Sequence record: MT366760.1
Reading direction: 5' to 3' (one strand)
DNA: 64,000 bases
Part shown: piece by piece, positions 1 through 64,000 of the stretch
How positions within the stretch are numbered: position 1 is the first letter of the stretch
Layout of the letters: each line of letters starts with the position of its first letter
Translations under genes and position numbers: made by a program
The notes under the pieces: model-generated
What the model was told of the DNA's origin: nothing
Seen by the model: the letters and a program-made list of their open reading frames with translations, nothing else
The model's database searches: none

Positions 1-3000
1 TTCATCTTGAGTTTCTTCAACATCTTCTTCATCAACGTCGAATGGGTCGATGGATACAACACCTAGTTCAAGTATTTCAGCTAAGCGCTCTTTGACTGGA
101 CGTGTATCAGATGATTCAATGATGAAAGTAGCTAGCTTGGATACGGATACCTTACCACCGATGTCTAGTTCAACGTTCACACGGTGTTTAGAACCTGACG
201 TTACGATACCGTCACCGTATTCTGTATGAACTCGCATACCTTTCATGTCCAAGTTTTCAACTTCTAAACCTGCATCCGACAAGTAGTCATTTAGCGGGAT
301 GATGCCGAGCTCTTGGGTATATGGTAGTTGCATGTTGTCGATGTAAGGAACATCCATTAGAGCTGAACCTGGAAGCATACCCGCACTCGGTACTGGAACT
401 GGTTCAGTCGGACCTTTATATGCAGTAGCCCAGTTAGCGTAGTCTTGCTTACGAGCACGCGCCACATCTTGGTACGCTTCTAAGTATTCCCAAAGTGACC
501 CAGGTTCGTCAGCGGAACCAAACTCGTTATCTTCTAAGATGCTGTTAAGCGTCATCGAAACAAGTTCTAGGTTAGGAATATCAGCGTAGAGCGGGTTGTT
601 CTCTTCATTGAAACGGGTAGTGTCTAGGAGCTTACTAATTAAGCGACCACATTTAGTAACGTCGATAGTACCATCACAAATTAACCAGTCGAAGAATATG
701 TTGGTACGCTTCTCGAATAGTTGTTTAGGGTCTGGACGGTTCAAACGTGATGCAGCCTGTTCCAAGTCACCAGGGTTCCAAATGTTTTCAATACGAATCA
801 GGCGGTTAACGAACTGGAAGTTGTGACCAGTGTTAAGCGACATTTCTGTACCGATTAAGTAACGGTAGTTGTTGTCTCTTTCGAAACGCTTAGTAGCTTT
901 CACGCCGTCTGCTGCGTAGTACAGCATGGTCTTTTCTTTGATTTCCGGTGGTAGTGCGTTGTAGATTGATTCAGCCGACTTAATGTAGGACGTGAATATC
1001 AGTACTTTACCGCTCTGAGCACCGTGTTCATTACCGGATAAGTCAGTGTAACCAGATTCGTGGTTGCGAAGAATCTCGATAACCTTCTTAGCTTTAGGTG
1101 ATACTAAGTCGTCACCTTGAAGTAACGTTTCACCCAACTCATCTGTATCTGGGGCAGCTAGGAACTTCTCAAGACGTTGCAAGTATGGACGTAGCATCAT
1201 CTCGATAGCAGCGGAGTCTTCTTCGTTACCCGCTTTAAGCTTAGCCATCAACTGAGGGTTGTTCTTGATTTCTTCAATCGCTTTTTCTAATAGCGACTGA
1301 TAAACGTCTCGTTGTGCACGGGATAAATCAAGACGGTGGAACTCTTCCGTTGCGGGTGGTAGTAGTGCTGCCCATTCCTTACGGGAAATACGGATGAAGT
1401 TAGAATGTTCACGAACCTTCTCTGACACTTTAGGTACAGCGTCATCATGCCAACGAACAACCTTACCACGGTCAACTTCGGCAGCGTATTCTTCGATGAA
1501 TGCTTTTTGCGAACCAAAGACCGTTGGGTCAAGTTGTGCGAATTGTCCCGCAGCATCTTGCAACATACCATGAATGAATGTACCTGTTGCAATACGACGT
1601 TTGTCGATGTCTGCTGTTAGACGACCAACGAAAGAACTACGTTTTGAACCAGTGTTCTTAAGTAAGTGCGATTCATCGCCTGATACGTAAATCCAATCGA
1701 ATTGGCGCATAAACTCACAGTTCAGAGACATATCAACAGTAGTGTTACCATAAGCGAAGTTGACAGGTTTGTTACGCATGAAGTCGAACTCTGAAATGAC
1801 TAGAGTGTTGACCGGAGCCTTCTCAATCATTTCGGCTAGCTTCTCTTCACCGTATTGGTTCATCGTCTTAGTGTTAACAACAATGATGTTGACTTTACCT
1901 TGCGTCATGAAGATTGTGTCTTCGACGTAGTTCTTAATCAAGTTGTTTGGACACATCAGAAGTGGTCTACGCTTACCACCAAGTTTTTTATCTTGGAATA
2001 AACGACCCATCTGTCTAAATACGTCCGCTAGGATGATGTGTGTTTTACCACCACCTGCATCAACGTGTAACACACCATTCTCTGGGTCACGGTTTAGCTC
2101 AGCATCTGCACGCACTTGGTGTGGTAGGTATGCGTAACCATCGAACAGGAATGGAATAGGTTGTGGTTTATAGTTGCTATCAATATCAATTGATGCCTGA
2201 TAAGCTGAACGCTCTGATTTGTCTTGCTCTAATACTTCAGCATAACGAGGAGTGTACTTAGCACAAACCGTGATACGCGCAATACCCATCATACCTGCGA
2301 CTACTGAACGTGATTCGAATACATCGTCTAGGTCTTCAAGTACTTTGTCATTGATGAAGTCGAATGCTCTACCAATGCAGCGTAGTGGAACTAGGTTTGA
2401 GTTAGGAGCTAGGTCGCGTAGTTGAAGTAGATCTGAGCTAGTTAGAGTTTCTAGTGCTTCAATGTACTGTTGCGGTGGGTTCTGACCAAGTGCTTCACGT
2501 GCATTGTTAGAGACTCGCTCGATAAACAATTCAAAGTTGCTATTGTCTAGGTAACGACGTAACCACTTAACGCTTTGTTCTTTAGCTTCATCGTTCTCAT
2601 AGAAGTAAAGCATATCGAACTCAGATTCATCAGCAAATTCACCAAGTGATTTACCCGACTTCTGAAGTACTGTTCGCATGTAACCGAACATCTTAACGTT
2701 TACGTCTTCTTCTACTTTAGACTCTAGGATTTTACGAATACCGAATGCGTTTGCCTTACGGTAGTTGGCTAAATCTAGAATAGAAACTTCACCGTCTGTA
2801 TTGGTGTAAGACATCTTGTTAAGTGCCCAATCCAAATACAATAGTTTGTTTGCAGGTTTCTTAGCAAGCTTCTTACGGGGTGCGTCTTCTGTCGGCATTG
2901 GTTCGCCAACTGAACGAGCATTCGTAGCCAAAGTGAAGGGACTACGCATAACCCATTCTTCTTCGTCACCGTCTTGAAGTGCATCCTGCATTAAGCTGTA

Positions 3001-4236
3001 GTATTCTTCGATGTTGTCGAACTGTGGGATAAATACGACGTTACCATCTGGGTTAACAGCTAAGCGTTCTTCATTGATGCGTGGACGTTGAACCATTTCT
3101 TGCGTGATGCGACGAACGTTAGTAAGTGGGTTAACGATTTCGATTTCTTCAGTACCATTCATAGAGTGGTTGAAGATTGCCGTTGCCCATGCGTGAATAT
3201 CAACAGGGTTGATTTCTTTAGCTTTAGTCTGAACTAGGTACTCGGAAATTTCAGCGGGTATTTCAACCTGAACAAAAGCAGCAAAGTTCTGACGGGCGTT
3301 AGTAGCACTGATAATCGACTTATCAAGGAAGTTGTCAACGTATTCCTTCTTGATTTCATCAGAGATATGCGCCATAGCATTAATCTCTTCTACTGAAGTC
3401 GGGATTACGTTTTTACCATCAGGCATCGGGATTTCAACAAAACCGCTATAGTTGTAACCTTCAATGATACGAGCGGGTAATGCAGTAGCAGTGAAGCGGA
3501 TACCCTTGATAAATGACAAATACATATCAATGTCTTCATCATCGTAGTCAGTGAGGATACCGGCAGCGTCTACAAATCTGCTGTTAAGCAGTAGATCTTT
3601 GGAAACGGGTAGTGTGAAGTCGATAGGTTTAGAGAAGTCACCAAGTGCACCACCAGTTAGCTTAGACATCTGTTTGGCAAACGCCATACGCTGTTGCTTA
3701 AGGAGTGGCTCTTGGTCTAGATATGAAATACCCATCAGTCTAGGTCGCGAATTCGCGTAACCTAGCGATTGATACATACCGTCGATACCTTGAAGAATAG
3801 GTAAGTTAACTGAACAAGGAATATCCATGGTGAAACCACGACCTTGTCGGCTAATCATCAAGTTGTTTATCTTAGCACCAAGTTGTTCAAACTGAGTGTC
3901 CCACTTATCTTCGTTAGGAACTAGATTAACAGTATTAGCCTCTCCGAAGTGGTTAGACTTCATGTCCTTAATCAGTTGCTCGTGATTAGTGAAGTTCTTT
4001 TTGTAGTACTCAGCGATTACGTCTGGTGTGTTAGACAAGTTATCGTAGAGAGCTGATTGAGCTGCTACATAAGCTAGGTAAACGATGTCTGCGAAGTTGC
4101 TCGATACGTAATCGTAGAACTCGTCATAACCTTCTGGAGCGTCAATAGCTGAATCCGTAAAGGACGCGGCTGTTGCCAGTTCTCTTTCATCGTCTAGTGT
4201 GGCTTCTACTGCCTCAGCTAGTTTTTTCTTCTTCAT
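1..4236 (-). CDS. SNF2/SWI2-family (SF2) helicase/ATPase with ~690 aa unique N-terminal region; partial, runs off left edge
   Basis: Missing from the ORF track because it is incomplete. ATG at 4236 follows AAGGA. Manual translation of stretches gives PHQVRADAEL..VLHVDAGGGKT (motif I), YVSGDESHLLKN (DExH), GKVLIFT and TGHNFQFVNRLIRIENIWNPGDLEQAASRLNRP (helicase C lobe). The frame is still open at position 1. Confidence 0.85.
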   Translation of the reverse strand, partial: MKKKKLAEAVEATLDDERELATAASFTDSAIDAPEGYDEFYDYVSSNFADIVYLAYVAAQSALYDNLSNTPDVIAEYYKKNFTNHEQLIKDMKSNHFGEANTVNLVPNEDKWDTQFEQLGAKINNLMISRQGRGFTMDIPCSVNLPILQGIDGMYQSLGYANSRPRLMGISYLDQEPLLKQQRMAFAKQMSKLTGGALGDFSKPIDFTLPVSKDLLLNSRFVDAAGILTDYDDEDIDMYLSFIKGIRFTATALPARIIEGYNYSGFVEIPMPDGKNVIPTSVEEINAMAHISDEIKKEYVDNFLDKSIISATNARQNFAAFVQVEIPAEISEYLVQTKAKEINPVDIHAWATAIFNHSMNGTEEIEIVNPLTNVRRITQEMVQRPRINEERLAVNPDGNVVFIPQFDNIEEYYSLMQDALQDGDEEEWVMRSPFTLATNARSVGEPMPTEDAPRKKLAKKPANKLLYLDWALNKMSYTNTDGEVSILDLANYRKANAFGIRKILESKVEEDVNVKMFGYMRTVLQKSGKSLGEFADESEFDMLYFYENDEAKEQSVKWLRRYLDNSNFELFIERVSNNAREALGQNPPQQYIEALETLTSSDLLQLRDLAPNSNLVPLRCIGRAFDFINDKVLEDLDDVFESRSVVAGMMGIARITVCAKYTPRYAEVLEQDKSERSAYQASIDIDSNYKPQPIPFLFDGYAYLPHQVRADAELNRDPENGVLHVDAGGGKTHIILADVFRQMGRLFQDKKLGGKRRPLLMCPNNLIKNYVEDTIFMTQGKVNIIVVNTKTMNQYGEEKLAEMIEKAPVNTLVISEFDFMRNKPVNFAYGNTTVDMSLNCEFMRQFDWIYVSGDESHLLKNTGSKRSSFVGRLTADIDKRRIATGTFIHGMLQDAAGQFAQLDPTVFGSQKAFIEEYAAEVDRGKVVRWHDDAVPKVSEKVREHSNFIRISRKEWAALLPPATEEFHRLDLSRAQRDVYQSLLEKAIEEIKNNPQLMAKLKAGNEEDSAAIEMMLRPYLQRLEKFLAAPDTDELGETLLQGDDLVSPKAKKVIEILRNHESGYTDLSGNEHGAQSGKVLIFTSYIKSAESIYNALPPEIKEKTMLYYAADGVKATKRFERDNNYRYLIGTEMSLNTGHNFQFVNRLIRIENIWNPGDLEQAASRLNRPDPKQLFEKRTNIFFDWLICDGTIDVTKCGRLISKLLDTTRFNEENNPLYADIPNLELVSMTLNSILEDNEFGSADEPGSLWEYLEAYQDVARARKQDYANWATAYKGPTEPVPVPSAGMLPGSALMDVPYIDNMQLPYTQELGIIPLNDYLSDAGLEVENLDMKGMRVHTEYGDGIVTSGSKHRVNVELDIGGKVSVSKLATFIIESSDTRPVKERLAEILELGVVSIDPFDVDEEDVEETQDE

Positions 4237-4245
4237 GCGATGTCC

Positions 4246-4692
4246 TTAATAATCAAATTTGCCGTCGGACTCAAGTACAGTACGCCAGTAACTAAGGGGC
4301 GGTGCTGTATTTGAATCGTCGAAAAACCCTAAGATAGTTTCACAAATTCGTACACGTTCCACTGGACTTCTGACTTCTAAGAAAGCAGGTCCGTACATGG
4401 CGGAAGCAATGTTGCAAGCTTCACGAATTGAACGATTTTGTAAGTTATCTTTGATTATATCACATACTTTATCAATTGACAAATTTTTATCATCAGACTT
4501 CATGTGACGTTTAATTTCACGTAAGTTGTTACGTGCCTTGCGGAGTGCAGCGATTAAGCGACGGTTCATAACCGTACCCATCTCAGCTTCCACGTCAGCA
4601 GTGGCAGACTCAACAATTTCGGGTACATCGGCTTCCATTTCAGCCAGTACCTTGTCTATCTGCATATCTAGGGGGACGCTCTTAATAGCCAT
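4246..4692 (-). CDS. hypothetical protein (148 aa)
   Basis: ORF tightly packed between neighbours; AAGG RBS; CTGTAAA motif 34 nt upstream. Confidence 0.7.
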   Translation of the reverse strand: MAIKSVPLDMQIDKVLAEMEADVPEIVESATADVEAEMGTVMNRRLIAALRKARNNLREIKRHMKSDDKNLSIDKVCDIIKDNLQNRSIREACNIASAMYGPAFLEVRSPVERVRICETILGFFDDSNTAPPLSYWRTVLESDGKFDY

Positions 4693-4725
4693 ATATCGCC
4701 TTTTGTATTAGTTGATACGTGTATA

Positions 4726-4732
4726 TTTACAG
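4726..4732 (-). promoter_or_regulatory. CTGTAAA intergenic motif (candidate phage promoter element)
   Basis: One of ~10 copies in or at the edge of intergenic gaps, mostly oriented toward the downstream gene. Confidence 0.5.
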
Positions 4733-4740
4733 GATTTGCG

Positions 4741-5124
4741 CTATGCTAAACGCTCCTTATTACGCTTCGTTTTGTGCTTTTTTCTAATATGTCCGTGAAG
4801 GTATAAGGAACCATGACATTTAGGATAACACAAAGTTCTCAGGTTTGACTTCTTATCCGTACCGCCTCTAGAGACTGGTTTGATGTGGTCAACTTGTAAG
4901 CACTCTCCTGCTTTAAGTTCAGACTTGTGTCTGCCACACTTCGTACAACAGTAACCATCCCGCTTAAGGATGATTTCGCGTAAGTCACGCCACTCTTTAG
5001 ATTTGGTTGTACCCGCACCACCGTAGGTTGCTCGCTTAATACGAACAACTCCACTTTTATTGCGACGAGGACCACCTGGGTAAAAACGTCTAACTTTGGT
5101 TGGTCTAACTCTCTTCTTAGTCAT
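4741..5124 (-). CDS. HNH endonuclease (McrA-like, Zn-binding)
   Basis: CTKCG...LQVDHIKPVSRGGTDKKSNLRTLCYPKCH is a canonical HNH motif. Confidence 0.85.
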   Translation of the reverse strand: MTKKRVRPTKVRRFYPGGPRRNKSGVVRIKRATYGGAGTTKSKEWRDLREIILKRDGYCCTKCGRHKSELKAGECLQVDHIKPVSRGGTDKKSNLRTLCYPKCHGSLYLHGHIRKKHKTKRNKERLA

Positions 5125-5869
5125 CGAAGAACTTGTCCATCTTTTCCTGTATCTTTATGAAACGTTCTTCAACACCACGACACATCTCTTTAGTTGCGTC
5201 ATCAATTGCACGGATACCTTCGTTTTCACGGTCGGAACGTAAATCACTTTGTAGTGACTTCTTAAGTGCGAACATCTGGTCTATGAATAATTGTCCGAAA
5301 GATTGGAACACTGGTTGAACTACCTTAGTGATAACGGCAGCAGCCATGTTGGACTGAGCATCGTTAGCCTGCATGTCACCAATTAACTCACGTACTTGTG
5401 AGATTAGTGCATTCATAGCATAAAGGTCATTAGCAATACCCTTGTCACGATACTTAGCTTCAGCTTCTGGGATTAAGTCTACTAGAGTCCTAATCATTGA
5501 TACTTGGAACTTAGCGACACCCTTGTCTTTTTCCGCAGCGGACTCAAGCATGTCTTTGATACGCTCGGCATCATCACCGAACAAACTAGCGAGGGACTTT
5601 TTGAATTCCTTTTCGGTCTTCTTGACGTATTTCGGGTCTACTTTAACGTCCTCTTCTACTACAGCTACGGGAAAACCCGAGGATTTTTCGTCCTCAGGTT
5701 CACCGTTGTCGCAGTGCTCACATTCAGGTCGCTTGCGGATAGCTTTGGTGCTGAACCTACGTTTCTTTTCACAATAGATACATAGGCAACCCCATTCGTC
5801 ATCCTCTAATTTCTTAGCAACGCGAAATGAGCCGAGGATAAGACCCTTTTTAATTTTGGTCTTAGCCAT
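5117..5869 (-). CDS. hypothetical protein with N-terminal CxxC..CxxC Zn ribbon and helical C-terminus
   Basis: CIYC and CEHC pairs; overlaps neighbours at start/stop (translational coupling). Confidence 0.7.
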   Translation of the reverse strand: MAKTKIKKGLILGSFRVAKKLEDDEWGCLCIYCEKKRRFSTKAIRKRPECEHCDNGEPEDEKSSGFPVAVVEEDVKVDPKYVKKTEKEFKKSLASLFGDDAERIKDMLESAAEKDKGVAKFQVSMIRTLVDLIPEAEAKYRDKGIANDLYAMNALISQVRELIGDMQANDAQSNMAAAVITKVVQPVFQSFGQLFIDQMFALKKSLQSDLRSDRENEGIRAIDDATKEMCRGVEERFIKIQEKMDKFFDD

Positions 5870-6333
5870 TATTTATTAACCTTCTTCTTATCAAGCTTAT
5901 TGCCGATTTTAAGTTTCTTAACATTATAGTTCTGGATAAACCTGTCAGTTGGCGGGTTCATAGTGTAAGCAGTTAAGTCTGTTGGTTTAACCCATTTAGA
6001 CTTTGAATGCTCAGGGTTGAGTTTAGGGTCAAACTCTTGTGGAACGTCCAACAGGTAATAACGGTTTAGGCGGGAACCATCAGAGAACTCCATGAGCTTA
6101 ACAATCGGACCTCGGATAACCATACCAAGTTCTTCTTTTAGCTCACGGAGTGCGCCTTCGATAAATCTCTCACCTTTGTCAACACCACCGCCAAAGAAAT
6201 TCCAGTTGCCGGAGTTGTTAACGTGTTTTGACCTTTTACCTATTAGTATTCGTCCAGTGTCCAGTGCGCGAATAATCATCCATGCACCCATCTTTTCTTT
6301 ACTCGCCAAAACAGTAAGCCTCTTTATCGTCAT
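5869..6333 (-). CDS. NUDIX hydrolase
   Basis: Nudix box GGGVDKGERFIEGALRELKEELG; C-terminal EHSKSKWV. Confidence 0.9.
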   Translation of the reverse strand: MTIKRLTVLASKEKMGAWMIIRALDTGRILIGKRSKHVNNSGNWNFFGGGVDKGERFIEGALRELKEELGMVIRGPIVKLMEFSDGSRLNRYYLLDVPQEFDPKLNPEHSKSKWVKPTDLTAYTMNPPTDRFIQNYNVKKLKIGNKLDKKKVNK

Positions 6334-6339
6334 TATTCG

Positions 6340-8148
6340 TTACGCCTTTTTCCAGATAGCCGTGATGTCTACCCAGTTTTGTTCAACGCCATCGTCGTCT
6401 GGAGTCTTACGCTCTGTAACTCGTAATTCGCTAGCCACGTGATTACGAGATTGTAGCCAACTGCTTACCCAGTTCTTAGCTACACGTGATGGGGTTGACA
6501 TAAAGGAGAATTTAAGCGCGGGATATTTCTCAGCATCTACTTCACTATAAATGATTTCAGTTGGTAGACCACTTACGTAATCAGTACCGCGAGCCATAGC
6601 GTTCTGGAAGTCGGATGTTTCAAAACGTTGTAGCTCTTTAGTTAGTTTCTTACGTGAAGCTTGCTTGTCTTCCTTAGCGTCTAGTACGTACTCTTTAAAG
6701 TTGAAGTCGTCTGACAGACTTTCCATGAATTCGTAACGACGTTGGTATTGAGTCTTACCCATGATGATAAGTGACCAAGAACGTGCGCCAGTTTTGAATA
6801 CTGCATACGTACCATCGTCACCTGAATGTTTCATGAGGAAGTAAATATCACCACTATCATCAAAGTATTTACCAACTTCTTTGAACTTCTCGCGTTTTAA
6901 TTTCGGGAAATATTCGGAAATTGCTTCAGTTGGGTCAGATGATGCGCTTACACTTGCACCCAATACTGTTTTAGCTAGACCACCGAACTTCTTAGCCCAT
7001 TTCTTATAGATGGACTCTGCTTCGTCTTCGTCACCTAGTGTGATGTTGTCAGCACGTTGGTTTGGTACAGACTTAATAGGTGGCTTAGCTTTACGAAGTT
7101 CTTTAAGGAATGCAGTTAGACCCTTAGCAGACTTAAGGTCTTGCATTTCGTTAGCGATGTACACTGACTTAGTGACTGCTACAGACTTAGAGTTCCTGAT
7201 GAGTTCAGCAGCTTTCTTGTAGTCAACTTCAACGGCAGGTGAACCCTTCATGATGTATTTAACTTTGTCGCCTTCGAAGCAAATCTTTTGCTTACCACGG
7301 TCAAGGCTAACAACACCGTATACACCACCACGTTCATCTGGTGATTTAGTAGCTTTACCCGATTCATTATCAACCGAGAAGCCACCCTTCTTGTTGTCGT
7401 CTACTTTCGGTTCAGGGATTGGATTCATTACGTCTGGTGTTTCAATCCACTTCATAAGGTTTTGTGGTTTGATAGCTTTATCACGGAGCTTTTCACCTTT
7501 ACCCGCTTGGATGAAACCAACTAGGACATTGGTAGAAACCATATCCGTCTTGTCACCTTTGTCTAGTGCAATGGTCATCATCTTAGTTGCTTTGCTATAG
7601 GTCTTAACAGTAGCAGCCATTAGCTTCTTACCGCGACGTACAATAATACGTTTACCCTTAGCAAGCTTAGCAGGGTTACAAACTAATTCACCCTTAAGCA
7701 ATTTAGTCATTTGTTCTTTAGGGAGTTCAGTGACTTTGCCTACTTTGGATTTACCACCGTCTTTCTTACCCTTCTCTTTCATATCACCAACTGGTCGCTT
7801 GCCTTTGCCAATTGCAACTTCAAGCCATTTGTTGATTTCATTTTCAGGGATTGGGCTAACACGTTTACGTTTGATCTTAGCTTTACCAACTAAACCAACT
7901 AGTGAACGGGTTGCCTTATATGACATCTTGATTCCATCATCGAATACGATGAAGACAAGGTTGTCTTTCTTGTTAAGACGTGTTACCGACGCAGGATAAT
8001 ACTCGGGTTCCTTTGTAGTGTTATCATTGATAATAACACGGTCACCCCGTTTTAAATCGTCGATTAGCCCCGCTTCTTCAATGAATGCAGCAATCTCAAT
8101 AGGCTTATCATTGTGTGTAGCAGAGGCAACTGTGACTTGTTTAATCAT
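6340..8148 (-). CDS. Lys-rich protein with repeated Tudor/KOW/SH3-like beta-barrels; putative internal virion protein
   Basis: KRGDRVIINDNTTKEPEYYPASVTRL..VFIVFDDG and KGKRIIVRRGKKLMAATV.. repeats; N-terminal MIKQVTVAS motif. Confidence 0.6.
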   Translation of the reverse strand: MIKQVTVASATHNDKPIEIAAFIEEAGLIDDLKRGDRVIINDNTTKEPEYYPASVTRLNKKDNLVFIVFDDGIKMSYKATRSLVGLVGKAKIKRKRVSPIPENEINKWLEVAIGKGKRPVGDMKEKGKKDGGKSKVGKVTELPKEQMTKLLKGELVCNPAKLAKGKRIIVRRGKKLMAATVKTYSKATKMMTIALDKGDKTDMVSTNVLVGFIQAGKGEKLRDKAIKPQNLMKWIETPDVMNPIPEPKVDDNKKGGFSVDNESGKATKSPDERGGVYGVVSLDRGKQKICFEGDKVKYIMKGSPAVEVDYKKAAELIRNSKSVAVTKSVYIANEMQDLKSAKGLTAFLKELRKAKPPIKSVPNQRADNITLGDEDEAESIYKKWAKKFGGLAKTVLGASVSASSDPTEAISEYFPKLKREKFKEVGKYFDDSGDIYFLMKHSGDDGTYAVFKTGARSWSLIIMGKTQYQRRYEFMESLSDDFNFKEYVLDAKEDKQASRKKLTKELQRFETSDFQNAMARGTDYVSGLPTEIIYSEVDAEKYPALKFSFMSTPSRVAKNWVSSWLQSRNHVASELRVTERKTPDDDGVEQNWVDITAIWKKA

Positions 8149-8261
8149 TTCTATCTCCAGTTACTTCACCAAAGTCTACAGGTTTAGAGGTCTAAAACCC
8201 TATTCCCGTGTTATGTGTTCATATGACTAAATTAGCCAGATTTCTAACTATTGTCCAGATA

Positions 8262-8289
8262 AATAAAGGGACAATGAAGTCCCTTTATT
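8262..8289 (-). terminator. intrinsic terminator
   Basis: 11 bp perfect stem AATAAAGGGAC/GTCCCTTTATT directly after the stop of 8295..8600. Confidence 0.7.
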
Positions 8290-8294
8290 GGTGT

Positions 8295-8600
8295 TTATCG
8301 GCGGTTTTTAACCCTAATAGAGAGCTTCTTACGCTTCATATTAGACTTGCGCTTTTCAGCAGCAGTCTTCTTATCCGTACGAGTAGTACGAGTATCACCA
8401 CGCTTCTTACGAATAGCCGCCTTCTTAGCACGACGTTTAATTTCGTTTTTATTCTTGCGGTAGTACTCTTTACGTTTTTGTTTAAGCTTTTGCTTATTCT
8501 TCTGACGGTAACGCTTAGCAGCTTTCTTGTCAGATTCAGTACGTTTTTTAGTGCGGCGTGTATCAGTCTTAGACTTCAGTTTCCGCTTCTTCATGACCAT
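8295..8600 (-). CDS. small highly basic K/R-rich protein (histone/protamine-like)
   Basis: Roughly half of the residues are K or R; in-operon position after the ligase. Confidence 0.7.
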   Translation of the reverse strand: MVMKKRKLKSKTDTRRTKKRTESDKKAAKRYRQKNKQKLKQKRKEYYRKNKNEIKRRAKKAAIRKKRGDTRTTRTDKKTAAEKRKSNMKRKKLSIRVKNRR

Positions 8601-8611
8601 AAGTTAAAGTC

Positions 8612-10510
8612 CTATATTGTGGGGTTATACTCCTTAGTAAATTCAGTTAACGTGAACTTATCACCAGAGAACCCATCTATTTTCTTATTGGTAGCACCAT
8701 CTTTGTAGACAAGCATAGTCGTCTTACCAGATAGATTACCAACGGTTCCACCTTCTTGCGTAATCCATTCAACTAGTTCAGGGTTACGGAAGCTTGTGAG
8801 TGTTACATGCTGACCACTCATGCAACCATCTTCGTTAACTTCAACTTCTTCTGGTTCTTCTGGCATGTGATATTCAATGCCAGATTTGATAAGCTTTTTC
8901 ATAAACTTCTGGAATGGTTTTAGACCATCGACAAAAGTCTGTGCCGTTTTATTCCAACCACCATTTGCCTTTAAGCGTTCAACCAACTCAGTGTCCTTAG
9001 GTGACAACTCCATTGGGTCGCCCAAACATAGGACAGCGTCTCTGAGTTTAGTGTCACCCATGCCACGACCGAACAGTGCACTCGCTACCATGTAGTCAAC
9101 AATGTCGCCATGCTTGAGTTCCTCAATAGCTCGACGAACGTCCTTAACTTTTGAAGTACCGAAACCGTCAATCTTAATCAAGTTGCTTTCCTTGATTTTA
9201 AGGAACTTAAATATATTGGAGTAACCCTCTTCAACTAACTTGGCTAATGTACCGTGTTTGATACCTTCAACGCCCATAGTAGAAATGAAGTGAGTAAGTT
9301 CCTTAATGATTTGAACGTCAGTCTTAGAGGTTGACACAATATGTACTTCTTCACCATCTTCGTTAGTCGTCCATGTATAATCAAGGTCAGGCATATCCGC
9401 TTTCTTGTTACCTTTAATGACGGACATCACATAGGGTATCACGTCACCAGAACGGATGACTTCAATTGTCGAACCTTTACCTATCTTATTATCAAGGATA
9501 TACTTAGCATTGTGACCAGTAGCATGGTTAACCATGACGCCACTCAACTCAGTTTCTTCTATGATAATTCTAGGGATAAGGTAACCATAACGACTTTGAT
9601 TCCATTCAACCTCTAGCACTTTAACTTGCTTGATTGCATCAGGGTCATGTGCCTTGAAAGCTACTGACCACTCAGGATTACCACTTTTGTTGATTGGGTG
9701 AACTTGGTCTTGGGTTAGAATGATACCATCTAGGGCAAACGCTGACTTCTTACGACGTTTCATCAAGTATTCATATAGAGTGTCTTCGTCTAGCTCCGTG
9801 AACTTCTTGTGTTTAGGTGTGATGAAGCCGCGCTTTTCAAGTTCTTTGAATTGTTTGGATGGTTTCATACGAGGACGTACAATCTCGTAGGCAATTAATG
9901 TAACGTGTTTAGTTAGTGGGTGGATGTCTTTACGCATCGGGTTAGTTAAACCCACGACAGCACCACGAGGGTCGTTATAGTCGTCAGAGAAATGGGAGGT
10001 GTACACTGCGTCTGCTATTTCTAGCTCACCGCGAATTTGCCACCCATCAGGTAATTTACCCATACCACTTATATGGGGTATAAGACGACTAATGTTGTGA
10101 CCCTCAGCACCACTACTACGTTTGTAAGCTGATATCTTTTTACCAGTTCGCTCTAAACCGATTGAGACACCGTCTTCTTTATCAGAGGCTCTCCATGGTC
10201 CTGGGTACTTTTTGGCGTATAGGTCTAGCGCTTTCTGCGTTTTAACCTTATCCATTGAACCCATGTAAAATGGCAGCTCTTCCTTTTCAGCTTTGTCATC
10301 AGATGTACCGACGGCAAGTGCTGATGAATCGGGTTTTCTCTCACGTAGTGCATCTTCGAAAATGTCGTATACGTGGTCGGGTACGAGAGTTTTAGAAGTT
10401 GAGTAATATGCATGTTTGAATTCACGCACGTATTCTTCTAACTTTTTGAGGGAGAGTGAAGCAACAAACTTTTCGGGTTGCTTCAAAATTTTCTTTATAT
10501 CTTTACTCAT
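8612..10510 (-). CDS. ligA: NAD+-dependent DNA ligase
   Basis: KEDG adenylation motif, IRGE, DGII, VAFK, OB fold (WNQSRYGYLIP), HhH repeats, C-terminal BRCT. Start moved to the ATG at 10510 (AAGG RBS). Confidence 0.95.
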   Translation of the reverse strand: MSKDIKKILKQPEKFVASLSLKKLEEYVREFKHAYYSTSKTLVPDHVYDIFEDALRERKPDSSALAVGTSDDKAEKEELPFYMGSMDKVKTQKALDLYAKKYPGPWRASDKEDGVSIGLERTGKKISAYKRSSGAEGHNISRLIPHISGMGKLPDGWQIRGELEIADAVYTSHFSDDYNDPRGAVVGLTNPMRKDIHPLTKHVTLIAYEIVRPRMKPSKQFKELEKRGFITPKHKKFTELDEDTLYEYLMKRRKKSAFALDGIILTQDQVHPINKSGNPEWSVAFKAHDPDAIKQVKVLEVEWNQSRYGYLIPRIIIEETELSGVMVNHATGHNAKYILDNKIGKGSTIEVIRSGDVIPYVMSVIKGNKKADMPDLDYTWTTNEDGEEVHIVSTSKTDVQIIKELTHFISTMGVEGIKHGTLAKLVEEGYSNIFKFLKIKESNLIKIDGFGTSKVKDVRRAIEELKHGDIVDYMVASALFGRGMGDTKLRDAVLCLGDPMELSPKDTELVERLKANGGWNKTAQTFVDGLKPFQKFMKKLIKSGIEYHMPEEPEEVEVNEDGCMSGQHVTLTSFRNPELVEWITQEGGTVGNLSGKTTMLVYKDGATNKKIDGFSGDKFTLTEFTKEYNPTI

Positions 10511-10552
10511 TTTGTTGCCTTGATGGTTAATGGGTATACCCACCAATTTACA

Positions 10553-11230
10553 TTAAGATATTGGATACTTACCGATTCTGTCGTAACGGTTGTCTACCCA
10601 TTCAAAGAACTTATCTAATTTACCTTTAGATTTATTTTTTACGTTCTTTGCAAAACCATTGGCAAGTAGTTGCGTCGCCATGGGTACTGTCTCAATGTAA
10701 TTACCTAGCATGTAAGTGTCAGAAGCCCACTTACCACCCGCAATGCCCATATCAAGGAGCTTAGCTAAGTATTCGCCATTCTGCTTAGTAGTGGTGTAAT
10801 CGTTAGCACTGTCAGAATAGCGCTTTTTCCACTTATCGAACTTAGGGTCTCTTGGGTTTTCACCAAGCAACCTTAATAGCAGTTCACCGTTCTTAAGCAT
10901 GGCGTGAGTTTGTTGTTCTTGGAATAAGACAGCGTGTAAACATTCATGAAGAAGAATGCTCCAACCATATTTATCCTTAAACACTTTGGGAGTTACTTTG
11001 ATTATCCGCTTATTCGTCTTACCAGACCACTCAATTGAGTAAGCAGCAAAACCCCCACCTGGTAATGATTTTACCGCAGTGAAGGGTTTGATGCGTAACC
11101 AACTCTGAATAGGTGGTTTATATTTGGCGGGTACTTTCTTAAGCATAGCTCGTACAGCGTCATCCTTAATAGGGGTACCCTTTTCAGTGACCAATAGGGA
11201 ACGGGCGGCAATGACCTCAATCCGTTTCAT
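10553..11230 (-). CDS. HExxH zinc metallopeptidase (SprT/zincin-like)
   Basis: ILLHECLHAVL motif; N-terminal MKRIEVIAA motif. Confidence 0.65.
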   Translation of the reverse strand: MKRIEVIAARSLLVTEKGTPIKDDAVRAMLKKVPAKYKPPIQSWLRIKPFTAVKSLPGGGFAAYSIEWSGKTNKRIIKVTPKVFKDKYGWSILLHECLHAVLFQEQQTHAMLKNGELLLRLLGENPRDPKFDKWKKRYSDSANDYTTTKQNGEYLAKLLDMGIAGGKWASDTYMLGNYIETVPMATQLLANGFAKNVKNKSKGKLDKFFEWVDNRYDRIGKYPIS

Positions 11231-11309
11231 AGAATATAAACCTATTGGGTATTAACCGATAGTCGGGGTATAGGCTTAGCTGAGAAAGCAGCTAATATCT
11301 CTTTAATCA

Positions 11310-11813
11310 TTATGACCAATCCTTCTTAATAGGTTGTGCTTGTTCACGGTACAACTTAATTTCAGTATCTTTTAGAACTGAGTCAAGTTCTTCACGAACC
11401 TTCTTAGGCACATTAGCTTCACCCATTGAAAGAGTGATGTGTGGTTGATAGTCAGGCCATGTTGGTTTACCACCCGCTTTCTTCCACTTCTTATGAACTT
11501 TCTGAAGTTCTGGTGATTCTAGTTTAAGAACTAATACGTCTTTGTCCTTACCGAACATATCAGTACCCATAACTTTAGAAGGATAAATGTAATCGGGTTT
11601 AGCCAACTTCATTTGTTTATCTTTAGGGATGTTCTCCGTTGAATACATTGCGGTTACATGCAAAGAACGTGGGTCAACTAACTTGAACCCTGATTCATCA
11701 AACTTATTCAGTACACGGTGTACCTTAGTAAGCAACTGAAACATCGAACTAGGATGTATCCGCAATTCAACATAGGTGCCCCCAATCGCGGAGGCAGCTA
11801 CTTCTTTAATCAT
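11310..11813 (-). CDS. acb1: 2H phosphodiesterase, homologue of anti-CBASS nuclease Acb1 (T4 gp57B)
   Basis: Two HxT motifs (LHVTAMYS; DYQPHITLS), VLVLKLES and C-terminal REQAQPIKKDW parallel the T4 57B motifs as recalled (HSTICYS, DYTPHITLS, LVLVLDS, REYKEPLKLDW). Confidence 0.8.
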   Translation of the reverse strand: MIKEVAASAIGGTYVELRIHPSSMFQLLTKVHRVLNKFDESGFKLVDPRSLHVTAMYSTENIPKDKQMKLAKPDYIYPSKVMGTDMFGKDKDVLVLKLESPELQKVHKKWKKAGGKPTWPDYQPHITLSMGEANVPKKVREELDSVLKDTEIKLYREQAQPIKKDWS

Positions 11814-13642
11814 ATGTTACCTTTAAGTCTTTCTATTTCTTTCTTGATACGGTTGGCTTCTATATTAAGTTCAACCTTACGATTCATTTGTACTTCGTTG
11901 GCAATTCGCCTACGAATTATTTCCAATTCAGATGTTAATTCGCGTAGCCTACGTAATTCAGTTGAAACCCCAATATCGTCAGGGTCTTTTAAATGGTCTA
12001 GCAGTGTTCTTGCTGTGGTTTTTTGTACTTGACCGAATTCAGAAGATATCCCAATGAATCGAGCTATATTATGTTCTAGTACTAGAACATTAGCTGAGAC
12101 TGAATTAGGAGGGAACCCATATTTATCTATGAGTAAAGCAGCTTTATTATCCGCGTTAGACCTAGCAGCACTTTCTTTATGATAGATCTCAGTCCAGTGT
12201 CTACCATCATAATTTGGTGCCGCCCATAAAACTACGTAGTAAGGATCTAGCACACGTCTCCCCTCGGTTAACTCTGAAAACTCAGTATCATCAAAATATT
12301 GGTACGGAGTAGCCATCTTACTATTGTTTTCAGCAATTGCATCGAACTTAGGTGACACGGGTTTGTTCTTATCCACTGAGTCAGAGAACTTTTCAAGCAT
12401 ACCAAAAATAGGTGGCTTGATAGGTTTCAATGTGTAGGTCTTTTTGGGTTGTGTTATTTCAGTTCCACCGAGTCCATAAGGGAATGTATAAATACCCACA
12501 AACTTAACCTTGTCATTGTCTACGAATAATGATGCACCCCTATAGGCTAAATTTCTATCCTTAAATGCCATAGCATATTTAAAGGTTGAACCACCCGTGG
12601 GTTCATAAACAACTACAAAATTAGGTTTGGCTATCCTACGACCTGAAGGTTCAATGTAATCTAATTTAACGAATTCTTCAAACTCTTCGGCAGTGTTGGT
12701 CTGTGCAAGTGGAACCTTCAACTTATTTTCCAACTTAGATTGCCACGAATGGAACGTCTTACCGTGCCATCCGTTATCCTCGACGAAGTCAGGTCCGAAT
12801 TGTTCATATTGCCATTGATGCACCATTTCATGCGCTAGAGTACTAATCATAAGCCATGCTGTTTGTAGCTTAATTGAATTTAAACGTATCTTTGTGTCGG
12901 GTGAATTATATACTCCACGAGGCCACGAGAATACACCTAAATTCTTTTTATTTTTAAGTGTTAATATGAACTCAGGTATTTCTTTTAATGTACCTTTGAA
13001 CACCTCTGAATCAATGTAGTAGAAACCTGATCTTACTAGAGCTTGTGACAACACTATTTTCTGAGATTTGTCTCGGAAGAATTCTATGATAGGCTGATCT
13101 GTGATAGTAAGTGATTCATAAGCAACGGCTCTTGAAGTCATTTTCCAGTCACGAACACGCAAAACGTTAGAGTCCCTTTCAAGTAACCCATTATACTTAA
13201 CGTTTACTTCAGTGTATGCGTCAGTTTCTATAACTAAGGAAGAACCCTTGGCGTAAACTACAACACCGTAAGTATATTTGTCGGAGCCCTTATTTTTAAA
13301 AGCAACACGCTCACCTGCGGTTATATCCCTAGTCTTATTAGATGACTTATCATTCTTAGAAGTAGAGAGCCATTTGTCTAAGTTTCTTGGTTTTATCTCT
13401 GATTTACGTTTTTTAGATTTAAGCGCGTGTCCGAGTATCCCGACTTTAGAGGATGTAGCTTTATATTGCCACTTCTCACCGTCATCAAACAAAACGTAAA
13501 CTAGATTATTAGCACGTGATATCTTAGTAACAGAAGCAACGTAGTACTCAGGTTCCTTTGTAGTATTGATGTTTACAACTACACGGTCACCCTTAGAGTA
13601 ATTATCAATAAGGGCACTAACTATGATGTGTTTAAATGACAA
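11810..13642 (-). CDS. two Tudor/SH3-like domains fused to a SprT-like metalloprotease
   Basis: LAHEMVHQWQ..HGKTF SprT motif; N-terminal domain paralogous to 6340..8148. Start moved to the TTG at 13642 (AAGGAG upstream), which removes the overlap with 13701..15050 and gives MSFKHIIVSA. Confidence 0.75.
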   Translation of the reverse strand: MSFKHIIVSALIDNYSKGDRVVVNINTTKEPEYYVASVTKISRANNLVYVLFDDGEKWQYKATSSKVGILGHALKSKKRKSEIKPRNLDKWLSTSKNDKSSNKTRDITAGERVAFKNKGSDKYTYGVVVYAKGSSLVIETDAYTEVNVKYNGLLERDSNVLRVRDWKMTSRAVAYESLTITDQPIIEFFRDKSQKIVLSQALVRSGFYYIDSEVFKGTLKEIPEFILTLKNKKNLGVFSWPRGVYNSPDTKIRLNSIKLQTAWLMISTLAHEMVHQWQYEQFGPDFVEDNGWHGKTFHSWQSKLENKLKVPLAQTNTAEEFEEFVKLDYIEPSGRRIAKPNFVVVYEPTGGSTFKYAMAFKDRNLAYRGASLFVDNDKVKFVGIYTFPYGLGGTEITQPKKTYTLKPIKPPIFGMLEKFSDSVDKNKPVSPKFDAIAENNSKMATPYQYFDDTEFSELTEGRRVLDPYYVVLWAAPNYDGRHWTEIYHKESAARSNADNKAALLIDKYGFPPNSVSANVLVLEHNIARFIGISSEFGQVQKTTARTLLDHLKDPDDIGVSTELRRLRELTSELEIIRRRIANEVQMNRKVELNIEANRIKKEIERLKGNI

Positions 13643-13700
13643 ATTTAGCACTCCTTTGAAGTTAGGAAGAGGGGTGATGGTGTACCACCCCTCGTGTTCA

Positions 13701-15050
13701 CTACTGGCGAACCTTCTTACGAAGCTCCACACGGTCTTTAACAGCACATAATTTACCATAGGCGTCTTGCATTTCTGCATAATCCTCGGTAGTCATGTAT
13801 TCATAACCGGATTCAAGCATCTTAGTAGCGTCCATGATTCGACCCATTAGGGGAACAGAATCATCCTGCATTGCAGTAACAACGCTCGCCATTTGCTCTT
13901 GAACGGATGCCCATTCAGACATAGGACGTTGTTGTTGGTAGCGCATACCATCTGGCATACCCATCCCTGCTGCGCGTGGTGAATTGAATTGACCAACACC
14001 CATTGGGATTTGTAGACCTTTAGTGAAGGACTCGTTGATATCGAATTCGTCGTCACCGTCAGCTTGTTCACCACCTGAAGCGTGATTAAGAATAGAGTTC
14101 TTAAGCGTTGCTTCGAATAGTTGTGCAGCTTGTTGCATCTGTTCCAACGACATAGGATAGCTACTCTGGCGCATTGCTTCCATTAGGTATCCAGTGATAT
14201 CATAGGTCATCTTGTTATCTGAATCTAGGGCTGCTAATGTGTCACCACCACCAGTGTAGTAGCCTTCCGGATTAGCCGCAGGGTAACCGAAGAAGTACGC
14301 ACATGATGGGCAGTAGCCAGTCGAAGGCCAAATTTGTTTCAATTGACAGCGTGGGCATGTCATGTTCAGAGCAACTGAAGACTCTTCTTTTTCCATACCG
14401 TCGTTGGTTTGTGTTGAACCATCATTATCAACTTCTTTGTCTTCTAGTTCTTTGACTTTTTCGTCAACGACCTGCGGAGCATCTTCTTCACCTTCGCCAC
14501 CCATATGCATTGTTTGGTCAGGGCGGTTAGATGGGAAGAAAGGACTGTCATTGTGCTTACCAAAAGGTGTACCGTAGTACTGACATGATGCATCAAGATA
14601 CATGTGCACGTCTTCCTGTTTAACACCATCAGTAGATACATCACCATTCCAACGACCAATGATACCTATACCGCTGTTTGTTGGGGCGAATGTTTCTGTT
14701 TCACCGTTGATGCTAACTGATACCTTCTTACCAACGCGAGTAATTTCACCCGCGTGGAATTGTGGGTTACCCCAAGATGGTCCTTTGTTGACAAGTACTT
14801 TTTCGCCTTTGTTGTAGCGAATGTTACCTGCTTCTTCTTTAACCATCCCGTCTTGACCAGGTTCCTTTTTAGTATTCCATGAGGAATCTAACTCATTATA
14901 GAACTCAATCTTTTGTGATGGTGTTAGTTGATTAGGAGAAGTAACGTTGTACTTCTTCAACATGTTTTCGAAAAGCTCTTGATATGAAGAAGCTACCACG
15001 TTCATGCGACTAGCGACGTTAGCAGCTACCTGTTTAACTCCGTTTCTCAT
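13701..15050 (-). CDS. hypothetical probable head-associated protein (SH3-like domain, CxxC Zn ribbon, acidic linker)
   Basis: YNKGEKVLV..AGEITRVG barrel; CPRC/CPSC; N-terminal VKQVAA/NVVAS motif. Confidence 0.6.
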   Translation of the reverse strand: MRNGVKQVAANVASRMNVVASSYQELFENMLKKYNVTSPNQLTPSQKIEFYNELDSSWNTKKEPGQDGMVKEEAGNIRYNKGEKVLVNKGPSWGNPQFHAGEITRVGKKVSVSINGETETFAPTNSGIGIIGRWNGDVSTDGVKQEDVHMYLDASCQYYGTPFGKHNDSPFFPSNRPDQTMHMGGEGEEDAPQVVDEKVKELEDKEVDNDGSTQTNDGMEKEESSVALNMTCPRCQLKQIWPSTGYCPSCAYFFGYPAANPEGYYTGGGDTLAALDSDNKMTYDITGYLMEAMRQSSYPMSLEQMQQAAQLFEATLKNSILNHASGGEQADGDDEFDINESFTKGLQIPMGVGQFNSPRAAGMGMPDGMRYQQQRPMSEWASVQEQMASVVTAMQDDSVPLMGRIMDATKMLESGYEYMTTEDYAEMQDAYGKLCAVKDRVELRKKVRQ

Positions 15051-15059
15051 GGTAGCTCC

Positions 15060-15884
15060 TTATACTAGGCTTGAGTTCTCTAGTTCAGTTTCTAATTGGA
15101 CATAGAAGTCTGGGTTAGATTGAGCTACAGCAACAAAATAGTCTTTAAGTTGTTGTGGGTCAGACAGGTCATCAAAGTTAGAAGCGATTTCTGCGTTAAC
15201 ATCCATGCCATTCATATTAACTACCTGAACAACTTGTGATGCGTCAACACCTGCTACTACTGTGAATGAGTCAGTTGAGATGATTGAATTTTCAGTAACA
15301 CGGTAACCGTAATCAACCGCCGCTGTTTCTGTATTAACGAAAGCAACGTATTCTGCGGCTTCGATAGAAACCTCACTGCCGATAGGTTCAATAGTTGCTT
15401 CAACGTTAGCTACTTCTTTGTTACGAGTAGAAGCAAGTGAAACCAATTCACTTAAGTCTTCTTGGAACTGACGTGTGATGAATTTAGCACCAGACTCGGA
15501 AGCAGACACCTGCCACATTGAGCTATCAACTTCATCCATCAGGATGTTGCTAGACATCTCACGCATACGGCTTGCTACTTCTTCAGTAAGCGGCATTGAT
15601 TCAACGTTAGGTGCAATGAAACCAGATAGTACTACGCGACCAGTGTATGGTGAGATATCAATTGTACGGAATGAATCACGAACTGGACTAACCTTGTTTC
15701 CGAACACGTTAGCAATCGCAGTGTTAGCTTCTTCGCGTGTTTTTGGTGTACTCGAAAGAGTGACAATAACTTTAGCAAGTGCAGGGTTGACTAGGTGATG
15801 GCTAGTAACCTTCGCGATTGCGCCTTGTTGTGTTTTAGCGTGTACGCGAGTTGCAATGCTCTTCATATTAAGACGATTAGACAT
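15060..15884 (-). CDS. hypothetical probable virion structural protein
   Basis: Codon bias like the capsid genes; GGAG RBS; EVAS/EIAS motifs. Confidence 0.55.
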   Translation of the reverse strand: MSNRLNMKSIATRVHAKTQQGAIAKVTSHHLVNPALAKVIVTLSSTPKTREEANTAIANVFGNKVSPVRDSFRTIDISPYTGRVVLSGFIAPNVESMPLTEEVASRMREMSSNILMDEVDSSMWQVSASESGAKFITRQFQEDLSELVSLASTRNKEVANVEATIEPIGSEVSIEAAEYVAFVNTETAAVDYGYRVTENSIISTDSFTVVAGVDASQVVQVVNMNGMDVNAEIASNFDDLSDPQQLKDYFVAVAQSNPDFYVQLETELENSSLV

Positions 15885-15909
15885 CGTGTGTCTCCTGTGT
15901 GTTTAGCGT

Positions 15910-16626
15910 TTATTCAATATTCATATTAGGGTGCCAGTCTTGACCGGATAGGTTACCACCGCCGCGAATCATTGGGGATAGTGTAGCACCAGTAGCACCT
16001 TGAACTCGACCTTTCCAAGCGGAGCCGTCACCCGACGAAATACCTTTCTTGGCTAGATAAGCTTTGTGATTTTCGATACCCTTCTCGATTTGTTGCTCGA
16101 TGAAAGATGCTTGATTTTCTAGGTATTGAGTTACGTCCACGGTTAACTGAATTGCCGCACCTTGATAATCGAATGAAGTTAGACCTTCTTCTAGGTAACG
16201 GATTCTTAATGCAACTAGTTGGCTATACATCATCCAATAACCATAAATAGCGCCTCGAGCGTTGGTCATGGTGATGTAGGTTGGACGTGCAGCGGAATTG
16301 TACATATCCATGCCTGATTTCAACCAGTTCATGTAGTCAACATCAGAAAACTCTAAGCTATCTAGTCTCAAATGTTTATTGAGTCGGTCAACATACAAAC
16401 GTAGCTCTTGGGCTGCTTGCATGATAACTGGACTCTGTACGTAGACGTTCTTAGACGTGTAATTAGACGTTCCGTCCTCAGTAAATACCACGTTATATGG
16501 AATTAGTGAGGGTTGTAGCAAATCTTCGCTTATAGTCAAAGATACATCGCCTAATGCGTTAGTTTCTAGTGCTTGTTCCTGCACTAGTGTGTTACCTGAG
16601 TATACTTTAGCTGTGATACTAGCCAT
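15910..16626 (-). CDS. probable head-tail adaptor / neck protein
   Basis: ELRLYVDR..FSDVDYMNWL..GMDMYN and SFDYQG..LTVD pattern typical of adaptor proteins; context. Confidence 0.45.
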   Translation of the reverse strand: MASITAKVYSGNTLVQEQALETNALGDVSLTISEDLLQPSLIPYNVVFTEDGTSNYTSKNVYVQSPVIMQAAQELRLYVDRLNKHLRLDSLEFSDVDYMNWLKSGMDMYNSAARPTYITMTNARGAIYGYWMMYSQLVALRIRYLEEGLTSFDYQGAAIQLTVDVTQYLENQASFIEQQIEKGIENHKAYLAKKGISSGDGSAWKGRVQGATGATLSPMIRGGGNLSGQDWHPNMNIE

Positions 16627-16634
16627 GGTATTCC

Positions 16635-18044
16635 TTAATCAAATATAATGCACTTGGCGGTTACAATTGAACCAGGTTTCAATGCGTGACCAGTTGCGGT
16701 ATTACCTGTTGGGTTTTCCAACTTGACCTCAAAGTATCGTGCGTTAGCGGGAACAGCACGAGTAAGAGTAGGGATGGAAATGGTGAATTGGTCTGAAACG
16801 TCGGCTGACGATTGAGAAACTTGGAGTGGTAATGCAGACGATGGGTAATCAACATCGACGAATGCAGTTACGTCTGTTACTGCAATGTCTATTGTGTGGT
16901 CAGATCCAGTATCACCAGTGTTCACGACGACGGATAAAGGACTACCCATTTTAGCGTAGTACTCATTAGCAGTGAAGGAGTAGAAGTAGTCGTCTTCCTT
17001 CACAGTGGCTGAAGCTTCTGCTGTACCACGAGTAGCGTTATCCGAAACAGAATTCACTAGAAGTTTGAATAGTAAGTCACCTTGAGATATTTCATCATTA
17101 GTGATTACTACATGAACCTGAGCTGTTGTTTGACCCGTAGGTATAACAACACTACCAGTAGCAGCAACGTAGTCTGTACCCGCAATTGCAGTTGAGTCTT
17201 GAGTAGCATAGTTGATAACAACCGGACTAAGGACTGCGAAGCTCGCAGTGAACGTGAAGGTTGCTGTTGATGCGTCCTCATTAACAACGATATCCGCAAC
17301 GGTGATGATAGGCAAATCGTTATCTTGAATAGTACATTTGAAACTAGTTGTTGAATGTGATGCACCCTCAACATTAAAGATATCTAAAACGAATGCTCTA
17401 TCAAGTTCACCAAGTGAATTGTCAACAGTAGGTACTGAAACGGTGAACGATGTTGAACCTGCCGGTATGGTTACATGACCTGACTGAGGAACGAAATCAC
17501 CGCTAGTCGTGGTCAACGCACGTGTTGCATAGACAAAGGTAACGTCAGACGTAGAGGCAACTGATAAGTTGAAAACAAAATCAGCGACTTCACCTTCGTT
17601 AATCGTGATATCTGAACTGGACAACACGGGTACGGTATGGGCTAGGTGTGGGAAGTTAACACTAACGACAATAGGTACACCCTGCATTTCTACAAGTGTG
17701 TCATCAACGGCAGCCGTGTCCATATCTGCAACGGTGAAGGTTACCGTGTTAGTATACTTAGTGCTACTGGTCTTAGCGGTGACATTGAACTTGATGAAAT
17801 AGGTTGTGATTGTCTCGATGGGTAAGTTAACTGGAACCATAACCCTAGCTTTAAGAGACATACTGGTTTGACCGGATGGTAAGGCATTTACTACAGGTGG
17901 TTCACAAACACCTTGTGCGTATAGAACACCGGATTCATCCATTAGTTCCCAGAGACAACTTGAGTTAATCAAGTCTTCTTCATTGGCGACAAAAATAGTC
18001 GAATTGAAGATGTGTGTATCACCTATTGATAATTCAGGTGTCAT
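16635..18044 (-). CDS. Calx-beta (Ig-like) repeat virion protein
   Basis: Two clear Calx-beta repeats (ITINEG..VYAT..GDF..SG.VTIPAG.T..V...DN..E.D..F; IVVNED..YATQDSTAIAGTDY..GSVVIPTGQT..ITNDEI) and a third degenerate one. Confidence 0.8.
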   Translation of the reverse strand: MTPELSIGDTHIFNSTIFVANEEDLINSSCLWELMDESGVLYAQGVCEPPVVNALPSGQTSMSLKARVMVPVNLPIETITTYFIKFNVTAKTSSTKYTNTVTFTVADMDTAAVDDTLVEMQGVPIVVSVNFPHLAHTVPVLSSSDITINEGEVADFVFNLSVASTSDVTFVYATRALTTTSGDFVPQSGHVTIPAGSTSFTVSVPTVDNSLGELDRAFVLDIFNVEGASHSTTSFKCTIQDNDLPIITVADIVVNEDASTATFTFTASFAVLSPVVINYATQDSTAIAGTDYVAATGSVVIPTGQTTAQVHVVITNDEISQGDLLFKLLVNSVSDNATRGTAEASATVKEDDYFYSFTANEYYAKMGSPLSVVVNTGDTGSDHTIDIAVTDVTAFVDVDYPSSALPLQVSQSSADVSDQFTISIPTLTRAVPANARYFEVKLENPTGNTATGHALKPGSIVTAKCIIFD

Positions 18045-18474
18045 TTTCGTTATCCTCCCGTTCTACTAACTCTTCAAGATCATTCTCACTTAAGAAGTCT
18101 TTTACGTTTAAAGATTCAACGGGTTTCATCCAAATTGGAACACCGTTACGTTCTCGGTATTGGTAGCTATGCTTACCATCATCATCAGGAATAAACTTAC
18201 CGTGTTTATTCCAGAAGAAGTCAGCGCGTATCTCATCGTTAGAATCAACTACGATAGCATGGGTGACGAATACACTGTTCTTTTCCTTAGAACCCAATAG
18301 GTGTATTGTCTCTGTACCGTCAGCGTATTTGGTCAGATACTTAGCGATAAGTCCGTGGCAGTCTTTGCCGTGCGCGGGTGCCATCGGGTCATTAATACCC
18401 TTAAGCGTATTAACCATGCGCTTCTTCCATGAGTGACCAGTCATAGCTAGAGTGGCAGCGTGTTCTTTTATCAT
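18034..18474 (-). CDS. hypothetical protein (146 aa)
   Basis: Coupled ORF overlapping both neighbours. Confidence 0.65.
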   Translation of the reverse strand: MIKEHAATLAMTGHSWKKRMVNTLKGINDPMAPAHGKDCHGLIAKYLTKYADGTETIHLLGSKEKNSVFVTHAIVVDSNDEIRADFFWNKHGKFIPDDDGKHSYQYRERNGVPIWMKPVESLNVKDFLSENDLEELVEREDNENDT

Positions 18475-19268
18475 AGGAACCCTTCCGACGTTAGCAGTGA
18501 TTTTAAAGTTGTGATTGCGTCATCAACAGAGGAAACTTGACGACCATGTGGGAAAGTTGCAGGAGCACGGAACCCAGGTAATGTGTTAACATAGAATGTA
18601 TCCTTACCAGAGCTGTCCTTAATGTGTGTTGCTACCACACAGTAGTTCTTATACGTGAAACCGGATACGTCTTCAAGACTGCTGAATTCTAAGTATGTTG
18701 TGTAGCGCATACTGGTCTTGTTGTTGGCGTAAACATCAAGTATTTTAGCTTCTGATGTAGTTCGTGCTTTATCGTTAAGAGCAACGTGAGCCATATCGAA
18801 TGTACGTTGAACAAATTCGGAGAAGTCCTGAGTCACATATGATTCGTAGTTGGACTTAAGTAGGGATTTGTATTCGGTCATACGCATTGCGACGTTTGTC
18901 TTGAGTGCCGCAACGTTTGACATGACGGAATCATATAGGTCGTCATCCTTGAATTTGTATTTGACTAGAGACTCAATTGATTCTAGTTGTGACATCAATT
19001 CTTGTAGTGCGGAGAGTCTAGCAAAGTTGTTATCAACTTCACCGATGTCAGGGATGTGTGACCTCCAGTCATAAGTAGGTTGCTCTTCTAGGCTACTTAC
19101 TTCTAGACATTTAGATGCATTTCGCGGGTCAAACGAGTTAGCCAACTCTTCGTCGCTAGCCACCTTATTCAAAATGTTAGATAAGGCAGTGAGTACCTCG
19201 CTTGTATTTCTAAATCGAAATGCATCCAACTTAGAGAACGAAGCTACTTCAATTCGTTTAATACTCAT
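18471..19268 (-). CDS. hypothetical protein
   Basis: Start at 19268 (AAGGA RBS) gives MSIKRIEVAS, the shared N-terminal motif. Confidence 0.7.
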   Translation of the reverse strand: MSIKRIEVASFSKLDAFRFRNTSEVLTALSNILNKVASDEELANSFDPRNASKCLEVSSLEEQPTYDWRSHIPDIGEVDNNFARLSALQELMSQLESIESLVKYKFKDDDLYDSVMSNVAALKTNVAMRMTEYKSLLKSNYESYVTQDFSEFVQRTFDMAHVALNDKARTTSEAKILDVYANNKTSMRYTTYLEFSSLEDVSGFTYKNYCVVATHIKDSSGKDTFYVNTLPGFRAPATFPHGRQVSSVDDAITTLKSLLTSEGFL

Positions 19269-19277
19269 AAGCATTCC

Positions 19278-20342
19278 TTATAGAATGTCGTGTACGTTTT
19301 CTTGTTCATGTACAAGTCTGGTGTTAAGTTCCCAGTTGATTACGGTCTTAGCCGAATCATAGACGGGTGTCATTTCAGTGACTTGCCATATTCTGTTGTA
19401 TTTGTTTTCTTTTACGATACTCCACCGAGGAAGGCTAGGTACATCAGCACCAATGTGCATTTCAGTCTCGCCGTTATCACCAAGTAGATTCTTGGAGAAA
19501 GTTGAGGTTGCGAACTGTGGAAAATCAATGTACGTAACACTATTATTTACAATATAGTTAGCCTCGAAGTGGGTGAACTTACGTGAGGTTGTAATTCGGA
19601 AATTACGAGGAACTCCCGTAGCTAAATCACTAAGGTTAGTTACTGTCACCCAAGAAGTTCCGTCAAACACAAACATCTGATACTCAGCATAAGGTATAGT
19701 GTCGTGATTGTTTCTTAAACGGAACTTAGATATCGTAGCACCAAAAGGTACAACACAAGTAAAGTCAACTGTTGAGGTCTCACCGGATTTAGGAGCGAAA
19801 GCATGTGGAGATACAGTTGAATCCACGGTGAAACCACTACCCATATGCGGTGAAGGTGTGGCTAGCACAAGTCGGTAACCATTAAATAAGTCGTAACCAC
19901 CAACCCAACCGGAGGAATAACACACGGAGCAAGACACAGCACCAAACTCCAAGAAGTCGAAATCCATGTCGTCATCTATCCCATCACCGTCTAAGTCAGA
20001 TTCTACAATGAACCCGTCACTGGTGTTCTCATCACGGTCGAAGTCATCAAAGCTGAACGTTTGACGGTTCGTAACGCCCTGAGTACCTTTGAGTACGGTT
20101 TGGATAGAGTCTTCTGTTAAGTTACCTGATGTATCTAGTAGTTGGGTTTCACCAGAACACGTGCACTCTAAGCCACCAGACTTCCTAATATAAATAGAAG
20201 CGGTTATTTGTCCGGCTTGGAGTGTGTTTAACACCTTTTGCTGTTGTAGTTCGCCATAGAATGGTGTACCCTGAACGGTAGGGTTTACAGCCCTGCGGTT
20301 CATAACATGTAAAGATGTTTTATTCTTCTGAAGTTTAGGCAT
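19278..20342 (-). CDS. probable neck/head-completion protein with Zn-binding motif
   Basis: CTC...CSVCYSSGWVGGY motif; beta-barrel C-terminus (WQVTEM..NWELNTRLV); context. Confidence 0.45.
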   Translation of the reverse strand: MPKLQKNKTSLHVMNRRAVNPTVQGTPFYGELQQQKVLNTLQAGQITASIYIRKSGGLECTCSGETQLLDTSGNLTEDSIQTVLKGTQGVTNRQTFSFDDFDRDENTSDGFIVESDLDGDGIDDDMDFDFLEFGAVSCSVCYSSGWVGGYDLFNGYRLVLATPSPHMGSGFTVDSTVSPHAFAPKSGETSTVDFTCVVPFGATISKFRLRNNHDTIPYAEYQMFVFDGTSWVTVTNLSDLATGVPRNFRITTSRKFTHFEANYIVNNSVTYIDFPQFATSTFSKNLLGDNGETEMHIGADVPSLPRWSIVKENKYNRIWQVTEMTPVYDSAKTVINWELNTRLVHEQENVHDIL

Positions 20343-20368
20343 AAATTACCCCATTTTTAGAGAAAAAA

Positions 20369-20408
20369 CTGTAAATAACTACTATAACCAAATTAGTTTA
20401 GTTTACAG
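20369..20408. promoter_or_regulatory. divergent pair of CTGTAAA motifs (+ at 20369-20375, - at 20402-20408)
   Basis: One copy on each strand, located exactly between divergently transcribed units. Confidence 0.55.
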
Positions 20409-20441
20409 ATATTTACTGAAACGATTAATAAGGCGTTAATA

Positions 20442-20510
20442 ATGGCTGATACAGGTATATATCGGGTATTATCATTCGACCCTGGTAAAATAAATGGACT
20501 ATCACGGTAA
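20442..20510 (+). pseudogene. 22-codon remnant of the original resolvase 5' end (MADTGIYRVLSFDPGKINGLSR*)
   Basis: 14 codons encode exactly GIYRVLSFDPGKIN, as at 21344-21385; AAGG RBS upstream. Confidence 0.85.
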
Positions 20511-21339
20511 GGGAAATATCAAACGCACAACCGAAGGTTACAACATAGAACTTGCTGATAAGGGTAAGACGATGCGTGCTATGGAAGAGTACGTAAATGT
20601 GGACACACCGATATTACATGAGTGCGTTAGGTGTGGTGATAGCCGAGTAACTAAACCCTATTACATATTGACAGCATCTAAAAATGGTTGTAGGTCATGT
20701 AGTAAGTGGGGGAGCATTACAGATTATAATGAAAGGCTACGTAGTGATAAAAGGAAGCTACGTACTTTTGAACAACCTAAGGGTTGTAATGTTAAAATTG
20801 GACATCTTTGTTTAGTGTGTCACCACGTGTGGGAAGCAACACCGAATAGGGTCTTGACGGGTAAGACTGGCTGTCCAGAATGTGCAAAAGCATTACAGCA
20901 GGGTGTGAGGCGGAACTTCAAAGAATACGTATTAGACGGTAGGAGTGTGGTAGTCGAAGGTTATGAACCCCAAGCTATAGACTATCTAATTAACGTTCTA
21001 GGGGTTAAACCTAAACAAATCAGTGTGGCTAGTGAAAAAGTTGTACCCATCATCAAGTATAAGGAGAAGGGAAAGCAACGTCAACATTTCCCCGATATTT
21101 ATATACCTAAGTTGAACAGAATTGTTGAAGTTAAAGGTTCGTATACATTCTGCGGTAATAAGACGTTATTCACTAATATATGTCGTAAACGGAAAGCAGC
21201 TAAGAAATCAGGATATGAGTATTATGTATTCATCATGACCAAGGGTGGTACTAGAATTATGCTGCCTAAAGGTTGGTGGAAAATGAAGTATACTGAAGTA
21301 GCTAACCTTGTAAATAAAGGGGAGTGGGAAAGTGAGTAA
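20494..21339 (+). mobile_element. free-standing homing-type endonuclease (Zn-ribbon repeats + PD-(D/E)xK nuclease)
   Basis: CVRC..GCRSC and CLVC..WEATPNRV..GCPEC repeats; HFPDIYIPKLNRIVEVKG; flanked by the duplicated resolvase 5' end. Confidence 0.8.
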
Positions 21340-22006
21340 TGATGGTATATACCGAGTGCTGTCTTTCGATCCTGGAAAGATAAATTTTGCCTTCAGCTAC
21401 AATGAGCACAAGGTTAAGAATGGTAAGTTAATTACCCGTGTATTAGAAACTGGTATCATGAAGGTTCCCCTCGACAAATTAGGTGACGCTGATTTTTCTA
21501 AGCAATGTTTTAAGTTCTCTCAAGAGTTTGAAGGAATGCTTAAGAGGTTTGAGCGATTGTACGGTCGTGTTAACTTAATTACCCTAGAAAGGTATATGGG
21601 TCGCGGCACAATGGTCGGAACAACTATTGAGGTATGTGGTATCATGATTGGTATTATGACCAACGTTGTTCAGTTCCTTGGGTACTCAGCAGATATACAA
21701 CTCGTAACATCCGCGATATGGAAGAATGCATTCAACCGTATCAATACAAAAGAATACGAAAGCAGTGGTAAGAAGAAAACTGCCCAATGGTTAAACTTGT
21801 CCTATAATTTATGTAGGACATCAGCGCATGAACTTGACGCAACCCTCATAGGTTTATATGGAGCTTACAAATCCTTCGGGATTAAGCCGTACACGACTCA
21901 GGCTTCCGAGTATGAGCGTGACAGGATGTTAGGTATGGTTGAGGACGCATCAATGCTGCCACTTGAAAACAGGAGGCGCAAGCGCACGCATTTCATTGAG
22001 GACTAG
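21332..22006 (+). CDS. RuvC-like Holliday junction resolvase
   Basis: VLSFDPGKINFA, ITLERY, WKNAF, HELDATLIG acidic catalytic pattern. Confidence 0.75.
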   Translation: MSNDGIYRVLSFDPGKINFAFSYNEHKVKNGKLITRVLETGIMKVPLDKLGDADFSKQCFKFSQEFEGMLKRFERLYGRVNLITLERYMGRGTMVGTTIEVCGIMIGIMTNVVQFLGYSADIQLVTSAIWKNAFNRINTKEYESSGKKKTAQWLNLSYNLCRTSAHELDATLIGLYGAYKSFGIKPYTTQASEYERDRMLGMVEDASMLPLENRRRKRTHFIED

Positions 22007-22008
22007 GT

Positions 22009-22452
22009 ATGTGTAAGTTGGTCGAGAATGCTACGCAACTCGATATTGAAAATTCACTACGCGATGGTATAACGCAGAAGCAAGCGCAGTACCGACGTAT
22101 CGAAGGTGAAAAGAAAATTAAGTCTATCCTTGTGTTAGATGATTACATCGAATGGCTAGAATCTAGACCATACAGACGTATTGATGAAAACCTCATAGAT
22201 ACTGTAAATTATCACGTTATGGAAAGTACATTAAACAGGTATCCGTTTGACGGTGGTCACTTTAATGTAAACGTGCATACTTTACTAAGACTACTCAACA
22301 AAAAGAACTTAAAAAGATACTGCAAGTTTAAAGGTATCGAAACAACTTTCAATTCCCTTTTAAATGTGACGGATAAAGAACTGCGAGTAATGCAGTCGTC
22401 ACGTACAATTTTGTTAACCCTCTCAATATTCATGGAGAAGCAACATGGCTAA
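22009..22452 (+). CDS. hypothetical protein
   Basis: Coupled ORF with GAGGA RBS. Confidence 0.65.
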   Translation: MCKLVENATQLDIENSLRDGITQKQAQYRRIEGEKKIKSILVLDDYIEWLESRPYRRIDENLIDTVNYHVMESTLNRYPFDGGHFNVNVHTLLRLLNKKNLKRYCKFKGIETTFNSLLNVTDKELRVMQSSRTILLTLSIFMEKQHG

Positions 22453-23056
22453 GACCCTAATGGTTCAAGATATCACACCTGAAACTCGCAACGTGTTCGT
22501 TACTAACAACACTGAAGGTAGAGAACGAGGACCTATATTTTTCACTGTTCATCAACTAAAGGGCAATGGTGTTGACAACGTGGTTGTACCTAACACTTGG
22601 ATGGCAGTTGACCTAACGTCACAAGTTCACCCACAGCAGCTTCTGGAGTCTAACACATTCCGTCGTCTAGTTAACAGTAACCTAGTTACTATCTTGACTG
22701 ACGAAGAAGCTGACAAAATCAATAGCCGTGAAGGTGCGGAATCAGAAATCCAACGTCTACGTAAAGAAGAGTTCAACATTGAAGCTACGCTAAGCGGAAA
22801 CGGTCTGGGTTCACGTGGTAGTGTTGAAGCTAAGCCAACTGTAGAGCAAACCAACATTGGTCAACCATCAATGAAGGTTGAAGTACTTATGGCTGAAGCA
22901 GAGAAGACTGACGAAGTTTCTCTAATTAACGCACTACGCAACATCAAGTCTGAACTAGTTGAACCAGACTACAAATTCGTACGTAAAGTTGCTAAGGGTC
23001 TAGGTTACAAATCACTTACTCGTTGGTGTAACAACCAACTTAAAAAGATTAAGTAG
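22445..23056 (+). CDS. hypothetical protein (highly expressed codon bias)
   Basis: GGAG RBS; ends before a bidirectional terminator. Confidence 0.7.
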   Translation: MAKTLMVQDITPETRNVFVTNNTEGRERGPIFFTVHQLKGNGVDNVVVPNTWMAVDLTSQVHPQQLLESNTFRRLVNSNLVTILTDEEADKINSREGAESEIQRLRKEEFNIEATLSGNGLGSRGSVEAKPTVEQTNIGQPSMKVEVLMAEAEKTDEVSLINALRNIKSELVEPDYKFVRKVAKGLGYKSLTRWCNNQLKKIK

Positions 23057-23077
23057 TTTACCAAAGTCCGAAGAAAT

Positions 23078-23111
23078 AAAAAGCGCAGCCCGTTTGGGTT
23101 TGCGCTTTTTT
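23078..23111. terminator. bidirectional intrinsic terminator
   Basis: AAAAAGCGCA-GCCCGTTTGGGTT-TGCGCTTTTT between convergent genes. Confidence 0.85.
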
Positions 23112-23116
23112 AGTCT

Positions 23117-23425
23117 CTAAAGTTGGTCGATGGATACCCTACAATTAAACTTTTCTAGTTCACGGGTAACATAACCCGCAATCTTCTTAGGATTACCCTT
23201 TATCGGGTTAACTATCACCCTCTCGCTTTCACTAAGCGGTGAGAACATTTCCCAAGTATGCTTACCATTGTTCGATATGCAGTTAACAATAAGGTGTGTC
23301 GATGTGGTACGTACATGTTCCTCTCTAAATTCCCTATTACCCATTGCATGACCAAAACAATTGTCTGTGGTGACTACTGTGTTCTGACCAAGTCGGGATA
23401 TAGTGACTTGAACTTTACTTCTCAT
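23117..23425 (-). CDS. hypothetical protein (102 aa)
   Basis: ORF with GAGG RBS ending at the terminator. Confidence 0.6.
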   Translation of the reverse strand: MRSKVQVTISRLGQNTVVTTDNCFGHAMGNREFREEHVRTTSTHLIVNCISNNGKHTWEMFSPLSESERVIVNPIKGNPKKIAGYVTRELEKFNCRVSIDQL

Positions 23426-23477
23426 GAGAACCTCGGATAAAACAATACCCCGTTCCTTTCGGTTCGGGGTAAATCTA

Positions 23478-24095
23478 TTAGTCTAAATAGTGGTCTTCTA
23501 CTATTCTACGATAACACATCTTAATGCGCTCGGTTAATACCGTTTGTTGTTGTGGAATGACGAAGGTGTGAGTCATCCCATTAGCAGCAACGCGCTGTAA
23601 CGCACCCAGAACGATGTAGTTGAGTTTGTCGATATACGTAGCATCCATAAACCCACGACCGTCTCTGTCTTCTAGGGGAACCCCTGGCTGCACTACGGTT
23701 ACTTGACCAAAGTAGCGGTCAGTTAGTGCAATACAGTGGTCTGCGTAAGTACTGACAGCGTGAGCCTCAATGTCCGTTAGACTAGTCATTGAGATATCAC
23801 CGTAGACATACATCAGGAAGTCTAGTGGTGTACGGTCAATTAAGAAACCCTTAGCGTCAGGGTTATCAGTTAACCATTTATCAAGTGTGTCTTCATATTC
23901 ACCGATGACACAGTTCTGAATTTCCATGCGTTCTTCTAACGACATTAGAACATTTGTGGAGAACCCGTTGTCTTTGAAAACGCGGCTAACAGAGAACGGG
24001 ATGATTGGTAGACCCGTTTGTTCTGAAACGTTTTGTACTAGTGTGGTTTTGCCAGTGCAATGTGCTCCTGCAAACCCTATACCTTTCTTACCCAT
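23478..24095 (-). CDS. P-loop nucleotide kinase (AAA_28/NadR/dNMP-kinase-like)
   Basis: GFAGAHCTGKTTL Walker A; LIDRTPLDFLMY. Confidence 0.75.
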   Translation of the reverse strand: MGKKGIGFAGAHCTGKTTLVQNVSEQTGLPIIPFSVSRVFKDNGFSTNVLMSLEERMEIQNCVIGEYEDTLDKWLTDNPDAKGFLIDRTPLDFLMYVYGDISMTSLTDIEAHAVSTYADHCIALTDRYFGQVTVVQPGVPLEDRDGRGFMDATYIDKLNYIVLGALQRVAANGMTHTFVIPQQQTVLTERIKMCYRRIVEDHYLD

Positions 24096-24245
24096 TGGAT
24101 TAGTCCTCTTCGTCTATATGGATATTGTGTAGTTTGTTAAGGGTGTGTTGATTACGCATACGTCGGAATCCGTGTTCCTTTTTGTCCCGACGACCCGTAG
24201 CGTGTTTCTTTTTCTTCTTTACATAATGGTTCTTCTTTTTAGACA

Positions 24246-25328
24246 TTACGCTAACACCTCACGTAGCTCAGTTAGGAACACGGCTGATTCTTTGTTACTA
24301 AAGTCAAGGAACTCACTTACTAGTTTGATATAACGAGTCATAGCACCACGACGCTGAAGACGAACGAATAAGTCATCATTTTGTTCTTCAGTGTAGCGAG
24401 TGTTACGAGATAGCCAACGAGTAAATGAACCACTGTATGTCCCTGATAGAAGTTTAATGAACTTCTTCTCCCGACCACGGTACTTTTTCAGTAGCTTGTG
24501 GTAAGTAACACACAAGTCTGATTCAGTATCACCCGTAGTTGTCAGAGAACCATCAATCGAAGTTACTAATGAACAATCAGATGGTCCTGTTGATTCATCA
24601 AACACGTCTAGGCTAACCTTGAGTGAAGTGAATGTACCGTCGTCACCTTTGACTAGAACTGAGTTACGTTGAGAAGTGTATTGGAATATCAAGTTAATAC
24701 CTTGGTTGTGAATAGTGCGCTTAGCAATGTTCAAGGCGTGTAGTTCATTATCCATAGCAGGATATGCTTTCATTAAACCCTGAATACCCAACAAGCGTAG
24801 TTCACTCGCAATGTCTTCAATACGTAGGTGAGAACCAAGTGTAGCGAAACGGAGTTTCTTACCCGCGAACTTAGCGGTGTACGTAAACAACTGACTGTTT
24901 ACCTGAACAAGTAAGTCGTCCATCTCTCGTAGGGTAATCGGCTTTTCCACTTTACTGCATAGCTTCTGTAGTTGTTTCCAACTGCCGTTATCCTTTTTAA
25001 GCATCCATATTAGCTTAGCATCTTCTAGTGTAATCTTGTAAGCTTTCGCCCATTTAATAAGATGTGCACTAGTCTTGAACTCTTGGTGTGCCATAGCCAG
25101 TAAGTACAGCTTTAGGTTCTTCAATAAATAACCACGGTTAGAAAGTTCTGCTTGGAACCCAATGACACGAGCGTCCCTACCGTAAACATCACGCAAAGCT
25201 GATTTGTTCTTTGATGATGAATCAATACGGAGCAGGTGTCTTAATGTACTAAGTAAAACTTTCTTTCTTTGGTGTTTAGTTAGTTCTTTGTCGAAGTGCT
25301 CAGTGAGCAATGTATCTAAGATAGTCAT
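24246..25328 (-). CDS. hypothetical protein, possibly a divergent sigma-factor-like regulator
   Basis: EDIASELRLLGIQGLMKAYP..AKRTIHNQGINLI loosely resembles sigma region 2. Confidence 0.35.
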   Translation of the reverse strand: MTILDTLLTEHFDKELTKHQRKKVLLSTLRHLLRIDSSSKNKSALRDVYGRDARVIGFQAELSNRGYLLKNLKLYLLAMAHQEFKTSAHLIKWAKAYKITLEDAKLIWMLKKDNGSWKQLQKLCSKVEKPITLREMDDLLVQVNSQLFTYTAKFAGKKLRFATLGSHLRIEDIASELRLLGIQGLMKAYPAMDNELHALNIAKRTIHNQGINLIFQYTSQRNSVLVKGDDGTFTSLKVSLDVFDESTGPSDCSLVTSIDGSLTTTGDTESDLCVTYHKLLKKYRGREKKFIKLLSGTYSGSFTRWLSRNTRYTEEQNDDLFVRLQRRGAMTRYIKLVSEFLDFSNKESAVFLTELREVLA

Positions 25329-25338
25329 GAGTCACCTA

Positions 25339-26265
25339 TTAAACTGAAAAGCCTTTTGATGGACGAACTGGTTTGCGGCTCTTACGCACGGCACGTTTAG
25401 TTGCAACGGCACTTACAGGAGCTTTCTCTTTCTTACCTTTCTTGGCTTTCTTAGATGAATCTTCGGCTAGTCGTGGGTCAAGAACTTGAACTGCTCGGCT
25501 ATCAAGCCACTTAGTAGGGACAGTATCAATAGTTGGTACATCAGCGATGTCTGTCTTCTTAGTAGGTTTACCGCGATTAGCTTGTTCCCAAAGCATGTGC
25601 TTCTCTCGCTTAGCTTTAGGTGTGTTAATGCGATCTTCCTTCTTAAGTTTCTTAGCAAGTTTCTTAAACTCAGACTTAGTGAGGAGTGCTTCACGTGGGA
25701 CGGATAGGATGATACCTTTCTTGCCGTTTAGACTATCAATGTTGCCACAGATATGGATGAGTGCATCAGGTTTAGCTGACTCAACACCAATAACGTGTGC
25801 TTTGAAGTAGCAGTCTAGGTAATCAATGTGTGGTGCGGATAGGTTGATGTAAACGGGTTGTCCGAAGTCAAGACTGTGGTTCTTAATCATCGAACTGTTA
25901 TTGATGATAACTGATAGGATGCGTAGTTGCGACTTGTCTAATCCAAGAACCGCACTACCTAATGCACCAAAGATGTCACTGTCAGCTTCTGCTAGCTTGC
26001 GGAAGTTTGGAATGAACCCTGCTTTAGGTGCTGTAGCAAACGCCTGATAACCGTCGTCTTTTAGAGAACGTCCAGTGCTAGGCTTCTTAACATCAAAGTA
26101 TAGTGAGTCTTCGGCTCTTAGTGTCAAGTTAAGTTTGAACTTGCTATCCTGCTCTTGTTGCTCGGCTAGTTGTTGTGCACGGGCGTCAGCTCTCTTGATA
26201 GCTTTTTTAGCTTTGTTCACTTCTTTGAATTGTTTGTTTGCGTTGTTATCAGTATTCTTAGTCAT
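25339..26265 (-). CDS. hypothetical Lys-rich protein
   Basis: Long ORF in operon orientation with GGAG RBS. Confidence 0.7.
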   Translation of the reverse strand: MTKNTDNNANKQFKEVNKAKKAIKRADARAQQLAEQQEQDSKFKLNLTLRAEDSLYFDVKKPSTGRSLKDDGYQAFATAPKAGFIPNFRKLAEADSDIFGALGSAVLGLDKSQLRILSVIINNSSMIKNHSLDFGQPVYINLSAPHIDYLDCYFKAHVIGVESAKPDALIHICGNIDSLNGKKGIILSVPREALLTKSEFKKLAKKLKKEDRINTPKAKREKHMLWEQANRGKPTKKTDIADVPTIDTVPTKWLDSRAVQVLDPRLAEDSSKKAKKGKKEKAPVSAVATKRAVRKSRKPVRPSKGFSV

Positions 26266-26277
26266 CGTCTTCTCCGA

Positions 26278-26772
26278 TTATCTTTTGTAGTATCGTTGAT
26301 GCAACTGTTTGAGGGCTAATCGAATAACCTTGTCTTGGTTACGGATTCCAGTTGCGTTTTTAAGGTCGCTGATTATCTTTCGATATTCACCTGACCATGT
26401 TGTACTGTATTTCGCTGTCTTGTTATCATCGCCCTTAACATGTTGGGCAGCACTTCTAATAACAGATGCTAACAAGTACGACTTTAGAAGTTGCGTCTCG
26501 GTAGTCCATGCAGCGTTGAATGTTTTGAGTTCTGCGTTACCCGCTACCCATTCACCCTTAACACACTTGGCGGATATTGCTGCCTTGTGTATTGCGCTGT
26601 GACAAACTGAGCATATGCGTACTTGAGGACCGTTCTCGCCACCGGAACAACGTGGGATGATATGGTGATCTTCCAACGAGTTCTTAGTGGGACACATCCA
26701 ACAGGTTTCACCAATATTGATGTATCCGTTCTCAAGCTTCAAACCCAGTTTAGTCAGGGGTTCCCAATACAT
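26278..26772 (-). CDS. HNH endonuclease with C-terminal ribbon-helix-helix-like segment
   Basis: CWMC..LEDHHIIPRCSGGENGPQVRICSVCHSAIH. Confidence 0.8.
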   Translation of the reverse strand: MYWEPLTKLGLKLENGYINIGETCWMCPTKNSLEDHHIIPRCSGGENGPQVRICSVCHSAIHKAAISAKCVKGEWVAGNAELKTFNAAWTTETQLLKSYLLASVIRSAAQHVKGDDNKTAKYSTTWSGEYRKIISDLKNATGIRNQDKVIRLALKQLHQRYYKR

Positions 26773-26774
26773 GA

Positions 26775-27008
26775 TTAAGCGACTTCCAGTAACTCACTTA
26801 GTTCCTGAACGTCTTGTTTCGTTGAGGACATCATGTTGTCATTGTCCCAACGTGCGATTGCCTTTCGCAACCAACTAACGTTTCTACCTGAGCGGTCGAT
26901 ACTACATTTGTGCTGTGGTAGATTAACGTGTTGTGCAATAGCTTCAAGAAGTTCATTAATACGCTCAACTTTAGTGAGGTATAGTGGTGTGTTACTTTTA
27001 GACATCAT
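26775..27008 (-). CDS. hypothetical protein
   Basis: AAGGAG RBS before the ATG at 27008. Confidence 0.6.
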   Translation of the reverse strand: MMSKSNTPLYLTKVERINELLEAIAQHVNLPQHKCSIDRSGRNVSWLRKAIARWDNDNMMSSTKQDVQELSELLEVA

Positions 27009-27052
27009 GTGTCTCCTTATCATTTAATGATTGGCTTATGTTACGATTTAAG

Positions 27053-27880
27053 TTACAGTGCAAGACCCCATTCAATGTCGCCACTGAAGTAGATCTTGTC
27101 TTTAAGGTAATCAATGCGTGGTGCTTCCATTACCCAAAAGAATAAGTGTGAAGTACAAGCTGCCTGACGTACTGGCGATTCTTCTACCAATGTCACTTCA
27201 CAGTTGAGTTCTTTAGAGAAAGTCGCTAGTGCTTCCTCAACCGCTTTCATACCGTCCTCACGATACACCGTTGTTTTGATGGCTAACACGAATTGATTGT
27301 TCAGGACAACATAGTCGCTGTTATTGCCGTCACCTAGATAGGCAAAGTCAATCTTCAGTTCGGATAGTGCATTCTCGTTAACTGAAAAGCGGTTGAACGG
27401 TGCGATGATTGGTAGGTTAACTAAAGCAAGTTTCGCTTTCTTCTTAGGCAACGACTTAGTGAACTTAGCAGAATCAGCAATAATGGTTTCGGAAGCCTTA
27501 ATCGCTAAGTCTTCTTCTTTCTGCTTCTTCTTCCCAACCTTAACGTTTTCATCTAACCATGCGTCAACCGACTTTAGAAGTGGTTTGAATCCAGTGTGGA
27601 ATTCTTTGAGCATATCCGACTCGATGAAACCCTCATCGGAGTTGAACTGTTGGATGGAACGTAAATGGTTGTACCCTTGTTTATAGACACCCTTAAGCGG
27701 GGATGAATTAAAGTCGTCAGGGGGGAAACAACCCTTCAGGATTTTCAATGACTCAAGCATGTTGCGAACTAGCTGAGGGTATGACTTAGGTGAAACCGTA
27801 GAAAACTTCTTAATCTTCTTCAGCTTCTTATTCGTATCCTCTAACGCGTCGAGAATCAATTCACGTTGTTTAGGATTCAT
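27053..27880 (-). CDS. hypothetical protein
   Basis: AGGAG RBS before the ATG at 27880. Confidence 0.7.
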   Translation of the reverse strand: MNPKQRELILDALEDTNKKLKKIKKFSTVSPKSYPQLVRNMLESLKILKGCFPPDDFNSSPLKGVYKQGYNHLRSIQQFNSDEGFIESDMLKEFHTGFKPLLKSVDAWLDENVKVGKKKQKEEDLAIKASETIIADSAKFTKSLPKKKAKLALVNLPIIAPFNRFSVNENALSELKIDFAYLGDGNNSDYVVLNNQFVLAIKTTVYREDGMKAVEEALATFSKELNCEVTLVEESPVRQAACTSHLFFWVMEAPRIDYLKDKIYFSGDIEWGLAL

Positions 27881-27987
27881 AATCACTCCTGATCTTCAAG
27901 TTACAATTTTGGTACGCATGTCCATTATACAGGAGTACGACTTCCGTGTCAAACACTTTTTTACCATGTGACATGAGTCACAAAACG

Positions 27988-29535
27988 CTATTCAGCTTCA
28001 CCTGCTGCTTCCATGATCTTATCCAATGAAGTCAGTTGTTTAGCTACCACGCTAGCAGGGTCTTTCTCAAGCTTCTTGATTTCACGGATAACGGCTTTCG
28101 TATCGTTGATGTCAGATTTGAGTTTGTTACCTTCTAGCTTGCGCAATGAATCAACGCGAAGGGTACCAATGAACTTCGCTTCATCCAAACTGATACTAAG
28201 CTTCTTAGATAGGAACTCGTAAGTGTCCTTACGCTTAAGTGCATCGGCAATTAGGTCGATGGATAAACAAGCTAGGTGTTTAAGTTCCAATTCACGAAGT
28301 TTATCTTGAGCTTTACCACGACGGTATTCAAGAACCTTAGCTTCTAGGTCTACACGCCATGCAACCCAGTCTTCGATTAGTGAAGGTATTGTACATGGTT
28401 CGAAACGTGCGCGAACTTCAGGTACACCATCCTCGTCTTCTTCGTCACGGTAGACATAGCGTTCTGTTACGTTACATTTGAAGTGTTGAGTCACACCAAA
28501 CATGTCTGCCATTTCGTCAGCTACTTCAGCAACAGACTTCTTAGCAACGTTGTTCTTTAGCTGAATGGTGTAAGCAACATAGTCAGAACCGGTTTTAACA
28601 TTGATGTCTGAGTCGTCTACAACAGCAGCGACACGTTCGTCGTCTTCAAGCTTAGTGACTACTTTGTTCACGTCTTTCATTGGACAGAACGTGTCGATTG
28701 TTACAGTGCGCTCATCTTCATCGTAAGTGTAATCGGGATAGAAGTAAACGGAACCGTGACCTGTTTTGTAGAAGTCTTTTAATTCTTCTACAACGTCAGC
28801 ATCGTCTAAGTCCTGATAGGCGATTGCACCATTAGTAGTTTTGAACACTAGGTTCTTAACACAGTCATTGACAGTTACACGCTTACCAGTCAACGCTTTC
28901 TTAACTAGCTTAGCGACGCCATCGTATTCATAGGATGGTAGCCAACCAGTTACACCTACCGCGATACCATAACTACCATTAAGGAGGATGTTGGGTACGA
29001 GTGAGGGTAGCACGAAAGGTTCTACGGATGAACCATCGAAGTTAGGTAACATCTCTGTTACTGCCATGTATTCACGGTTACAGAATGTGTTGTAGGCAAA
29101 TGGGGTTATACGTGTCTCAGTGTAACGCATCGCAGCATAACCTTTAGGGTTTTTAATGTTACCCCAGTTACCCTGACCTGCGAAGAAGGAGAACGGCATA
29201 CCTTTAGTTAACTTGACGTGAGTACCGTAGAGCGACGTGTCACCATGCGGGTGATACTTACCCATAGTTTCACCGATAAGTCGAGCAGACTTAATCAGCT
29301 TACCGCCTGGGGTCATGCCAAGTTTATAAGCAGCCCAGAGTAGGCGACGTTCAACTGGCATTAGACCATCACGGTAATCAGCTAGAGCACGGTCACCGAT
29401 TGTTTTCTCTGCATAGATGTCAATGTACTGTTCACGGGTGAAGTCCATCAAGTCTACGTTAATGATGTTCTCTTCTTTGTTTTGTTTCGCACGAGCCGCT
29501 TTGCCCGTTGTGTTCTTTTGTTTTCTAGGAGCCAT
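27988..29535 (-). CDS. gyrA: type IIA topoisomerase subunit A (GyrA/ParC-like, no C-terminal pinwheel)
   Basis: DGLMPVERR, KSARLIG..GKYHPHGD, AAMRYTE catalytic Tyr. Confidence 0.95.
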   Translation of the reverse strand: MAPRKQKNTTGKAARAKQNKEENIINVDLMDFTREQYIDIYAEKTIGDRALADYRDGLMPVERRLLWAAYKLGMTPGGKLIKSARLIGETMGKYHPHGDTSLYGTHVKLTKGMPFSFFAGQGNWGNIKNPKGYAAMRYTETRITPFAYNTFCNREYMAVTEMLPNFDGSSVEPFVLPSLVPNILLNGSYGIAVGVTGWLPSYEYDGVAKLVKKALTGKRVTVNDCVKNLVFKTTNGAIAYQDLDDADVVEELKDFYKTGHGSVYFYPDYTYDEDERTVTIDTFCPMKDVNKVVTKLEDDERVAAVVDDSDINVKTGSDYVAYTIQLKNNVAKKSVAEVADEMADMFGVTQHFKCNVTERYVYRDEEDEDGVPEVRARFEPCTIPSLIEDWVAWRVDLEAKVLEYRRGKAQDKLRELELKHLACLSIDLIADALKRKDTYEFLSKKLSISLDEAKFIGTLRVDSLRKLEGNKLKSDINDTKAVIREIKKLEKDPASVVAKQLTSLDKIMEAAGEAE

Positions 29536-29546
29536 CTTTAGTTACC

Positions 29547-31502
29547 TTAATCCGCTGCAATGCCCAATAGTTTCTTACGGTATTCAGCAGAGCTGCCCAT
29601 AAGTTCGTGTAGTTCGCCAAGCTCACTACGAGACGGTGCATTAATCTTGTAGAGTTTACGTGTCTCAGGGTCGAACGCACATTGACGTAGTGCCAACGCA
29701 GACATTTCACCAAGACCTTTCAAGTAGCTTGGTTTTAATTCAACACCCTTCGGAGCTTGTGCACGTATTTCCTTTACAGTATTTCCGAAGTATAGTGTAC
29801 CTTTATGTTCAGCCATGTACTTAGGCAGGATAGCAATGTACACCATACCACGTGTGAACATTTCTGGTAATAGTTCAGCAATCGTAGTCAGTACAAGCGT
29901 GTTGATGTGCCCACCATCAGGGTCAGCATCGGCAGTCAAGATGAGCTTACCACAACGCAAGTCTTTCATTGGATCTTTAGATGACGGGTTGAAACCAATA
30001 GCCGTAAGGATGTTCAATACTTCTTCCGATTCCCAAACTGCATCGCCTTTACCTTGGTCAATGAGTTTAGCAGCGTTAGCGATTTTACCCTTTAGAGCTA
30101 GTGTCTCTTGATAGCGGTATGGTTTGTTCATACGAGCTGCATCAGCAGTACCACCCGCAGAGTCACCCTCCACTGTGAATATTTCACGTTCGTTAACTGG
30201 ACAGTTCTTAACTTCGGTTAGCTTACCAGGGAGCAATGATTTTTGACCACGCTTAGGTTTGAGCTTAGCAGCAACCTTCTTGTTAAGTGCGAACTTGTTC
30301 TTGATTTCACGTAGCTTAGCTGCACGTTCACAAATCTGTTCAGCAATGTCCTTGTGTTTTCTAAAGTACTTAACTAGATAGTTATAAATTTCGTCGTAAC
30401 ACAGTTCTTCGAAACGAGCGTCGGATAAACGTTCTTTTGTTTGGGATGCAAACTTAGGCGTATCAATCTTAAAGTTGATGACACCGACCAAACCTTCGCG
30501 TAAGTCCATTACGTTGTATTCGTGCTTACCCGCGTATTTCTCAAGGGCTTCGGAAATAGCAATGAACGTTTCTTTTAGATGACTACCACCGTTCGAGTTG
30601 TACAAGGTGTTAGTATAACCTTCCACTTTACACCCATCGGCATCGGAGAATGCCAGTAGCATATCAACGTGCTTGGTGCGAAGCAAGATGTGTTCGTCGA
30701 TAATTGGAGTAGCTTTGTTTTCCTTCAACTTAGCTTGAAGGTATTCGGACATACCGTCCTTGTAGCACAATTCAATCTTGTCGAATTGACCTTTCTTACC
30801 ACCGTGAGTTGGATACTCAAGGATGAATTTAACTTTAGAGTTGAAGTAAGCAGACATCTGAGTCCAGTTACGCAAGTCAGCGAGTGGTAAGTTACTACCT
30901 TTATCAAATTGCTTGAGATCCGGTTTGAACCAAATGATTGTACCCTGTTTAGGAACCTTACTACCCATAGCTTTTTCTAAGTCAGTGATTTCTTTCTTAG
31001 TAGCTACGTGAGTATCGCCCGTCATCTTAGCTTTAGCGTATTGGATTACGTACCACTTCTTATTGCGGAACGTATACACATTGAAGAACTCGGATAGTGC
31101 GTTGGTCGCTTTGATACCTACACCGTGTGTACCACGTGAAGAGTCATAGGCACCCGCATCTTTAAACTTCGCACCACCGTGAATATGTGAGGTTACGATT
31201 TCTAGTGCGGTACGCGGGTCATTCTTAGACGTTTTCTCAACAGGGATACCAGTACCATTGTCAATTACGAAACAGTCGTCTGGGATGAATGCACTACCTT
31301 TGTAGGCTCCCGTTACTTTAATGTGACAAAGGTTGTTACGTCCAACCAATGCTTCATCAACACAGTTATCTGCGGGTTCACGGACGATAGTAAACACACC
31401 ATCAGAAGCGGAACCTCCAACATACATTGATATATTATTCTGAATAATTTCAAGACCAGATAGTGCACGGACGGCACTAGCGTCATAACCTTTTTTAGCC
31501 AT
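29547..31502 (-). CDS. gyrB: type IIA topoisomerase subunit B (GyrB/ParE-like)
   Basis: GHKL motifs (E..DNCVDE, DNGTGIP, GTHGVG), TOPRIM VEGDSAGG, LKGK, DADPDG. Confidence 0.95.
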   Translation of the reverse strand: MAKKGYDASAVRALSGLEIIQNNISMYVGGSASDGVFTIVREPADNCVDEALVGRNNLCHIKVTGAYKGSAFIPDDCFVIDNGTGIPVEKTSKNDPRTALEIVTSHIHGGAKFKDAGAYDSSRGTHGVGIKATNALSEFFNVYTFRNKKWYVIQYAKAKMTGDTHVATKKEITDLEKAMGSKVPKQGTIIWFKPDLKQFDKGSNLPLADLRNWTQMSAYFNSKVKFILEYPTHGGKKGQFDKIELCYKDGMSEYLQAKLKENKATPIIDEHILLRTKHVDMLLAFSDADGCKVEGYTNTLYNSNGGSHLKETFIAISEALEKYAGKHEYNVMDLREGLVGVINFKIDTPKFASQTKERLSDARFEELCYDEIYNYLVKYFRKHKDIAEQICERAAKLREIKNKFALNKKVAAKLKPKRGQKSLLPGKLTEVKNCPVNEREIFTVEGDSAGGTADAARMNKPYRYQETLALKGKIANAAKLIDQGKGDAVWESEEVLNILTAIGFNPSSKDPMKDLRCGKLILTADADPDGGHINTLVLTTIAELLPEMFTRGMVYIAILPKYMAEHKGTLYFGNTVKEIRAQAPKGVELKPSYLKGLGEMSALALRQCAFDPETRKLYKINAPSRSELGELHELMGSSAEYRKKLLGIAAD

Positions 31503-31813
31503 TATTGTGTCCCATTTAATTTTTCGTTAGCCATGTCTCGTATACGCTGTTGTACGAGAGGGTCATATTCGGCTAGTTTAGTATGGATCTTAGCGAGCTT
31601 GTCGCTGTTACTCTCGCGCATTGCATCAGCCAGAGCGTCACTTGCTTTTTCGAAGTCTGTACCCTCAACCACTTGCATGTATTGAGCGGGACATGAATCA
31701 TTACCTTGTTCGTAATGACACTTTTTAAACTTCTTAACACCCAGTTCACCACAGAAGTGTTTGCAGTAGAGACACTTTGGAGAATGAATAACAATTCTAT
31801 CTTTGTCCATCAT
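31502..31813 (-). CDS. small Cys-rich hypothetical protein
   Basis: CLYCKHFC..C..C; GGAG RBS before the ATG at 31813. Confidence 0.6.
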   Translation of the reverse strand: MMDKDRIVIHSPKCLYCKHFCGELGVKKFKKCHYEQGNDSCPAQYMQVVEGTDFEKASDALADAMRESNSDKLAKIHTKLAEYDPLVQQRIRDMANEKLNGTQ

Positions 31814-31839
31814 GTACTCCGATAAAAGGTACAAACGAA

Positions 31840-31871
31840 AAAAGCTGACACAGTTTCCCGCATCAGCTTTT
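31840..31871 (-). terminator. intrinsic terminator
   Basis: AAAAGCTGA/TCAGCTTTT stem with U-tract on the minus strand after 31894..32376. Confidence 0.65.
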
Positions 31872-31893
31872 CTCTATTTAACGAGATCGGGTA

Positions 31894-32376
31894 TTAGTCG
31901 TCCCACTCATCTTTCTTGCCGCCTTTCTTGCCGCCTTTCTTTTCTTTGGCAGGCTTTTTGTCAGCCTTTTTGTCTTTCTTAGCAGCCGCTTTTTTCTTAG
32001 GTGCTGCTTCTTCTTCAACGTCTAGCTCAGTAATTTGTGCTAGTGCTGCAGGTACGTGATGTACTGCGCCGTCTACGTCTGTTGCTACGATGAATTCACC
32101 TTGAACTTCGAACTCTTCGATTTCGATTGAAGTGTATGGAGTCGCTAGTTCTTGAACTGCTACGAAACCTGAGTCAGCATCACCGTTGCCTTCAGTCAAC
32201 ATAAGGATCTGTTGGCTTGGGATGAAACGACGGTCGCGTTTCTGAGTACGTGGACGAGTGTATTCAACCAATGCACCGCCTTCATCGTGCTCAATGATAG
32301 TTAAACCTTTTGGTGCGAAACCATCATCTACTACGTTAGCTACGGTTGACATGTAAACGGTAAGTGTCTTTGACAT
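31894..32376 (-). CDS. hypothetical protein with Lys-rich low-complexity tail
   Basis: GGAG RBS; strong codon bias; KKAAAKKDKK tail. Confidence 0.75.
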   Translation of the reverse strand: MSKTLTVYMSTVANVVDDGFAPKGLTIIEHDEGGALVEYTRPRTQKRDRRFIPSQQILMLTEGNGDADSGFVAVQELATPYTSIEIEEFEVQGEFIVATDVDGAVHHVPAALAQITELDVEEEAAPKKKAAAKKDKKADKKPAKEKKGGKKGGKKDEWDD

Positions 32377-32544
32377 GATATGTCTCCAATTTGTTTTTTA
32401 ATTGAGGGTGTAATCTTTCTGTAGTGGTTGGTCAGTGGGAGCTGATCTTGCTACCCACTTTCCGTTGCACCACTACTTTACATTTTTATTCCAAAAGAAC
32501 TCAAAATTAATTTAAAAGACCTTTTGGAGTACTGATACTACTTA

Positions 32545-32551
32545 TTTACAG
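32545..32551 (-). promoter_or_regulatory. CTGTAAA motif
   Basis: Immediately after the GNAT stop, upstream of the structured leader of 31894..32376. Confidence 0.5.
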
Positions 32552-32553
32552 AT

Positions 32554-33033
32554 TTACTTAGACTTCGATGAACTTTCTTTATAAGTCATCAACCAAGCGT
32601 CACCTTCAGCGTCATACATTGGGCACAAGTGATTCTTAGTAAAGCCAATTGCTTCATAAACACCGATAGCTCTTTCGTTTTTATCGGCGACATAAAGAAC
32701 TGTTAGGGGTGCAAAGGTAATCGCGTATGCAGTAAGTGCGTAACCCAAACCAAGTCCTTCCCAATCTTTATGAATGAATAAGCTTAGTAAGTGAGCACGC
32801 TTCTTCTCTACACGTAGCGTCAACATTGCTACGACTTCACCGAGACCAGTGCGAACCAAGTATAAGTCATCACCCTCTTCAATTGCGTCTTCGAGATAAG
32901 TGATGGAATCGAGTTCGGGGTCTTCACGAAGTGTTCGTAGTTCATGAATATCTTCGCGTGAACGGATAACGTCAACTAAGAAACCATGTTCGTCGTTAGC
33001 GTTACCCAATATTAGAGGAATGGGTTGTTCCAT
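32554..33033 (-). CDS. GNAT acetyltransferase (RimI-like)
   Basis: LFIHKDWEGLGLGYAL (AcCoA motif A), NERAIGVYEAIGF (motif B). Confidence 0.85.
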   Translation of the reverse strand: MEQPIPLILGNANDEHGFLVDVIRSREDIHELRTLREDPELDSITYLEDAIEEGDDLYLVRTGLGEVVAMLTLRVEKKRAHLLSLFIHKDWEGLGLGYALTAYAITFAPLTVLYVADKNERAIGVYEAIGFTKNHLCPMYDAEGDAWLMTYKESSSKSK

Positions 33034-33038
33034 GTGTG

Positions 33039-34187
33039 TTACTCCGCATCTAATAAGAAGGTATGGTCACATTGTTTACCTTCGAAGTTAGTAGCAACTA
33101 GACGTTCATTACCGTTCTCGTCAGTTATTACTTTAGCGTAATCAGGTTGGATAGGCATCTTACCTAAACCACCAATACCATCCAAAATGAATGTAGGCAT
33201 TGCAGGACCTGATATCCAACCGCGCAACTTGTGAATGATTTCAAGAGTGCGATGATAGTTAACTTGAATGTGACTATTACCTGGAGCAGGATCCATAGTG
33301 TATACGTAATAGGGTCTTACACCATGTGACATAAGTTCCATGAATAGTTCTTTCAAGATTACGGGGTCGTCGTTGACACCTTTCCATAGTACGCTTTGGT
33401 TACCAACAGGAATACCGCCACGGGTCAACATTCGAATATGTTTGATGAATAGTGGTGTAATCTCCTTCGGGTGATTTACCTGAATATTAACTAGAGTCAC
33501 ATCGTGCTTGTGCAGGATATCTACTAGCTCTTGGTCAATACGAGTAGGAAGATGTACGGGTAGTCGTGTGCCGATGCGTAGGATCTTTAAGTCTGGACGC
33601 GCTTCACGAATCATACCAAGTATCTTATCCAATTTAGCATTCGGGAACATTAAAGGGTCACCACCGGATAGTAGTACGTCTTCAATGTTCTTGTTTTCAC
33701 GTAACCATTCAACACCGTTACGAATCTGAGTCATATCAATATGAGCATCAGGGTCTAGAACAATACGCTTTCTTGTACAATGACGGCAGAGTGCAGCACA
33801 TATTGTGTTCATAAGGAACAGTACGCGCTGAGGATAACGGTGTGTGATAGAAGTCCCTGGGATTTCCATGTGATGCTCACCTAACTGGTCACCTTCTTCG
33901 TGTGGTGCGATGTGTCGTTCTGCTTCAGTCGGTAGGAACTGTAAGCGGATTGGACAATTAGGGTCATTTTCATCCATCAGTTGAGCAAGGTATGGCGTAA
34001 TTGCCACTTCAGACTCTTGGTAGAATGAATCATCAACACGAGGAACATTATTCATCACTAGCTCTGCGTGTCCGTTTGTTTTAAGTCGGCGGTTATAGAC
34101 CTTTGTCCATGGAGTGTTCTCCACGTCGTAATTCATAAGCTCTTCACGTGTAGCGAAAGGAGCCCCTGTCATTGCAAGTAGTGACAT
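33039..34187 (-). CDS. kamA: lysine 2,3-aminomutase (radical SAM/PLP, KamA/AblA/EpmB family)
   Basis: HRYPQRVL, CAALCRHCTRKR, LLSGGDPL, RIGTR, NQSVLWKGVND, PYYVYTMD, PTFILDGIGGLGK (PLP Lys). Confidence 0.9.
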   Translation of the reverse strand: MSLLAMTGAPFATREELMNYDVENTPWTKVYNRRLKTNGHAELVMNNVPRVDDSFYQESEVAITPYLAQLMDENDPNCPIRLQFLPTEAERHIAPHEEGDQLGEHHMEIPGTSITHRYPQRVLFLMNTICAALCRHCTRKRIVLDPDAHIDMTQIRNGVEWLRENKNIEDVLLSGGDPLMFPNAKLDKILGMIREARPDLKILRIGTRLPVHLPTRIDQELVDILHKHDVTLVNIQVNHPKEITPLFIKHIRMLTRGGIPVGNQSVLWKGVNDDPVILKELFMELMSHGVRPYYVYTMDPAPGNSHIQVNYHRTLEIIHKLRGWISGPAMPTFILDGIGGLGKMPIQPDYAKVITDENGNERLVATNFEGKQCDHTFLLDAE

Positions 34188-34240
34188 TGTTCGTATCCTT
34201 GTTGTGTTAGTGGGGCTGCAATGAGCCCCTTATTATCAAT

Positions 34241-36334
34241 TTACAATAATAGTAGTTTAGGTGCAAACTCGTGATTGTGGTCGAATAGCATACCAATATG
34301 AGGTTCTTCACGGAACGCACCGTACAACACGTTCTGTTGACGTGCTACGTGGATGGCTAGAACGTAAGCATCTTGTGGTGAAGTGTCTGAGTAACCTTGA
34401 CCGATACCGTAACGGGTGTTCGAATCTGCGATTGCGTAGTCAGCACCACAGAATGAAGCAGCATCAATCAAGTCGAAACCACAATCGTCTTCGGAGAAGT
34501 AGTTGAATAGTGATCTTGTTACACAGTAGTCTGCTTCACCACCACCGCAAAGCGGTACGGTATAGATAGACACACCACATGAGAAGCGAGCACGCCATTC
34601 AGGGTCGATGTGTTTCTTAGCTTCTAAGTGTTCGAGTACTACGGGTAATGGACGACCCATCTGACGGGTTAGTGTTGAGTTGTTTGAACAACCCATTCTG
34701 ACCATCCATTCAGTGAAGTAAGGAACGTCATCAACTACCATAAAGCTTGCGTCAATCCAACCGAACAGACCATCTACTTCTTTGTGAAGTGAACGCATCT
34801 TCTCGGCTAGTTCTTCTACGATTGGATAGTTTTGAATCTTGGTATCGTGCAGCGTTGTAGTATCGCCACCTTTACCACCCGTGTCATTGTGCATCAGCTT
34901 ATTAACTTCCCACAAGATACACATTGGTTGTACGTGGTCTTCGTTAATCAGGAAGCTAACGTTGAATTCGTTGTCTCCGCGACCTAGATATTGTTCGATG
35001 AATAGCGCACCACCATTCAAGAGGTTTGGTAATGTTAATTCGAAACCATCTTTATCGAAAATATCAATGAAGTGAGTCTTCAGATATTTAACTGCGATCT
35101 TATCCGTTGGGATACGGTCTTTTTTCGCGTGCCAATCTTCTAGGGACTTGACGACGATTGATGCGGGTACGTTAAAACCAATTGCTTCTGCACATTTGTG
35201 ACCGAATACACGGTTACGTTCCAACGCACGGGCGTCCTGAGTATGGAAGTGAGTCAGGTAGTCGAGTAACGGTGGTACAATTTCTTCGTTGTAGCCCAAC
35301 GTTGAGAAGTATTGACCGCGTTCGTAATCACCTACACGTTCCATCAGCTCGATGAATTCAGGGTCATCAAAGTCTACACAGTTAGGTAGTTCTGATGGTT
35401 CGATGTCGGGGAACAACTCACGTAGTTGGTGCATGTTAACTTGAGGAATGGTAACTAGTTGTACGTCAGCAATACCTTCTGAGGTATTACAATTGTAACG
35501 TGTTGCACTAGTACCACCTGAACCTTCTTCTATTCGAAGGTGGACAATTTTATCGCAGTTGATACCGTCTTCTACCAATAGGCGAGCCTGAGCGATGTAA
35601 TCGTATTGCTTGCGTAGTCGAAGTTTCGGCATGTTCTGGGGTTCACTACGTTCATTAACTTCTGCGTTACCAAGAGGCATCATGAAGTCAACGTATTCAC
35701 GGGAATCTAGACCTTGCCAAATATCAACCCATTCCTGAGTGTCATAAATAGGTCGGGATAGCTTGTAACCCGCAAGTACGAAGTTACTTTGATCTTCGTC
35801 ACTTAAATTAGCAAAGAACAACGTAAACATCCCATCATCTTTTTCAACATGTGCCACATGTGAGATATGTGATGTGAGCATCGGTACAAGTTTGGTCTGC
35901 GCAAATGGAATTGAAGGATACGTTGCTTCATCACGTAGCCCTTGGAGTGTGATAAAGTCAGCAGGTTCCATTGGTCGTAGGTTGTAGAGTGGTGAACCAC
36001 TAGACCAACCAGATATCATTTGCTGCGACTCGTAAATAATAGGGTCACCTGAGTGAACGGTGTAGGGTGCCAGACGTTGTTGGTAGATAGTCGGAAAGTC
36101 TGGGATTGTTGATACCCCACCGAATTGTGCAAAGTGGACTACGCAATCTGATAGCCCATTGTTGTAGATCAAAGTTGTAGGGAACTGAGCTAGGTAGTCC
36201 GATAGCAGTGGGATAAAATAATCACCTCTGACGTAACGACCAGGACTGCTCAAGTAATTCGCTGTTGTCACACGTTTGCCTGTGAAGTCTAATTTCTTCA
36301 CCATGTCAAATAGTGGGTTTAATAATGATTTCAT
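34241..36334 (-). CDS. PurD-like ATP-grasp amide ligase with ~330 aa unknown N-terminal region
   Basis: LERNRVFGH, IAVK, FIEQYLG, EVNKLMHNDTGGKGG, FTEWMVRMG parallel the PurD ATP-grasp motifs. Start moved to 36334 (GAGG RBS). Confidence 0.7.
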   Translation of the reverse strand: MKSLLNPLFDMVKKLDFTGKRVTTANYLSSPGRYVRGDYFIPLLSDYLAQFPTTLIYNNGLSDCVVHFAQFGGVSTIPDFPTIYQQRLAPYTVHSGDPIIYESQQMISGWSSGSPLYNLRPMEPADFITLQGLRDEATYPSIPFAQTKLVPMLTSHISHVAHVEKDDGMFTLFFANLSDEDQSNFVLAGYKLSRPIYDTQEWVDIWQGLDSREYVDFMMPLGNAEVNERSEPQNMPKLRLRKQYDYIAQARLLVEDGINCDKIVHLRIEEGSGGTSATRYNCNTSEGIADVQLVTIPQVNMHQLRELFPDIEPSELPNCVDFDDPEFIELMERVGDYERGQYFSTLGYNEEIVPPLLDYLTHFHTQDARALERNRVFGHKCAEAIGFNVPASIVVKSLEDWHAKKDRIPTDKIAVKYLKTHFIDIFDKDGFELTLPNLLNGGALFIEQYLGRGDNEFNVSFLINEDHVQPMCILWEVNKLMHNDTGGKGGDTTTLHDTKIQNYPIVEELAEKMRSLHKEVDGLFGWIDASFMVVDDVPYFTEWMVRMGCSNNSTLTRQMGRPLPVVLEHLEAKKHIDPEWRARFSCGVSIYTVPLCGGGEADYCVTRSLFNYFSEDDCGFDLIDAASFCGADYAIADSNTRYGIGQGYSDTSPQDAYVLAIHVARQQNVLYGAFREEPHIGMLFDHNHEFAPKLLLL

Positions 36335-36336
36335 AA

Positions 36337-37479
36337 TTATGCCTCGTCGCCTAATACTACGACACTTTCTGGAAGTTCCCAACCGTTTTTCTCTGAGTAG
36401 AGCGGTGGTGTTAAGTAACCTGGGTTTTCACGACACACACAGATTGTCGTGTTCGTGTTATTGTCATTTACAATAAGGCGCTTGTATGTCTCGATACTTT
36501 CACCACCTGACACATTGGTACGGCAAGTTGGGTCAAGATAAAGCACTGGATGTTTTGAGTCTTCAATGTAGTACTTGACCATACTACCTAGCATTAGTGC
36601 GCCTACATTGTGGTGTGACTTATCACGAACATTAGCTTGGAAGAACGCGGTTACTTCTTTGTTTTCCGGATTGAAACGATTGACGAAGGAACCAATGGAA
36701 ATGATTTCATTAGTTTCTTTGTCAGTTACCACACAGAACTGAGTAGTACCCTTAGGCATATTGACGACACATGCCCACGCCCACATGGATTGGAGTAGAG
36801 CGTATTCGAATTCTAAGTAATCGGGGTACGACTTACGTAGTAGTTCGATGGTGCGTTCTTGAAGCGTACGTATATCTAGGAAACCACCACCATTGTATGA
36901 ATGAAGGTTACCGTGGAAGTATTCATCAAAGATATCTACGTGGTATCGGTCTTGGTTAAGTGCTTGACGAACTTTGTAACGGCGCTTCTTAGTCAAGGAT
37001 GCTAGGTACTCGTCGAATGTCTCGTGGTTTAAATTAGCCACGGGACTATTCAACCAAAGTAAGTTCTCTGATTTGTATTCGTGTGCATCAGATAACGTCA
37101 CTGTCTCTGTTGATAGCATGTTGTAGCCGTGAGAACCAAGTACTTCGAGTAGTGCTTTGCATGATTCTTCACAAACCAAGTCAGCTTGTGTGTAAGGTAA
37201 ATATGGATGACATAACACGTGTGATAGTGGTAGTTCCCATTCGGAGTCTTTACGTTCAGTACTGTGGACGAATGGACTAGGATTAAAACCCAAACCCGCT
37301 AAACGTCCCTCAGTAATCATAGTAATAGGAGTGTTAAGGGTAGCACCACAATTGAATTGACGTAGGTACGTGTCAAATGTGGAAATAACTTCACTGTTAA
37401 GTTCTGGAGTAAGTGTTGAGGAATAACCATGAAGTTTACACCAGTTGTATAGGTATTCTGTTATTGATACTGTTTTCAT
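36337..37479 (-). CDS. FemAB-like / Acetyltransf_6 GNAT-fold acyl- or aminoacyl-transferase
   Basis: TFDEYLASLTKKRRYKVRQAL signature; VGALMLGSMVKY. Confidence 0.65.
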   Translation of the reverse strand: MKTVSITEYLYNWCKLHGYSSTLTPELNSEVISTFDTYLRQFNCGATLNTPITMITEGRLAGLGFNPSPFVHSTERKDSEWELPLSHVLCHPYLPYTQADLVCEESCKALLEVLGSHGYNMLSTETVTLSDAHEYKSENLLWLNSPVANLNHETFDEYLASLTKKRRYKVRQALNQDRYHVDIFDEYFHGNLHSYNGGGFLDIRTLQERTIELLRKSYPDYLEFEYALLQSMWAWACVVNMPKGTTQFCVVTDKETNEIISIGSFVNRFNPENKEVTAFFQANVRDKSHHNVGALMLGSMVKYYIEDSKHPVLYLDPTCRTNVSGGESIETYKRLIVNDNNTNTTICVCRENPGYLTPPLYSEKNGWELPESVVVLGDEA

Positions 37480-37487
37480 TTTTAGTC

Positions 37488-38510
37488 CTATAGTGAAGTA
37501 CGGTCTTTGTTGTAACCGTGGTCACAAGCTTCAGGGATTAAGTCAAGTAGTTGTTGTGGGATGTCATTGTTGAATTGAATACCCTTATGGTATTTCTCCT
37601 CTTCACACCACATGCGCTTCCAATCATAGTAACCTACACCAAAGTTGTAGTATTTACAACCAAGTGCCTTAGCCAATAAGTATCCGTGGTAGAGTAGTAC
37701 GTTACCAATGTTGTTACCGACAGTACGGCGCGAGAAGTCCCAGTATAATTCTTCACCATTATCAGTTACGGAAAATACGGCGAGACCTGAACAGTCGCCT
37801 AGGTCAATTTCAGCAGTTATCCAACGGTCGAAATTGAATCCAGTGAAGAAGTTTAGGAAAAGTAATTGATCTTCGGATACTGTGTGATGTTTACCCGTAC
37901 TTTCCCAATACTTAAGGAAGTCTTCTTTGTAGCGTTCACAATCTGCGGCAATTTCATCAGTGTGATGTGGATGAGATACTTCTACACCTGCATTACGTAA
38001 TGTCGTAACGTCTACGGCATTGTACGCCTTGTTGATAATTGGTAATTGTGGGGTTTCAACAAGCTTCTTGAATGGGCGGTAGAAGCGTTTTAGGTTTTTC
38101 TCTTCAACGTTCATACGTAATGTCATCAGACCATGGTCGTGAGTAGACATTCCGAATTCTTCTAGGTTGAAACCTTTTGTCCAAAAGTTAACGTAGTCGT
38201 CAGCGGAGGACGATTCCCCCATGATGATTGTAATGAATTTAGTCTTGTCGTGCTCTATTTCATCACGAACAATCTGAATAGGCATTACGTTGTTATGGGA
38301 ATCACGCAGGAACACGGGTTCCGTACATCGGTAGTATTTAGAACCTTCGATTTCTTCGGCAGTTAGATAATAAAGACCACTATAACTAGGAATCTTCATA
38401 CCGCCTAAAGAATCAGTGCCGAGTTTATTAGTGTACCATTGTTGATCTACAACGTGACCGAAAGGTTCTTCAGCAATGTCACCATGTTTATTCATTACTT
38501 TAACTAACAT
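37488..38510 (-). CDS. second FemAB-like / Acetyltransf_6 GNAT-fold transferase
   Basis: IGNVLLYHGYLLAKALGCKYYNFGVGYYDWKRMW C-terminal signature. Confidence 0.6.
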   Translation of the reverse strand: MLVKVMNKHGDIAEEPFGHVVDQQWYTNKLGTDSLGGMKIPSYSGLYYLTAEEIEGSKYYRCTEPVFLRDSHNNVMPIQIVRDEIEHDKTKFITIIMGESSSADDYVNFWTKGFNLEEFGMSTHDHGLMTLRMNVEEKNLKRFYRPFKKLVETPQLPIINKAYNAVDVTTLRNAGVEVSHPHHTDEIAADCERYKEDFLKYWESTGKHHTVSEDQLLFLNFFTGFNFDRWITAEIDLGDCSGLAVFSVTDNGEELYWDFSRRTVGNNIGNVLLYHGYLLAKALGCKYYNFGVGYYDWKRMWCEEEKYHKGIQFNNDIPQQLLDLIPEACDHGYNKDRTSL

Positions 38511-39204
38511 TGTCTAACGCTCCCTGACTGTCCGTGCATTGTGAACAAATACCACAAGGTGGGTAGAACTCACAACTAATACGGTTTGAATAATCTTCAC
38601 CAAATGTACGACCTAGTGCAACTACTTGTTCTTTTGACATGTGCATTAGGGGTGTATCAATGACGAATGGTTTAGAGAACGATTGGAATAACAGTTCGTT
38701 CATCGTCTTAACGAAGTGAGGATTAATATCTGCACCGCGAGTTGCACCATTGGTACGAGTACCTACATCTAACTCAGGGTCATTTAGCTGAATACCAAAC
38801 GTCAGTTTATTACAACCTGCGTAGATTGCTTCGATTGATGCTTGTAGGAGGAATGCAGCATTACGACCTTCCAACCAAAACCAGTCAGGATGCTCAGCTA
38901 GTGAGTCACAATCTTCAGTTAGAGAATCACGGGAGAAACCTTGCTTTGGTTTGTACCCTTCATGGAAGACACCGAAGTCTGAGATATCGTGTCCGTTGCG
39001 TACCATGATTTCAGGATACGCAACTTCTAAGACGCGAGTAGAACAACCCCAGAAGTGTGCATAGTACTCCATGATGCGTTGTTGTTCTTCAAATACAGCT
39101 TGTCCATAGTTAACGAGGATAAGCATTTTAAGTTTGCCAGTGGCATTGATTAGGTGACCCGCGACGATGCTGTCAATCCCACCTGAGAATAATAGTGCGT
39201 TCAT
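38500..39204 (-). CDS. divergent QueC-like PP-loop ATP pyrophosphatase
   Basis: LLFSGGIDS, NYGQ, EGRNAAFL, TPLMHMSKEQVV, C-x5-CGICSQC; lacks the YPDC motif. Confidence 0.8.
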   Translation of the reverse strand: MNALLFSGGIDSIVAGHLINATGKLKMLILVNYGQAVFEEQQRIMEYYAHFWGCSTRVLEVAYPEIMVRNGHDISDFGVFHEGYKPKQGFSRDSLTEDCDSLAEHPDWFWLEGRNAAFLLQASIEAIYAGCNKLTFGIQLNDPELDVGTRTNGATRGADINPHFVKTMNELLFQSFSKPFVIDTPLMHMSKEQVVALGRTFGEDYSNRISCEFYPPCGICSQCTDSQGALDNVS

Positions 39205-39234
39205 TATAGTGCTCCTTTAGTTCACTATATTTAT

Positions 39235-39241
39235 TTTACAG
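39235..39241 (-). promoter_or_regulatory. CTGTAAA motif
   Basis: Directly after the queC terminator, 31 nt before the QueC-like ATG (AAGGAG RBS). Confidence 0.55.
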
Positions 39242-39244
39242 AAT

Positions 39245-39273
39245 AAAAATGGGCAGCAAGAGCCACCCATTTT
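39245..39273 (-). terminator. intrinsic terminator after queC
   Basis: AAAATGGGTGGC-TCTT-GCTGCCCATTTTT on the minus strand. Confidence 0.65.
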
Positions 39274-39283
39274 AAATTAGCGT

Positions 39284-40090
39284 TTAGCAGTCTTCTGGAC
39301 TAACGAATTCACTGTCAGACCCACCTTCAACTACCCACTGGTAGCGAGCACGTGCAGGGTCATCAATACCCGCTTCATCAAAACCACGCTTACGTAACAA
39401 GCAGCTATGACAAGAGCCACAACCTAGAACAACGTTACCGTTTTCACCACGAGTGAAATCTTTGCCGTTGTAACAGGTATGGGTAAAGCTGATAGCTTCC
39501 ATACATTCATCACCTAGCTCTTGTGCAAGTTCGACAGTAGCCTTCTTAGACAAGTGCATTAGTGGGGTTGTGATTTTAATCAAGTGATCTTCACCGAAGT
39601 CTTCTTCAAGGAACAATGCTGCATTAGTAGCTGCCTGTAACTTGTCGATGAAAACTTGGCGGCAATCTGGGTAACCACCGAAATCTTCTTCACAAACACC
39701 GGTAACAATGTGACGCAGACGATGTACGTAAGCACGGTTGCTAGCAATCGTAAGGAATACTAAGTTACGTGATGGAACAAATGTATTTTCCAAACCACCA
39801 GGGAGTGAGTCAGCATCTGCATATTGCTCAACCTTTTCGTTGCGGTTAGTCAGTGGGCTTGTACCCTGTAGGATATCGTGACCCAAAGCGATGATCTCAA
39901 ACGGAACTTGCGCACGGTCTGCAATTTTACGAGCCAATATTGTTTCAGTGATATGGCGTTGACCATAGTTGAAACAGATAGCACGAACGTTCTCACGACC
40001 ATATTCACGAATTGCCCAATGTAGACAAGTCGTTGAGTCTTGTCCGCCTGATAGTACAACGACTGCACCTTCTTTCATTTCATTGCTCAT
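39284..40090 (-). CDS. queC: 7-cyano-7-deazaguanine (preQ0) synthase
   Basis: VVVLSGGQDSTTCL, FNYGQRH, TFVPSRN, GGYPDCR, PLMHLSK, THTCYNG, GCGSCHSCLLRKRGF. Confidence 0.95.
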   Translation of the reverse strand: MSNEMKEGAVVVLSGGQDSTTCLHWAIREYGRENVRAICFNYGQRHITETILARKIADRAQVPFEIIALGHDILQGTSPLTNRNEKVEQYADADSLPGGLENTFVPSRNLVFLTIASNRAYVHRLRHIVTGVCEEDFGGYPDCRQVFIDKLQAATNAALFLEEDFGEDHLIKITTPLMHLSKKATVELAQELGDECMEAISFTHTCYNGKDFTRGENGNVVLGCGSCHSCLLRKRGFDEAGIDDPARARYQWVVEGGSDSEFVSPEDC

Positions 40091-40101
40091 TTTGTATTCC
40101 C

Positions 40102-41109
40102 TTACTGTTCGATGTGGCTTAGGTCGTCTTCTTCGTCTTCTTCATCTTCTTCGCGGATTTCAAGTAACGCGTTACGGAGTGAACAGATTAGAGACGTGCT
40201 GCTTAGATTTAGGTAGTCTGAATAGAACTTAACTTCATTCACGAACTTAACCTGTGGAATGATACCGCCTGCCCATAGGTTGTTATGTGTTAGTTCGTCA
40301 AACGCTGCTTTAATCGCTAGGTTATAGAAGTCACAGTAAACAACAATAGTATCATGTTCATGTTTAGAGAAGTAATCAACAAAGGTCTTTTTCAGACGCC
40401 ATTCGTACGGGATACCCGAATCATAGTGTGGCATAATAGCCCAAAGATCTTGAGGTACGATACCCAGTACGCCAGTCGCATTCGCAATGTAAGTATCTGA
40501 AGAACAACCAGTTGCTTCAAGGCAGTCAATAACTGCTGAGTGCATTGGTGCAGGGTACGGTTTGTCGGGTGCGCATGGAACAAGAACCAAATTACGTTTG
40601 GTTGGTGTATAATCGTCAAGAGTTTCGAAGTAATCCAAAACTTCTTTACGATGGAATGAACCATTGTTAGTAATGATGAACTCTTTACGCTCATGTTGTA
40701 GGTTCTTAGTGAGTTGTGGAAGTTTGGTCTCCCACTGCATATCACTTTTCCATAGTGCGTCCACCAACTCTGGGCGGAATCCACACACAACTTCGATAGA
40801 GGTACGGTCTAGGAATGGATAACGGCAGAACTGAGTTGACTTGTCTACGTTAAGTAAACGAGAAACTTGTTCGTCGTGCTCAAAGTGAACTTGAGGTGTA
40901 CTACAATCCGCACCTAAATAGTTAAGTAGTGGAACCCAAGAAGCGGGTGGTCGAGTAACCGTCCACGGCTCCGAAGACTCTGCTACCACTTTGAAGATAT
41001 CTAGGTATGAACCATAGCGATCTTCGTATCGACCACCCGATGGCATTTGGGATAAGTCGATGTGACGGTCTTCTTTATCAATGACCGTTTCTGAGGAGTT
41101 TACTGTCAT
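40102..41109 (-). CDS. archaeosine synthase ArcS/TgtA2 core (DUF5591)-like protein
   Basis: RKEVLDYF..YTPTKRNLVLVPCAPDKPY..H and GVLGIVPQDL..PHYD match the recalled ArcS core motifs PCSxxKPY and LGLVPREL..HYD. Confidence 0.7.
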   Translation of the reverse strand: MTVNSSETVIDKEDRHIDLSQMPSGGRYEDRYGSYLDIFKVVAESSEPWTVTRPPASWVPLLNYLGADCSTPQVHFEHDEQVSRLLNVDKSTQFCRYPFLDRTSIEVVCGFRPELVDALWKSDMQWETKLPQLTKNLQHERKEFIITNNGSFHRKEVLDYFETLDDYTPTKRNLVLVPCAPDKPYPAPMHSAVIDCLEATGCSSDTYIANATGVLGIVPQDLWAIMPHYDSGIPYEWRLKKTFVDYFSKHEHDTIVVYCDFYNLAIKAAFDELTHNNLWAGGIIPQVKFVNEVKFYSDYLNLSSTSLICSLRNALLEIREEDEEDEEDDLSHIEQ

Positions 41110-41160
41110 AGTAGTGTTTTCCTATAGTGGTATTTTGGTGGGTGGAATTACCCACCGCAA

Positions 41161-42483
41161 TTAGTTTACAGAATAATGTGAGTATGTTTCTTCCCACGCT
41201 AAAAATTTATTTATTCCCCTTAGAAATAGTATTACGGTGATGTCACCGATACCTTTCTTATTCATAAGCCTATTATACATCTGACCACGTGTAAGGGAAG
41301 CGGGTTCATCACCTAGGTCTTTGAATATCTGAGTGAGTTTAGCGGGTGGGATGGTAGCTCCCTCTTGTGTGACGAAAGCACCAGACACAAGTGCACGCTG
41401 TGTTAATGTCAGCCTTCTAACTGAGTTTTGGAGTGCGTTGTAGAGTATACGAATTGTCGTAGTACCAAAGCCGTTTAGCTTAGCTAAGTCTTCTTCGGTG
41501 GCATCCATTAAAGCAAAGATGTCACTATATTTACGTGATATTTCACTAACCTTGGCATCAGAAATGTTACGTATCGAAAGCACGGAGGATAGTGCGTAAT
41601 TTAAATGGGCTTTTTTCCTACCGTCACAGTCTAAGTTATAGCAGAACAGTCGATGGTCATCTTCAAATATGTCACCACGGCACGACGGACACTTCTTAAG
41701 ATTCTCGGTTGCGTGTGGTGAGTGATATACCTTTTCTATTGACGGTGGTAAGTTCTTAGGTTTGTTAACGTTCAGCATGATTGCTGTACCAACACCAACA
41801 CCAAGGTCATGAAGCACCTTGCATGATTGCAGTGGTATGTTGCTGTAGGACGTATGATTAGTCGTCAGCTTTTCTATTTCCAAGGTTGGTCGGATTTCAC
41901 CAGTACGCTGAACCTTATAACGAATGTGGGTTACGACAGTTACTAGATGTGTCTTATCTTTCTTCTTCCAGTACCAATAGAAATTACCATTAGCGACGAC
42001 CACACCCTTGCGTGCTTTGACGTTCACCAATACATCTTTTAGTTTTGAACTGGAAACGGAACAACGCAGGGGTGATAAATGGTCAGCGGGGATGAAGCCA
42101 TCCTTAACTGCTGAAAGTTCATTACTATGCAGGAATATGAAGTCAGTATCTCCAGATTTCAAACCGCGCATAACCTCTTTAGGTTTAGAAGCACTTATCG
42201 GGTTCACTATCTGAGTAGTTAGGATTCCCAACACTTGTCCTTTTGGATGCGCAATGCGGTTGGGGATAAGACCGTTATCAACTATTCTATGGAAGTCTAT
42301 GGCTTTGAGTCTATTGTATTTCTTGTGGTCGTAAGCTATCCAAGCACCAATAGGTGTGTGTGCTTCATACACCACTTTAATAGGTACACCGCTCAACCCA
42401 GGATATACATGATAATGAACCACCTTAGACTTTTCTAATTCGCGTTGGTGGTTCTTATTGAATTTCTTAATTTGAGAGTTCAT
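41161..42483 (-). CDS. catalytically degenerate NAD-ligase paralogue (OB fold, C4 Zn finger, HhH)
   Basis: VQRTGEIRP, CPSC..FCYN.DC, HhH GFGTTT; KxDG region reads PGLSGVP. Start moved to 42483 (GGAGG RBS). Confidence 0.7.
   Translation of the reverse strand: MNSQIKKFNKNHQRELEKSKVVHYHVYPGLSGVPIKVVYEAHTPIGAWIAYDHKKYNRLKAIDFHRIVDNGLIPNRIAHPKGQVLGILTTQIVNPISASKPKEVMRGLKSGDTDFIFLHSNELSAVKDGFIPADHLSPLRCSVSSSKLKDVLVNVKARKGVVVANGNFYWYWKKKDKTHLVTVVTHIRYKVQRTGEIRPTLEIEKLTTNHTSYSNIPLQSCKVLHDLGVGVGTAIMLNVNKPKNLPPSIEKVYHSPHATENLKKCPSCRGDIFEDDHRLFCYNLDCDGRKKAHLNYALSSVLSIRNISDAKVSEISRKYSDIFALMDATEEDLAKLNGFGTTTIRILYNALQNSVRRLTLTQRALVSGAFVTQEGATIPPAKLTQIFKDLGDEPASLTRGQMYNRLMNKKGIGDITVILFLRGINKFLAWEETYSHYSVN
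41165..41171 (-). promoter_or_regulatory. CTGTAAA motif
   Basis: In the last codons of 41161..42483, 56 nt before the ArcS-like ATG. Confidence 0.45.
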
Positions 42484-42922
42484 GGAATACTTCCTCCCAT
42501 GTCCCGACGTTACCACGATGGATAAGTACACCTAGACGGAATTCAAGTGTTGCACGTTCCAAGTCTTGGCGGATTAGTTCTTCTATGTTCATACCATCAG
42601 GTAGTCTACGGTTGACGACTTCAACGTCTAAGTCTTCTTCGACAGCTTTCCACATAAAGTAGGATGCTAGGAAGTTGCGAACCAATGTAGGTCGGGTATG
42701 TGTTGTGAAAGTAGACTTAGGCTTCATTAAGTCTCGGGCTTTACTGAGGTACTGCGGAAGTAGCTTACCGGCTACATGTAATTTGTCACGGTCTGTATTG
42801 ACCAATGCTTCTAGGAAACCGAAGTCTCCTTCATCCGCTAGCTTTTCAACTAACGAGATATCAACTGTTGACTTTACATAGGTGAAAGTTTCCTCAGCAA
42901 GAGCGACTATGGTTTTGTCCAT
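42467..42922 (-). CDS. hypothetical protein
   Basis: AGGA RBS; CTGTAAA at 42974-42980 upstream. Confidence 0.65.
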   Translation of the reverse strand: MDKTIVALAEETFTYVKSTVDISLVEKLADEGDFGFLEALVNTDRDKLHVAGKLLPQYLSKARDLMKPKSTFTTHTRPTLVRNFLASYFMWKAVEEDLDVEVVNRRLPDGMNIEELIRQDLERATLEFRLGVLIHRGNVGTWEEVFHELSN

Positions 42923-43002
42923 ATTTATCGTCCTCTACTAATTATAGTTGTGATAGTTATTTCATACTATTACTTTACAGAGTCTCTACTAGGAGGTTCA
43001 TT

Positions 43003-43587
43003 ATGAATCACTCTAAAGAACATTTACTTGATATCTCGACTAATCGTACGATTAAGGTCATTGCCGCTTTTGATGAAGAGGGTGCGTTGGGCTTTAGACA
43101 TAAACTGCTCTATCGTATACCGGATGACTTGCGTAGATTCAAGGAGCTCACTAATGGGCATTGGTTAATCATGGGTCGCAAGACCTACGAATCGTTAGAA
43201 GAAGGATTCTTAAGAGGACGAAACATTATTGTGGTAACCAGTAAACGTGGTTACTACCTACCACTAGTTACCGACGAGGGTTCATCAGTTCAGCTTGCGG
43301 CTTCATATGAGGATGCCGTTGTTATGTTTGATGAATTAGCTAGTGAAGATCAGATTCTTTGGGTTGCGGGTGGTGAGTCGATTTATCGGCAAGCACTACG
43401 TAGCCCACGTGTCAAGTTAAGTGGCTATGAGATAACTCTCATCTATGAGTCAGCTATTAACTTTGATGCAATGTTCCCAGAAAACAGAGAAGGTGACTTG
43501 AATGATATGGAGCTTTACGAATGTCAGTTTTCTCGACCAATGCAACATGGTGATACGTGGTTCGAATTTGCTAGTTTGACCTTGTAG
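43003..43587 (+). CDS. folA: dihydrofolate reductase
   Basis: IAAFDEEGALG, DDLRRFKELT, IMGRKTYES, GRNIIVVT, VAGGESIY, FDAMFP. Confidence 0.95.
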   Translation: MNHSKEHLLDISTNRTIKVIAAFDEEGALGFRHKLLYRIPDDLRRFKELTNGHWLIMGRKTYESLEEGFLRGRNIIVVTSKRGYYLPLVTDEGSSVQLAASYEDAVVMFDELASEDQILWVAGGESIYRQALRSPRVKLSGYEITLIYESAINFDAMFPENREGDLNDMELYECQFSRPMQHGDTWFEFASLTL

Positions 43588-43595
43588 AGCTATTT

Positions 43596-43628
43596 AAACC
43601 CTGTGTACTTACGTGCATGGGGTTTTTT
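43596..43628 (+). terminator. intrinsic terminator
   Basis: AAACCCTGTGTAC/GTGCATGGGGTTT stem plus T-tract; followed at once by CTGTAAA (43632-43638). Confidence 0.7.
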
Positions 43629-43673
43629 ATTCTGTAAAGTTGGTGTAGTTTACCCATCATTAAAGACAAGAAG

Positions 43674-45170
43674 ATGACTAAGATTAAATTGTCCAAGTAC
43701 CAGAAGGACGTAAAGAAACATGTGAAAAAGCGCATGTTTAAAAAGAAGAAGCTTAGTAACTTGGTTGTTCAAGCGTGTGCGGGTTCTGGTAAGTCATTTA
43801 CTCTTTGGAATGTCGTTGACGACTTAGTAAGGGCTCACCCGTCCAAAACAATCAAGTTCTTAGCGTTCAACACTGAAATTGCTAAAGAAGGTAACGCTAA
43901 ACTAAAAGAACTAGGTTATGACAATGTAGAGGTCATGACTATCCATAGTTTTGGTTTATCATTGATTCGTGAACTATGGAAAGAGCCACCGTCGATTGAC
44001 CAATCTAAGGTTTGGCGTTATTTAACACACAAGAATCTAGGGAAGAATCTAGGTCACTTTGCATTTACTCTAAATAAGATACGTGATTTAGGTATCACGG
44101 AAACCCGACCTAAGAAACTTAAGAAGTTACTTAAGGATGAGTGGTGTGATTTCCTAAACATTGATTCACCAATGGGTTCTTCAGTATTGAAAAACATAGA
44201 TGTACTTTGTGATATGCTGAATGAACTTGATAGGGATTTCAAACACATTGACTTCAATGATATGTGTAGATACCCGATTATCCATGACCTAGTCAAGCGT
44301 GTTAAACATCTAATACCTGACATACTACTGATAGACGAAGTCCAAGATCTCAACGGTTATCAAATTGGTATGGTTAGTAAGATGTTAGAAGCTAAACCAC
44401 ACATGAGGGTTATGGCGGTTGGTGATGATTGGCAGGCTATATACGGATTCAGGGGTGCTATTGATAGTATGAGTAAAGTTAAATCTTTACTTGACGCAGA
44501 AGAATTACCTTTGTCTACAACGTACCGTACTCGAAGTAAAATTGTTGATTGGATTAAACAACATCTGGGTGGTGCCGACCACTTGGAAGCTGAGAGGGAG
44601 GGTGGTGAGGTTTTCGAAGTCAATGGTCTTGAGTCGGATACTTATGCAGTTAAGTTCATGATGCACCATAAGATTGGTATGGTGGTCAGCCCGAAAAACA
44701 AACACCTTATTCGAATTGCTATCACTCTCATTGATAACGAAGTTGACTTCACTATGAGGAAGTCGGGTGTGTTAGAAGAAGTGCGGTTGCTAATTAAAAA
44801 ACAGGATTCTAAAACAATGACTGGTCTTCGTAAAGGTCTAGGTCTGGAGAAAAAGAATGCTCCGAGTGGTATGAAGGGTAGGGAAATCAAAGACTTAGTG
44901 GAAACTACGCTGTTCTTCTTAAACCACTTTTCATTCGCAACGCCCCTTGATGCCTTGAGTAAAATCACTAGTCTTAAGCGTAGGGATAGGGGTAGGGGTA
45001 TCCAACTACACACGGGGCATTCTTCAAAAGGGTTAGAAGCTCCGGTTGTCGCGGTCATTGAGGACTTCTTCAAAATGGAAGGTGGTCAGAAAAAGAATCT
45101 TAAGTATGTATCTTACACTAGGGCTATCGACAAATTAATTGTTATAGAACCTTATTCAGGAGGAAAGTAA
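43674..45170 (+). CDS. UvrD/Rep-like SF1 helicase
   Basis: ACAGSGKS, IDEVQD, VGDDWQAIYGFRGA, TTYR, HSSKGLE, YVSYTRA. Confidence 0.9.
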   Translation: MTKIKLSKYQKDVKKHVKKRMFKKKKLSNLVVQACAGSGKSFTLWNVVDDLVRAHPSKTIKFLAFNTEIAKEGNAKLKELGYDNVEVMTIHSFGLSLIRELWKEPPSIDQSKVWRYLTHKNLGKNLGHFAFTLNKIRDLGITETRPKKLKKLLKDEWCDFLNIDSPMGSSVLKNIDVLCDMLNELDRDFKHIDFNDMCRYPIIHDLVKRVKHLIPDILLIDEVQDLNGYQIGMVSKMLEAKPHMRVMAVGDDWQAIYGFRGAIDSMSKVKSLLDAEELPLSTTYRTRSKIVDWIKQHLGGADHLEAEREGGEVFEVNGLESDTYAVKFMMHHKIGMVVSPKNKHLIRIAITLIDNEVDFTMRKSGVLEEVRLLIKKQDSKTMTGLRKGLGLEKKNAPSGMKGREIKDLVETTLFFLNHFSFATPLDALSKITSLKRRDRGRGIQLHTGHSSKGLEAPVVAVIEDFFKMEGGQKKNLKYVSYTRAIDKLIVIEPYSGGK

Positions 45171-45171
45171 A

Positions 45172-45645
45172 ATGAAATTAACAGCAGAAGAAGCTATGTT
45201 CTTACGAACGCATATAGTTAAACCAGAAGGTAAGACAATGCGTGATGTTGCGTCTGCCATATGTGAAATATCAATTGAACCCGTAAACAGTTATCCATCA
45301 GAATATCGTGATGCAGTCAGTGGATTGCTAGAGAAGTTCAAAAGTAACTTTGAATCACTGAGGGGAGAAACATGTGCGAGTTTTACTGACGTCGAAGACT
45401 ATAAGTTCGATATATTCCAAGGTCGCCACGATGGATCTTCAGCTATCTGTATGTTGGTATGTCAACAATGTACTATTTCACCGAGTGGTTTCACATACAC
45501 ATATGGGATACAATGTGAGCGATATACGAAACCTAAACAGGATCCAATCTTACAGATAAATACTAAAGTGTCTATTCAAAGTCATACACCAGTGATAGAT
45601 ACTTTCCGTTTGCCAAATCTAAGGCAAGAAGTTATGTTTTTCTAG
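45172..45645 (+). CDS. hypothetical protein
   Basis: AGGAGG RBS; coupled to the helicase stop. Confidence 0.65.
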   Translation: MKLTAEEAMFLRTHIVKPEGKTMRDVASAICEISIEPVNSYPSEYRDAVSGLLEKFKSNFESLRGETCASFTDVEDYKFDIFQGRHDGSSAICMLVCQQCTISPSGFTYTYGIQCERYTKPKQDPILQINTKVSIQSHTPVIDTFRLPNLRQEVMFF

Positions 45646-45647
45646 AT

Positions 45648-45675
45648 AAAAGCCATCCTTAGGGGTGGCTTTTTT
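45648..45675 (+). terminator. intrinsic terminator
   Basis: AAAAGCCATCC-TTAG-GGGTGGCTTTTTT. Confidence 0.75.
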
Positions 45676-45730
45676 ATCTCTAACCTAATTTAAATTGCAA
45701 TATTGCACAGAACAAAATGAGGACAGAGAT

Positions 45731-46015
45731 ATGCCAATGATGGATGTTCCACAAATGAACAAGAAGCTTAAGGAGCTTAAGAAGATTGCTAAGAACGCTA
45801 CGGGTGTCCGTAAAGATCCGGCAATTAAGAAAGTTAAGTCGATGGAAGCCAAAATCAAGAAGGCTCGTTCGATGAAAGCTAAAGAAGGAGCGAAGGGTCG
45901 CAAGAAGATGGCTAAAGCAGGTGTCAGTTGCGACCGCAAGCGCGTAGAGGCTGCACTCAAGGGTTGGAAGACTCGCCGCAAACTCCACGGAAAATCAGGT
46001 TGTAAAAATAAGTAA
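45731..46015 (+). CDS. small Lys/Ala-rich basic protein (histone H1-like composition)
   Basis: GAGGA RBS before the ATG at 45731; monocistronic between two terminators. Confidence 0.7.
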   Translation: MPMMDVPQMNKKLKELKKIAKNATGVRKDPAIKKVKSMEAKIKKARSMKAKEGAKGRKKMAKAGVSCDRKRVEAALKGWKTRRKLHGKSGCKNK

Positions 46016-46028
46016 CAGATCACAAATT

Positions 46029-46051
46029 ACCGCCTTTCGGGGCGGTTTTTT
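46029..46051 (+). terminator. intrinsic terminator
   Basis: ACCGCC stem, TTCG loop, GGCGGT, T6. Confidence 0.85.
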
Positions 46052-46765
46052 GTTCTCTAAAATCGGAAAATCAAAAATCGTCTAAATAGAGGTTTAGAGC
46101 GTCTAGACCTCAAAAGTTTGATAGCAAAAAACCCTGATAGTGTTGTGCCCGTATAGGGCAAAAATGCCCTCTCAAAATCGCGTTTACAGGTGTCAAATCG
46201 TCCCACAGATGCCTCTACAGAACACCCCGTTCACCCAATTTTTCGCCAAACACCCCAAAATCATCGAGGCACAATTTTTTAGACATGATATATCACTTAT
46301 CAGTGAATATAACCGAAATGTCTTCTATCTATCTACTGATCTCCACCTCTCTGGTCTGACCTCCGACTAAGTCTGGTCTACCTATAAGCATGGAGTAACC
46401 AAATATCATATATCATTAAACTACCCACTTAGACATAGATATAGATACCATATTTATAAATAGGAGGTGGTCTAGACGATTTAGAGATTTGCACAAAATT
46501 GAGTTTTTTAACGTTTTTTAACGTTTTTTATAACCCCAGATATCATCCCTTATTTCCACACTAATTTGATATAATTCAAATATGCTTGATTATGTAAATA
46601 CGTTATGAAGTTAATGGGGACAGGAGCCGCAACTCTTGGGATAACGATAGTGGATTGATGACCCGCGAACACTGGGTAGTTTTTCATAGCTAGCTATTCA
46701 GCACTCAAATCCCTAACCTGTTAACTTCCATCACCTATTCAACATAATTTATTAGGACTTTAGCT
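46052..46765. other. long non-coding region (candidate origin/packaging or regulatory locus)
   Basis: No credible ORF; A/T tracts, palindromes, tandem repeat. Confidence 0.55.
46503..46530 (+). repeat. 10-bp tandem repeat (GTTTTTTAAC x ~2.8)
   Basis: gttttttaac gttttttaac gtttttta. Confidence 0.85.
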
Positions 46766-48622
46766 ATGAAAAGCAAAAAGACAACCAGTAAGGCTTTTAT
46801 CGAAGCTATTGAAAAGCTCACCAAATACCCAGAACACCCAGTCACACTCCTCCACGATGTTGTAACAGCTTACCTAACAGACTTAGGTGTCCCAGAAAAG
46901 AAACTGGCTTTATGTGAGAAACACATGTGCCACCTCTTCGGTCACCATATCGCAAGTCGCCATGATCTTGCTCGGTCTAAAAAAGGCAGCCACAACATCA
47001 ACCCTTGGATTCCACTACCCTACACTTTGCTCAATAGCGAATTCTATTCTTTGTACAAAGAAAAGTTCAAAGATGGTAAATCTATTTGGCAACACCTTAT
47101 GGAATCCAAAGACAACCCACTCTTTGTAATAGACACCTACTACTACCAATCAACTAAAGCTAAGCGCGGCAAATGCCGTAGATACAAATTGAATGAACAG
47201 TTACTGAATTTGTTTTATACTCTATGTGTCAAAACATTTACTGACCTAGAAAAGAAAGAGCCTAAAATGAATTTTTTATCAGGTGCCTATGGGAGGACGT
47301 TTTGTATTGCAACTGGTATTGACATCGCCTCTGAATTGAAACGCTTGCAATTACACGTAAAATCAAAAGTAGGTGCATCCGGTCATCGCGTACTCTACAA
47401 AGATCGCGGACGTAGTATCCGAACATCCGACTACCTTAAGGATAAGACTCGTGTTCAATTCCCTAGGTTGCAAACACAAGCTATCAATAATGCATGTGCT
47501 TCCTTCCCCATCGACATGGTTGAAATATTTGATTACCTAGACGAAGAGGGTGCCAAACTAGTTGATGGTCGTATGCCAGTAGGTGGTAAGGACTACTGCA
47601 AATTCATGAACAACTTCTGGGCTGTTCAAAGGATGTGTGAATGTAAATACATCGCACAATCCCCTCGACGTGTTGAATTTTATCCTAGCTATGACACACG
47701 AGCAACTTTTGGTAGCCGAACGTTCGGCAATCCTACTCAGAACATTTCAAGTAAGTTGAAACAACGTGCAGCAGGTCCGTACCTGAAATCAGAAGATAAT
47801 CCTTATGGTTGGCATATTATCAACTACGACATCGAAAGTTCTCAGATGTATTTTCTTAGCGTTATATTGAAAGCGTATAACATTGATTGCCCTTGGTTAA
47901 CTGACTTCCTTGCTAATAGTAGTAAGAAAGATCTAGCACGTAGTCTAGGTATAAACGTTAAGACTCTTAAAATTATAATGTACGCACTGGTATTCGGAGC
48001 ACCCCTGAACAAAAATTTCAATATAAAGGTGCTAAAACATAAACGACACATCTTAGTAGATGAAATGTATAGTGGTCTAGTTGACCATGGTTACCTACAA
48101 AGTGATGATTTCGAAATAGAGAATGTCCTAGGTGGGGCTATTATAGAAGCTATCTACTCCTGTGTTGGTTCTAAATCCAAAACTAAAGAAGTCTATGAAA
48201 ATGTTTATACCGAGTTCATTGGTCTTTATGAAGCACTAAATGAATTAGACTCCAGACTATACGAAGATTCCTACAAACCAAAACGAACAAAAGGAACGGG
48301 TCGTCATTGGAAAAATTCAGTTGGCTCCATAATATCTGAAGCAGACCTCCGTGGTGATGCACGTAAGCGAAAAGCATCCTTGCGTGCCCACATACTTCAG
48401 GGTATGGAAGCAGCATGGGTTTACTATATCATTAATAAACTATCTGAATTCTACGAGCACGCAGTTGTCTGTGGCATTGAACATGACGGGTTCATCTCAC
48501 GTCGTGTGGTTACACCAGAATGCATAGAATATGCTAATAACGAAGTGAACAAATTAACTTCTCTAACCAGATTGAAAAATGTGCGGGTAAAAGCAAAATT
48601 AATCGAGAAACCTTTTGCATAA
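46766..48622 (+). CDS. family-A DNA polymerase-fold protein without exonuclease domains, N-terminal HTH-like region
   Basis: SRTFGNPTQNIS, YDIESSQ (motif A), KTLKIIMYALVFG (motif B), ILQGMEAA, EHDG (motif C). Confidence 0.55.
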   Translation: MKSKKTTSKAFIEAIEKLTKYPEHPVTLLHDVVTAYLTDLGVPEKKLALCEKHMCHLFGHHIASRHDLARSKKGSHNINPWIPLPYTLLNSEFYSLYKEKFKDGKSIWQHLMESKDNPLFVIDTYYYQSTKAKRGKCRRYKLNEQLLNLFYTLCVKTFTDLEKKEPKMNFLSGAYGRTFCIATGIDIASELKRLQLHVKSKVGASGHRVLYKDRGRSIRTSDYLKDKTRVQFPRLQTQAINNACASFPIDMVEIFDYLDEEGAKLVDGRMPVGGKDYCKFMNNFWAVQRMCECKYIAQSPRRVEFYPSYDTRATFGSRTFGNPTQNISSKLKQRAAGPYLKSEDNPYGWHIINYDIESSQMYFLSVILKAYNIDCPWLTDFLANSSKKDLARSLGINVKTLKIIMYALVFGAPLNKNFNIKVLKHKRHILVDEMYSGLVDHGYLQSDDFEIENVLGGAIIEAIYSCVGSKSKTKEVYENVYTEFIGLYEALNELDSRLYEDSYKPKRTKGTGRHWKNSVGSIISEADLRGDARKRKASLRAHILQGMEAAWVYYIINKLSEFYEHAVVCGIEHDGFISRRVVTPECIEYANNEVNKLTSLTRLKNVRVKAKLIEKPFA

Positions 48623-48730
48623 TCTGTAAAGTAGTATTGACGACGACACGATTAGGGTACGCTGTTTAATAGACCAGAAGAGTATACGTTCTTTTTCCTT
48701 TCTGGCGTATGTCTATTATCCGTTGTACTC

Positions 48731-48771
48731 GCCAACCTATTGCATCCTTGCGATTGCGGCAATAGGTTGGC
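48731..48771 (+). promoter_or_regulatory. 13 bp perfect hairpin in the RNase H leader
   Basis: GCCAACCTATTGC/GCAATAGGTTGGC followed by pyrimidines. Confidence 0.55.
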
Positions 48772-48820
48772 TCTCTTTCTTAATTGTATTTGCGAATATA
48801 ATCAATAAAGAGAATTCCAC

Positions 48821-49471
48821 ATGGCGGGTTTCGGTAAGATAAATCCTGACCAAGGTAAGTACCGAGCAAGGTCAGGTAACTTGAATATATTACCACACCT
48901 CGATAGAAAGCTAGTAACTGAGTCACCACTAAAGACTCCCATCATTTTCTACACTGATGGCTCCTGTCTAGCGGACGATGGTTGTGGTGGGTTTAGTATC
49001 ACCCGATGGATTAAACACCCTAAAACAAAAGATACAATCGAAGTAAGTTCCTCGTGGTCATATTCAACAGACACCACTATATCAATCATGGAACTAGGTG
49101 CAGCACTGATAGCACTTAGACAAGTTGAGGGGACACAAAGACCAATCTACATTTACACCGACAGCCAATATGTTCAGAAGGGCGTCGAAGAATACCTAGC
49201 AGGTTGGGTTCGTAGTGGTCGTAGTTCACGTGGGGAAATAAAGAACCTAGGATTATGGCAGGAAATGGTAGACCTAATTAATAGGCACCATGTCGAATTC
49301 AGATGGGTTAAAGGTCACTCCGGTATAAAAGAAAACGACCGTGCTGATTTTTTGGCGGGTAATGGTCGTGCACTAGCTCTTAAGGAATCGGGGCTAGCGC
49401 ACAAAGTAAATGAAGACTACAGAATGATAGAAAATGAAGATGTACCTGGATTCATCTATCATAACTTATAA
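48821..49471 (+). CDS. rnhA: ribonuclease HI
   Basis: FYTDGSC, MELGAAL, IYTDSQYV, KNLGLW, WVKGHSG..ENDRADFLA. Confidence 0.95.
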   Translation: MAGFGKINPDQGKYRARSGNLNILPHLDRKLVTESPLKTPIIFYTDGSCLADDGCGGFSITRWIKHPKTKDTIEVSSSWSYSTDTTISIMELGAALIALRQVEGTQRPIYIYTDSQYVQKGVEEYLAGWVRSGRSSRGEIKNLGLWQEMVDLINRHHVEFRWVKGHSGIKENDRADFLAGNGRALALKESGLAHKVNEDYRMIENEDVPGFIYHNL

Positions 49472-49495
49472 ATAATAGGGGACTTTAGTAGTCCC

Positions 49496-49560
49496 TATTG
49501 GGAAGGGCACTCACCTCAGGTGTTACTGAGTTCAAAAGCGACCGAGTGTCTTTCCCAATA
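49496..49560 (+). ncRNA. candidate structured RNA: 17 bp stem with an inner hairpin, ending 1 nt before the tRNA-like gene
   Basis: TATTGGGAAGGGCACTC/GAGTGTCTTTCCCAATA (2 G-U pairs); CTCAG/CTGAG. Confidence 0.45.
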
Positions 49561-49561
49561 T

Positions 49562-49646
49562 GGTGTGGTAGTTCAACTGGATAGAACAGCAGGGTGCACC
49601 GTTAACAGACTGCCAGTTATTGGTTCAAAGCCAATCCACACCACCA
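49562..49646 (+). tRNA. tRNA-like gene (85 nt) with an 8-nt-expanded anticodon loop; identity uncertain
   Basis: Acceptor GGTGTGG/CCACACC + A + CCA; D arm GTTC/GAAC; T arm ATTGG-TTCAAAG-CCAAT; anticodon stem GCAG/CTGC. Confidence 0.8.
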
Positions 49647-49648
49647 TA

Positions 49649-49924
49649 TGCGACCTGCAACAGATTAAGTCGCAGACCGTTCCACTCAATATCTGTTGCA
49701 TTAAATCCAACGTACGCCAATACGTTGGTCAGGTCATGCCTCTGATGTCCTGGTAGTTATGTGGCTTACAGAAAACTCGTCCTATCGTCTAAAACTTAAG
49801 ACAGGGTTGGTGGCACGCCTCCCTAAACCCCGTGCCGTCATGAGAACCAACCTGAATATGGGTGCTTACCCGAATTCCCATCGGGGCGTGCGTCAACCGC
49901 AAATACAAGACTGTAAGTTTGGGG
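49649..49924 (+). ncRNA. candidate pseudoknotted structured RNA
   Basis: Multiple 6-10 bp stems, including an H-type pseudoknot at 49649-49700. Confidence 0.4.
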
Positions 49925-50056
49925 TACTACGAAAAACAGATGCATAGATACTGTGCATACCTTTACGCTGACAACGGTATGATTACTGTACCTTTACTAG
50001 ATAACTTTAAATATTATGTGGTGAATGAGAACGGCACCACGTTTGCTAAACTTTAA
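49862..50056 (+). CDS. possible small hypothetical protein (64 aa)
   Basis: Protein-like composition, ends just before the terminator; weak RBS and overlaps the predicted RNA stems. Confidence 0.35.
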   Translation: MLTRIPIGACVNRKYKTVSLGYYEKQMHRYCAYLYADNGMITVPLLDNFKYYVVNENGTTFAKL

Positions 50057-50062
50057 AGAAAT

Positions 50063-50095
50063 AAAAAGCGCAAACCCAAACGGGCTGCGCTTTTT
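50063..50095. terminator. bidirectional intrinsic terminator
   Basis: AAAAAGCGCA-AACCCAAACGGGC-TGCGCTTTTT. Confidence 0.85.
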
Positions 50096-50277
50096 AGTCC
50101 CTAATTACAGTGTTCCAAATATTCGTGCGAACTCCTGCATATTAACACCTGCTTGCTTCAGCTCTTCATCAAGCCGTGTAGCATTCGCTTGCTCAATACT
50201 TCTTCTCTCATCCGAAGCAGTTGCCGCTCTCTTTAATTTTCTACGGGCAATAGCAGCCGTATTAACTGTTCTTATAC

Positions 50278-50703
50278 TCACTTCTTAAGATCCTTCTTAA
50301 TTTCACGCCATAAACCCCTTAGATGTTTACACATACCTGCATACTCAACATGACGTTGTGTCCCGCTACCTTTTATATCTACATCTGAATAGTCATGTTC
50401 ACGGTAAGCTAATCCATTATCCTGAAGAAATGGTGCGAAGGTAAACTTGTGGTCACAGCAATCACAGTAAACCTCGAACTGGCTTTTATCAATGCGGACA
50501 CCCTTCTTAGTATCTACACAATTTTTACCATAAGCTTCCTTAGTTCGCTTGAACTTAATCTGTGCTTCGTATACTGCACCACCTGAACCCTCGAAGTCAG
50601 TTGAAAACAATACTGACTTCCTACTAACTGACATTTCCCATTCTTCTACGTCAGCACATCCGCGAACACCCTCAGTGTTTCTAAACAACTTGTTAATCTT
50701 CAT
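50278..50703 (-). CDS. SWIM-type Zn-finger protein
   Basis: VYCDC..F...MCKHL. Confidence 0.55.
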   Translation of the reverse strand: MKINKLFRNTEGVRGCADVEEWEMSVSRKSVLFSTDFEGSGGAVYEAQIKFKRTKEAYGKNCVDTKKGVRIDKSQFEVYCDCCDHKFTFAPFLQDNGLAYREHDYSDVDIKGSGTQRHVEYAGMCKHLRGLWREIKKDLKK

Positions 50704-51017
50704 AACTTAGCCCTATTTGGCTTTATCCATATATACATCATGATTATACCAGAATATCCCCCGAATTTCAATAAAAACCTCAATAAACCACTGATTCTTA
50801 CCAATTTTCTAAACTTTTTCATAAATTCCAACGGGTTACACCACTGGATAAATATGTAACAGAATCAATAACTTAGCAAATATACGCCAATATCCCCGCC
50901 CAAAACACCTAATATCCACAAAGATGCCCCAAAACTAGCGATATACAGCCTGCACACGCCCAATACTATATGGCGCGGGGATTTACCCCAAAGATAAACC
51001 CTAATAGGAGCTTTGCC

Positions 51018-52484
51018 ATGAAGCGTAAGATTAGTGTAATCGCTTCACACGCATCGAGCCTCGATGACGTGGTTCGCGTAGAACTTGCAAAATTCGGTTG
51101 TGATGACTGTGGTCACGAAACAGTGACTGTGGCAGGAACTAGCCCATTTTGTATTCATTGTTCTAGCGAGAACACCCACGAAGTCGAAGTAGTTGAGTCA
51201 AATCTGTATGACACACCGGAAGAAGAACTTTCATCAGTTACTTGTCCGCACTGTCAAACAGCTAACATCCTACCGGATGTTGAGTTGGCTTCACTAGAAG
51301 GCAAGATGGGTTGTGTGACTTGCGGTACTGAGTTATCATTATTCGTTGCAGAAACTGTTGCTGAGTCTGAAGAAGAAACTAAAGACGACGAAATGGAATC
51401 TAAAGACGAAATGGATGATGACAAGTCCGAAGAAGAATCAACGGCAGGCGAAGAGTCTGACGATGATAAGTCGGACGATGAAAAACCTGAAGACAACGAA
51501 ATGTCCGAAGACGAACCAGACGAAGACTCTGAAGAAGAAGCAAGCGTTGAAACTGAAGAAGCTGCTACTGAAGAAGAAACTGCGGGTGGTTACGGTAAAG
51601 ACATGGATGAAAGTGAAATGGAAGAAGACGAAGATGAAGACGAAGTTGCTTCATTGGAAGCTGAATTCAGTGAAGAGGCTTCAACTGAAATTCCAGAAGT
51701 AACTGAAGCTAAGATTCTAGACATCGTTATGGCAAGCATCGAAGATGATGCAACTGCTAGCGTGGACTTTGTTCCTCACGGTGACATGATTCTAGCACTT
51801 GTCGATAAGGTTCATGTTGCAACTCTAACTAAAACTGAAGAAACTGCTAACGCTGATATCTTCGGTAGTGACGAGTACATGCAAGCCCTAGCTTCTACTT
51901 TTGAGTCCGCAGGACTAGAAGGTGTTATCGAGCAGTACAACTTCGTACAATCTTCTATCAATGTTAGCGGAGAAGCACTGGCTAAATACGGCGAAGAACG
52001 CGCTAAGCTAGAAGTTGAAGCTAATGTTGAACAGGTACTAGCTGACTTTAAAGCTGACCTACGACAATCAGTTGAAATCGCTGCAAGCGGTTTAACTCGT
52101 AACTTCTTCGTTGACCACGCTCACGTAGTCAAGGAACGTTTGGTTAAAGACTTAACAGCGGCAGGTGTACGTAATGCACAAGTCCTAGTAGACACTGCTT
52201 ATGCTGAAACTGAAGACCAACACAACTCAACGATCTTCGCAATCGCAAGCGACCTAGTTGGTCGTTCACGTGATTCACGTAATGATCTATCGGATGCCGT
52301 TGCTCGTGTTCGTGCACCAATTGCTGAATCTGAAGATACTGCAAGCACAGTAGAACAACAACTTGAAACTCCGTTGGTAATCCAACAACCTCAAGTAGCT
52401 ACAGCATCACTCGTAACTAAAGGTGAAAAGACTACTAGCCGTGTTCGCGCACTTGCTAGTAAATCTCGTTTCACTTCTCGCTAA
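51018..52484 (+). CDS. probable prohead scaffold/core protein with N-terminal Zn ribbons and an acidic linker
   Basis: Four CxxC pairs; D/E-rich tract; coiled C-terminus; two genes upstream of the MCP. Start moved to 51018 (AGGAG RBS). Confidence 0.6.
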   Translation: MKRKISVIASHASSLDDVVRVELAKFGCDDCGHETVTVAGTSPFCIHCSSENTHEVEVVESNLYDTPEEELSSVTCPHCQTANILPDVELASLEGKMGCVTCGTELSLFVAETVAESEEETKDDEMESKDEMDDDKSEEESTAGEESDDDKSDDEKPEDNEMSEDEPDEDSEEEASVETEEAATEEETAGGYGKDMDESEMEEDEDEDEVASLEAEFSEEASTEIPEVTEAKILDIVMASIEDDATASVDFVPHGDMILALVDKVHVATLTKTEETANADIFGSDEYMQALASTFESAGLEGVIEQYNFVQSSINVSGEALAKYGEERAKLEVEANVEQVLADFKADLRQSVEIAASGLTRNFFVDHAHVVKERLVKDLTAAGVRNAQVLVDTAYAETEDQHNSTIFAIASDLVGRSRDSRNDLSDAVARVRAPIAESEDTASTVEQQLETPLVIQQPQVATASLVTKGEKTTSRVRALASKSRFTSR

Positions 52485-52552
52485 GGTTAAACCTTTTGCC
52501 ATTGATAACTCCGGTTATCCCGAATTTATAATCCATCTTAAGGATAGACATT

Positions 52553-53263
52553 ATGTTAAATTTCGACCGTTTACATTTCCGTACAAGTGATAATATGAAG
52601 GTCGCTCCTGGAGCGGTTATTGCGGCAGAGGGTCAAGCTCTAGTCGCAGAATACGTTGGTGGTGAACTTCATGTTAAACCATCTACTGGCGCTGCTACCG
52701 AACGCTTCGTTGGTCTTGCTATCGCGGAAACAATGACTCAAGCTTACCTACCTTTCGTAGAAGAGCACGCTGTTTCTAACTCAGCTTCAGCAACAGACAC
52801 TGTTACTCTAAGCAAAACTCCGGTTGCGGGTTCCTTACTAGTTCAAACTGTGGCAGCAGACGGAGCAGTAGCTACTCTCACAGCGGGTACACCTGGGGGT
52901 AGTGCAGCAACAACTTATAGCATCTCGGGTGCCACTGTTACGTTCTGGGCACCAACACTAGATGGTAAGTCACTACGTGTAACTGCTCGTTACGCACCTA
53001 CTGTTCTTCAGCTACGCGAGCTTCAAGGTGACCAAGCTCCAGGTTCAACTGCTTCTGCTACACTAAACGTAGTTGGTGCACTAGAACAAGGTGACTTCGA
53101 AACTTCAGAATTCGATACTACTCAAGTTTGGGATGCTAACGCAGACGTTAAACTTGGTGCGAATGGTCGCTTCACTCAAACAGGTTCAGGTAAAGTAGTT
53201 GACTGCCTAGTCACTCGCGTACCATCTGTTGATAACCCATTCCTAGGTCTAAAACTAAAGTAA
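52553..53263 (+). CDS. probable capsid decoration/stabilising protein
   Basis: Beta-rich (FVGLA, VKLGANGRFT); immediately upstream of the MCP. Confidence 0.55.
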   Translation: MLNFDRLHFRTSDNMKVAPGAVIAAEGQALVAEYVGGELHVKPSTGAATERFVGLAIAETMTQAYLPFVEEHAVSNSASATDTVTLSKTPVAGSLLVQTVAADGAVATLTAGTPGGSAATTYSISGATVTFWAPTLDGKSLRVTARYAPTVLQLRELQGDQAPGSTASATLNVVGALEQGDFETSEFDTTQVWDANADVKLGANGRFTQTGSGKVVDCLVTRVPSVDNPFLGLKLK

Positions 53264-53326
53264 TAGGCTAAGATCCTAGCTTATTTCGCTTAACCGATTT
53301 TTCCTCTTACTTAAGGAACTTTTCAC

Positions 53327-54418
53327 ATGAAAAAATTACAATTAGCAGGTCTTAATGCTAACCGTCCTACTCTAGTATCAGACCTAACACTAGCAGGTTC
53401 TAACAGCCGACTAGTCGGTCAGAATGGTGAATTCAACGTTTCGAACAACGCTGAACTTCTACAGGTTGTTGCGCAAGTAATGAGCCTAGCACAGGGCGGT
53501 CAAAAGATCGTAACTGAAGCACAAGCAGTTGAAGCAGAATCAGCAGCTAAGACTCACAAAGAAATGATTATGGCAGCTTTCGAATCGAAAGATGAACTAA
53601 TCGCACTTGGTGAAGTTATCGCTGAAGACGTACAAATCACACAGAACCGTGATGGTTTCATGCGTCGCTTCCTAGCTAAGCAAGAACTTGAGCAAGGTCA
53701 AATCCCACAAATCCGCATCAACCAGAAAAACGTTGCGGGTGTGATTGCTACTTCAGCTACTCAGACTCAAACTCAACTTCTACGTGACAACACTCAATAC
53801 CCTAACGAGTTCTATGTAACAGCTCGTCCGTTTATTGAGCAGAAAGACATCAGCCGTAGCACGACTGACATCCTAGAAGAAAAATACATCGACACTCTTG
53901 AAGCTGTAATGGTTCAAGAAGACCGCATTTGGAAACAAATGGCAGATGAAACTCTAGGTCTTTCTAACGAGTTCACTAACATCGTCGGTACAATGAATAC
54001 AGCGGCACTTGCTGCTCTAATCAACAAGGTAACTCGTTGGGGTCTACCTGCTAAATACTGGCTAATCGCTAACGACATCTGGACTGACGTAATCGCAGAT
54101 GCTTCGTTCCGTGACCAGTTCAACGCAACATCATACGCTGAAGAACTAGTTCAGACTGGTACTATCGGTAACATCTTCGGTCTAGAAGTTGTATCAGATC
54201 AGTTCCGCCATGAAGCTCACAAAGTTCTAGACGCAGGTGAAATGTACGTACTATCTAGCCCAGAAATGCATGGTCAATACACTGACCGTGATGGTCTAGA
54301 TGTTCGTCCAATCGACGACACTCATGAAAACGTTCCAGGACGTGGTTGGGTGATGACAGAGCAAATGTCTATGGCTATCGTGAACAGCCGTACTGTTGCG
54401 AAGGCTAAACGTCAATAA
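53327..54418 (+). CDS. major capsid protein (HK97 fold)
   Basis: Extreme codon bias, strong terminator downstream, E-loop/P-domain-like pattern (MRRFL..QELEQGQIPQI; IGNIFGLEVVSD), position in the head module. Confidence 0.8.
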   Translation: MKKLQLAGLNANRPTLVSDLTLAGSNSRLVGQNGEFNVSNNAELLQVVAQVMSLAQGGQKIVTEAQAVEAESAAKTHKEMIMAAFESKDELIALGEVIAEDVQITQNRDGFMRRFLAKQELEQGQIPQIRINQKNVAGVIATSATQTQTQLLRDNTQYPNEFYVTARPFIEQKDISRSTTDILEEKYIDTLEAVMVQEDRIWKQMADETLGLSNEFTNIVGTMNTAALAALINKVTRWGLPAKYWLIANDIWTDVIADASFRDQFNATSYAEELVQTGTIGNIFGLEVVSDQFRHEAHKVLDAGEMYVLSSPEMHGQYTDRDGLDVRPIDDTHENVPGRGWVMTEQMSMAIVNSRTVAKAKRQ

Positions 54419-54445
54419 GATCTGACAATTAGACTTTAATGACCT

Positions 54446-54475
54446 AAATGGGTGGCGAGACTGCCACCCATTTTT
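54446..54475 (+). terminator. intrinsic terminator after the MCP
   Basis: AAATGGGTGGC/GCCACCCATTT plus T-tract. Confidence 0.85.
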
Positions 54476-54492
54476 GTATGAGGACAAAACTT

Positions 54493-54735
54493 ATGTTGGA
54501 GAAGCATAATAAATCCCTTGATTTTGTTTTGTCAGCTCTCGTTAAAGTAAGTGATGGTAATTTAGAGGGTGCACTAGCGAACTTAGTTTCCGCTAGTAAA
54601 ACATCTGATTTCAATGAAGCTATTAAAGCTATGGATGCTCGTCAACAAGAGTTATTCGATAAAGATAATTCTGATGATGATACCACAGATGACGGAATGG
54701 AAGCACCCGATTATAAAAGTAAGAAAGAATTGTAG
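54493..54735 (+). CDS. small hypothetical protein
   Basis: GAGGA RBS before the ATG at 54493. Confidence 0.55.
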   Translation: MLEKHNKSLDFVLSALVKVSDGNLEGALANLVSASKTSDFNEAIKAMDARQQELFDKDNSDDDTTDDGMEAPDYKSKKEL

Positions 54736-54744
54736 GTACCCCCT

Positions 54745-55392
54745 ATGAGTAAACGTATTGATGAATTAACATTCTATGGTATCTGCCGTATGCTTGAACG
54801 TGTTTTCAAAGTACCAGAAGACACCATCAAGATTCGTACCCGTGACGACGCTTATGACGTTTTCGTTCAGAAGCATGACAAAAAACCTAACTACCCCTTC
54901 GCTTACTTGACGTTTACAAGTGGCGAGACTAACACTCGGGAAACTCGTGCAGACGTACCCGCACGCGAAGGTATTAAATCACGTATGGTAAACGTAGGTA
55001 CTACGGACACTGGTGTAATGTCCACTGGTTACCAGATAGGTGTTGTTCCCTATACGTTTAATCTTACTTTTAACTACGTCACACAAGATTACCTTGACGT
55101 ACTGACTTTTAATGCGCGAGCTGCATTCGCACGTACAAAGTCTAAATTAGACTTCGACCTTAACTTCAAAGATGGGCGGTACCCGATAAAAGTAGAACCT
55201 GAACAAACCGTCAGCATTCCTCTCAAATCAAAACTTGGGTTGGACGCAGGCGCGTATGAACTAGAATTGGGTTTGGTAATTAGTGGGTTCGTCTCATCAC
55301 CTGAGGGTGAAGACGACTTTGAAGTTCCACTAATCCGTGAAGTCAATCTTGAAGTTAGAGTAGAAGACAGACCTACTACGACGGAGACTTAA
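54745..55392 (+). CDS. probable tail terminator/completion protein
   Basis: YPFAYL and VPYTFNLTFNYVT beta pattern; precedes the sheath. Confidence 0.5.
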   Translation: MSKRIDELTFYGICRMLERVFKVPEDTIKIRTRDDAYDVFVQKHDKKPNYPFAYLTFTSGETNTRETRADVPAREGIKSRMVNVGTTDTGVMSTGYQIGVVPYTFNLTFNYVTQDYLDVLTFNARAAFARTKSKLDFDLNFKDGRYPIKVEPEQTVSIPLKSKLGLDAGAYELELGLVISGFVSSPEGEDDFEVPLIREVNLEVRVEDRPTTTET

Positions 55393-55394
55393 TC

Positions 55395-55622
55395 ATGTCT
55401 AAGACAAAGAAAGAGGTGGCGGCTGAAGCACAAGTGTCAGTCCAACCTCAAGTTGCTCAAATACGGTTGTGTTCCCTACATAATCGTATGAACTACGCAC
55501 AACCAGTTTCCTACAATGGCGATACACTCTTCGTTCCACCAAACGGTAGCGTTGATAAGGTCGTTGTAGAGCACCTCCCTGCCGAACTACCTCGTGGTAT
55601 TGTTCGTTCAGAAATTTACTAA
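55395..55622 (+). CDS. small hypothetical protein preceding the sheath
   Basis: GGAG RBS; tight packing. Confidence 0.6.
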   Translation: MSKTKKEVAAEAQVSVQPQVAQIRLCSLHNRMNYAQPVSYNGDTLFVPPNGSVDKVVVEHLPAELPRGIVRSEIY

Positions 55623-55643
55623 TACACGGTTGGAGATTAATAC

Positions 55644-58145
55644 ATGACTGCACCTAGAGTCACCATCCAAGAACGTGATTTATCAACCACCGTCCCATCG
55701 TTCCCAGGGGTTTATGGTTACATAAACTTACCTGGCGCGGTTCGAGGTCCGATTGATGACGCCACGTTAGTAACCTCCGAAGCTGAACTACTCCAGAAAT
55801 TTGCGGTTAACGACCGTATTGGTGTAGGATACGATTTAGCGTATTACTCAGCGGTAAATTACTTGCAGAAATCTAACAAGTTGTGGGTTACACGTACTGT
55901 CAACGGAGCCCTTTACGGTGGTATCATCGTTCCTAAGAATTCATCTACGGATTCAATCCGTGCTGTAACAGCAGGTTTCAGTGATCCTCAAACGTGGACG
56001 TTTACAACTGACGACTTATTCCTAATCTATGGTACTAACCCTGGGGCGTGGAATAACAGTATCTCGATTAAGATTAGTCAGAACACTGTTGAAGATCAAG
56101 CTAACTACCCCTTCGACATTCAGGTATATCATCTGAATGTTCTGGTGGAGACATTCACTGTATCCCGTAACAAAGATGCTAAGAATGGTTATGGTCAAAA
56201 TATGTATATCCAAGATGTGGTAGAGGGTTCCTCATACATTCGCGTATTGGATAATACAACCATTCCACTAGCAGAACGTCCTAAGTCAACTACACCTACA
56301 ACGCTGACATTCGCTGACATCTTCATTAGTCAGGCTTATCAATCAGCTAAAGCTGCCGTTGCTAAACAGCAATCCTTCTCAATCACTCAAGGTAACACTA
56401 AGGGTGTTGACGAAGTATACACAGTAGCAGGTGTTGACGTTACTATTCCTTCAACTGCTACTACGCCACAGACAGTTGCAACTACTATTGCTGCCGCTAA
56501 CTTTAGTTCAGTTACAGAGATTGATTCGGTTACGGCTATTGGTAACGTGATTACAATTACGTCTACTACAGCCGCAGGTGATTGGGCACTACCTGCGCTA
56601 CCAATCCCAGAAACAATTCAAACTTCTAACTACACTATCGAACAGGTATCAACTGTAACCGATAAGAAGATTATCAGCTTTACTGTTACTGCTGCTAATA
56701 CCTCAGGTGTTGTAGAAAACTTCGACTTAGCAGGTGTAACAACTGCGGTTGCTGCTTCTGCTACACTACCTGCTACGGTGGCTACTGCTATTGCTACAGC
56801 CAACTACTCAGGTGTATCAACAATCGAGAGTGTTGTGGCTTCTGGTGCTAAAGTAACAATTACGTTTACCCTAGCAGCAGGTGATGCTGCCAACCCCGCC
56901 AAAACAATACCGAGTACTATCCGTGCATCCGCTATCGGTGTATCTCGTGACTTTGCTGCTGAGGTTGCCGCTGTTCCACAGATCCAAAGCTTACGTGTTA
57001 CTGCTGCCAACTCATCTGGTCTACCAGAGACTATTTCCGTAGCGGGTGTTAATACTGTAGTATCGGAAACTGACGATACAGTTGGTGAGGTAGCTATCGC
57101 AGTAGCTGCAACCAACTACTCCTCAGTAACTACTATCGACTCCGTCAATGCTGTAGGTGATACGGTTACTTTCACTATGACTCAGACTGCTGCAAATGCT
57201 GCATTGCTCGTGGTTAGTGATGGTTCTCAACCCTACGGTATCTTCATTGAAAATGGTGATGATGGTGCCCCTGTAACTGATTCAGATTGTGTACTACAGC
57301 TTGATAAACTTGACGGTCGTCAGTGTACCTTGCTGTTGGATGGTGGTCGAACCACACCTGCTTATCAGAAAGCGCTTATCGCACTTGCTGAAAATCGTCA
57401 GGATTGTGTTGCTATATTGTCTACCCCATACTCTGCTGAAGTTTCATCGAACTTCATCAATGAGATCATCGACTACCGCGATACTCAGCTTAATGCTAAC
57501 AGCTCTTATGCTGCACTGTACACACCGCACGTTAAGATTCTGGATAAGTACAACGACCGTCAGATCTTTGTTGCACCAGATGGTTTCGTTGGTGCCGTTG
57601 TCAGCCAGACTGCGTCACAATACGAGCTATGGTATCCACCTGCGGGTTTCCGTCGCGGTATTCTAACAACCGCTTTGGACACTGCACGTCGCTTCTCAGA
57701 TGGTCACATGGATGCACTTTATGATAAAGGCATCAACCCTATTTGGTTCGCCAAGGGTCGTGGTATCGTTATTTGGGGTCAGAAAACTCTACTTAACCGC
57801 CCATCAACTCTTAACCGTTTAGGTCCTCGTTTCCTACTAATCGTAGTAGAACCCGCTATTAAGACTTCACTTGAAGACTACGTCTTCGAATTGAATACAG
57901 CGGCTACTCGACTAGAAGTCAAAACCTTGATTGACTCCTTCATGGAAAGCATCAAGGGTCGTAACGGTGTTTATGACTTCTACACGGTATGTGATGACTC
58001 TAACAACACCGCCAACGACATCGAGAATAACCGTATGAATGTATGGCTATTCCTGAAGCCAACACAATCAGCCGAATTTATCAAGTTCGTTCCTGTTGTT
58101 ACGCGCTTTGGTGTGGACTTCTCACAAGCCTTCGGTCAAGTATAA
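55644..58145 (+). CDS. contractile tail sheath protein with a three-repeat insertion
   Basis: APRVTIQERDLS, PGAWNNSI, AALYTPH, WYPPAG..RG, LYDKGINPI, IWGQKT, NRMNVWLFLKP. Confidence 0.92.
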   Translation: MTAPRVTIQERDLSTTVPSFPGVYGYINLPGAVRGPIDDATLVTSEAELLQKFAVNDRIGVGYDLAYYSAVNYLQKSNKLWVTRTVNGALYGGIIVPKNSSTDSIRAVTAGFSDPQTWTFTTDDLFLIYGTNPGAWNNSISIKISQNTVEDQANYPFDIQVYHLNVLVETFTVSRNKDAKNGYGQNMYIQDVVEGSSYIRVLDNTTIPLAERPKSTTPTTLTFADIFISQAYQSAKAAVAKQQSFSITQGNTKGVDEVYTVAGVDVTIPSTATTPQTVATTIAAANFSSVTEIDSVTAIGNVITITSTTAAGDWALPALPIPETIQTSNYTIEQVSTVTDKKIISFTVTAANTSGVVENFDLAGVTTAVAASATLPATVATAIATANYSGVSTIESVVASGAKVTITFTLAAGDAANPAKTIPSTIRASAIGVSRDFAAEVAAVPQIQSLRVTAANSSGLPETISVAGVNTVVSETDDTVGEVAIAVAATNYSSVTTIDSVNAVGDTVTFTMTQTAANAALLVVSDGSQPYGIFIENGDDGAPVTDSDCVLQLDKLDGRQCTLLLDGGRTTPAYQKALIALAENRQDCVAILSTPYSAEVSSNFINEIIDYRDTQLNANSSYAALYTPHVKILDKYNDRQIFVAPDGFVGAVVSQTASQYELWYPPAGFRRGILTTALDTARRFSDGHMDALYDKGINPIWFAKGRGIVIWGQKTLLNRPSTLNRLGPRFLLIVVEPAIKTSLEDYVFELNTAATRLEVKTLIDSFMESIKGRNGVYDFYTVCDDSNNTANDIENNRMNVWLFLKPTQSAEFIKFVPVVTRFGVDFSQAFGQV

Positions 58146-58157
58146 GGGGATTAGAAC

Positions 58158-58682
58158 ATGGCAGGTATTACACATGACAATGTCCGTGGTGTGGGTGACT
58201 ACGCTACTCTTGTCAAATGGAACTTCAAAGTTCTTAAAGCTCCGGCAGGAGTTACTACCCCACCTAACATCAACTTCCGCGTACTATCAACAGACGTCCC
58301 TAAAACGGACGCAGGTCAAACAACTGACATCTGGGTTCGTGGTCACCGTGTTCGCCAACCTGGTATCTACAAATCAATGGATACCTTCACAGTTACTCTA
58401 GCAGAAACTGTGGATAACGCAATCTCTACATGGATTCGCAATTGGCGTGAACAATGTTGGGCGACTAAGACTGGTATCCAAGCACTAAAATCTGACACTG
58501 AAGCAATCATTCAGATTGAACGTTTGAACCGTCAGAACACAGCTATTTGGCAATACACTTGCCACGGCGTGTTCCTAGAAGACTACGACCCAACAGGTGG
58601 TCCTTTGGATGGTGAAAACTCGGACATCTTACGTCCGACTATGACATTATCAATGGATTACTTCGAAGATAGCGCAGTCTAA
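58158..58682 (+). CDS. tail tube protein
   Basis: Follows the sheath; 174 aa; FTVTLAETVD..W.., PTMTLSMDYF. Confidence 0.8.
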   Translation: MAGITHDNVRGVGDYATLVKWNFKVLKAPAGVTTPPNINFRVLSTDVPKTDAGQTTDIWVRGHRVRQPGIYKSMDTFTVTLAETVDNAISTWIRNWREQCWATKTGIQALKSDTEAIIQIERLNRQNTAIWQYTCHGVFLEDYDPTGGPLDGENSDILRPTMTLSMDYFEDSAV

Positions 58683-58689
58683 AGTTGAG

Positions 58690-58725
58690 AAAAGCCCCTT
58701 TAGCTTCGGTTATTGGGGCTTTTTT
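58690..58725 (+). terminator. intrinsic terminator
   Basis: AAAAGCCCC/GGGGCTTTT plus T-tract. Confidence 0.8.
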
Positions 58726-58792
58726 ATCTTTATCAAAACGTAAAATTAAACTAATTCAATGGTAGCTTAATAAACAAAATACAGGGGCTCCT

Positions 58793-59320
58793 ATGGCTAA
58801 CGATAACTGTTTCCTTGAATCAATTGACCAATTAAGGTTGGTTGAATGGAATACTGACCACCTCTGGGATATCAGGTTACCTAACATTGATGCAAATAAG
58901 TTAGGTGAGTTACCCTCTTACTTTCAGAACTGGCTTCCAGTAATAGATATTGAAGAAAATCTAGCTACGATGAACACACAGAAGTTCGACTTGTACAATT
59001 CGAATACTTCTATACCCATCGGAACTGGTGAATTTGATATGACCCTCATCTTCGCTGACGACCATGAGAATAAGCTGTTAACTTACTTTAAGAACTGGAT
59101 AAACCGCGACATACTTGGAAGCAATAACCAAGGTAGGGTAACGCCCGTCTTTGATGCTGCACGCCAGATATGGGTACGCAAGTTAACCAGACAAAAAATA
59201 AATGTAGAAACTAGACGATACTGGGTGATACCCGAAGGGAGCGTAGACTTCTCAGGTAAATCACAATCCGAACTATCACAGTATCAGGTAAAACTAGTTG
59301 TAGTTGGAATCCCCGAATAA
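58793..59320 (+). CDS. tail-tube-like protein (tube initiator/baseplate)
   Basis: MTLIFADD..LLTYFKNW tube-fold pattern. Confidence 0.55.
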   Translation: MANDNCFLESIDQLRLVEWNTDHLWDIRLPNIDANKLGELPSYFQNWLPVIDIEENLATMNTQKFDLYNSNTSIPIGTGEFDMTLIFADDHENKLLTYFKNWINRDILGSNNQGRVTPVFDAARQIWVRKLTRQKINVETRRYWVIPEGSVDFSGKSQSELSQYQVKLVVVGIPE

Positions 59321-59332
59321 GGATTAACCATT

Positions 59333-60253
59333 ATGTTTTTAAGAAAAGATGAACCCTCAAAAGAAAATACCGAAAAGTTCACTGTTGATCTACCTAGTGA
59401 ACCAACAGACGAAATCGTAGAAACACCCAAAGCTGAGAACAAAGAAAATCCTAAGAAAGGTACATGGGTAGAAATAAATGGTCTACCCTCACGTAACTTA
59501 GCGTACCCAGAAGGGTCAATCGTTCGCTACCGTCCCTACAATTTCGACGAAATTGAAGATATCTCAGACTCCGAATTGAGTTTCGAAGACCACTACGAAA
59601 TGGTATTGAACGGGATTGAAACCGTAGGTTTTGATAAACGCGATTTAACCTTAGGTGATTTTCTATTCATCATGTTAAACCGCAAGATAACAACACTCGG
59701 CACAGATGAATTCGTCGTACACTTCTCTTATAATGGTGAAGCACACAAGCACATCATGAGAGTATTCGATGTGAAGTATGATGACATTGAAGCCCCTGAA
59801 CTACCTATCATTATTACAACGGGTGATGGTACGGAAGTTGAATTCATGCCGATAACCGTAGGTCAATACTTAGACTACATGGCGGATAAAGATAAACTTT
59901 CTAAAACTAAAGAAAGCAGAGCGCTGCTAGCTTGTGGTGTAACAAACTTAGATTTCTGGGATGCTTATAAACTCATTACAGAATCAATGGGTATGGATGC
60001 TAAGTACTTTGCTACTGTGGACAGACTACTTTACCACTCTATTCAGGACTTCCGCCTACCAGTAAAAGAATACGTTGATAATCCCAAGTATTCCGAAGAC
60101 CTAACTGATGAACAAAAAGAATTTATTCCTAAACAACTTGAGCAAATTAAGGAGTGGGTTAACATAGAGGTTAATGATGACTCTATGTTGCTCATGCCCT
60201 TTCGTCGCGAGGGAAGTGCTACAGGAGATGGTATTAGATTTGGCAAAGGCTAA
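59333..60253 (+). CDS. tail assembly chaperone / baseplate hub assembly protein (T4 gp26-like)
   Basis: LPSRNLAY, YRPY, LTLGDFLFIML.RKI; directly upstream of the tape measure. Confidence 0.55.
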   Translation: MFLRKDEPSKENTEKFTVDLPSEPTDEIVETPKAENKENPKKGTWVEINGLPSRNLAYPEGSIVRYRPYNFDEIEDISDSELSFEDHYEMVLNGIETVGFDKRDLTLGDFLFIMLNRKITTLGTDEFVVHFSYNGEAHKHIMRVFDVKYDDIEAPELPIIITTGDGTEVEFMPITVGQYLDYMADKDKLSKTKESRALLACGVTNLDFWDAYKLITESMGMDAKYFATVDRLLYHSIQDFRLPVKEYVDNPKYSEDLTDEQKEFIPKQLEQIKEWVNIEVNDDSMLLMPFRREGSATGDGIRFGKG

Positions 60254-60407
60254 TATCGGTGACATAACTGTGATACGTACTCTGTGTTTTAAGAAATGTA
60301 GAGAACTACAACAACGTATTATTGCACACGCCCAAAAAGACTTAGAAGAATCTAATCAGATGCTTCAAGCTCTATTTAAGTTGTTAGGTAAAATACCGAG
60401 AAGCTAA
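60228..60407 (+). CDS. small +1-frame ORF after the chaperone (separate gene or frameshift extension)
   Basis: Overlaps the 3' end of the chaperone; ends 13 nt before the tape measure ATG. Confidence 0.55.
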   Translation: MVLDLAKANIGDITVIRTLCFKKCRELQQRIIAHAQKDLEESNQMLQALFKLLGKIPRS

Positions 60408-60420
60408 GGGGTAATCAATA

Positions 60421-62721
60421 ATGGCATTCCGACCACAAGACGACCCTAGTATCATGGAGGATACTAAGGGTAAAGCTGTTGGTTCCTTTGCGTCTAGACT
60501 TGGCGCACGGGCGAAAGCAGCTAAGGACTTTGAGCCTATACGTAACTTGAATACATTAGGTGACAAAATAGCTAGCTCTCTGCCTACTGTATTACAAGGC
60601 TCAAAGTTACACGACCAATTAACCACCGTTCTTAGTTCCATCGACGTATCTAGCGCATTACTAGATACTGACAAAACCCTGAAAGATTTGCAAAAACGCA
60701 TGGACATGGCTGTAAAGAAAAATGATGTAGCCTTGCAGCAAAAAATACAGGAACAAATGGACGCGGTAGAACGCATATCTAATTTCCGTGACGGTGAAAA
60801 CAGAGAACTACTGGACAAAGTTCTTAACCGTGAGAAGTTGGATAAAGACCAAGCTTCAGAACTATTGGATACAGTTAAAGCTGTAACAGCCGACATAACT
60901 CAGGTATCCGATATCCGTTCAGTAAGTTCTTTGGACATGCTACGTCAATCTTCAAATGTGGTTGGTGACTCACGACTATCCTCGTCACACCGACGCCAAG
61001 TAGCTGATGACATGTATAGCTCTTTGCAGCAACAGGACTCACTGAAGCAAACACAAGAGCTAATGGACATTGGTAACATTCTGAAGTCTAGCGCAAAACT
61101 AACGGAAGATCAATTCCAACGTATCACGGGTGCACTGCAATCCTTAGAAGATACTGAGAAGTCAAAGCAAAAAGTTAACGAAAAAGTTCGTGAAACTCAG
61201 ATGCTTCTTAAGACAGCTAAGACAACAGAATCAAAAGACTACGCCATTCAGGAATTAAATAAAACACTTGAAAACTTCCCTGAATACATTGGTCAAGTAC
61301 AAGAGCTTCAACAATCTTATTCCGACGACGGTAAGATGAATGCTCACACCATGCGTAAAGTTACCAAGATTCTGGATAAACTTAACGCTGATACCACTGA
61401 AACAAAAACACTCTACACTCTTAATGAACTTAATGAAAAGTTCGATGCATCTATACTTAACAATGAAGAACTGAGTGAAGCCCTATCCAAGAACTCATTA
61501 AGTGAAAAGTTCATGGAGAACCCCGAGCTTATCTCTACTGGTCAAGGGTTAGCTAGTGGTGCCATATCTATGGTTCTACAATCTATGGGACTCGGTAACT
61601 TAGACGCAATGCTAGGTCTGAGTGACATGATAACTTCTGGTGCGGGTTCACTGCTATCAGTCGGTAGTGGTGCAATGCTTGGTAAGATGGCGGGTAAGGG
61701 TGGCATGTTGGGTTCAGCCGCTAAGATGCTCGGTCACTCCGATGATGACTCAGCTATGTCCTATAGGGAAGGCTACCGTGATGCAAACCAAGACACTCGT
61801 CGTACTCGTGACAAAAGAATGAGTCGCACTGGTCGTCGTGGTAAGGGTAAATTGGGTAGACTTGCTAGTAAGGTTGGTGGTAAATTAGGTTTTATAACCG
61901 CAGGTATGGATGGTGCTGCTGCCCTAGCTGATACTGCTGACCCACTTAGTTCACTACCCCTAAGCACAGGTGGCTCAGCTCCTATGACCACCGCTGCTAA
62001 AGGTTCATCCAAACTAGGTAAGCTTGGTAAGATGGCGGGTAAGCTAGGTGGTAAAGCACTTAAAGTACTCGGACCTTTGGGTATGCTCGCCTCAGTTGGT
62101 ATGGATGCTTTTTCTGGATGGGACGACGCTTCAGCTATCTCCGGTAAAGAACAAAAGGACTTATCATTCGGTGACAAAGCTCAAAGTTCATTAGCCTCCA
62201 TTGCTTCCGGTCTTACTTTCGGTATGGTAGACCCCGAAACCATGTTTAAAGGGATGGACTTCTTTACCAACAATTCTATGTTTGGAACAGAAGACAAACC
62301 CGCTACCATGAAGGAAGCAAACTTAGAAACTTCTAATGTGGTAATCAAAGCTGACTCACTAGAACCCATCGAACCCATCGCTGCTGTTGACCAAGGAATG
62401 ATGACTCAATCAATGAGGACACCTAAAGCTAAAGCAACGATGACTTCGATAGAAACTCCTAGTACAGCTCCACCGATGTCCGCCAATCAAATTGAAACTG
62501 AATCTAGGTCAGTACAACGACAGGCTAGCATGGCAGCAACTACCGCTCAGGTTACCGCTTCACAACAAGCGGGTAAAGAAGCAGCCCAAGCAACGAAAGA
62601 AACACCACCTGTTATCATGCAGGGTGGTAAGAAAGACGATGGTGGCGCAGGACTGGTACGTGCTAAACCACAAGTTGACGACATTTCAATTGCGGTTATG
62701 AATTCCGCCAATTATACATAG
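60421..62721 (+). CDS. tape measure-like protein
   Basis: Long helical N-terminus, Gly/Ala-rich hydrophobic segments (GKLGGKALKVLGPLGMLASVG), position. Confidence 0.7.
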   Translation: MAFRPQDDPSIMEDTKGKAVGSFASRLGARAKAAKDFEPIRNLNTLGDKIASSLPTVLQGSKLHDQLTTVLSSIDVSSALLDTDKTLKDLQKRMDMAVKKNDVALQQKIQEQMDAVERISNFRDGENRELLDKVLNREKLDKDQASELLDTVKAVTADITQVSDIRSVSSLDMLRQSSNVVGDSRLSSSHRRQVADDMYSSLQQQDSLKQTQELMDIGNILKSSAKLTEDQFQRITGALQSLEDTEKSKQKVNEKVRETQMLLKTAKTTESKDYAIQELNKTLENFPEYIGQVQELQQSYSDDGKMNAHTMRKVTKILDKLNADTTETKTLYTLNELNEKFDASILNNEELSEALSKNSLSEKFMENPELISTGQGLASGAISMVLQSMGLGNLDAMLGLSDMITSGAGSLLSVGSGAMLGKMAGKGGMLGSAAKMLGHSDDDSAMSYREGYRDANQDTRRTRDKRMSRTGRRGKGKLGRLASKVGGKLGFITAGMDGAAALADTADPLSSLPLSTGGSAPMTTAAKGSSKLGKLGKMAGKLGGKALKVLGPLGMLASVGMDAFSGWDDASAISGKEQKDLSFGDKAQSSLASIASGLTFGMVDPETMFKGMDFFTNNSMFGTEDKPATMKEANLETSNVVIKADSLEPIEPIAAVDQGMMTQSMRTPKAKATMTSIETPSTAPPMSANQIETESRSVQRQASMAATTAQVTASQQAGKEAAQATKETPPVIMQGGKKDDGGAGLVRAKPQVDDISIAVMNSANYT

Positions 62722-62730
62722 GGTAACATT

Positions 62731-63366
62731 ATGGCTGCATTCGACTTAGAATCCTTAAAGGAAGATCCCAACAAACAGGTGATACTAACAAACGGTAGTC
62801 TAACCGTAACCGGATATCTCGAACAGGATTTTGAGGTAGGGGGATCTGCTGTGTACGACAATCCTTTCGAACAATTTTTGGATGATAAATCAGCTAAGCT
62901 CCAACAGGCTGCTGCTATTGGTAATCAGTTTGGTATGACAGACATGAGTTCGTTTCAACTTAAATCTAGGTTGAACACAATATCATTGTGGACGGGTTCA
63001 GAAAGACCAACATTTAATATACCTTTCACACTTGTACGTAAGAGAGCAACTGACCAACCAGTAACAGCCGTTACAAGTCAGCTAACATCCTATCTATATC
63101 CAATAGCCGAAAGCGGATTAGAAGGTTTACTTTCCGCCCCAGGTGGTTACGCTACTGCCGAAGGTGGTAGTGCAACTGGTACGTGGACACTGAAGATTGG
63201 GCGTTGGTTCCGAGCAACAGGGTTAATACTACTTAACGCTAGTTTCACCCATAGCAAAGCTGTCACTACAGATGACTCCCCTCTTTACGCAACGGGAACT
63301 GTTTCAATGCAACCCTACCGTATGATTAGTGCATCTGAATTCCGTAACTACTTCCTAATCAAATAA
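62731..63366 (+). CDS. baseplate tube-like protein
   Basis: LWTGSERPTFNIPF, TLKIGRWF, ATGTVSMQPY. Confidence 0.55.
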   Translation: MAAFDLESLKEDPNKQVILTNGSLTVTGYLEQDFEVGGSAVYDNPFEQFLDDKSAKLQQAAAIGNQFGMTDMSSFQLKSRLNTISLWTGSERPTFNIPFTLVRKRATDQPVTAVTSQLTSYLYPIAESGLEGLLSAPGGYATAEGGSATGTWTLKIGRWFRATGLILLNASFTHSKAVTTDDSPLYATGTVSMQPYRMISASEFRNYFLIK

Positions 63367-63378
63367 AGGGGTTATACT

Positions 63379-63762
63379 ATGGCTTTTGTAATCAATGCTT
63401 CACTTAAAACTGAAGAACGATATGCCTTTGAAAAGTTCATGGAGAAAATAACTTCATCGGATAACTCACAGACGTATGACCCTTTTACATCACTGTTTCT
63501 AGCTAGACTACTTAAACTAGAACCTAACGGTGAAAGGTACGTAGGCGCTGTAGCTGAACAACGACCAGACCTATTATCCTACGAGATTTATAGGGACAAC
63601 CAATATTGGTCATTGCTACTCTACTACAACAACATATCAGACTTCAGGACACTGACAAGTGAATTACGGATAAGACATTTCGCCCTGAACGATTTAGAAA
63701 ATTTGTACTTCCGACTTCAAGCACTTAAGAAGAGTGATGTACCTCAATCAGTAAGGTTGTAA
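63379..63762 (+). CDS. baseplate wedge gp53/LysM-like protein
   Basis: RPDLLSYEIY..QYWSLLLYYNNI. Confidence 0.7.
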   Translation: MAFVINASLKTEERYAFEKFMEKITSSDNSQTYDPFTSLFLARLLKLEPNGERYVGAVAEQRPDLLSYEIYRDNQYWSLLLYYNNISDFRTLTSELRIRHFALNDLENLYFRLQALKKSDVPQSVRL

Positions 63763-63763
63763 C

Positions 63764-64000
63764 ATGATAGGAACTGAAGGTCAATGGTTGATGACTTTCT
63801 CAATTGGTGAAACACTAACTGATTTCATTAAAGGTGAAGACTTAACAGAATTCACACTGATTGAGAACGCGGGTGGTGGTCTACCAACATACGAATTAGT
63901 ATTTCAAACAAGTAACCCACTAGTTTTAGGTTACTTGAATGAGGGGCAAATAATCACAGTGTCCTATGGTAAGAATGCTAATGACTTGGTAGACTCATCA
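63764..64000 (+). CDS. probable baseplate hub protein, partial
   Basis: ATG at 63764 after AAGG; open to the window end (MIGTEGQWLMTFSIG..IENAGGGLPTYEL); position after the gp53-like gene. Confidence 0.55.
   Translation, partial: MIGTEGQWLMTFSIGETLTDFIKGEDLTEFTLIENAGGGLPTYELVFQTSNPLVLGYLNEGQIITVSYGKNANDLVDSS

Follow-up and report, generated by a model that had tools for sequence, protein, structure and literature searches.

Leader-bearing genes in the GR7B window

The stretch of DNA analysed here (hereafter the window) comprises 64,000 nucleotides, bases 62001-126000 of MT366760.1, from Vibrio phage vB_VcorM_GR7B (GR7B), a 208-kb jumbo myovirus of the phiRSL1/PaBG lineage. About ten GR7B proteins, several enzymes and a scaffold-like protein among them, open with one common short peptide, loosely M-x-I-K-x-[ILV]-x-[VA]-x-A-[SA], that ends in A-S, A-A or A-L (Table 1). 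This leader is short and made of common residues, its spacing is variable and its information content is low; it is nevertheless common to at least seven families that have no other mutual similarity. It does not resemble a Sec, Tat or lipoprotein signal peptide, in which a basic N-region is followed by a hydrophobic core of about 7-15 residues and then a signal-peptidase site: read directly from the sequence, the GR7B leaders total 8-11 residues, with polar residues interspersed.

Table 1. Leader-bearing genes and context genes of the window (positions within the window)
Feature	Position	Strand	Leader or motif	Leader position	Basis
SNF2-type helicase, N-terminal 1411 of 1665 aa (cut by window start)	1..4236	-			Pfam SNF2-rel_dom E=4e-17
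NUDIX hydrolase	5869..6333	-	MTIKRLTVLAS	6301-6333	Pfam NUDIX E=2e-17, domain from residue 17
602-aa protein, two Tudor-like units	6340..8148	-	MIKQVTVAS	8122-8148	sequence read
225-aa HExxH protein (HECLH)	10553..11230	-	MKRIEVIAA	11204-11230	direct sequence reading
Acb1-like 2H phosphoesterase (predicted)	11310..11813	-	MIKEVAAS	11790-11813	Pfam Acb1 E=4e-20 from residue 12
Tudor-like and SprT-like (HEMVH) protein	11810..13642	-	MSFKHIIVSA	13613-13642	Pfam SprT-like E=2.6e-9
449-aa protein, two tandem motif copies	13701..15050	-	MRNGVKQVAANVAS-RMNVVAS	14988-15050	sequence comparison
Head-tail connector-like gene inside block (context)	15910..16626	-			phrog_17327 E=9.5e-34
146-aa protein	18034..18474	-	MIKEHAATLA	18445-18474	matrix score 15.9 bits
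265-aa protein	18471..19268	-	MSIKRIEVAS	19239-19268	sequence; leave-one-out test
Scaffold-position protein (PHROG label 'ATPase')	51018..52484	+	MKRKISVIAS	51018-51047	gene position in relatives
Major head protein (context)	53327..54418	+	MKKLQLAG (motif-like)		phrog_2522 E=1.7e-71

In the carrier enzymes the Pfam domains do not take in the leader, which behaves as a modular, detachable add-on to the enzyme folds. That of the NUDIX hydrolase is kept in GR11A and in the relative L017 (GTG start), and the orthologues in the more distant Aura and L019 are without it. The product of 11310-11813 is predicted to be an Acb1-type 2H phosphoesterase by profile, motifs and fold: it scores 72.5 bits against PF23474 (Pfam cut-off 27), both of its HxT motifs (H52-x-T54 and H125-x-T127) are invariant, and in the PDB its AF2 model (pLDDT 91.7) is best matched by 7t26, the Acb1 of phage FBB1, and by 9q2y, the BCSR5 phosphodiesterase; for 7t26 and 7t27 the probability is 1.0 and TM is 0.74-0.77. 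In this model of the isolated chain, residues 1-8 are disordered (pLDDT below 50) and the first strand begins at residue 13, leaving the leader outside the fold. The HExxH protein found no family in Pfam or PHROG searches; its GR11A orthologue begins MVIKRIHVEIAA. The Tudor label of the 602-aa protein is based solely on sub-threshold Pfam matches in relatives.

All eight N-termini quoted in the original prediction exist at their genes, one of them (MSFKHIIVSA) by way of an unannotated TTG start at window 13642, which has AGGAG 8 nt upstream and coincides with the start of the GR11A orthologue (MRIVHVSAL); GenBank places this start at 13759. The starts of 18471-19268 and of the gene at 51018 agree with GenBank, and the L019 counterpart of the former begins MIKTIRIVAS. 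A ninth member, the 146-aa protein, was absent from the prediction, and its orthologues begin MTIKVVAAIA (GR11A) and MIKTIAAT (L017). The carriers had also been described as unrelated enzymes, which is accurate for most, in that they have nothing but the leader in common, but not for three of the eight, because these are linked by shared domains: 6340-8148 and 11810-13642 are paralogues with a common Tudor-like domain, and 13701-15050 is connected with both by a fourth protein encoded outside the window (genome 126982-128031), with which it shares a phrog_28651 domain and to which 6340-8148 is also paralogous. Among the proteins said to lack the motif, gyrase, RNase H, helicase and que proteins do lack it, but DHFR has an internal strand-like match at about residues 15-23; the leader is itself strand-like in sequence, and the first strand of DHFR shows the same pattern.

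Two further genes frame the block. The SNF2-type helicase, which comes first in this syntenic block in all relatives, is a candidate member only, with ELATAAS at residues 19-25 (4162-4182) and ELVTAAS at the same site in its GR11A orthologue. The connector-like gene anchors synteny with Aura, L017, L019 and L020; IMG/VR scans with its protein or alignment returned zero relatives. Scanning the block for promoters and terminators yielded nothing informative.

Frequency of the motif

The consensus first proposed, K-x-[IVL]-x-V-x-A-[SA], described a real motif too strictly: in that form it matches two N-termini, rising to five with one residue of slack, and when relaxed it has nine matches genome-wide, five of which begin at residue 2-4. 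Targeted tests place the motif above chance expectation at N-termini. The pattern [IVLF]K.[ILV].[VA] has seven N-terminal matches against 0.86 expected, six of them in the block, and a position matrix whose training set came from other phages only finds ten N-terminal matches of at least 6 bits in GR7B (1.2 expected). Applied to the control phage Aura, which of the cultured phages is the closest relative once the Vibrio pair is set aside, the same matrix shows no enrichment (two observed, 1.1 expected). Starts of the form '^M.?[IF]K' occur in seven of the 17 genes of one 16-kb block as against five of 227 elsewhere (Fisher p = 1.4e-6).

Part of these statistics is built on families picked for looking alike, and the leave-one-family-out test, which placed seven of ten families in the top ~1% when set against 234 other N-termini, is inflated by how the families were selected; 11810-13642 (p=0.07) and 13701-15050 (p=0.06) were borderline in it. 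A pattern fixed beforehand ('V.?AS') and applied to later-fetched loci gave seven N-terminal matches where 1.6 were expected (P = 0.0013). Blind discovery across the genome, suggested along with the prediction, did not single the motif out. An unsupervised EM search of all 244 N-termini failed to recover it, with one run drifting to a degenerate Lys-rich pattern and another yielding an artefact of mis-called starts, and a Smith-Waterman graph of N-termini showed similarity above that of shuffles, yet its top cluster consisted of Lys-rich N-termini rather than the motif.

The leader among head-assembly proteins

The leader is also present on proteins of head assembly. The gene at 51018 holds the scaffold position: in phiRSL1 its counterpart is flanked by the protease and the major head protein, and in Aura the genes for the virion structural and major head proteins follow it directly. 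The core of its leader, [ST]-[VM]-I-A-S, is kept in all five of five relatives, and the internal motif density of the protein is only mildly raised (3 vs 0.46 expected); for the head proteins as a group this density was not decisive. Near residues 15-25 the portal has a motif-like stretch, which reads GKHTVTSS, RKVVTAG or RMTTIAS.

The prohead protease, GR7B_00060 (phrog_18299, E=5e-77), is encoded outside the window and was located via Aura; GR7B_00016, labelled 'Peptidase_S78_2' in GenBank, was rejected for this role after Pfam did not reproduce the label. Its His, Ser and His residues are invariant, and the protease family has more than 400 members in metagenomes. Searching the PDB with the protease sequence gave nothing useful; the only credible PDB match of its AF2 model (pLDDT 86) is T4 gp21 (5jbl; probability 0.91-0.94), at a modest level of fold similarity (E about 0.01, TM 0.44-0.47). 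In the linker ahead of the catalytic domain, at about residues 25-33, the protease bears KRKEIATAS, and many homologues have a like element.

In L016, an uncultured relative, four unrelated genes in a row, lying in the interval from terminase to portal and a short way upstream of the protease, begin with leaders (NIKVVSS, MNIKVTST, MKIKVVAST and NIEVISAL). The flavour of the leader differs among these phages, being V-x-A-S in the Vibrio phages and V-[AT]-A-G in L020. Aura has Tudor-like proteins on either side of the portal and protease, and its syntenic proteins mostly are without the second half of the motif; in phiRSL1, which is too distant, the motif is not clearly visible. That head proteins are processed in the wider lineage is shown by the relative PaBG, whose MCP sheds ~20% of its mass during maturation (PMC7412058).

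Candidate function of the leader

On balance, we lean slightly toward the view that the leader is a head-targeting signal, a protease-cleavage signal or both, i.e., an analogue of the T4 CTS with a different sequence and no Glu. If, as seems most likely, it tags proteins for head assembly or for cutting, the phage would carry counter-defence enzymes in its capsid. The leader would then serve the head-assembly system of the lineage, and its carriers would be recognised during prohead building: as an extended strand it would probably be bound by the scaffold core, the gp21-like prohead protease or both, and its removal would probably take place beside the A-S, A-A or A-G pair of small residues at the end of the motif. 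We infer that the carriers would be internal head proteins, freed into the cell with the DNA. The proposed cargo includes the NUDIX hydrolase, the Acb1-like cyclic-nucleotide phosphodiesterase and two HExxH/SprT-type metallopeptidases (peptidase domains of the zincin type are a typical feature of polyvalent proteins that are packaged in heads; PMC5512222), along with Tudor-like proteins and small uncharacterised proteins.

The closest parallel is T4, in which the internal proteins (IPI-III, Alt and others), some of them counter-defence proteins, have a common N-terminal leader of 10-20 residues (PMC3012670, PMC5694885). GR7B resembles T4 in having both a short N-terminal peptide on otherwise unrelated proteins and a gp21-type prohead protease. 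It differs in that T4 leaders are cut after Glu, whereas those of GR7B have another sequence and, at their ends, no conserved Glu of the T4 type (hydrophobic-x-Glu); GR7B also belongs to a phiRSL1/PaBG-like lineage, its carriers are Acb1-like, NUDIX and zincin proteins, and their packaging is putative. A T4-like leader tied to head assembly was the core of the original prediction, and the scaffold-like carrier, the portal and protease stretches, the head-module genes of relatives and the detachable character of the leader speak for it, with the qualifications that the consensus is looser and the set of carriers partly paralogous.

Other systems offer partial likenesses. In the giant phages phiKZ and SPN3US a short motif marks where one protease trims the portal, the major head protein, the protease and the ejection proteins (PMC5694885, PMC10052503), but that motif is A/S/G-x-E and most of the propeptides exceed 100 residues, whereas GR7B leaders have about 10 residues and small-residue ends, and the Glu is absent from them and from the portal and protease elements. 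In P1, the N-terminal 30 residues of DarB send this giant helicase-type anti-restriction protein into the capsid (PMC9024508), which recalls the SNF2 helicase heading the GR7B block and its motif-like stretch; the P1 signal, however, is not known to be common to many proteins, and the likeness drawn here does not rest on sequence. Herpesvirus assemblin, which belongs to one protease fold class with phage prohead proteases (PMC5694885), has predicted sites between an Ala and a following Ser or Thr (PMC4498786). An Ala and Ser/Thr pair ends many GR7B leaders as well, an analogy of residue type only, the substrates not being homologous.

Counting against a head-assembly signal are the low-information motif that blind searches missed, the choice of look-alike families behind part of the statistics, the lack of enrichment in Aura, the merely mild rise of internal motif density in the scaffold-like protein, the modest fold match to gp21 and the missing Glu. 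A wider scheme is put forward tentatively, as a rather doubtful extension: in a mostly uncultured jumbo-phage lineage with this protease family, a strand leader ending in small residues, cut in an assemblin-like way and not after Glu, might serve to fill the capsid with an exchangeable set of enzymes, among them an Acb1-type cyclic-nucleotide nuclease, a NUDIX hydrolase and zincin proteases, such that anti-CBASS and other counter-defence activities would either enter the cell along with the DNA or come under the control of the very protease that CBASS senses. If the head-assembly reading is true, a large and little-studied lineage of jumbo phages would have its code for head loading or cleavage defined, and its injected protein cargo would become readable from sequence alone; this would also be the first Acb1-type nuclease delivered pre-made with the genome, and a gp21-like protease would be seen to depart in specificity from the Glu rule that holds for T4 and phiKZ.

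An alternative that we regard as unlikely is that the leader is a prohead-protease processing tag only, whose trimming in the cytoplasm late in infection would switch or time the carriers with no capsid loading. The motif-like elements in the portal and in the protease's own linker are compatible with such a role, as is the relative L022, in which an Acb1 gene directly follows the protease gene; and a preprint in which prohead-protease activity is reported to trigger CBASS (PMC12991175) would make it sensible for an Acb1-type enzyme to be controlled through the protease. However, the sharing of the leader by the scaffold-position protein and by genes of the terminase/portal/protease interval points to the prohead itself, and known short common leaders (T4, P1) are packaging signals.

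It is improbable that the likeness reflects only chance, paralogy and a compositional bias of N-termini (Lys, Ile, Ser and Thr after Met), with no common function. The failure of unsupervised searches, the two matches to the strict consensus, the shared domains of three listed proteins and the occurrence of 'MIK' starts elsewhere in the GR7B genome would fit this explanation, but the motif is position-specific, clustered in the genome and conserved in protein but not in codons, the pre-fixed pattern was replicated on later loci while the control phage was unenriched, and in L016 the leader recurs on different proteins beside the portal and protease.

More improbable still is a capsid-independent docking strand for another partner, such as a chaperone, an oligomerisation interface or a host AAA+ protease that reads N-termini. 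The beta-strand-like character of the peptide, its match to the first strand of DHFR and its disorder in the isolated Acb1 model would suit this role, which leaves unexplained the scaffold-like protein, the motifs in the portal and protease and the nesting in head modules of relatives.

An RNA element around the start codon that acts in translational control is very improbable and was rejected: the leader-bearing genes do form one co-directional block, but an Rfam search found no match, upstream regions have only ribosome-binding sites in common, and synonymous positions are free both between genes and between GR7B and GR11A. Because the leader residues of these two phages are conserved while their codons differ freely, the leader is a signal at the protein level.

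The leader-bearing gene block

The window is 100% identical to bases 62001-126000 of the 207,758-bp genome of Vibrio phage vB_VcorM_GR7B (MT366760.1). By its major head protein, this phage is nearest to GR11A (83% identity) and then to the Pseudomonas putida vB_PpuM-Aura group (54%), with BCSR5, phiRSL1, BcepSauron, PaBG, Lu11 and numerous Erwinia jumbo phages being farther relatives. Most copies of the N-terminal leader (approximately M-x-I-K-x-[ILV]-x-[VA]-x-A-[SA]) belong to an uninterrupted block of minus-strand genes (window 1-20342), which encode, in order, an SNF2-type giant helicase, p148, an HNH protein, p250, a NUDIX protein, a Tudor-like protein of 602 aa, a small basic protein, an NAD ligase, an HExxH protein, an Acb1-like enzyme, a Tudor-like/SprT-like protein, p449, p274, a head-tail connector-like protein, a Calx-beta protein, p146, p267 and p354. 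The synteny of this block is kept in GR11A, Aura and three uncultured relatives. Its sole sizeable gaps (window 8262-8289 and 11276-11295) each contain a symmetric GC-rich hairpin, resembling a terminator whichever strand is read, which suggests that the block comprises three transcription units.

Elsewhere in the window, ARAGORN reported a tRNA-like structure whose two-base anticodon is abnormal (49562-49646) within an unannotated stretch (49472-50277), and an Rfam search of the window returned no match. The annotation places a 7-deazaguanine gene set, including two QueC-like genes, beside a lysine 2,3-aminomutase gene and a second DNA ligase gene (33039-42483), a combination that may reflect an unusual DNA modification.

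Coordinates of head genes and selected block genes
Feature	Window	Genome	Remark
Prohead protease GR7B_00060		41569-42345	outside window
Portal		43310-45094	outside window
Terminase		45388-47676	outside window
Major head protein	53327-54418		used for placing the phage among relatives
p449	13701-15050
p146	18034-18474		additional leader, MIKEHAATLA, beyond those originally listed
p267	18471-19268

All of the N-termini quoted in the original prediction are present in the sequence. For the Tudor-like/SprT-like gene (GR7B_00088), we accept the proposed TTG start at window 13642, which yields MSFKHIIVSA: AGGAG, a strong ribosome-binding site, stands 8 nt upstream, and the resulting peptide aligns with MRIVHVSAL of the GR11A orthologue, a better fit than that of the GenBank start (window 13759), which overlaps the preceding gene. 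Pfam supports the NUDIX, Acb1 and SprT-like labels, and both HExxH motifs (HECLH and HEMVH) are visible in the sequence; the sole basis for the label 'Tudor' is a set of sub-threshold matches in relatives. The view that the carriers are unrelated enzymes holds for part of the set: three listed proteins are connected by shared domains to one another and to a protein encoded outside the window (genome 126982-128031, MKTMTIGTLVVPAS), and the others have no detectable similarity beyond the first 20 residues.

Enrichment of the motif at N-termini

The motif is short, is composed of common residues and has variable spacing. Blind motif discovery on N-termini, one of the checks originally proposed, did not single it out, with the EM search either drifting or giving artefacts, and neither did a graph of pairwise similarities, in which Lys-rich N-termini dominated. 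Genome-wide, the blind search returned an 'E..F.MT'-type pattern, best explained by open reading frames that were called too long, such that residues encoded by the ribosome-binding site precede the true Met-Thr start.

Targeted tests for occurrence above chance came out positive. Allowing one residue of slack, the originally proposed consensus has nine matches genome-wide, five of which begin at residue 2-4; and a simple core pattern has seven N-terminal matches against an expected 0.86, six of them within the block. Starts of the form 'M-x(0,1)-[IF]-K' occur in 7 of 17 block genes vs. 5 of 227 elsewhere (p = 1.4e-6), the corresponding figures for Aura being 3 of 20 and 4 of 201. A position matrix trained solely on instances from other phages found 10 GR7B N-termini vs. 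1.2 expected; applied to Aura, this matrix detected no enrichment. Leaving out one family at a time placed 7 of 10 families in the top ~1% among 234 other N-termini, a figure that overstates the case, since likeness guided the choice of families. With the pattern 'V.?AS' fixed beforehand, N-terminal enrichment was again found in loci fetched much later (7 vs. 1.6 expected, P = 0.0013). Because the codons of conserved residues vary freely, both across genes and between GR7B and GR11A, selection acts at the level of the peptide, not the RNA.

The leader also behaves as an add-on. Pfam domains of the carriers begin downstream of it, and a confident structure prediction for the Acb1-like enzyme (pLDDT 91.7) shows disorder over residues 1-8, with its first strand beginning at residue 13. 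Among NUDIX orthologues, the leader is present in GR7B, GR11A and one uncultured relative (L017, whose gene has a GTG start overlapping the upstream stop), and the proteins of Aura and another uncultured relative (L019) begin directly at the domain. The tagged subset of a shared gene set thus varies from phage to phage, as would be expected of a modular signal. A chance match in DHFR (window 43003-43587; RTIKVIAAF, residues 15-23) forms the first beta strand of that protein, and this points to a strand-like leader.

Links to the prohead protease and head assembly

GR7B_00060 matches the PHROG 'head maturation protease' family (E=5e-77), has more than 400 metagenome homologues with invariant His, Ser and His, and, when modeled (pLDDT 86), has T4 gp21 as its sole credible PDB neighbour (probability 0.91-0.94, TM 0.44-0.47). 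We rejected GR7B_00016 (genome 9907-10281; L002:9907-10281) as the protease, its GenBank 'Peptidase_S78_2 domain' label not being reproduced by Pfam. Proteolytic processing of virion proteins, the major head protein among them, is documented for the relative PaBG (PMC7412058).

Leader-like peptides recur among head genes. The scaffold-position protein starts MKRKISVIAS; in phiRSL1 this position falls between protease and major head protein, and in Aura it immediately precedes the virion structural and major head protein genes. The core [ST]-[VM]-I-A-S is retained in GR11A, two metagenomic proteins, Aura and one distant homologue. The protease itself contains KRKEIATAS at ~residues 25-33, in the linker preceding its catalytic domain, and many homologues have a comparable element at the equivalent place (e.g., KRKEINVAS, KKKDIAS, KRKDVTLAS); portals contain GKHTVTSS, RKVVTAG, RMTTIAS or KMRVLAS around residues 15-25. 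In an uncultured relative whose protease is 62% identical (SRR33375180), four consecutive genes in the terminase-portal interval, just upstream of the protease, start NIKVVSS, MNIKVTST, MKIKVVAST and NIEVISAL, and no GR7B protein is detectably similar to their products. An ~18-residue leader ending HNI[KE]V[IV][AS]S is common to three otherwise different proteins of SRR33375180_11472 (L016:4693-8187, L019:8700-9137) and is a longer, more specific version of the motif. Tudor-like proteins adjoin portal and protease in Aura, and a more distant relative (L020) has its own flavour of leader: LEVAGIAS on Acb1, LEVTAG on the Tudor-like protein and QIVTAS on the p146 counterpart. Relatives also have inteins in the terminase gene (L015:3787-6465) and in a portal-position gene encoding 1057 aa with a LAGLIDADG domain (L021:4801-7974), and their phage contigs carry CsrA (L016) and GGDEF/EAL (L021) genes.

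Proposed packaging and processing of the carriers

We infer that the carriers are encapsidated, cleaved at the leader and injected. As the prohead forms, the strand-like peptide would be recognised, in the simplest case by the scaffold core, by the protease's substrate groove or by both, and would probably be cut off beside its terminal small-residue pair. The logic is shared with the T4 capsid targeting sequence (PMC3012670, PMC5694885) and the P1 DarB signal (PMC9024508), but the sequence differs from both; and although CTS-like in working, the leader does not follow the sequence rule of T4 and phiKZ, in which the cut comes after Glu. Its residue pair resembles, by analogy only, the predicted Ala-Ser/Thr sites of one herpesvirus assemblin (PMC4498786); assemblins are said to have catalytic residues and structural elements in common with the T4 prohead protease (PMC5694885). 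The literature that we could search describes no such leader for this phage lineage, for which we predict a CTS-like leader of different sequence.

Leader-bearing proteins might instead be processed without being packaged. We consider this unlikely, but it gains some interest from an uncultured relative (SRR21418948, L022:8001-9390), where an Acb1-family gene immediately follows that for the prohead protease, and from a recent preprint reporting that CBASS senses prohead-protease activity (PMC12991175). What makes the leader worth testing is the candidate cargo: an Acb1-like nuclease, a NUDIX protein, zincins and perhaps the giant SNF2 helicase. The nearest solved structures to the Acb1-like enzyme are FBB1 Acb1 and the BCSR5 phosphodiesterase.

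Follow-up and report, generated by a model that had tools for sequence, protein, structure and literature searches.

A putative homing endonuclease gene within the active-site codons of a phage RuvC-like resolvase gene, flanked by two spellings of the gene's start

Vibrio phage vB_VcorM_GR7B, which provides the whole stretch of DNA analysed here (the window, positions 1–64,000), carries a nuclease gene within the 5' codons of its gene for a RuvC-like Holliday-junction resolvase. The insert is specific to GR7B; the resolvase is encoded at full length from a GTG at 21332, and the native start of the gene is kept upstream of the nuclease. We consider it probable that the 5' end of a donor allele came in along with a free-standing homing endonuclease gene, and that the native 5' end was left behind as a 22-codon open reading frame (ORF).

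The locus is marked by a 14-codon repeat, recognised by reading the sequence and by a repeat search. Its upstream copy (20454–20495, plus strand) and its downstream, functional copy (21344–21385, plus strand) encode the identical 14-residue peptide GIYRVLSFDPGKIN, as the original prediction had it, and differ at 9 of 42 nucleotides; all nine differences are silent, eight at third codon positions and one at the first position of a leucine codon (TTA/CTG). In the repeat search, the two copies came out as a 42-nt pair with 79% identity and a spacing of 890 nt. A start codon lies four codons before each copy (ATG 20442 for the upstream copy, GTG 21332 for the downstream copy), so the repeat unit is the first 18 codons of a gene, although the intervening codons 2–4 do not match in amino acid (A-D-T upstream versus S-N-D downstream). 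The peptide repeat exceeds chance, because it is the only repeated peptide of at least nine residues in the six-frame translation of the 64-kb window, barring two identical DNA terminators and one unrelated 9-mer (NTTKEPEYY, minus strand), and because none of 200,000 simulated sets of nine random substitutions in either copy was wholly silent.

Relatives with an empty allele exist, which was the check named beforehand. The resolvase gene is contiguous in GR11A, where it reads ...SFDPGKYNFAY..., and in the Logan contig L003, where it reads ...SFDPGKNNFAY..., and in both the same intergenic region stands directly before the gene; the divergent neighbour upstream is also common to GR7B, GR11A and L003. 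The upstream copy aligns with the contiguous gene as far as 20495 and no further. Against the uninterrupted allele, GR7B holds an extra 890-bp segment (20496–21385, plus strand) made up of the nuclease gene, counted from the third base of its ATG, and the replacement resolvase 5' end. The nuclease, present in GR7B, is absent at the same site in GR11A and L003, and no homologue of it was found in GR11A among the phage-record matches. In a tblastx comparison with GR11A, 20496–21285 is the only unmatched stretch of at least 300 bp within positions 1–44927, a region of 45 kb of synteny, and the other GR7B-specific stretches (45180–46768 and 58699–64000) hold no recognisable nuclease genes. Set against these uninterrupted relatives, a RuvC-like resolvase gene has had the nuclease gene inserted among its 5' codons, in agreement with the original prediction. 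In wider searches, the resolvase and the nuclease, each used alone as a protein query against IMG/VR, gave no relatives, a three-sequence alignment query of IMG/VR and the JGI metagenomes gave only distant uninterrupted resolvase genes at 26–35% identity, and degenerate DNA patterns for the exact peptide had no match in IMG/VR or the GTDB genomes. Neither a donor allele nor a second occupied allele was recovered from phage records, IMG/VR, the JGI metagenomes, the GTDB genomes or a collection of 5.8 billion proteins.

The interrupted gene (21332–22006, plus strand) encodes, from its GTG start, a full-length RuvC-like Holliday-junction resolvase of 224 aa, identified by PHROG, homology and structural modelling. 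It matches PHROG 18317, 'Holliday junction resolvase', at 5.6e-30 and shares 72% identity with GR11A_00032 from end to end. The structural model (pTM 0.82), which places a strand at residues 7–14, matches Thermus thermophilus RuvC (4ld0_B) with an E-value of 7.9e-7 and a TM-score of 0.70, and further structural matches comprise E. coli RuvC (1hjr), Ydc2 (1kcf), MOC1 and the phage 67 RuvC. The modelled product thus has the RNase H-like fold of RuvC and is predicted to be a Holliday-junction resolvase. Residues D13, E86, H166 and D169 are invariant across 11 sequences. The repeat spans strand beta-1, towards the end of which lies the catalytic Asp13, in keeping with the proposed insertion into active-site codons; we take D13 to be the counterpart of RuvC Asp7 by fold position, not by residue-level superposition. 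The junction falls directly after the invariant Asn18 (N18), in a part of the resolvase gene that ranks among its most conserved.

The downstream copy constitutes the complete replacement start that had been predicted, with its own GTG at 21332 and, 7 nt upstream, a Shine-Dalgarno sequence read as AGGGGAG (21318–21324, plus strand) within the last codons of the nuclease gene. The nuclease stop codon occupies 21337–21339, so that the end of the nuclease gene and the resolvase start region have 8 nt in common. A profile of GC3 over the resolvase gene reveals no conversion-tract boundary, and the high GC3 of the gene is common to the GR11A copy. The public annotation of the GR7B resolvase starts at an internal methionine, gives a protein of 182 aa and therefore lacks the catalytic strand; the GTG start at 21332 corrects it.

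The inserted gene (20494–21339, plus strand) encodes a 281-aa nuclease with two zinc ribbons and a C-terminal DUF7487, as judged from Pfam, PHROG, alignment and an AlphaFold model. The ribbons, each of the form CxxC...CxxC, are built on Cys44/47/66/69 and Cys106/109/127/130. Pfam recovers DUF7487 at 2.5e-17 (64 bits against a cut-off of 27) and DUF4379 at 5.7e-6 (26.9 bits against a cut-off of 24.5); the CapR and DUF723 matches fall under the Pfam cut-off, the Pfam scan gives no Vsr match, and PHROG endonuclease families match the protein. Residues E158, P200-D201 and E212-V-K214 are conserved in the alignment of DUF7487-bearing relatives and appear to make up a PD-(D/E)XK catalytic motif, comprising an acidic residue, PD and (D/E)xK. 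The AlphaFold model has a pLDDT of 82.8. Foldseek searches with the whole model gave weak matches (best E-value 0.025, none at E ≤ 0.001), and the list consists mostly of PD-(D/E)XK proteins, namely RecE, cap-snatching endonucleases, Cas4, Vsr and PvuRts1I. PDB sequence searches with the nuclease and with a resolvase profile gave no useful match. The nuclease ORF is undamaged: every motif residue and both zinc ribbons are present.

The nuclease belongs to a family of 5,622 representative proteins (E ≤ 1e-3) in which the number of zinc-finger repeats varies, and its nearest relative is 40–48% identical. Among phage relatives, the annotations read MutH/Vsr/HJR-like or Hef-like homing endonuclease; we know of no characterised member of the DUF7487 nuclease family. 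The relatives in PaBG and fHe-Yen9-02 are free-standing genes placed antisense between other genes, and a DUF7487 relative (L014) lies between two ORFs, of which one ends in a Hint N-half and the other starts with an intein C-motif. No flanking peptide repeat or duplication is present at seven other loci with nuclease relatives, and the arrangement is therefore not a family-wide cassette design. Of the homing cassette first envisaged, the insertion with its replacement start stands, whereas cleavage at this site and immunity of the occupied allele are predictions. The insert is probably a free-standing homing endonuclease gene, carried by neither an intron nor an intein.

The copies agree in all 14 residues, and their silent sites have diverged to saturation. 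pS between them is 0.87 (about 10 silent sites), and 6 of the 14 codons are identical, where independent draws from phage codon usage would give 5.9 ± 1.8. The two copies look like diverged functional alleles that were joined recently, because their codon identity equals that of independent back-translation and because the unconstrained codons 2–4 differ in amino acid. The 14/14 residue identity is slightly above expectation at saturated silent divergence, and positions G5, I6 and I17, variable between GR7B and GR11A, are the same in both GR7B copies. By codon usage, the upstream copy is a weakly better fit as the native one (log-likelihood difference 2.75), and several codons of the downstream copy are seldom used in GR7B (GGA 0.09, CTG 0.07, GTG 0.12). 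The protein tail that begins at the downstream start opens with M-S, as in GR11A and L003. The silent-site unlikeness, the amino-acid differences at codons 2–4 and this M-S start shared with relatives together favour a diverged donor allele as the source of the downstream copy, which would be its 5' end, over editing of an existing copy. Where the original prediction speaks of a 'recoded' start, and so of a process, an imported allele fits at least equally well, considering the count of identical codons (6/14) and codons 2–4.

The leftover ORF (20442–20510, plus strand), taken from the ORF list, consists of the native resolvase ATG with codons 1–18, four out-of-gene codons and a TAA, 22 codons in all. 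It aligns to residues 1–18 of the resolvase family, lies at native spacing behind a conserved intergenic element, and is preceded by the Shine-Dalgarno sequence of the native start (AAGG, 20430–20433). Its start is preserved, its frame is unbroken and none of its amino acids has changed, and this undamaged state indicates that the insertion event was recent. The nuclease ATG (20494–20496) shares its A and T with the last codon of the upstream copy, AAT (20493–20495), an overlap already described in the original prediction, and a TAA in the nuclease frame directly precedes it. Translational coupling from the 22-codon ORF to the nuclease is plausible, since the nuclease start has no Shine-Dalgarno sequence and the stop of the small ORF comes 12 nt beyond it. 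A predicted hairpin around the nuclease start does not exceed shuffled sequence in stability (z = 0.34).

The intergenic element is an imperfect palindrome (20369–20410, without strand) in the divergent intergenic region, found by an inverted-repeat search and by comparison with relatives, and it marks the native upstream context. It is near-identical in GR11A (L002, about 3942–3982) and partly conserved in L003, and its half-site is unique in the window; we regard it as a candidate promoter or operator of the resolvase operon. A scan of 20200–22100 for sigma-70 promoters and terminators yielded signals at background level. Downstream, the resolvase transcription unit continues with two genes of 147 and 203 aa (22009–23056, plus strand), syntenic in GR11A and L003, and is closed by a bidirectional intrinsic terminator seen in the sequence (23078–23110, without strand), a GC-rich hairpin with A/T runs on both sides that has an identical copy at 50064–50096 on the other strand.

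The import of a donor's gene start, which we favour, could have proceeded as follows. The donor phage would have carried the nuclease gene directly upstream of its own resolvase allele, with the stop of the one overlapping the start of the other. In the GR7B ancestor, the nuclease would have cleaved the empty allele near codon 18, and repair of the break from the donor would have used normal homology on the 3' side and an illegitimate join of microhomology size on the 5' side, at ...AAT/ATG, probably through one-sided illegitimate break repair. As the outcome, the first 18 codons of the recipient would stay upstream, and the first 18 codons of the donor would now front the gene body. The nine silent differences would represent the ordinary divergence of two functional alleles and, by altering the nuclease site in the restored gene, would confer self-immunity; the restored gene differs from the leftover copy by nine silent changes inside the 36 nt 5' of the junction, where the target is presumed to lie. 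The longest identical run shared by the upstream and downstream copies is 8 nt, so that the repeats presumably cannot readily recombine to delete the insert. One transcript from the native promoter would serve the locus: ribosomes finishing the leftover ORF would stop 12 nt past the nuclease ATG and re-initiate there, and the resolvase would be translated from its own strong Shine-Dalgarno sequence within the 3' end of the nuclease gene.

Among the competing accounts, the most serious is the strong form of the original prediction, in which the nuclease gene and a recoded gene start make up a single adapted mobile cassette; it holds that the silent changes arose or were kept under selection imposed by the nuclease, for immunity and against repeat-mediated loss, and did not come from a diverged donor. 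It draws on the fact that the changes are all silent and occupy 9 of about 10 available silent sites, on the sharing of G5, I6 and I17 by the two copies against GR11A, which is easier if they stem from one lineage, and on the use of GGA, CTG and GTG, rare in the phage, in the downstream copy. It also draws on the reconstructed empty site, which contains a 7/9 palindrome centred 3 nt from the junction, compared with 6/9 in the occupied copy; palindromes as good as 7/9 occur at 0.14% of window positions, which amounts to a chance of about 2% within ±8 nt, a post hoc figure that we treat as suggestive. Yet nine changes are far above what escape from a nuclease needs, and the start codon and codons 2–4 differ too, with amino-acid changes, as allelic divergence predicts. 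With the flanking duplication missing at the seven other loci of nuclease relatives and no intermediate series present, we judge this account unlikely, while giving it appreciable weight. A lower place falls to the view that the nuclease no longer homes, cuts elsewhere or has been co-opted, and that the duplication is the by-product of a single illegitimate recombination with no role in immunity or expression. Homing endonucleases typically target conserved sequence, and the junction lies in just such a highly conserved stretch; moreover, the intact ORF with its motifs, both zinc ribbons and confident fold, and the undamaged and hence recent leftover ORF, are at odds with an inert locus. On the other side, the databases searched contain one occupied allele and no sign of spread, the nuclease start is without a Shine-Dalgarno sequence, and free-standing phage nucleases often cut away from their own gene (PMC2988022). 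Overall, we regard an inert remnant as improbable.

Direct repeats flanking an inserted gene would also be produced if a duplication, such as a long target-site duplication, had arisen at the locus itself and its copies had then diverged neutrally. The silent-only pattern leads us to reject this origin, to which we attach next to no probability: neutral drift cannot yield nine silent changes out of nine, as the simulations above indicate (0/200,000), and an unselected remnant at such silent divergence should show many replacements, of which there are none in 14 codons. Nuclease genes within conserved coding sequence are usually borne by introns or inteins, and a self-splicing intron, an intein or a translational bypass would make the upstream copy the real start of the gene. 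However, no Rfam match was obtained at E ≤ 1 in 20200–21600, and the nuclease ORF fills the insert, leaving no space for a ribozyme core. An intein is contradicted by the nuclease frame, which differs from that of the upstream copy with stops in between; splicing, besides duplicating residues 5–18, would be needless given a second complete start that has a Shine-Dalgarno sequence of its own. We therefore find carriage by a spliced or bypassed element hardly credible, and the absence of an intron asserted in the original prediction is upheld by the Rfam result and by a separate nuclease frame with its own start and stop.

The closest parallels to an imported gene start come from fungal mitochondria, where a foreign gene end comes in with an endonuclease ORF and the native end persists as a remnant (PMC3630166). 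Such mORF gene hybrids are known in Allomyces macrogynus atp6 and in Glomus sp. atp6, atp9, cox2 and nad3 (PMC3630166), and in Endoconidiophora partial atp6 and cob duplications adjoin endonuclease ORFs (PMC6279837). As in these cases, the GR7B locus has an endonuclease ORF inside a conserved gene, the second gene end is the expressed one with the other end as an adjacent remnant, and the two ends are similar in protein and diverged in DNA. The arrangement is mirrored, however: the fungal elements replace the 3' end, whereas in GR7B the 5' end is replaced, and the insert must consequently also supply a start codon and a ribosome-binding site; the foreign origin that we propose would concern a stretch of 18 codons, which is short for a tree. 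In addition, the fungal nucleases are LAGLIDADG or GIY-YIG proteins, often fused in frame, in contrast to the zinc-ribbon and DUF7487 nuclease of a phage host.

Phage systems offer further points of comparison. The free-standing Seg and Mob endonucleases of T4-type phages home without introns (PMC2988022), and the GR7B nuclease likewise has neither intron nor intein and is absent at the same place in a relative; by analogy, it should cleave an allele that lacks it at a nearby site and be copied in along with its flanks, and sequence differences would make the carrier immune. Unlike Seg and Mob genes, which lie between genes, it sits within coding sequence, rendered harmless by the duplicated gene start, and its family is neither GIY-YIG nor HNH. 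Intronless free-standing nucleases in critical regions of essential phage genes also occur where insertion has left genes in pieces, as with mobE in Aeh1 nrdA, mobA in T4 gene 39/60 and a seg gene in phage 25 gene 43 (PMC2988022). There, two polypeptides reassemble, whereas GR7B has a complete downstream ORF, with a 22-codon leftover as the upstream piece; a gene in pieces of the mobE/nrdA type is ruled out by the full-length alignment of the downstream ORF with uninterrupted relatives. Dassa et al. (2009) described 'fractured gene' loci in which Vsr-like homing endonucleases lie between split-intein halves (PMC2677866); these nucleases combine a restriction-enzyme topology with a separate DNA-binding part and are found mainly in phage DNA-metabolism genes (PMC2677866). 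The locus of the DUF7487 relative L014 is exactly of this kind, whereas the GR7B locus has no intein, and its protein shows a canonical PD...EVK and no Pfam Vsr match. The proposed route of entry, with homology on one side and a microhomology junction opposite, resembles the one-sided illegitimate break repair at microhomologies seen in T4 td intron homing (Parker et al. 1999, as cited in PMC2988022), although that is a laboratory result with engineered substrates and GR7B is a natural case.

The literature searched, a limited library, describes no phage nuclease gene flanked by a duplicated gene start; while the principle is known from fungal mitochondria, the phage case thus appears to be undescribed within that literature. 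It is a clean natural example of an essential phage gene whose catalytic codons house a selfish nuclease in the absence of intron, intein or split, and it extends the fungal 3'-end principle to the 5' end of a phage gene, where translation signals are needed from the insert. More tentatively, and with real doubt on our part, bringing along a gene end of its own may be a third way, besides introns and inteins, for a homing endonuclease to live within those codons of an essential phage gene that are most conserved and tolerate mutation least; such a cassette would move as a unit, its spare start would restore the gene, its respelling would give immunity and block excision between the repeats, and the leftover start would become a leader ORF feeding ribosomes to the nuclease. 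The locus also makes a sharp prediction of the nuclease target, namely the uninterrupted sequence around resolvase codons 15–20. For phage genomics, a nuclease gene with short repeats on either side, recognised at the peptide level, can point to recent homing and show where imported DNA begins and ends.

Translation of two stretches of Vibrio phage vB_VcorM_GR7B (hereafter GR7B), 20454-20495 and 21344-21385, yields the same peptide, GIYRVLSFDPGKIN (the GR7B record MT366760.1 is 207,758 bp long, and record positions equal window positions plus 62,000). These upstream and downstream copies differ at 9 of 42 bases, and every change is silent, as the original prediction had claimed; when nine random substitutions were simulated, none of 200,000 sets was wholly silent. 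A start codon stands four codons ahead of each copy (ATG at 20442, GTG at 21332), which makes the repeated unit the first 18 codons of a gene; codons 2-4 read A-D-T upstream and S-N-D downstream. In a six-frame translation of the window, this is the sole repeated peptide of at least nine residues, besides two identical DNA terminators and an unrelated 9-mer, NTTKEPEYY. The latter is encoded twice on the minus strand (8022 and 13567), and 13367-13621 has tblastx matches at two places in the relative phage GR11A, which together suggest a domain common to two neighbouring large genes.

The locus is read on the plus strand, where an AAGG Shine-Dalgarno sequence (20430-20433) precedes a leftover 22-codon ORF (20442-20510) in which resolvase codons 1-18 are followed by four codons foreign to the gene. 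Codon 18 of this ORF supplies the A and T of the ATG that opens the nuclease gene (20494-21339); that ATG has no dedicated Shine-Dalgarno sequence, and the stop of the leftover ORF lies 12 nt beyond it. A strong Shine-Dalgarno sequence within the final nuclease codons (21318-21324) serves the resolvase gene proper (21332-22006), which starts with GTG and overlaps the nuclease stop by 8 nt. Two further plus-strand genes separate it from a bidirectional terminator at 23078-23110. A second identical 33-nt GC-rich hairpin lies 27 kb away at 50064-50096 in the opposite orientation; both are flanked by A runs and T runs and look like copies of one bidirectional terminator. Upstream, the intergenic region between divergently transcribed genes holds a conserved imperfect palindrome (20369-20410; CTGTAAATAACTA ... 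TAGTTTAGTTTACAG) with no second occurrence in the window. It is almost identical in GR11A (about 3942-3982 of the stretch used here, L002), where the flanking genes are merely 58-72% identical in protein, is partially conserved in the Logan contig L003, and may be a bidirectional promoter or operator. No intron family match was found at the locus, and an intein is excluded by the reading frames.

The interrupted gene product matches PHROG 18317 'Holliday junction resolvase' (5.6e-30), and its predicted structure (pTM 0.82) matches Thermus thermophilus RuvC (E 7.9e-7, TM 0.70), along with E. coli RuvC, Ydc2, MOC1 and a lactococcal phage RuvC. Across eleven relatives D13, E86, H166 and D169 are invariant, as are S11, P14, G15 and N18. 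The repeat covers residues 5-18, that is, strand beta-1 and the turn after it, and the junction falls directly after N18, five codons beyond the catalytic Asp; it was thus fair to describe the insertion as lying in active-site codons. In GenBank, the resolvase (GR7B_00097, window 21458-22006) is annotated from an internal Met, which omits the first 42 residues and first three strands, including that of catalytic Asp13. The protein read from GTG 21332 aligns with GR11A_00032 starting at residue 1.

The uninterrupted allele anticipated in relatives is present in both GR11A, which shares host and hatchery with GR7B, and L003 (66 kb), with the junction-flanking residues contiguous (...DPGKYNFAY... 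and ...DPGKNNFAY..., respectively). The GR11A resolvase is 72% identical to that of GR7B, and its gene comes straight after a homologue of the divergent neighbour and an intergenic element almost unchanged from that of GR7B; L003 has the same layout, with a resolvase 45% identical. In a tblastx comparison with 78 kb of GR11A, window 1-44,927 is colinear, and the body of the nuclease ORF (20496-21285) is the sole unmatched stretch of at least 300 bp within it. Two variable regions, window 45180-46768 and 58699-64000, are unmatched by tblastx across positions 12000-90000 of the GR11A record; their ORFs have no Pfam match, barring a sub-threshold EcoEI_R_C match for 59333-60253. Neither a second occupied allele nor a closer relative was found in phage records, IMG/VR, JGI metagenomes, GTDB genomes or a collection of 5.8 billion proteins. 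The nuclease gene in GR7B is specific to the insertion, the gene downstream of it is intact and the native start persists as a remnant, and the structural reading in the original prediction was right.

Pfam assigns the nuclease to DUF7487 (2.5e-17); a DUF4379 treble-clef zinc finger also passes the cut-off, CapR and DUF723 match more weakly, and two CxxC...CxxC ribbons are visible in the sequence. Zinc-finger arrays of the CapR/DUF723 type are reported to act as DNA-binding modules in the homing endonucleases of phages (PMC10448857). The DUF7487-bearing relatives share E158, P200-D201 and E212-V-K214 of the C-terminal domain. The AlphaFold model is confident (pLDDT 82.8); Foldseek gives it weak matches (best E 0.025), most of them to PD-(D/E)XK nucleases. 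The family is large and modular: a 50%-identity protein library holds 5,622 representatives at E<=1e-3, of which the nearest is just 40-48% identical, and members carry one to ten zinc-finger stretches in lengths up to about 1,000 residues. Phage relatives are annotated as MutH/Vsr/HJR-like or Hef-like homing endonucleases, and those in PaBG and fHe-Yen9-02 are solitary, antisense and between genes. In the JGI contig Ga0485831_0000092 (L014:1691-5197), a DUF7487 protein (1.1e-35) is encoded between two ORFs, one ending in a Hint N-half and the other beginning with an intein C-terminal motif; both intein matches fall below Pfam cut-offs. This locus corresponds to a split-intein 'fractured gene' with the nuclease in the gap, an arrangement reported for Vsr-like homing endonucleases (PMC2677866).

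Silent divergence between the two copies is at saturation (pS = 0.87 over ~10 silent sites). Identical codons number 6 of 14, against 5.9 +/- 1.8 expected for independent draws from phage codon usage for the same peptide, and the DNA of the copies is therefore only as similar as encoding one peptide demands. The copies cannot have diverged in place, as a drifting leftover copy would show many replacement changes at such a distance and shows none. We favour a reading in which the copies represent the 5' ends of two alleles, both functional while diverging and recently brought together, because the start codon and codons 2-4, an unconstrained tail, differ too, because the downstream tail starts M-S as in GR11A and L003, and because the downstream copy comes equipped with a ribosome-binding site of its own, over which the nuclease 3' end neatly extends. 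Against this stand G5, I6 and I17, which are the same in both copies though variable between GR7B and GR11A, and the respelling of one copy under selection remains as the less favoured explanation. Codon usage weakly prefers the upstream copy as native, and no boundary in GC3 was found along the resolvase gene. Overall, import of a donor allele accounts for the pattern no less well than the immunity by recoding and the purpose-built cassette suggested in the original prediction.

In the most likely mechanism for such a joining of two alleles, a donor phage would have carried the nuclease gene just upstream of its own resolvase allele, and the nuclease would have cut a nuclease-free allele near codon 18. 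Repair from the donor would then have been homologous on the 3' side and illegitimate on the 5' side, with ...AAT meeting ATG, leaving the resolvase gene whole; in T4 intron homing, illegitimate repair of this one-sided kind has been documented at microhomologies (PMC2988022). All nine differences between the restored copy and the original site lie within 36 nt of the junction and would shield the copy from its own nuclease. No identical run between the copies exceeds 8 nt, which hinders recombination between the repeats that would delete the insert. The reconstructed empty site (20478-20495 joined to 21386-21394) contains a 7/9 palindrome, GGTAAAATA/AATTTTGCC, centred 3 nt 5' of the junction, which scores 6/9 in the occupied copy (context of 21368-21385); palindromes as good as 7/9 are found at 0.14% of window positions. 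A dimeric nuclease might recognise this palindrome, a weak and post hoc hint of the target. Expression would probably proceed from the native promoter as a single transcript, on which the leftover ORF would bring ribosomes to the nuclease start that lacks a Shine-Dalgarno sequence.

The closest described arrangement is found in fungal mitochondria, where a mobile endonuclease ORF enters atp6, atp9, cox2 or nad3 with a foreign 3' gene end that becomes the expressed one, while the native end stays downstream (Allomyces, Glomus; PMC3630166); related duplications occur beside other fungal endonuclease ORFs (PMC6279837). GR7B is the mirror image, involving the 5' end, a phage and another nuclease family, and its insert must additionally supply a start codon and a ribosome-binding site. 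Unlike the phage 'genes in pieces' (mobE/nrdA, mobA/gene 60, seg/gene 43; PMC2988022), the GR7B protein is unsplit, and in contrast to ordinary free-standing Seg/Mob genes, the nuclease gene is embedded in a coding sequence. No flanking repeat is present at seven other loci that carry relatives of the nuclease; the duplication is therefore specific to the GR7B event rather than to the nuclease family. Within the literature searched, no phage example of such an arrangement was found. The finding corrects the annotation of the resolvase gene, and the locus predicts, in a form open to testing, exactly where a member of an uncharacterised nuclease family would cut.

What the first reader, a model, noticed from the sequence alone, without database searches (positions are those of the whole stretch)
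32554..41109. Eight-gene cluster coupling preQ0 synthesis to beta-lysine, ATP-grasp and acyl-transfer chemistry: candidate new nucleobase hypermodification pathway
SEEN: eight co-oriented, tightly packed genes: ArcS/DUF5591-like, canonical QueC, divergent QueC, two FemAB-like GNATs, PurD-like ATP-grasp, KamA and RimI-like GNAT. A terminator plus CTGTAAA motif splits them into [arcS-like, queC] and [the other six]. KNOWN: QueC makes preQ0. Archaeal ArcS adds lysine to the preQ0 nitrile, and a radical SAM enzyme (RaSEA) then yields archaeosine. Phages put 7-deazaguanines (dPreQ0, dG+, dADG, dPreQ1 and derivatives) into DNA to block restriction. KamA makes beta-lysine. INFERENCE: the cluster builds a peptidyl/acylated 7-deazaguanine, for example preQ0-(beta-)Lys extended by the ATP-grasp and Fem-like enzymes and then acetylated. 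I know of no described phage pathway pairing QueC/ArcS with KamA and an ATP-grasp ligase. CAVEAT: no DpdA transglycosylase, FolE, QueD or QueE is visible in this window, so the target (DNA, tRNA, protein or free metabolite) is not established.
Basis: partly seen in the sequence, partly recalled or inferred. Interest (0 to 1): 0.95.

Follow-up and report, generated by a model that had tools for sequence, protein, structure and literature searches.

The report
Phage gene cluster for decorated 7-deazaguanine
A large Vibrio phage carries eight linked genes, with relatives in other large phages, that most likely build a 7-deazaguanine base bearing an amino-acid (beta-lysine) side chain for its DNA, a kind of DNA modification that has not been described.

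Summary
The window is Vibrio phage vB_VcorM_GR7B (MT366760, positions 62001-126000).
- Confirmed directly: DUF5591/ArcS-like, canonical QueC, divergent QueC, KamA with lysine-type active-site residues, a small GNAT.
- Confirmed with extra work: the 697-aa protein is a PurD-like ATP-grasp (family profile vs PurD structures, E 4.5e-19). One "Fem-like" gene (g5) models as a FemX-like fold.
- Not confirmed: the other "Fem-like" gene (g4) belongs to a new family with no significant match.

The rest of the genome encodes FolE, QueD-like, QueE-like and a TGT/DpdA-like transglycosylase with its catalytic and zinc motifs intact.

The gene families recur in shuffled order in nine lineages: GR11A, nine Pseudomonas putida phages, Xanthomonas phages and six metagenomic contigs. 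One contig fuses QueC-like to g4. One viral contig has TGT, FolE and QueD next to the cluster.

KamA is an accessory part (three lineages). The core is QueC, QueC-like, g4, ATP-grasp and Fem-like.

Most likely this is a new amino-acid-decorated 7-deazaguanine DNA hypermodification. The product, the order of steps and the target are all inferred.

The parts
40102..41109 (-). g1: DUF5591-only ArcS-like protein (ArcS2-type), 335 aa. Predicted to add an amine to the nitrile of preQ0, giving an amidine.
   Evidence: Pfam DUF5591 2e-6, above cut-off. NCBIfam ArcS alpha 9e-12. Motif VPCAPDKPYPAPMH keeps PC-X3-KPY (motif as given in PMC10516641). Homologues in L016, L023, PhiXhv-12.
39284..40090 (-). 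g2: canonical QueC (CDG to preQ0), 268 aa.
   Evidence: Pfam QueC 2e-60. TIGR00364 185 bits, above the 150.3 cut-off.
39246..39273 (-). Terminator-like hairpin, then a T-run and TATTCTGTAAAATAAATATAGT, between g2 and g3.
   Evidence: The region is 89% identical in GR11A, with the stem kept.
38500..39204 (-). g3: divergent QueC paralogue, 234 aa, with PP-loop SGGIDS and a C-terminal Cys cluster. Predicted to adenylate a deazaguanine carboxylate and couple it to an amine, as Cap9 does.
   Evidence: Pfam QueC 2.5e-17. Best PDB hit is Cap9 9nto_B at 1e-6, ahead of QueC 3bl5 at 2e-4. 92% identical in GR11A, the most conserved gene of the cluster. Overlaps g4 by 11 nt. Fused to g4 in P0017.
37488..38510 (-). 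g4: member of a new protein family, 340 aa, always just downstream of the QueC-like gene. Function unknown; partner of g3.
   Evidence: 12 family members among 1.84 billion representatives. No significant Pfam, PDB or profile match. The g3-then-g4 order is found in GR7B, GR11A, L016, L023 and L021, and the two are fused in L015.
36337..37479 (-). g5: FemX-like tandem-GNAT fold, 380 aa. Predicted aminoacyl-tRNA-dependent aminoacyl transferase.
   Evidence: AF2 model pTM 0.68, with residues 145-320 confident. Foldseek top hits: FemX 1xe4/7z6a (E 2.6e-5, prob 1.0) and Sbb17 9wqw (4.5e-4). jackhmmer links it to a PhiXhv-12 protein carrying Pfam Acetyltransf_6.
34241..36334 (-). g6: 697 aa. An N-terminal domain of about 240 aa of unknown function, plus a full-length PurD-like ATP-grasp ligase that joins a carboxylate to an amine.
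   Evidence: Family profile vs PDB: PurD 2yw2 E 4.5e-19, covering residues 52-415 of 424. Relatives hit Pfam GARS_A. The GenBank start is used.
33039..34187 (-). g7: KamA-family radical SAM/PLP aminomutase, 382 aa. Predicted L-lysine 2,3-aminomutase making beta-lysine.
   Evidence: E 1e-73 to 2A5H. The CxxxCxxC motif and the equivalents of R134, D293, D330 and K337 are all conserved. Best NCBIfam model is AblA-type lysine 2,3-aminomutase at 2e-94, below the equivalog cut-off.
32554..33033 (-). g8: small GNAT N-acyltransferase, 159 aa.
   Evidence: Pfam Acetyltransf_1 6e-11. Relatives occur in L016, and fused to an Acetyltransf_6 domain in PhiXhv-12 and L023. No AblB model among the NCBIfam hits.

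Best explanation
The eight genes are the GR7B version of a modular hypermodification island, found in a clade of roughly 200-230 kb phages, that decorates a 7-deazaguanine base with amino-acid-derived groups. The base is placed in phage DNA by the phage's own TGT/DpdA-like transglycosylase, presumably to blunt restriction and other DNA-targeting defences.

Shown by the tools:
- The genome has FolE, QueD-like and QueE-like (which make CDG), a canonical QueC (which makes preQ0), and a TGT-family enzyme with catalytic and zinc motifs intact.
- The cluster adds an ArcS-like DUF5591 protein, a second divergent QueC, a new family (g4) that is genetically fused to that QueC in one relative, a PurD-like ATP-grasp ligase, a FemX-like fold, a lysine-type KamA and a GNAT.

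Inferred steps:
1. The side chain starts by one of two routes. ArcS-like g1 adds an amine to the preQ0 nitrile to give an amidine, as archaeal ArcS does with lysine. Alternatively, QueC-like g3 with g4 couples AMP-activated CDG to an amine to give an N-substituted 7-amido-7-deazaguanine, as Cap9 does.
2. KamA supplies beta-lysine as a building block in GR7B, GR11A, the P. putida phages and L008.
3. The PurD-like ligase makes a further amide bond between a carboxylate and an amine.
4. Fem-like g5 adds an amino acid from aminoacyl-tRNA to a free amine.
5. The GNAT caps an amine by acylation.

The order of these steps, the exact product, and whether the side chain is built on the free base or on DNA are all unknown.
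For: Gene identities.

Rest of the pathway in the same genome:
- Annotation.
- FolE, Pfam 1e-52; PTPS 3e-9.
- QueE-like, PHROG 1.7e-52.
- TGT-like family with invariant DSGGFQ, LD, SDxS and CxCPxC...H.

Linkage:
- All 8 genes are syntenic in GR11A at 47-92% amino-acid identity.
- Nine P. putida phages carry QueC x2, ATP-grasp, g5 and KamA at the same backbone locus.
- L008 reads FolE - x - TGT - QueC-like - ... - ATP-grasp - ... - KamA ... QueD.
- L016 has 7 of the 8 families in another order.
- L009, L021, L023 and PhiXhv-12 carry further permutations, with Gat-QueC replacing or joining DUF5591.
- Fusions: QueC-like::g4 and Acetyltransf_6::g8-type GNAT.

Precedents from the literature:
- The phage DUF5591 protein ArcS2, with DpdA2, gives dG+ in DNA (PMC10516641).
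- Cap9 couples CDG to an amine (10.1101/2025.04.06.647259).
- Mom modifies DNA using Gly-tRNA (PMC13219725).

GR7B has no ordinary tRNA gene of its own.
Against: - No chemical data exist for this phage or any relative.
- g4 has no assignable fold, and the g5 model is only moderately confident (pLDDT 62; TM to FemX 0.33-0.47).
- The TGT-like protein is not similar at BLAST level to any other phage record in the collection outside this clade (20 matching records). Its DNA, rather than tRNA or protein, specificity is inferred.
- In GR7B the TGT and the CDG-pathway genes lie 40-75 kb away from the cluster.
- KamA is missing from four lineages and untestable in two short contigs, so beta-lysine cannot be essential to the family's chemistry.
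- Why both QueC and a QueC-like enzyme are needed is not explained.
Confidence: 0.55

Rival explanations
1. Nucleobase-protein or nucleobase-peptide conjugation. The QueC-like g3 (with g4) attaches CDG to the N-terminal amine of a protein or peptide, as Cap9 does in type IV CBASS. The TGT-like enzyme then handles that conjugate, as Cap10 does. The target would be a phage or host protein rather than DNA.
For: - The best solved-structure match of g3 is Cap9.
- Type IV CBASS pairs a QueC-like with a TGT-like protein.
- A Lys-rich, histone-like protein (window 31894-32376) follows the cluster in five lineages.
Against: - The clusters also carry canonical QueC plus nitrile-to-amidine enzymes (DUF5591 or Gat-QueC), which Cap9-type chemistry does not need.
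- The TGT-like family keeps all catalytic and zinc residues and matched archaeosine TGT. No other TGT-family chain passed E 1 in the PDB sequence search.
- g3 scores no better on the PADLOC Cap9-type model (45 bits) than on Pfam QueC (63 bits).
Confidence: 0.13
2. Two unrelated functions that merely sit together. g1-g3 make an already known modification (dPreQ0, dG+ or dADG). g4-g8 do something else, for example KamA plus GNAT making the osmolyte N-epsilon-acetyl-beta-lysine, or aminoacyl transfer to cell-wall or protein targets.
For: - A terminator-like hairpin separates g1-g2 from g3-g8.
- KamA followed by a GNAT resembles ablA-ablB (my own knowledge of that pathway).
- ArcS2 of phage nt-1 gives plain dG+.
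Against: - ATP-grasp, Fem-like, g4 and the GNAT travel with the QueC pair in nine lineages, in changing order.
- g4 is fused to a QueC-like domain.
- KamA occurs without the GNAT (P. putida phages, L008), and the GNAT occurs without KamA (L016, L023, PhiXhv-12).
- g8 hits no AblB model.
- In L016 the genes g1, g2, g3 and g4 overlap by 4 nt each.
Confidence: 0.12
3. The product is a free small molecule (a peptidyl 7-deazapurine metabolite) made during infection, not a polymer modification.
For: KamA, ATP-grasp ligases and tRNA-dependent Fem-like enzymes are typical of natural-product pathways. One of the best structural matches of g5 is Sbb17, solved in complex with streptothrisamine.
Against: - A TGT-family base-exchange enzyme is conserved in every complete genome of the clade examined, and sits next to the cluster in L008.
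- No exporter or self-resistance gene was seen in the clusters.
- Phages that carry the preQ0 pathway plus DpdA and were tested carry the base in DNA (PMC6884629).
Confidence: 0.08
4. The target is tRNA: host tRNAs receive a decorated queuosine- or archaeosine-like base during infection.
For: TGT, ArcS and QueC are classically tRNA-modification enzymes. The TGT-like protein's only significant PDB match is archaeosine tRNA-guanine transglycosylase.
Against: - g1 is the DUF5591 core only. The TGT-like protein gave no PUA hit.
- GR7B has no normal tRNA gene.
- The TGT-like gene lies among replication and recombination genes: primase, SSB, sigma factor, RecA.
Confidence: 0.07

Closest known systems
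Phage 7-deazaguanine DNA modification systems (DpdA/DpdA2 with FolE-QueD-QueE-QueC, and ArcS2 or Gat-QueC giving dG+); Hutinet 2019, Cui 2023
   Same: The same precursor pathway, a TGT-family base-exchange enzyme, and a DUF5591-only ArcS-like protein (or Gat-QueC in relatives), all in a lytic phage genome.
   Different: - Adds a second QueC paralogue, a new family (g4), a PurD-like ATP-grasp, a Fem-like transferase, KamA and a GNAT. None of these belongs to the eight described derivatives or their enzymes (DpdL, DpdM, DpdN).
- The TGT-like protein matches only 20 phage records, all large phages of this group.
- g1 found no nt-1 protein by tblastn at E 0.01.
Archaeal ArcS-RaSEA archaeosine synthesis (lysine added to preQ0-tRNA, then radical SAM cleavage)
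   Same: A DUF5591 catalytic core with PC-X3-KPY. A lysine-related amino acid and a radical SAM enzyme in the same pathway.
   Different: - No PUA or N-terminal TGT-like domains.
- The radical SAM enzyme here is a KamA-type PLP aminomutase with residues for free lysine, not RaSEA.
- The substrate is probably DNA or the free base.
Cap9/Cap10 deazaguanylation in type IV CBASS, and QatC
   Same: A QueC-like PP-loop enzyme paired with a TGT-family protein. It offers a chemical route from CDG-AMP plus an amine to an N-substituted 7-amido-7-deazaguanine.
   Different: - Encoded by a phage, not a defence island.
- Accompanied by canonical QueC, nitrile-modifying enzymes and peptide-bond-forming enzymes.
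- No CD-NTase or Qat partners.
Amino-acid-bearing DNA hypermodifications made after replication (Mom N6-carbamoylmethyladenine via Gly-tRNA; N-alpha-glycinylthymidine and related thymidine hypermodifications)
   Same: Amino-acid-derived groups on DNA bases. A GNAT-fold enzyme using aminoacyl-tRNA as donor is a precedent for g5.
   Different: A different base (7-deazaguanine, not A or T), different enzymes (no 5-hmdU kinase or PLP lyase set), and several ligation steps.
FemX/FemABX and Sbb17-type tRNA-dependent aminoacyl transferases; PurD (GAR synthetase)
   Same: g5 has a FemX-like fold. The g6 C-terminal part is PurD-like over its whole length.
   Different: - No detectable sequence similarity of g5 to Fem proteins.
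- g6 carries an extra N-terminal domain of about 240 aa.
- The context is nucleobase modification, not peptidoglycan or purine synthesis.

Membership tests
QueC (7-cyano-7-deazaguanine synthase), for g2 | Score above the curated equivalog cut-off; PP-loop | tested here: met
   TIGR00364 185.1 bits against a 150.3 cut-off; Pfam 2e-60.
QueC (canonical), for g3 | Score above the equivalog cut-off | tested here: not met
   TIGR00364 52 bits against a 150.3 cut-off. It is a Pfam family member only (63.5 bits). PP-loop SGGIDS and the Cys cluster are present.
Cap9-type QueC-like conjugating enzyme, for g3 | Closer to Cap9 than to QueC; partner protein substrate | tested here: inconclusive
   PDB: Cap9 31.7 bits against QueC 24.2 bits. 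But the PADLOC Cap9-type model gives 45 bits against 63 bits for Pfam QueC. No CD-NTase partner.
ArcS / ArcS2 (DUF5591 core), for g1 | DUF5591 domain above the gathering score | tested here: met
   28.2 bits against a cut-off of 26.
ArcS / ArcS2, for g1 | C1 motif PC-X3-KPY-X2-S-X2-H | tested here: inconclusive
   PCAPDKPYPAPMHS: PC-X3-KPY is kept, while the Ser and His positions are shifted or replaced. PMC10516641 calls the motif slightly degenerated in the active nt-1 ArcS2.
ArcS / ArcS2, for g1 | Converts preQ0 to G+ (or to a lysine adduct) | not testable with these tools
   Needs an enzyme assay or co-expression with the TGT-like protein.
Lysine 2,3-aminomutase (KamA/AblA), for g7 | CxxxCxxC cluster, PLP lysine, Asp293/Asp330 for the lysine epsilon-amine, Arg134 | tested here: met
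   All are aligned and conserved against 2A5H: D299, D336, K343, CAALCRHCTR.
Lysine 2,3-aminomutase (KamA/AblA), for g7 | Equivalog score | tested here: not met
   TIGR03820 316.7 bits against a 525.4 cut-off. It passes the KamA-family model TIGR00238 (231.8 against 199.2).
PurD-like ATP-grasp, for g6 | Full-length similarity to GAR synthetase | tested here: met
   Family profile vs 2yw2, E 4.5e-19, residues 52-415 of 424. Ten PurD structures fall below 1e-8. The single sequence alone gives only E 0.49.
FemABX-type aminoacyl-tRNA transferase, for g5 | Tandem GNAT fold resembling FemX | tested here: met
   Foldseek hits to FemX at E 2.6e-5 to 1e-4, prob 1.0, but TM only 0.33-0.47 and model pLDDT 62.
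FemABX-type aminoacyl-tRNA transferase, for g5 | Uses aminoacyl-tRNA as donor | not testable with these tools
   Needs an in vitro assay with charged tRNA.
FemABX/GNAT, for g4 | Detectable GNAT or Acetyltransf_6 domain or fold | tested here: not met
   Acetyltransf_6 E 0.097. hhalign against the g5 family gives probability 0.4%. No PDB profile hit. AF2 pLDDT 35.
AblB (beta-lysine N-acetyltransferase), for g8 | Match to an AblB model; conserved pairing with KamA | tested here: not met
   No AblB model among the NCBIfam hits. KamA and the GNAT occur without each other in relatives.
DpdA-type DNA transglycosylase, for GR7B_00174 (outside the window) | TGT fold with catalytic Asp residues and a zinc site | tested here: met
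   DSGGFQ, LD, SDxS and CxCPxC...H are invariant in four lineages. Matches ArcTGT 1iq8 at 9e-5.
DpdA-type DNA transglycosylase, for GR7B_00174 | Acts on DNA | not testable with these tools
   Inferred from genomic context only.

The most novel reading that the evidence does not exclude
A clade of large phages infecting Vibrio, Pseudomonas, Xanthomonas and uncultured hosts carries variable hypermodification islands. These build aminoacyl- or peptidyl-7-deazaguanines (beta-lysine-containing in GR7B) in DNA. The enzymes used are a Cap9-like QueC paralogue with a new partner family (g4), a PurD-like ligase and tRNA-dependent Fem-like transferases. This would be the first amino-acid-bearing purine analogue in DNA, and the first use of beta-lysine in a nucleic acid.
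Probability: 0.45. Interest if true: 0.9.

Novelty: new variant of a known kind. Interest (0 to 1): 0.82.

Why it matters
Eight 7-deazaguanine derivatives are known in phage DNA, all with small one-carbon side chains. A side chain built from amino acids would have several consequences:
- It would extend the chemistry of natural DNA.
- It would give function to at least two uncharacterised protein families: g4, and the recurrent "A9" family seen in relatives.
- It would show phages using Cap9-type QueC chemistry, which is so far known only from bacterial defence.
- It would probably define a new way of escaping restriction, and a new target for modification-dependent defences.

The P. putida phages and GR7B are cultured, so the prediction can be tested directly by nucleoside mass spectrometry.

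Tried and rejected
Searches that found little or nothing:
- Word-index homology searches for g6 and g4 found only the GR11A orthologue.
- Pattern scans found no relatives of g6, g4 or g5. g6 was scanned in IMG/VR and JGI metagenomes, g4 in IMG/VR and GTDB genomes, g5 in IMG/VR only. These scans depend on short conserved peptides, so absence is weak evidence.
- The supplementary tables of Cui et al. 2023 are not held, so I could not see whether GR7B was listed there.
- The P. putida and Xanthomonas phage papers do not mention deazaguanine.

Dead ends on g4:
- The AF2 model of g4 was too poor to search with.
- g4 and g5 are not detectably related by BLAST or profile comparison.

Ideas rejected:
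- KamA as a RaSEA analogue. It keeps the residues that bind free lysine's epsilon-amine and carboxylate.
- KamA plus GNAT as an ablAB osmolyte pair (see rivals).
- The gene after acpP near the TGT gene (GR7B_00172) as part of the pathway. It is the backbone "peptidase" (PHROG 2.8e-53).
- CTGTAAA as an enriched motif.

Not tested: presence of QueF in the genome. None is annotated.

Full report
IDENTITY AND OBSERVATION

The window is 100% identical to Vibrio phage vB_VcorM_GR7B, a 207,758-bp myovirus of Vibrio coralliilyticus (MT366760; window coordinate = record coordinate minus 62000). GenBank names only three of them, two as QueC and one as lysine 2,3-aminomutase.

Direct family searches confirm five assignments:
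- g1 is a DUF5591/ArcS-like protein.
- g2 is canonical QueC, above the TIGR00364 equivalog cut-off.
- g3 is a divergent QueC.
- g7 is a KamA-family enzyme.
- g8 is a small GNAT.

Aligned to lysine 2,3-aminomutase 2A5H (E 1e-73), g7 keeps the CxxxCxxC cluster, Arg134, the PLP lysine and both aspartates that hold the lysine epsilon-amine. A free basic amino acid, most simply L-lysine, is therefore the substrate, and beta-lysine the product.

THE THREE GENES WITHOUT PFAM HITS

g6 (697 aa):
- Alone it shows only a hint of PurD (E 0.49).
- Its relatives in other contigs hit Pfam GARS_A.
- A six-sequence family profile matches ten PurD structures, the best at E 4.5e-19 over residues 52-415 of 424.
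- g6 is thus a complete PurD-like ATP-grasp ligase behind an unassigned N-terminal domain of about 240 aa.

g5 (380 aa):
- It has eight family members.
- Its AlphaFold model (pTM 0.68, C-terminal domain confident) finds FemX first, then Sbb17, an aminoacyl-tRNA-dependent peptide synthase, then other tandem GNATs.
- Iterated searches link it to a Xanthomonas-phage protein carrying Pfam Acetyltransf_6.

g4 (340 aa):
- It could not be assigned. An exhaustive profile search of 1.84 billion representatives found only 11 relatives.
- There is no significant Pfam, PDB or profile-profile match, and the model is unusable.
- I treat g4 as a new family.

Outside the window the same genome encodes:
- FolE (Pfam 1e-52);
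- a QueD-like PTPS protein;
- a QueE-like radical SAM protein (PHROG 1.7e-52);
- a 538-aa TGT-family protein.

The TGT-like family keeps DSGGFQ, LD, SDxS and the CxCPxC...H zinc site in four lineages. It matches archaeosine TGT. It was found in only 20 phage records, all of roughly 195-260 kb, where it lies in a conserved block with a sigma factor, RecA and QueD. GR7B has no ordinary tRNA gene.

COMPARATIVE GENOMICS (the main new evidence)

| Lineage | Content, in gene order where given |
|---|---|
| GR11A | All eight genes, syntenic, 47-92% amino-acid identity; QueC-like g3 the most conserved |
| Nine P. putida phages (Aura and others) | At the same backbone locus (LigA-like gene ... Lys-rich protein, topoisomerase II): two QueC paralogues, the ATP-grasp (38% identity), g5 (28%), KamA (51%) and other unknowns |
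| IMG/VR contig L008 | FolE - DUF7487 - TGT-like (32% identity to the GR7B protein, E 3e-71) - QueC-like - ... - ATP-grasp - ... - KamA ... RecA - QueD |
| Metagenomic contig L016 | ATP-grasp, g5 x2, g8-type GNAT, DUF5591, QueC, QueC-like, g4 |
| L009 | Gat-QueC, QueC-like, QueC, g4-like, ATP-grasp, g5 |
| L021, L023 | Further permutations |
| Xanthomonas phage PhiXhv-12 | A Leu/Phe-tRNA-protein-transferase homologue, an Acetyltransf_6::GNAT fusion, a DUF5591-like protein that has lost the catalytic motif, g5-like, g4-like, Gat-QueC, a PIG-L deacetylase, a glycosyltransferase and an oxidoreductase |
| L015 | One contig encodes a QueC-like::g4 fusion |

In GR7B g3 overlaps g4 by 11 nt, and the g3-then-g4 order is invariant wherever both are present as separate genes.

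What follows:
- The cluster is a functional unit.
- Its core is QueC + QueC-like + g4 + ATP-grasp + Fem-like.
- An amidine-forming enzyme (DUF5591 or Gat-QueC) is usually present.
- KamA is an accessory module in three lineages, and the GNAT an accessory in four.

MECHANISM

Established knowledge supplies the steps.
- ArcS adds lysine to the preQ0 nitrile. This is from my own knowledge of Yokogawa et al. 2019, not read here.
- The phage DUF5591 protein ArcS2, together with DpdA2, gives dG+ in DNA (PMC10516641).
- Cap9, which is the best solved-structure match of g3, uses the QueC mechanism to couple AMP-activated CDG to an amine. This gives an N-substituted 7-amido-7-deazaguanine whose N9 stays free.
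- PurD-type ligases join an amino-acid carboxylate to an amine.
- FemX adds an amino acid from aminoacyl-tRNA to a lysine side-chain amine.
- Mom shows that a tRNA-dependent GNAT can act on DNA.

Put together, the most economical reading is a 7-deazaguanine whose C7 substituent is extended by beta-lysine and at least one further amino acid, possibly N-acylated, and installed in DNA by the TGT-like enzyme. The following are all inferred and unknown:
- which of the two entry routes (nitrile to amidine, or carboxylate to amide) carries the side chain;
- why both QueC and QueC-like are kept;
- the order of steps;
- whether the chemistry is done on the free base or on DNA.

RIVALS

In order of weight: Cap9/Cap10-like protein conjugation (0.13), mere co-location of unrelated functions (0.12), a free metabolite (0.08), and tRNA modification (0.07). 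The evidence for and against each is given in the Rival explanations section. The co-location rival is the one most clearly weakened here, by the fusions and the shuffled co-occurrence.

NOVELTY

Full-text searches found no paper that links 7-deazaguanine or QueC in phages with an aminomutase, an ATP-grasp or Fem-like enzymes, and none that discusses this cluster in GR7B, the P. putida phages or the Xanthomonas phages. The system belongs to a known kind, phage 7-deazaguanine DNA modification, but would be a substantially new variant in both chemistry and enzymology.

Interest is high because cultured phages make the test easy. It is tempered because nothing chemical is known yet.

OPERON SIGNALS

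The hairpin plus T-run at 39273-39246, and the following TATTCTGTAAAATAAATATAGT, are conserved in GR11A (89%). tattCTGTAAA also precedes g1 and a plus-strand gene at 43674. The heptamer alone is not enriched. In L016 the genes g1 to g4 overlap without any such break, so the split is a regulatory detail, not a functional boundary.

Noticed in passing
window 41161-42483 (ORF call extends to 42531), minus strand: The gene annotated 'ligA' has only the OB-fold and helix-hairpin-helix part of NAD-dependent ligase (PHROG match covers profile positions 304-554), behind an unassigned N-terminal region of about 190 aa. A second gene annotated as DNA ligase lies at window 8612-10510. This LigA-like gene sits directly upstream of the cluster in GR7B, GR11A and the P. 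putida phages (28% identity). It may be a DNA-binding accessory, or simply backbone synteny.
   Followed up: partly
window 31894-32376, minus strand: A 160-aa protein with a Lys/Ala-rich histone-H1-like tail follows the cluster in GR7B, GR11A, Aura, L009 and L016. In L009 its relative weakly hits Pfam HC2. It could be a conserved neighbour or a functional partner (a DNA-binding protein or a modification target).
   Followed up: partly
L015 3929-5518 (ENA ERZ28635597 scaffold_5650), protein P0017: A natural fusion of a QueC-like domain (Pfam 3e-17) with a g4-family domain. It is preceded by another QueC-like gene.
   Followed up: yes
L014 8724-18681 (Xanthomonas phage PhiXhv-12, PV764601 115039-124996): A different-looking island with Gat-QueC, a motif-less DUF5591-like protein, g4-like, g5-like, a Leu/Phe-tRNA-protein-transferase homologue, an Acetyltransf_6::GNAT fusion, a PIG-L deacetylase, a glycosyltransferase and an oxidoreductase. 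This suggests a glycosylated or aminoacylated deazaguanine variant in these ~227-kb phages.
   Followed up: partly
L007 16175-18042; L009 6550-7527; L021 3130-4047 and 5130-5927; L023 3366-4295: A recurrent family of roughly 265-325 aa (here called the 'A9 family') with no database match travels with the cluster in four lineages but is absent from GR7B. A second unknown family (Aura 329 aa, three paralogues in L008) does likewise.
   Followed up: no
window 39235-39241, 41165-41171, 43632-43638, 32545-32551: tattCTGTAAA-type motifs lie 30-60 nt upstream of g3, of g1 and of the helicase gene at 43674. A fourth copy lies immediately downstream of g8, about 170 nt upstream of the Lys-rich protein gene. 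This may be a phage promoter element; the phage encodes a sigma-like protein. The heptamer is not enriched overall.
   Followed up: partly
window about 49562-49646, plus strand (L001 37009-37093): ARAGORN reports a tRNA-like gene with an abnormal two-base anticodon. GR11A has an annotated tRNA-Cys downstream of the same RNase HI gene. Otherwise the GR7B genome has no tRNA genes.
   Followed up: no
L008 11165-12580; L016 2208-4295: Homologous intein-containing proteins flank the cluster in two metagenomic lineages (Pfam Intein_splicing, plus LAGLIDADG in L016). The host protein of the intein was not identified.
   Followed up: no
MT366760 152570-152905 (outside the window): An acyl carrier protein gene lies three genes upstream of the TGT-like gene. 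The gene right after it is the backbone 'peptidase'. Any link of the ACP to the modification pathway is unknown.
   Followed up: partly
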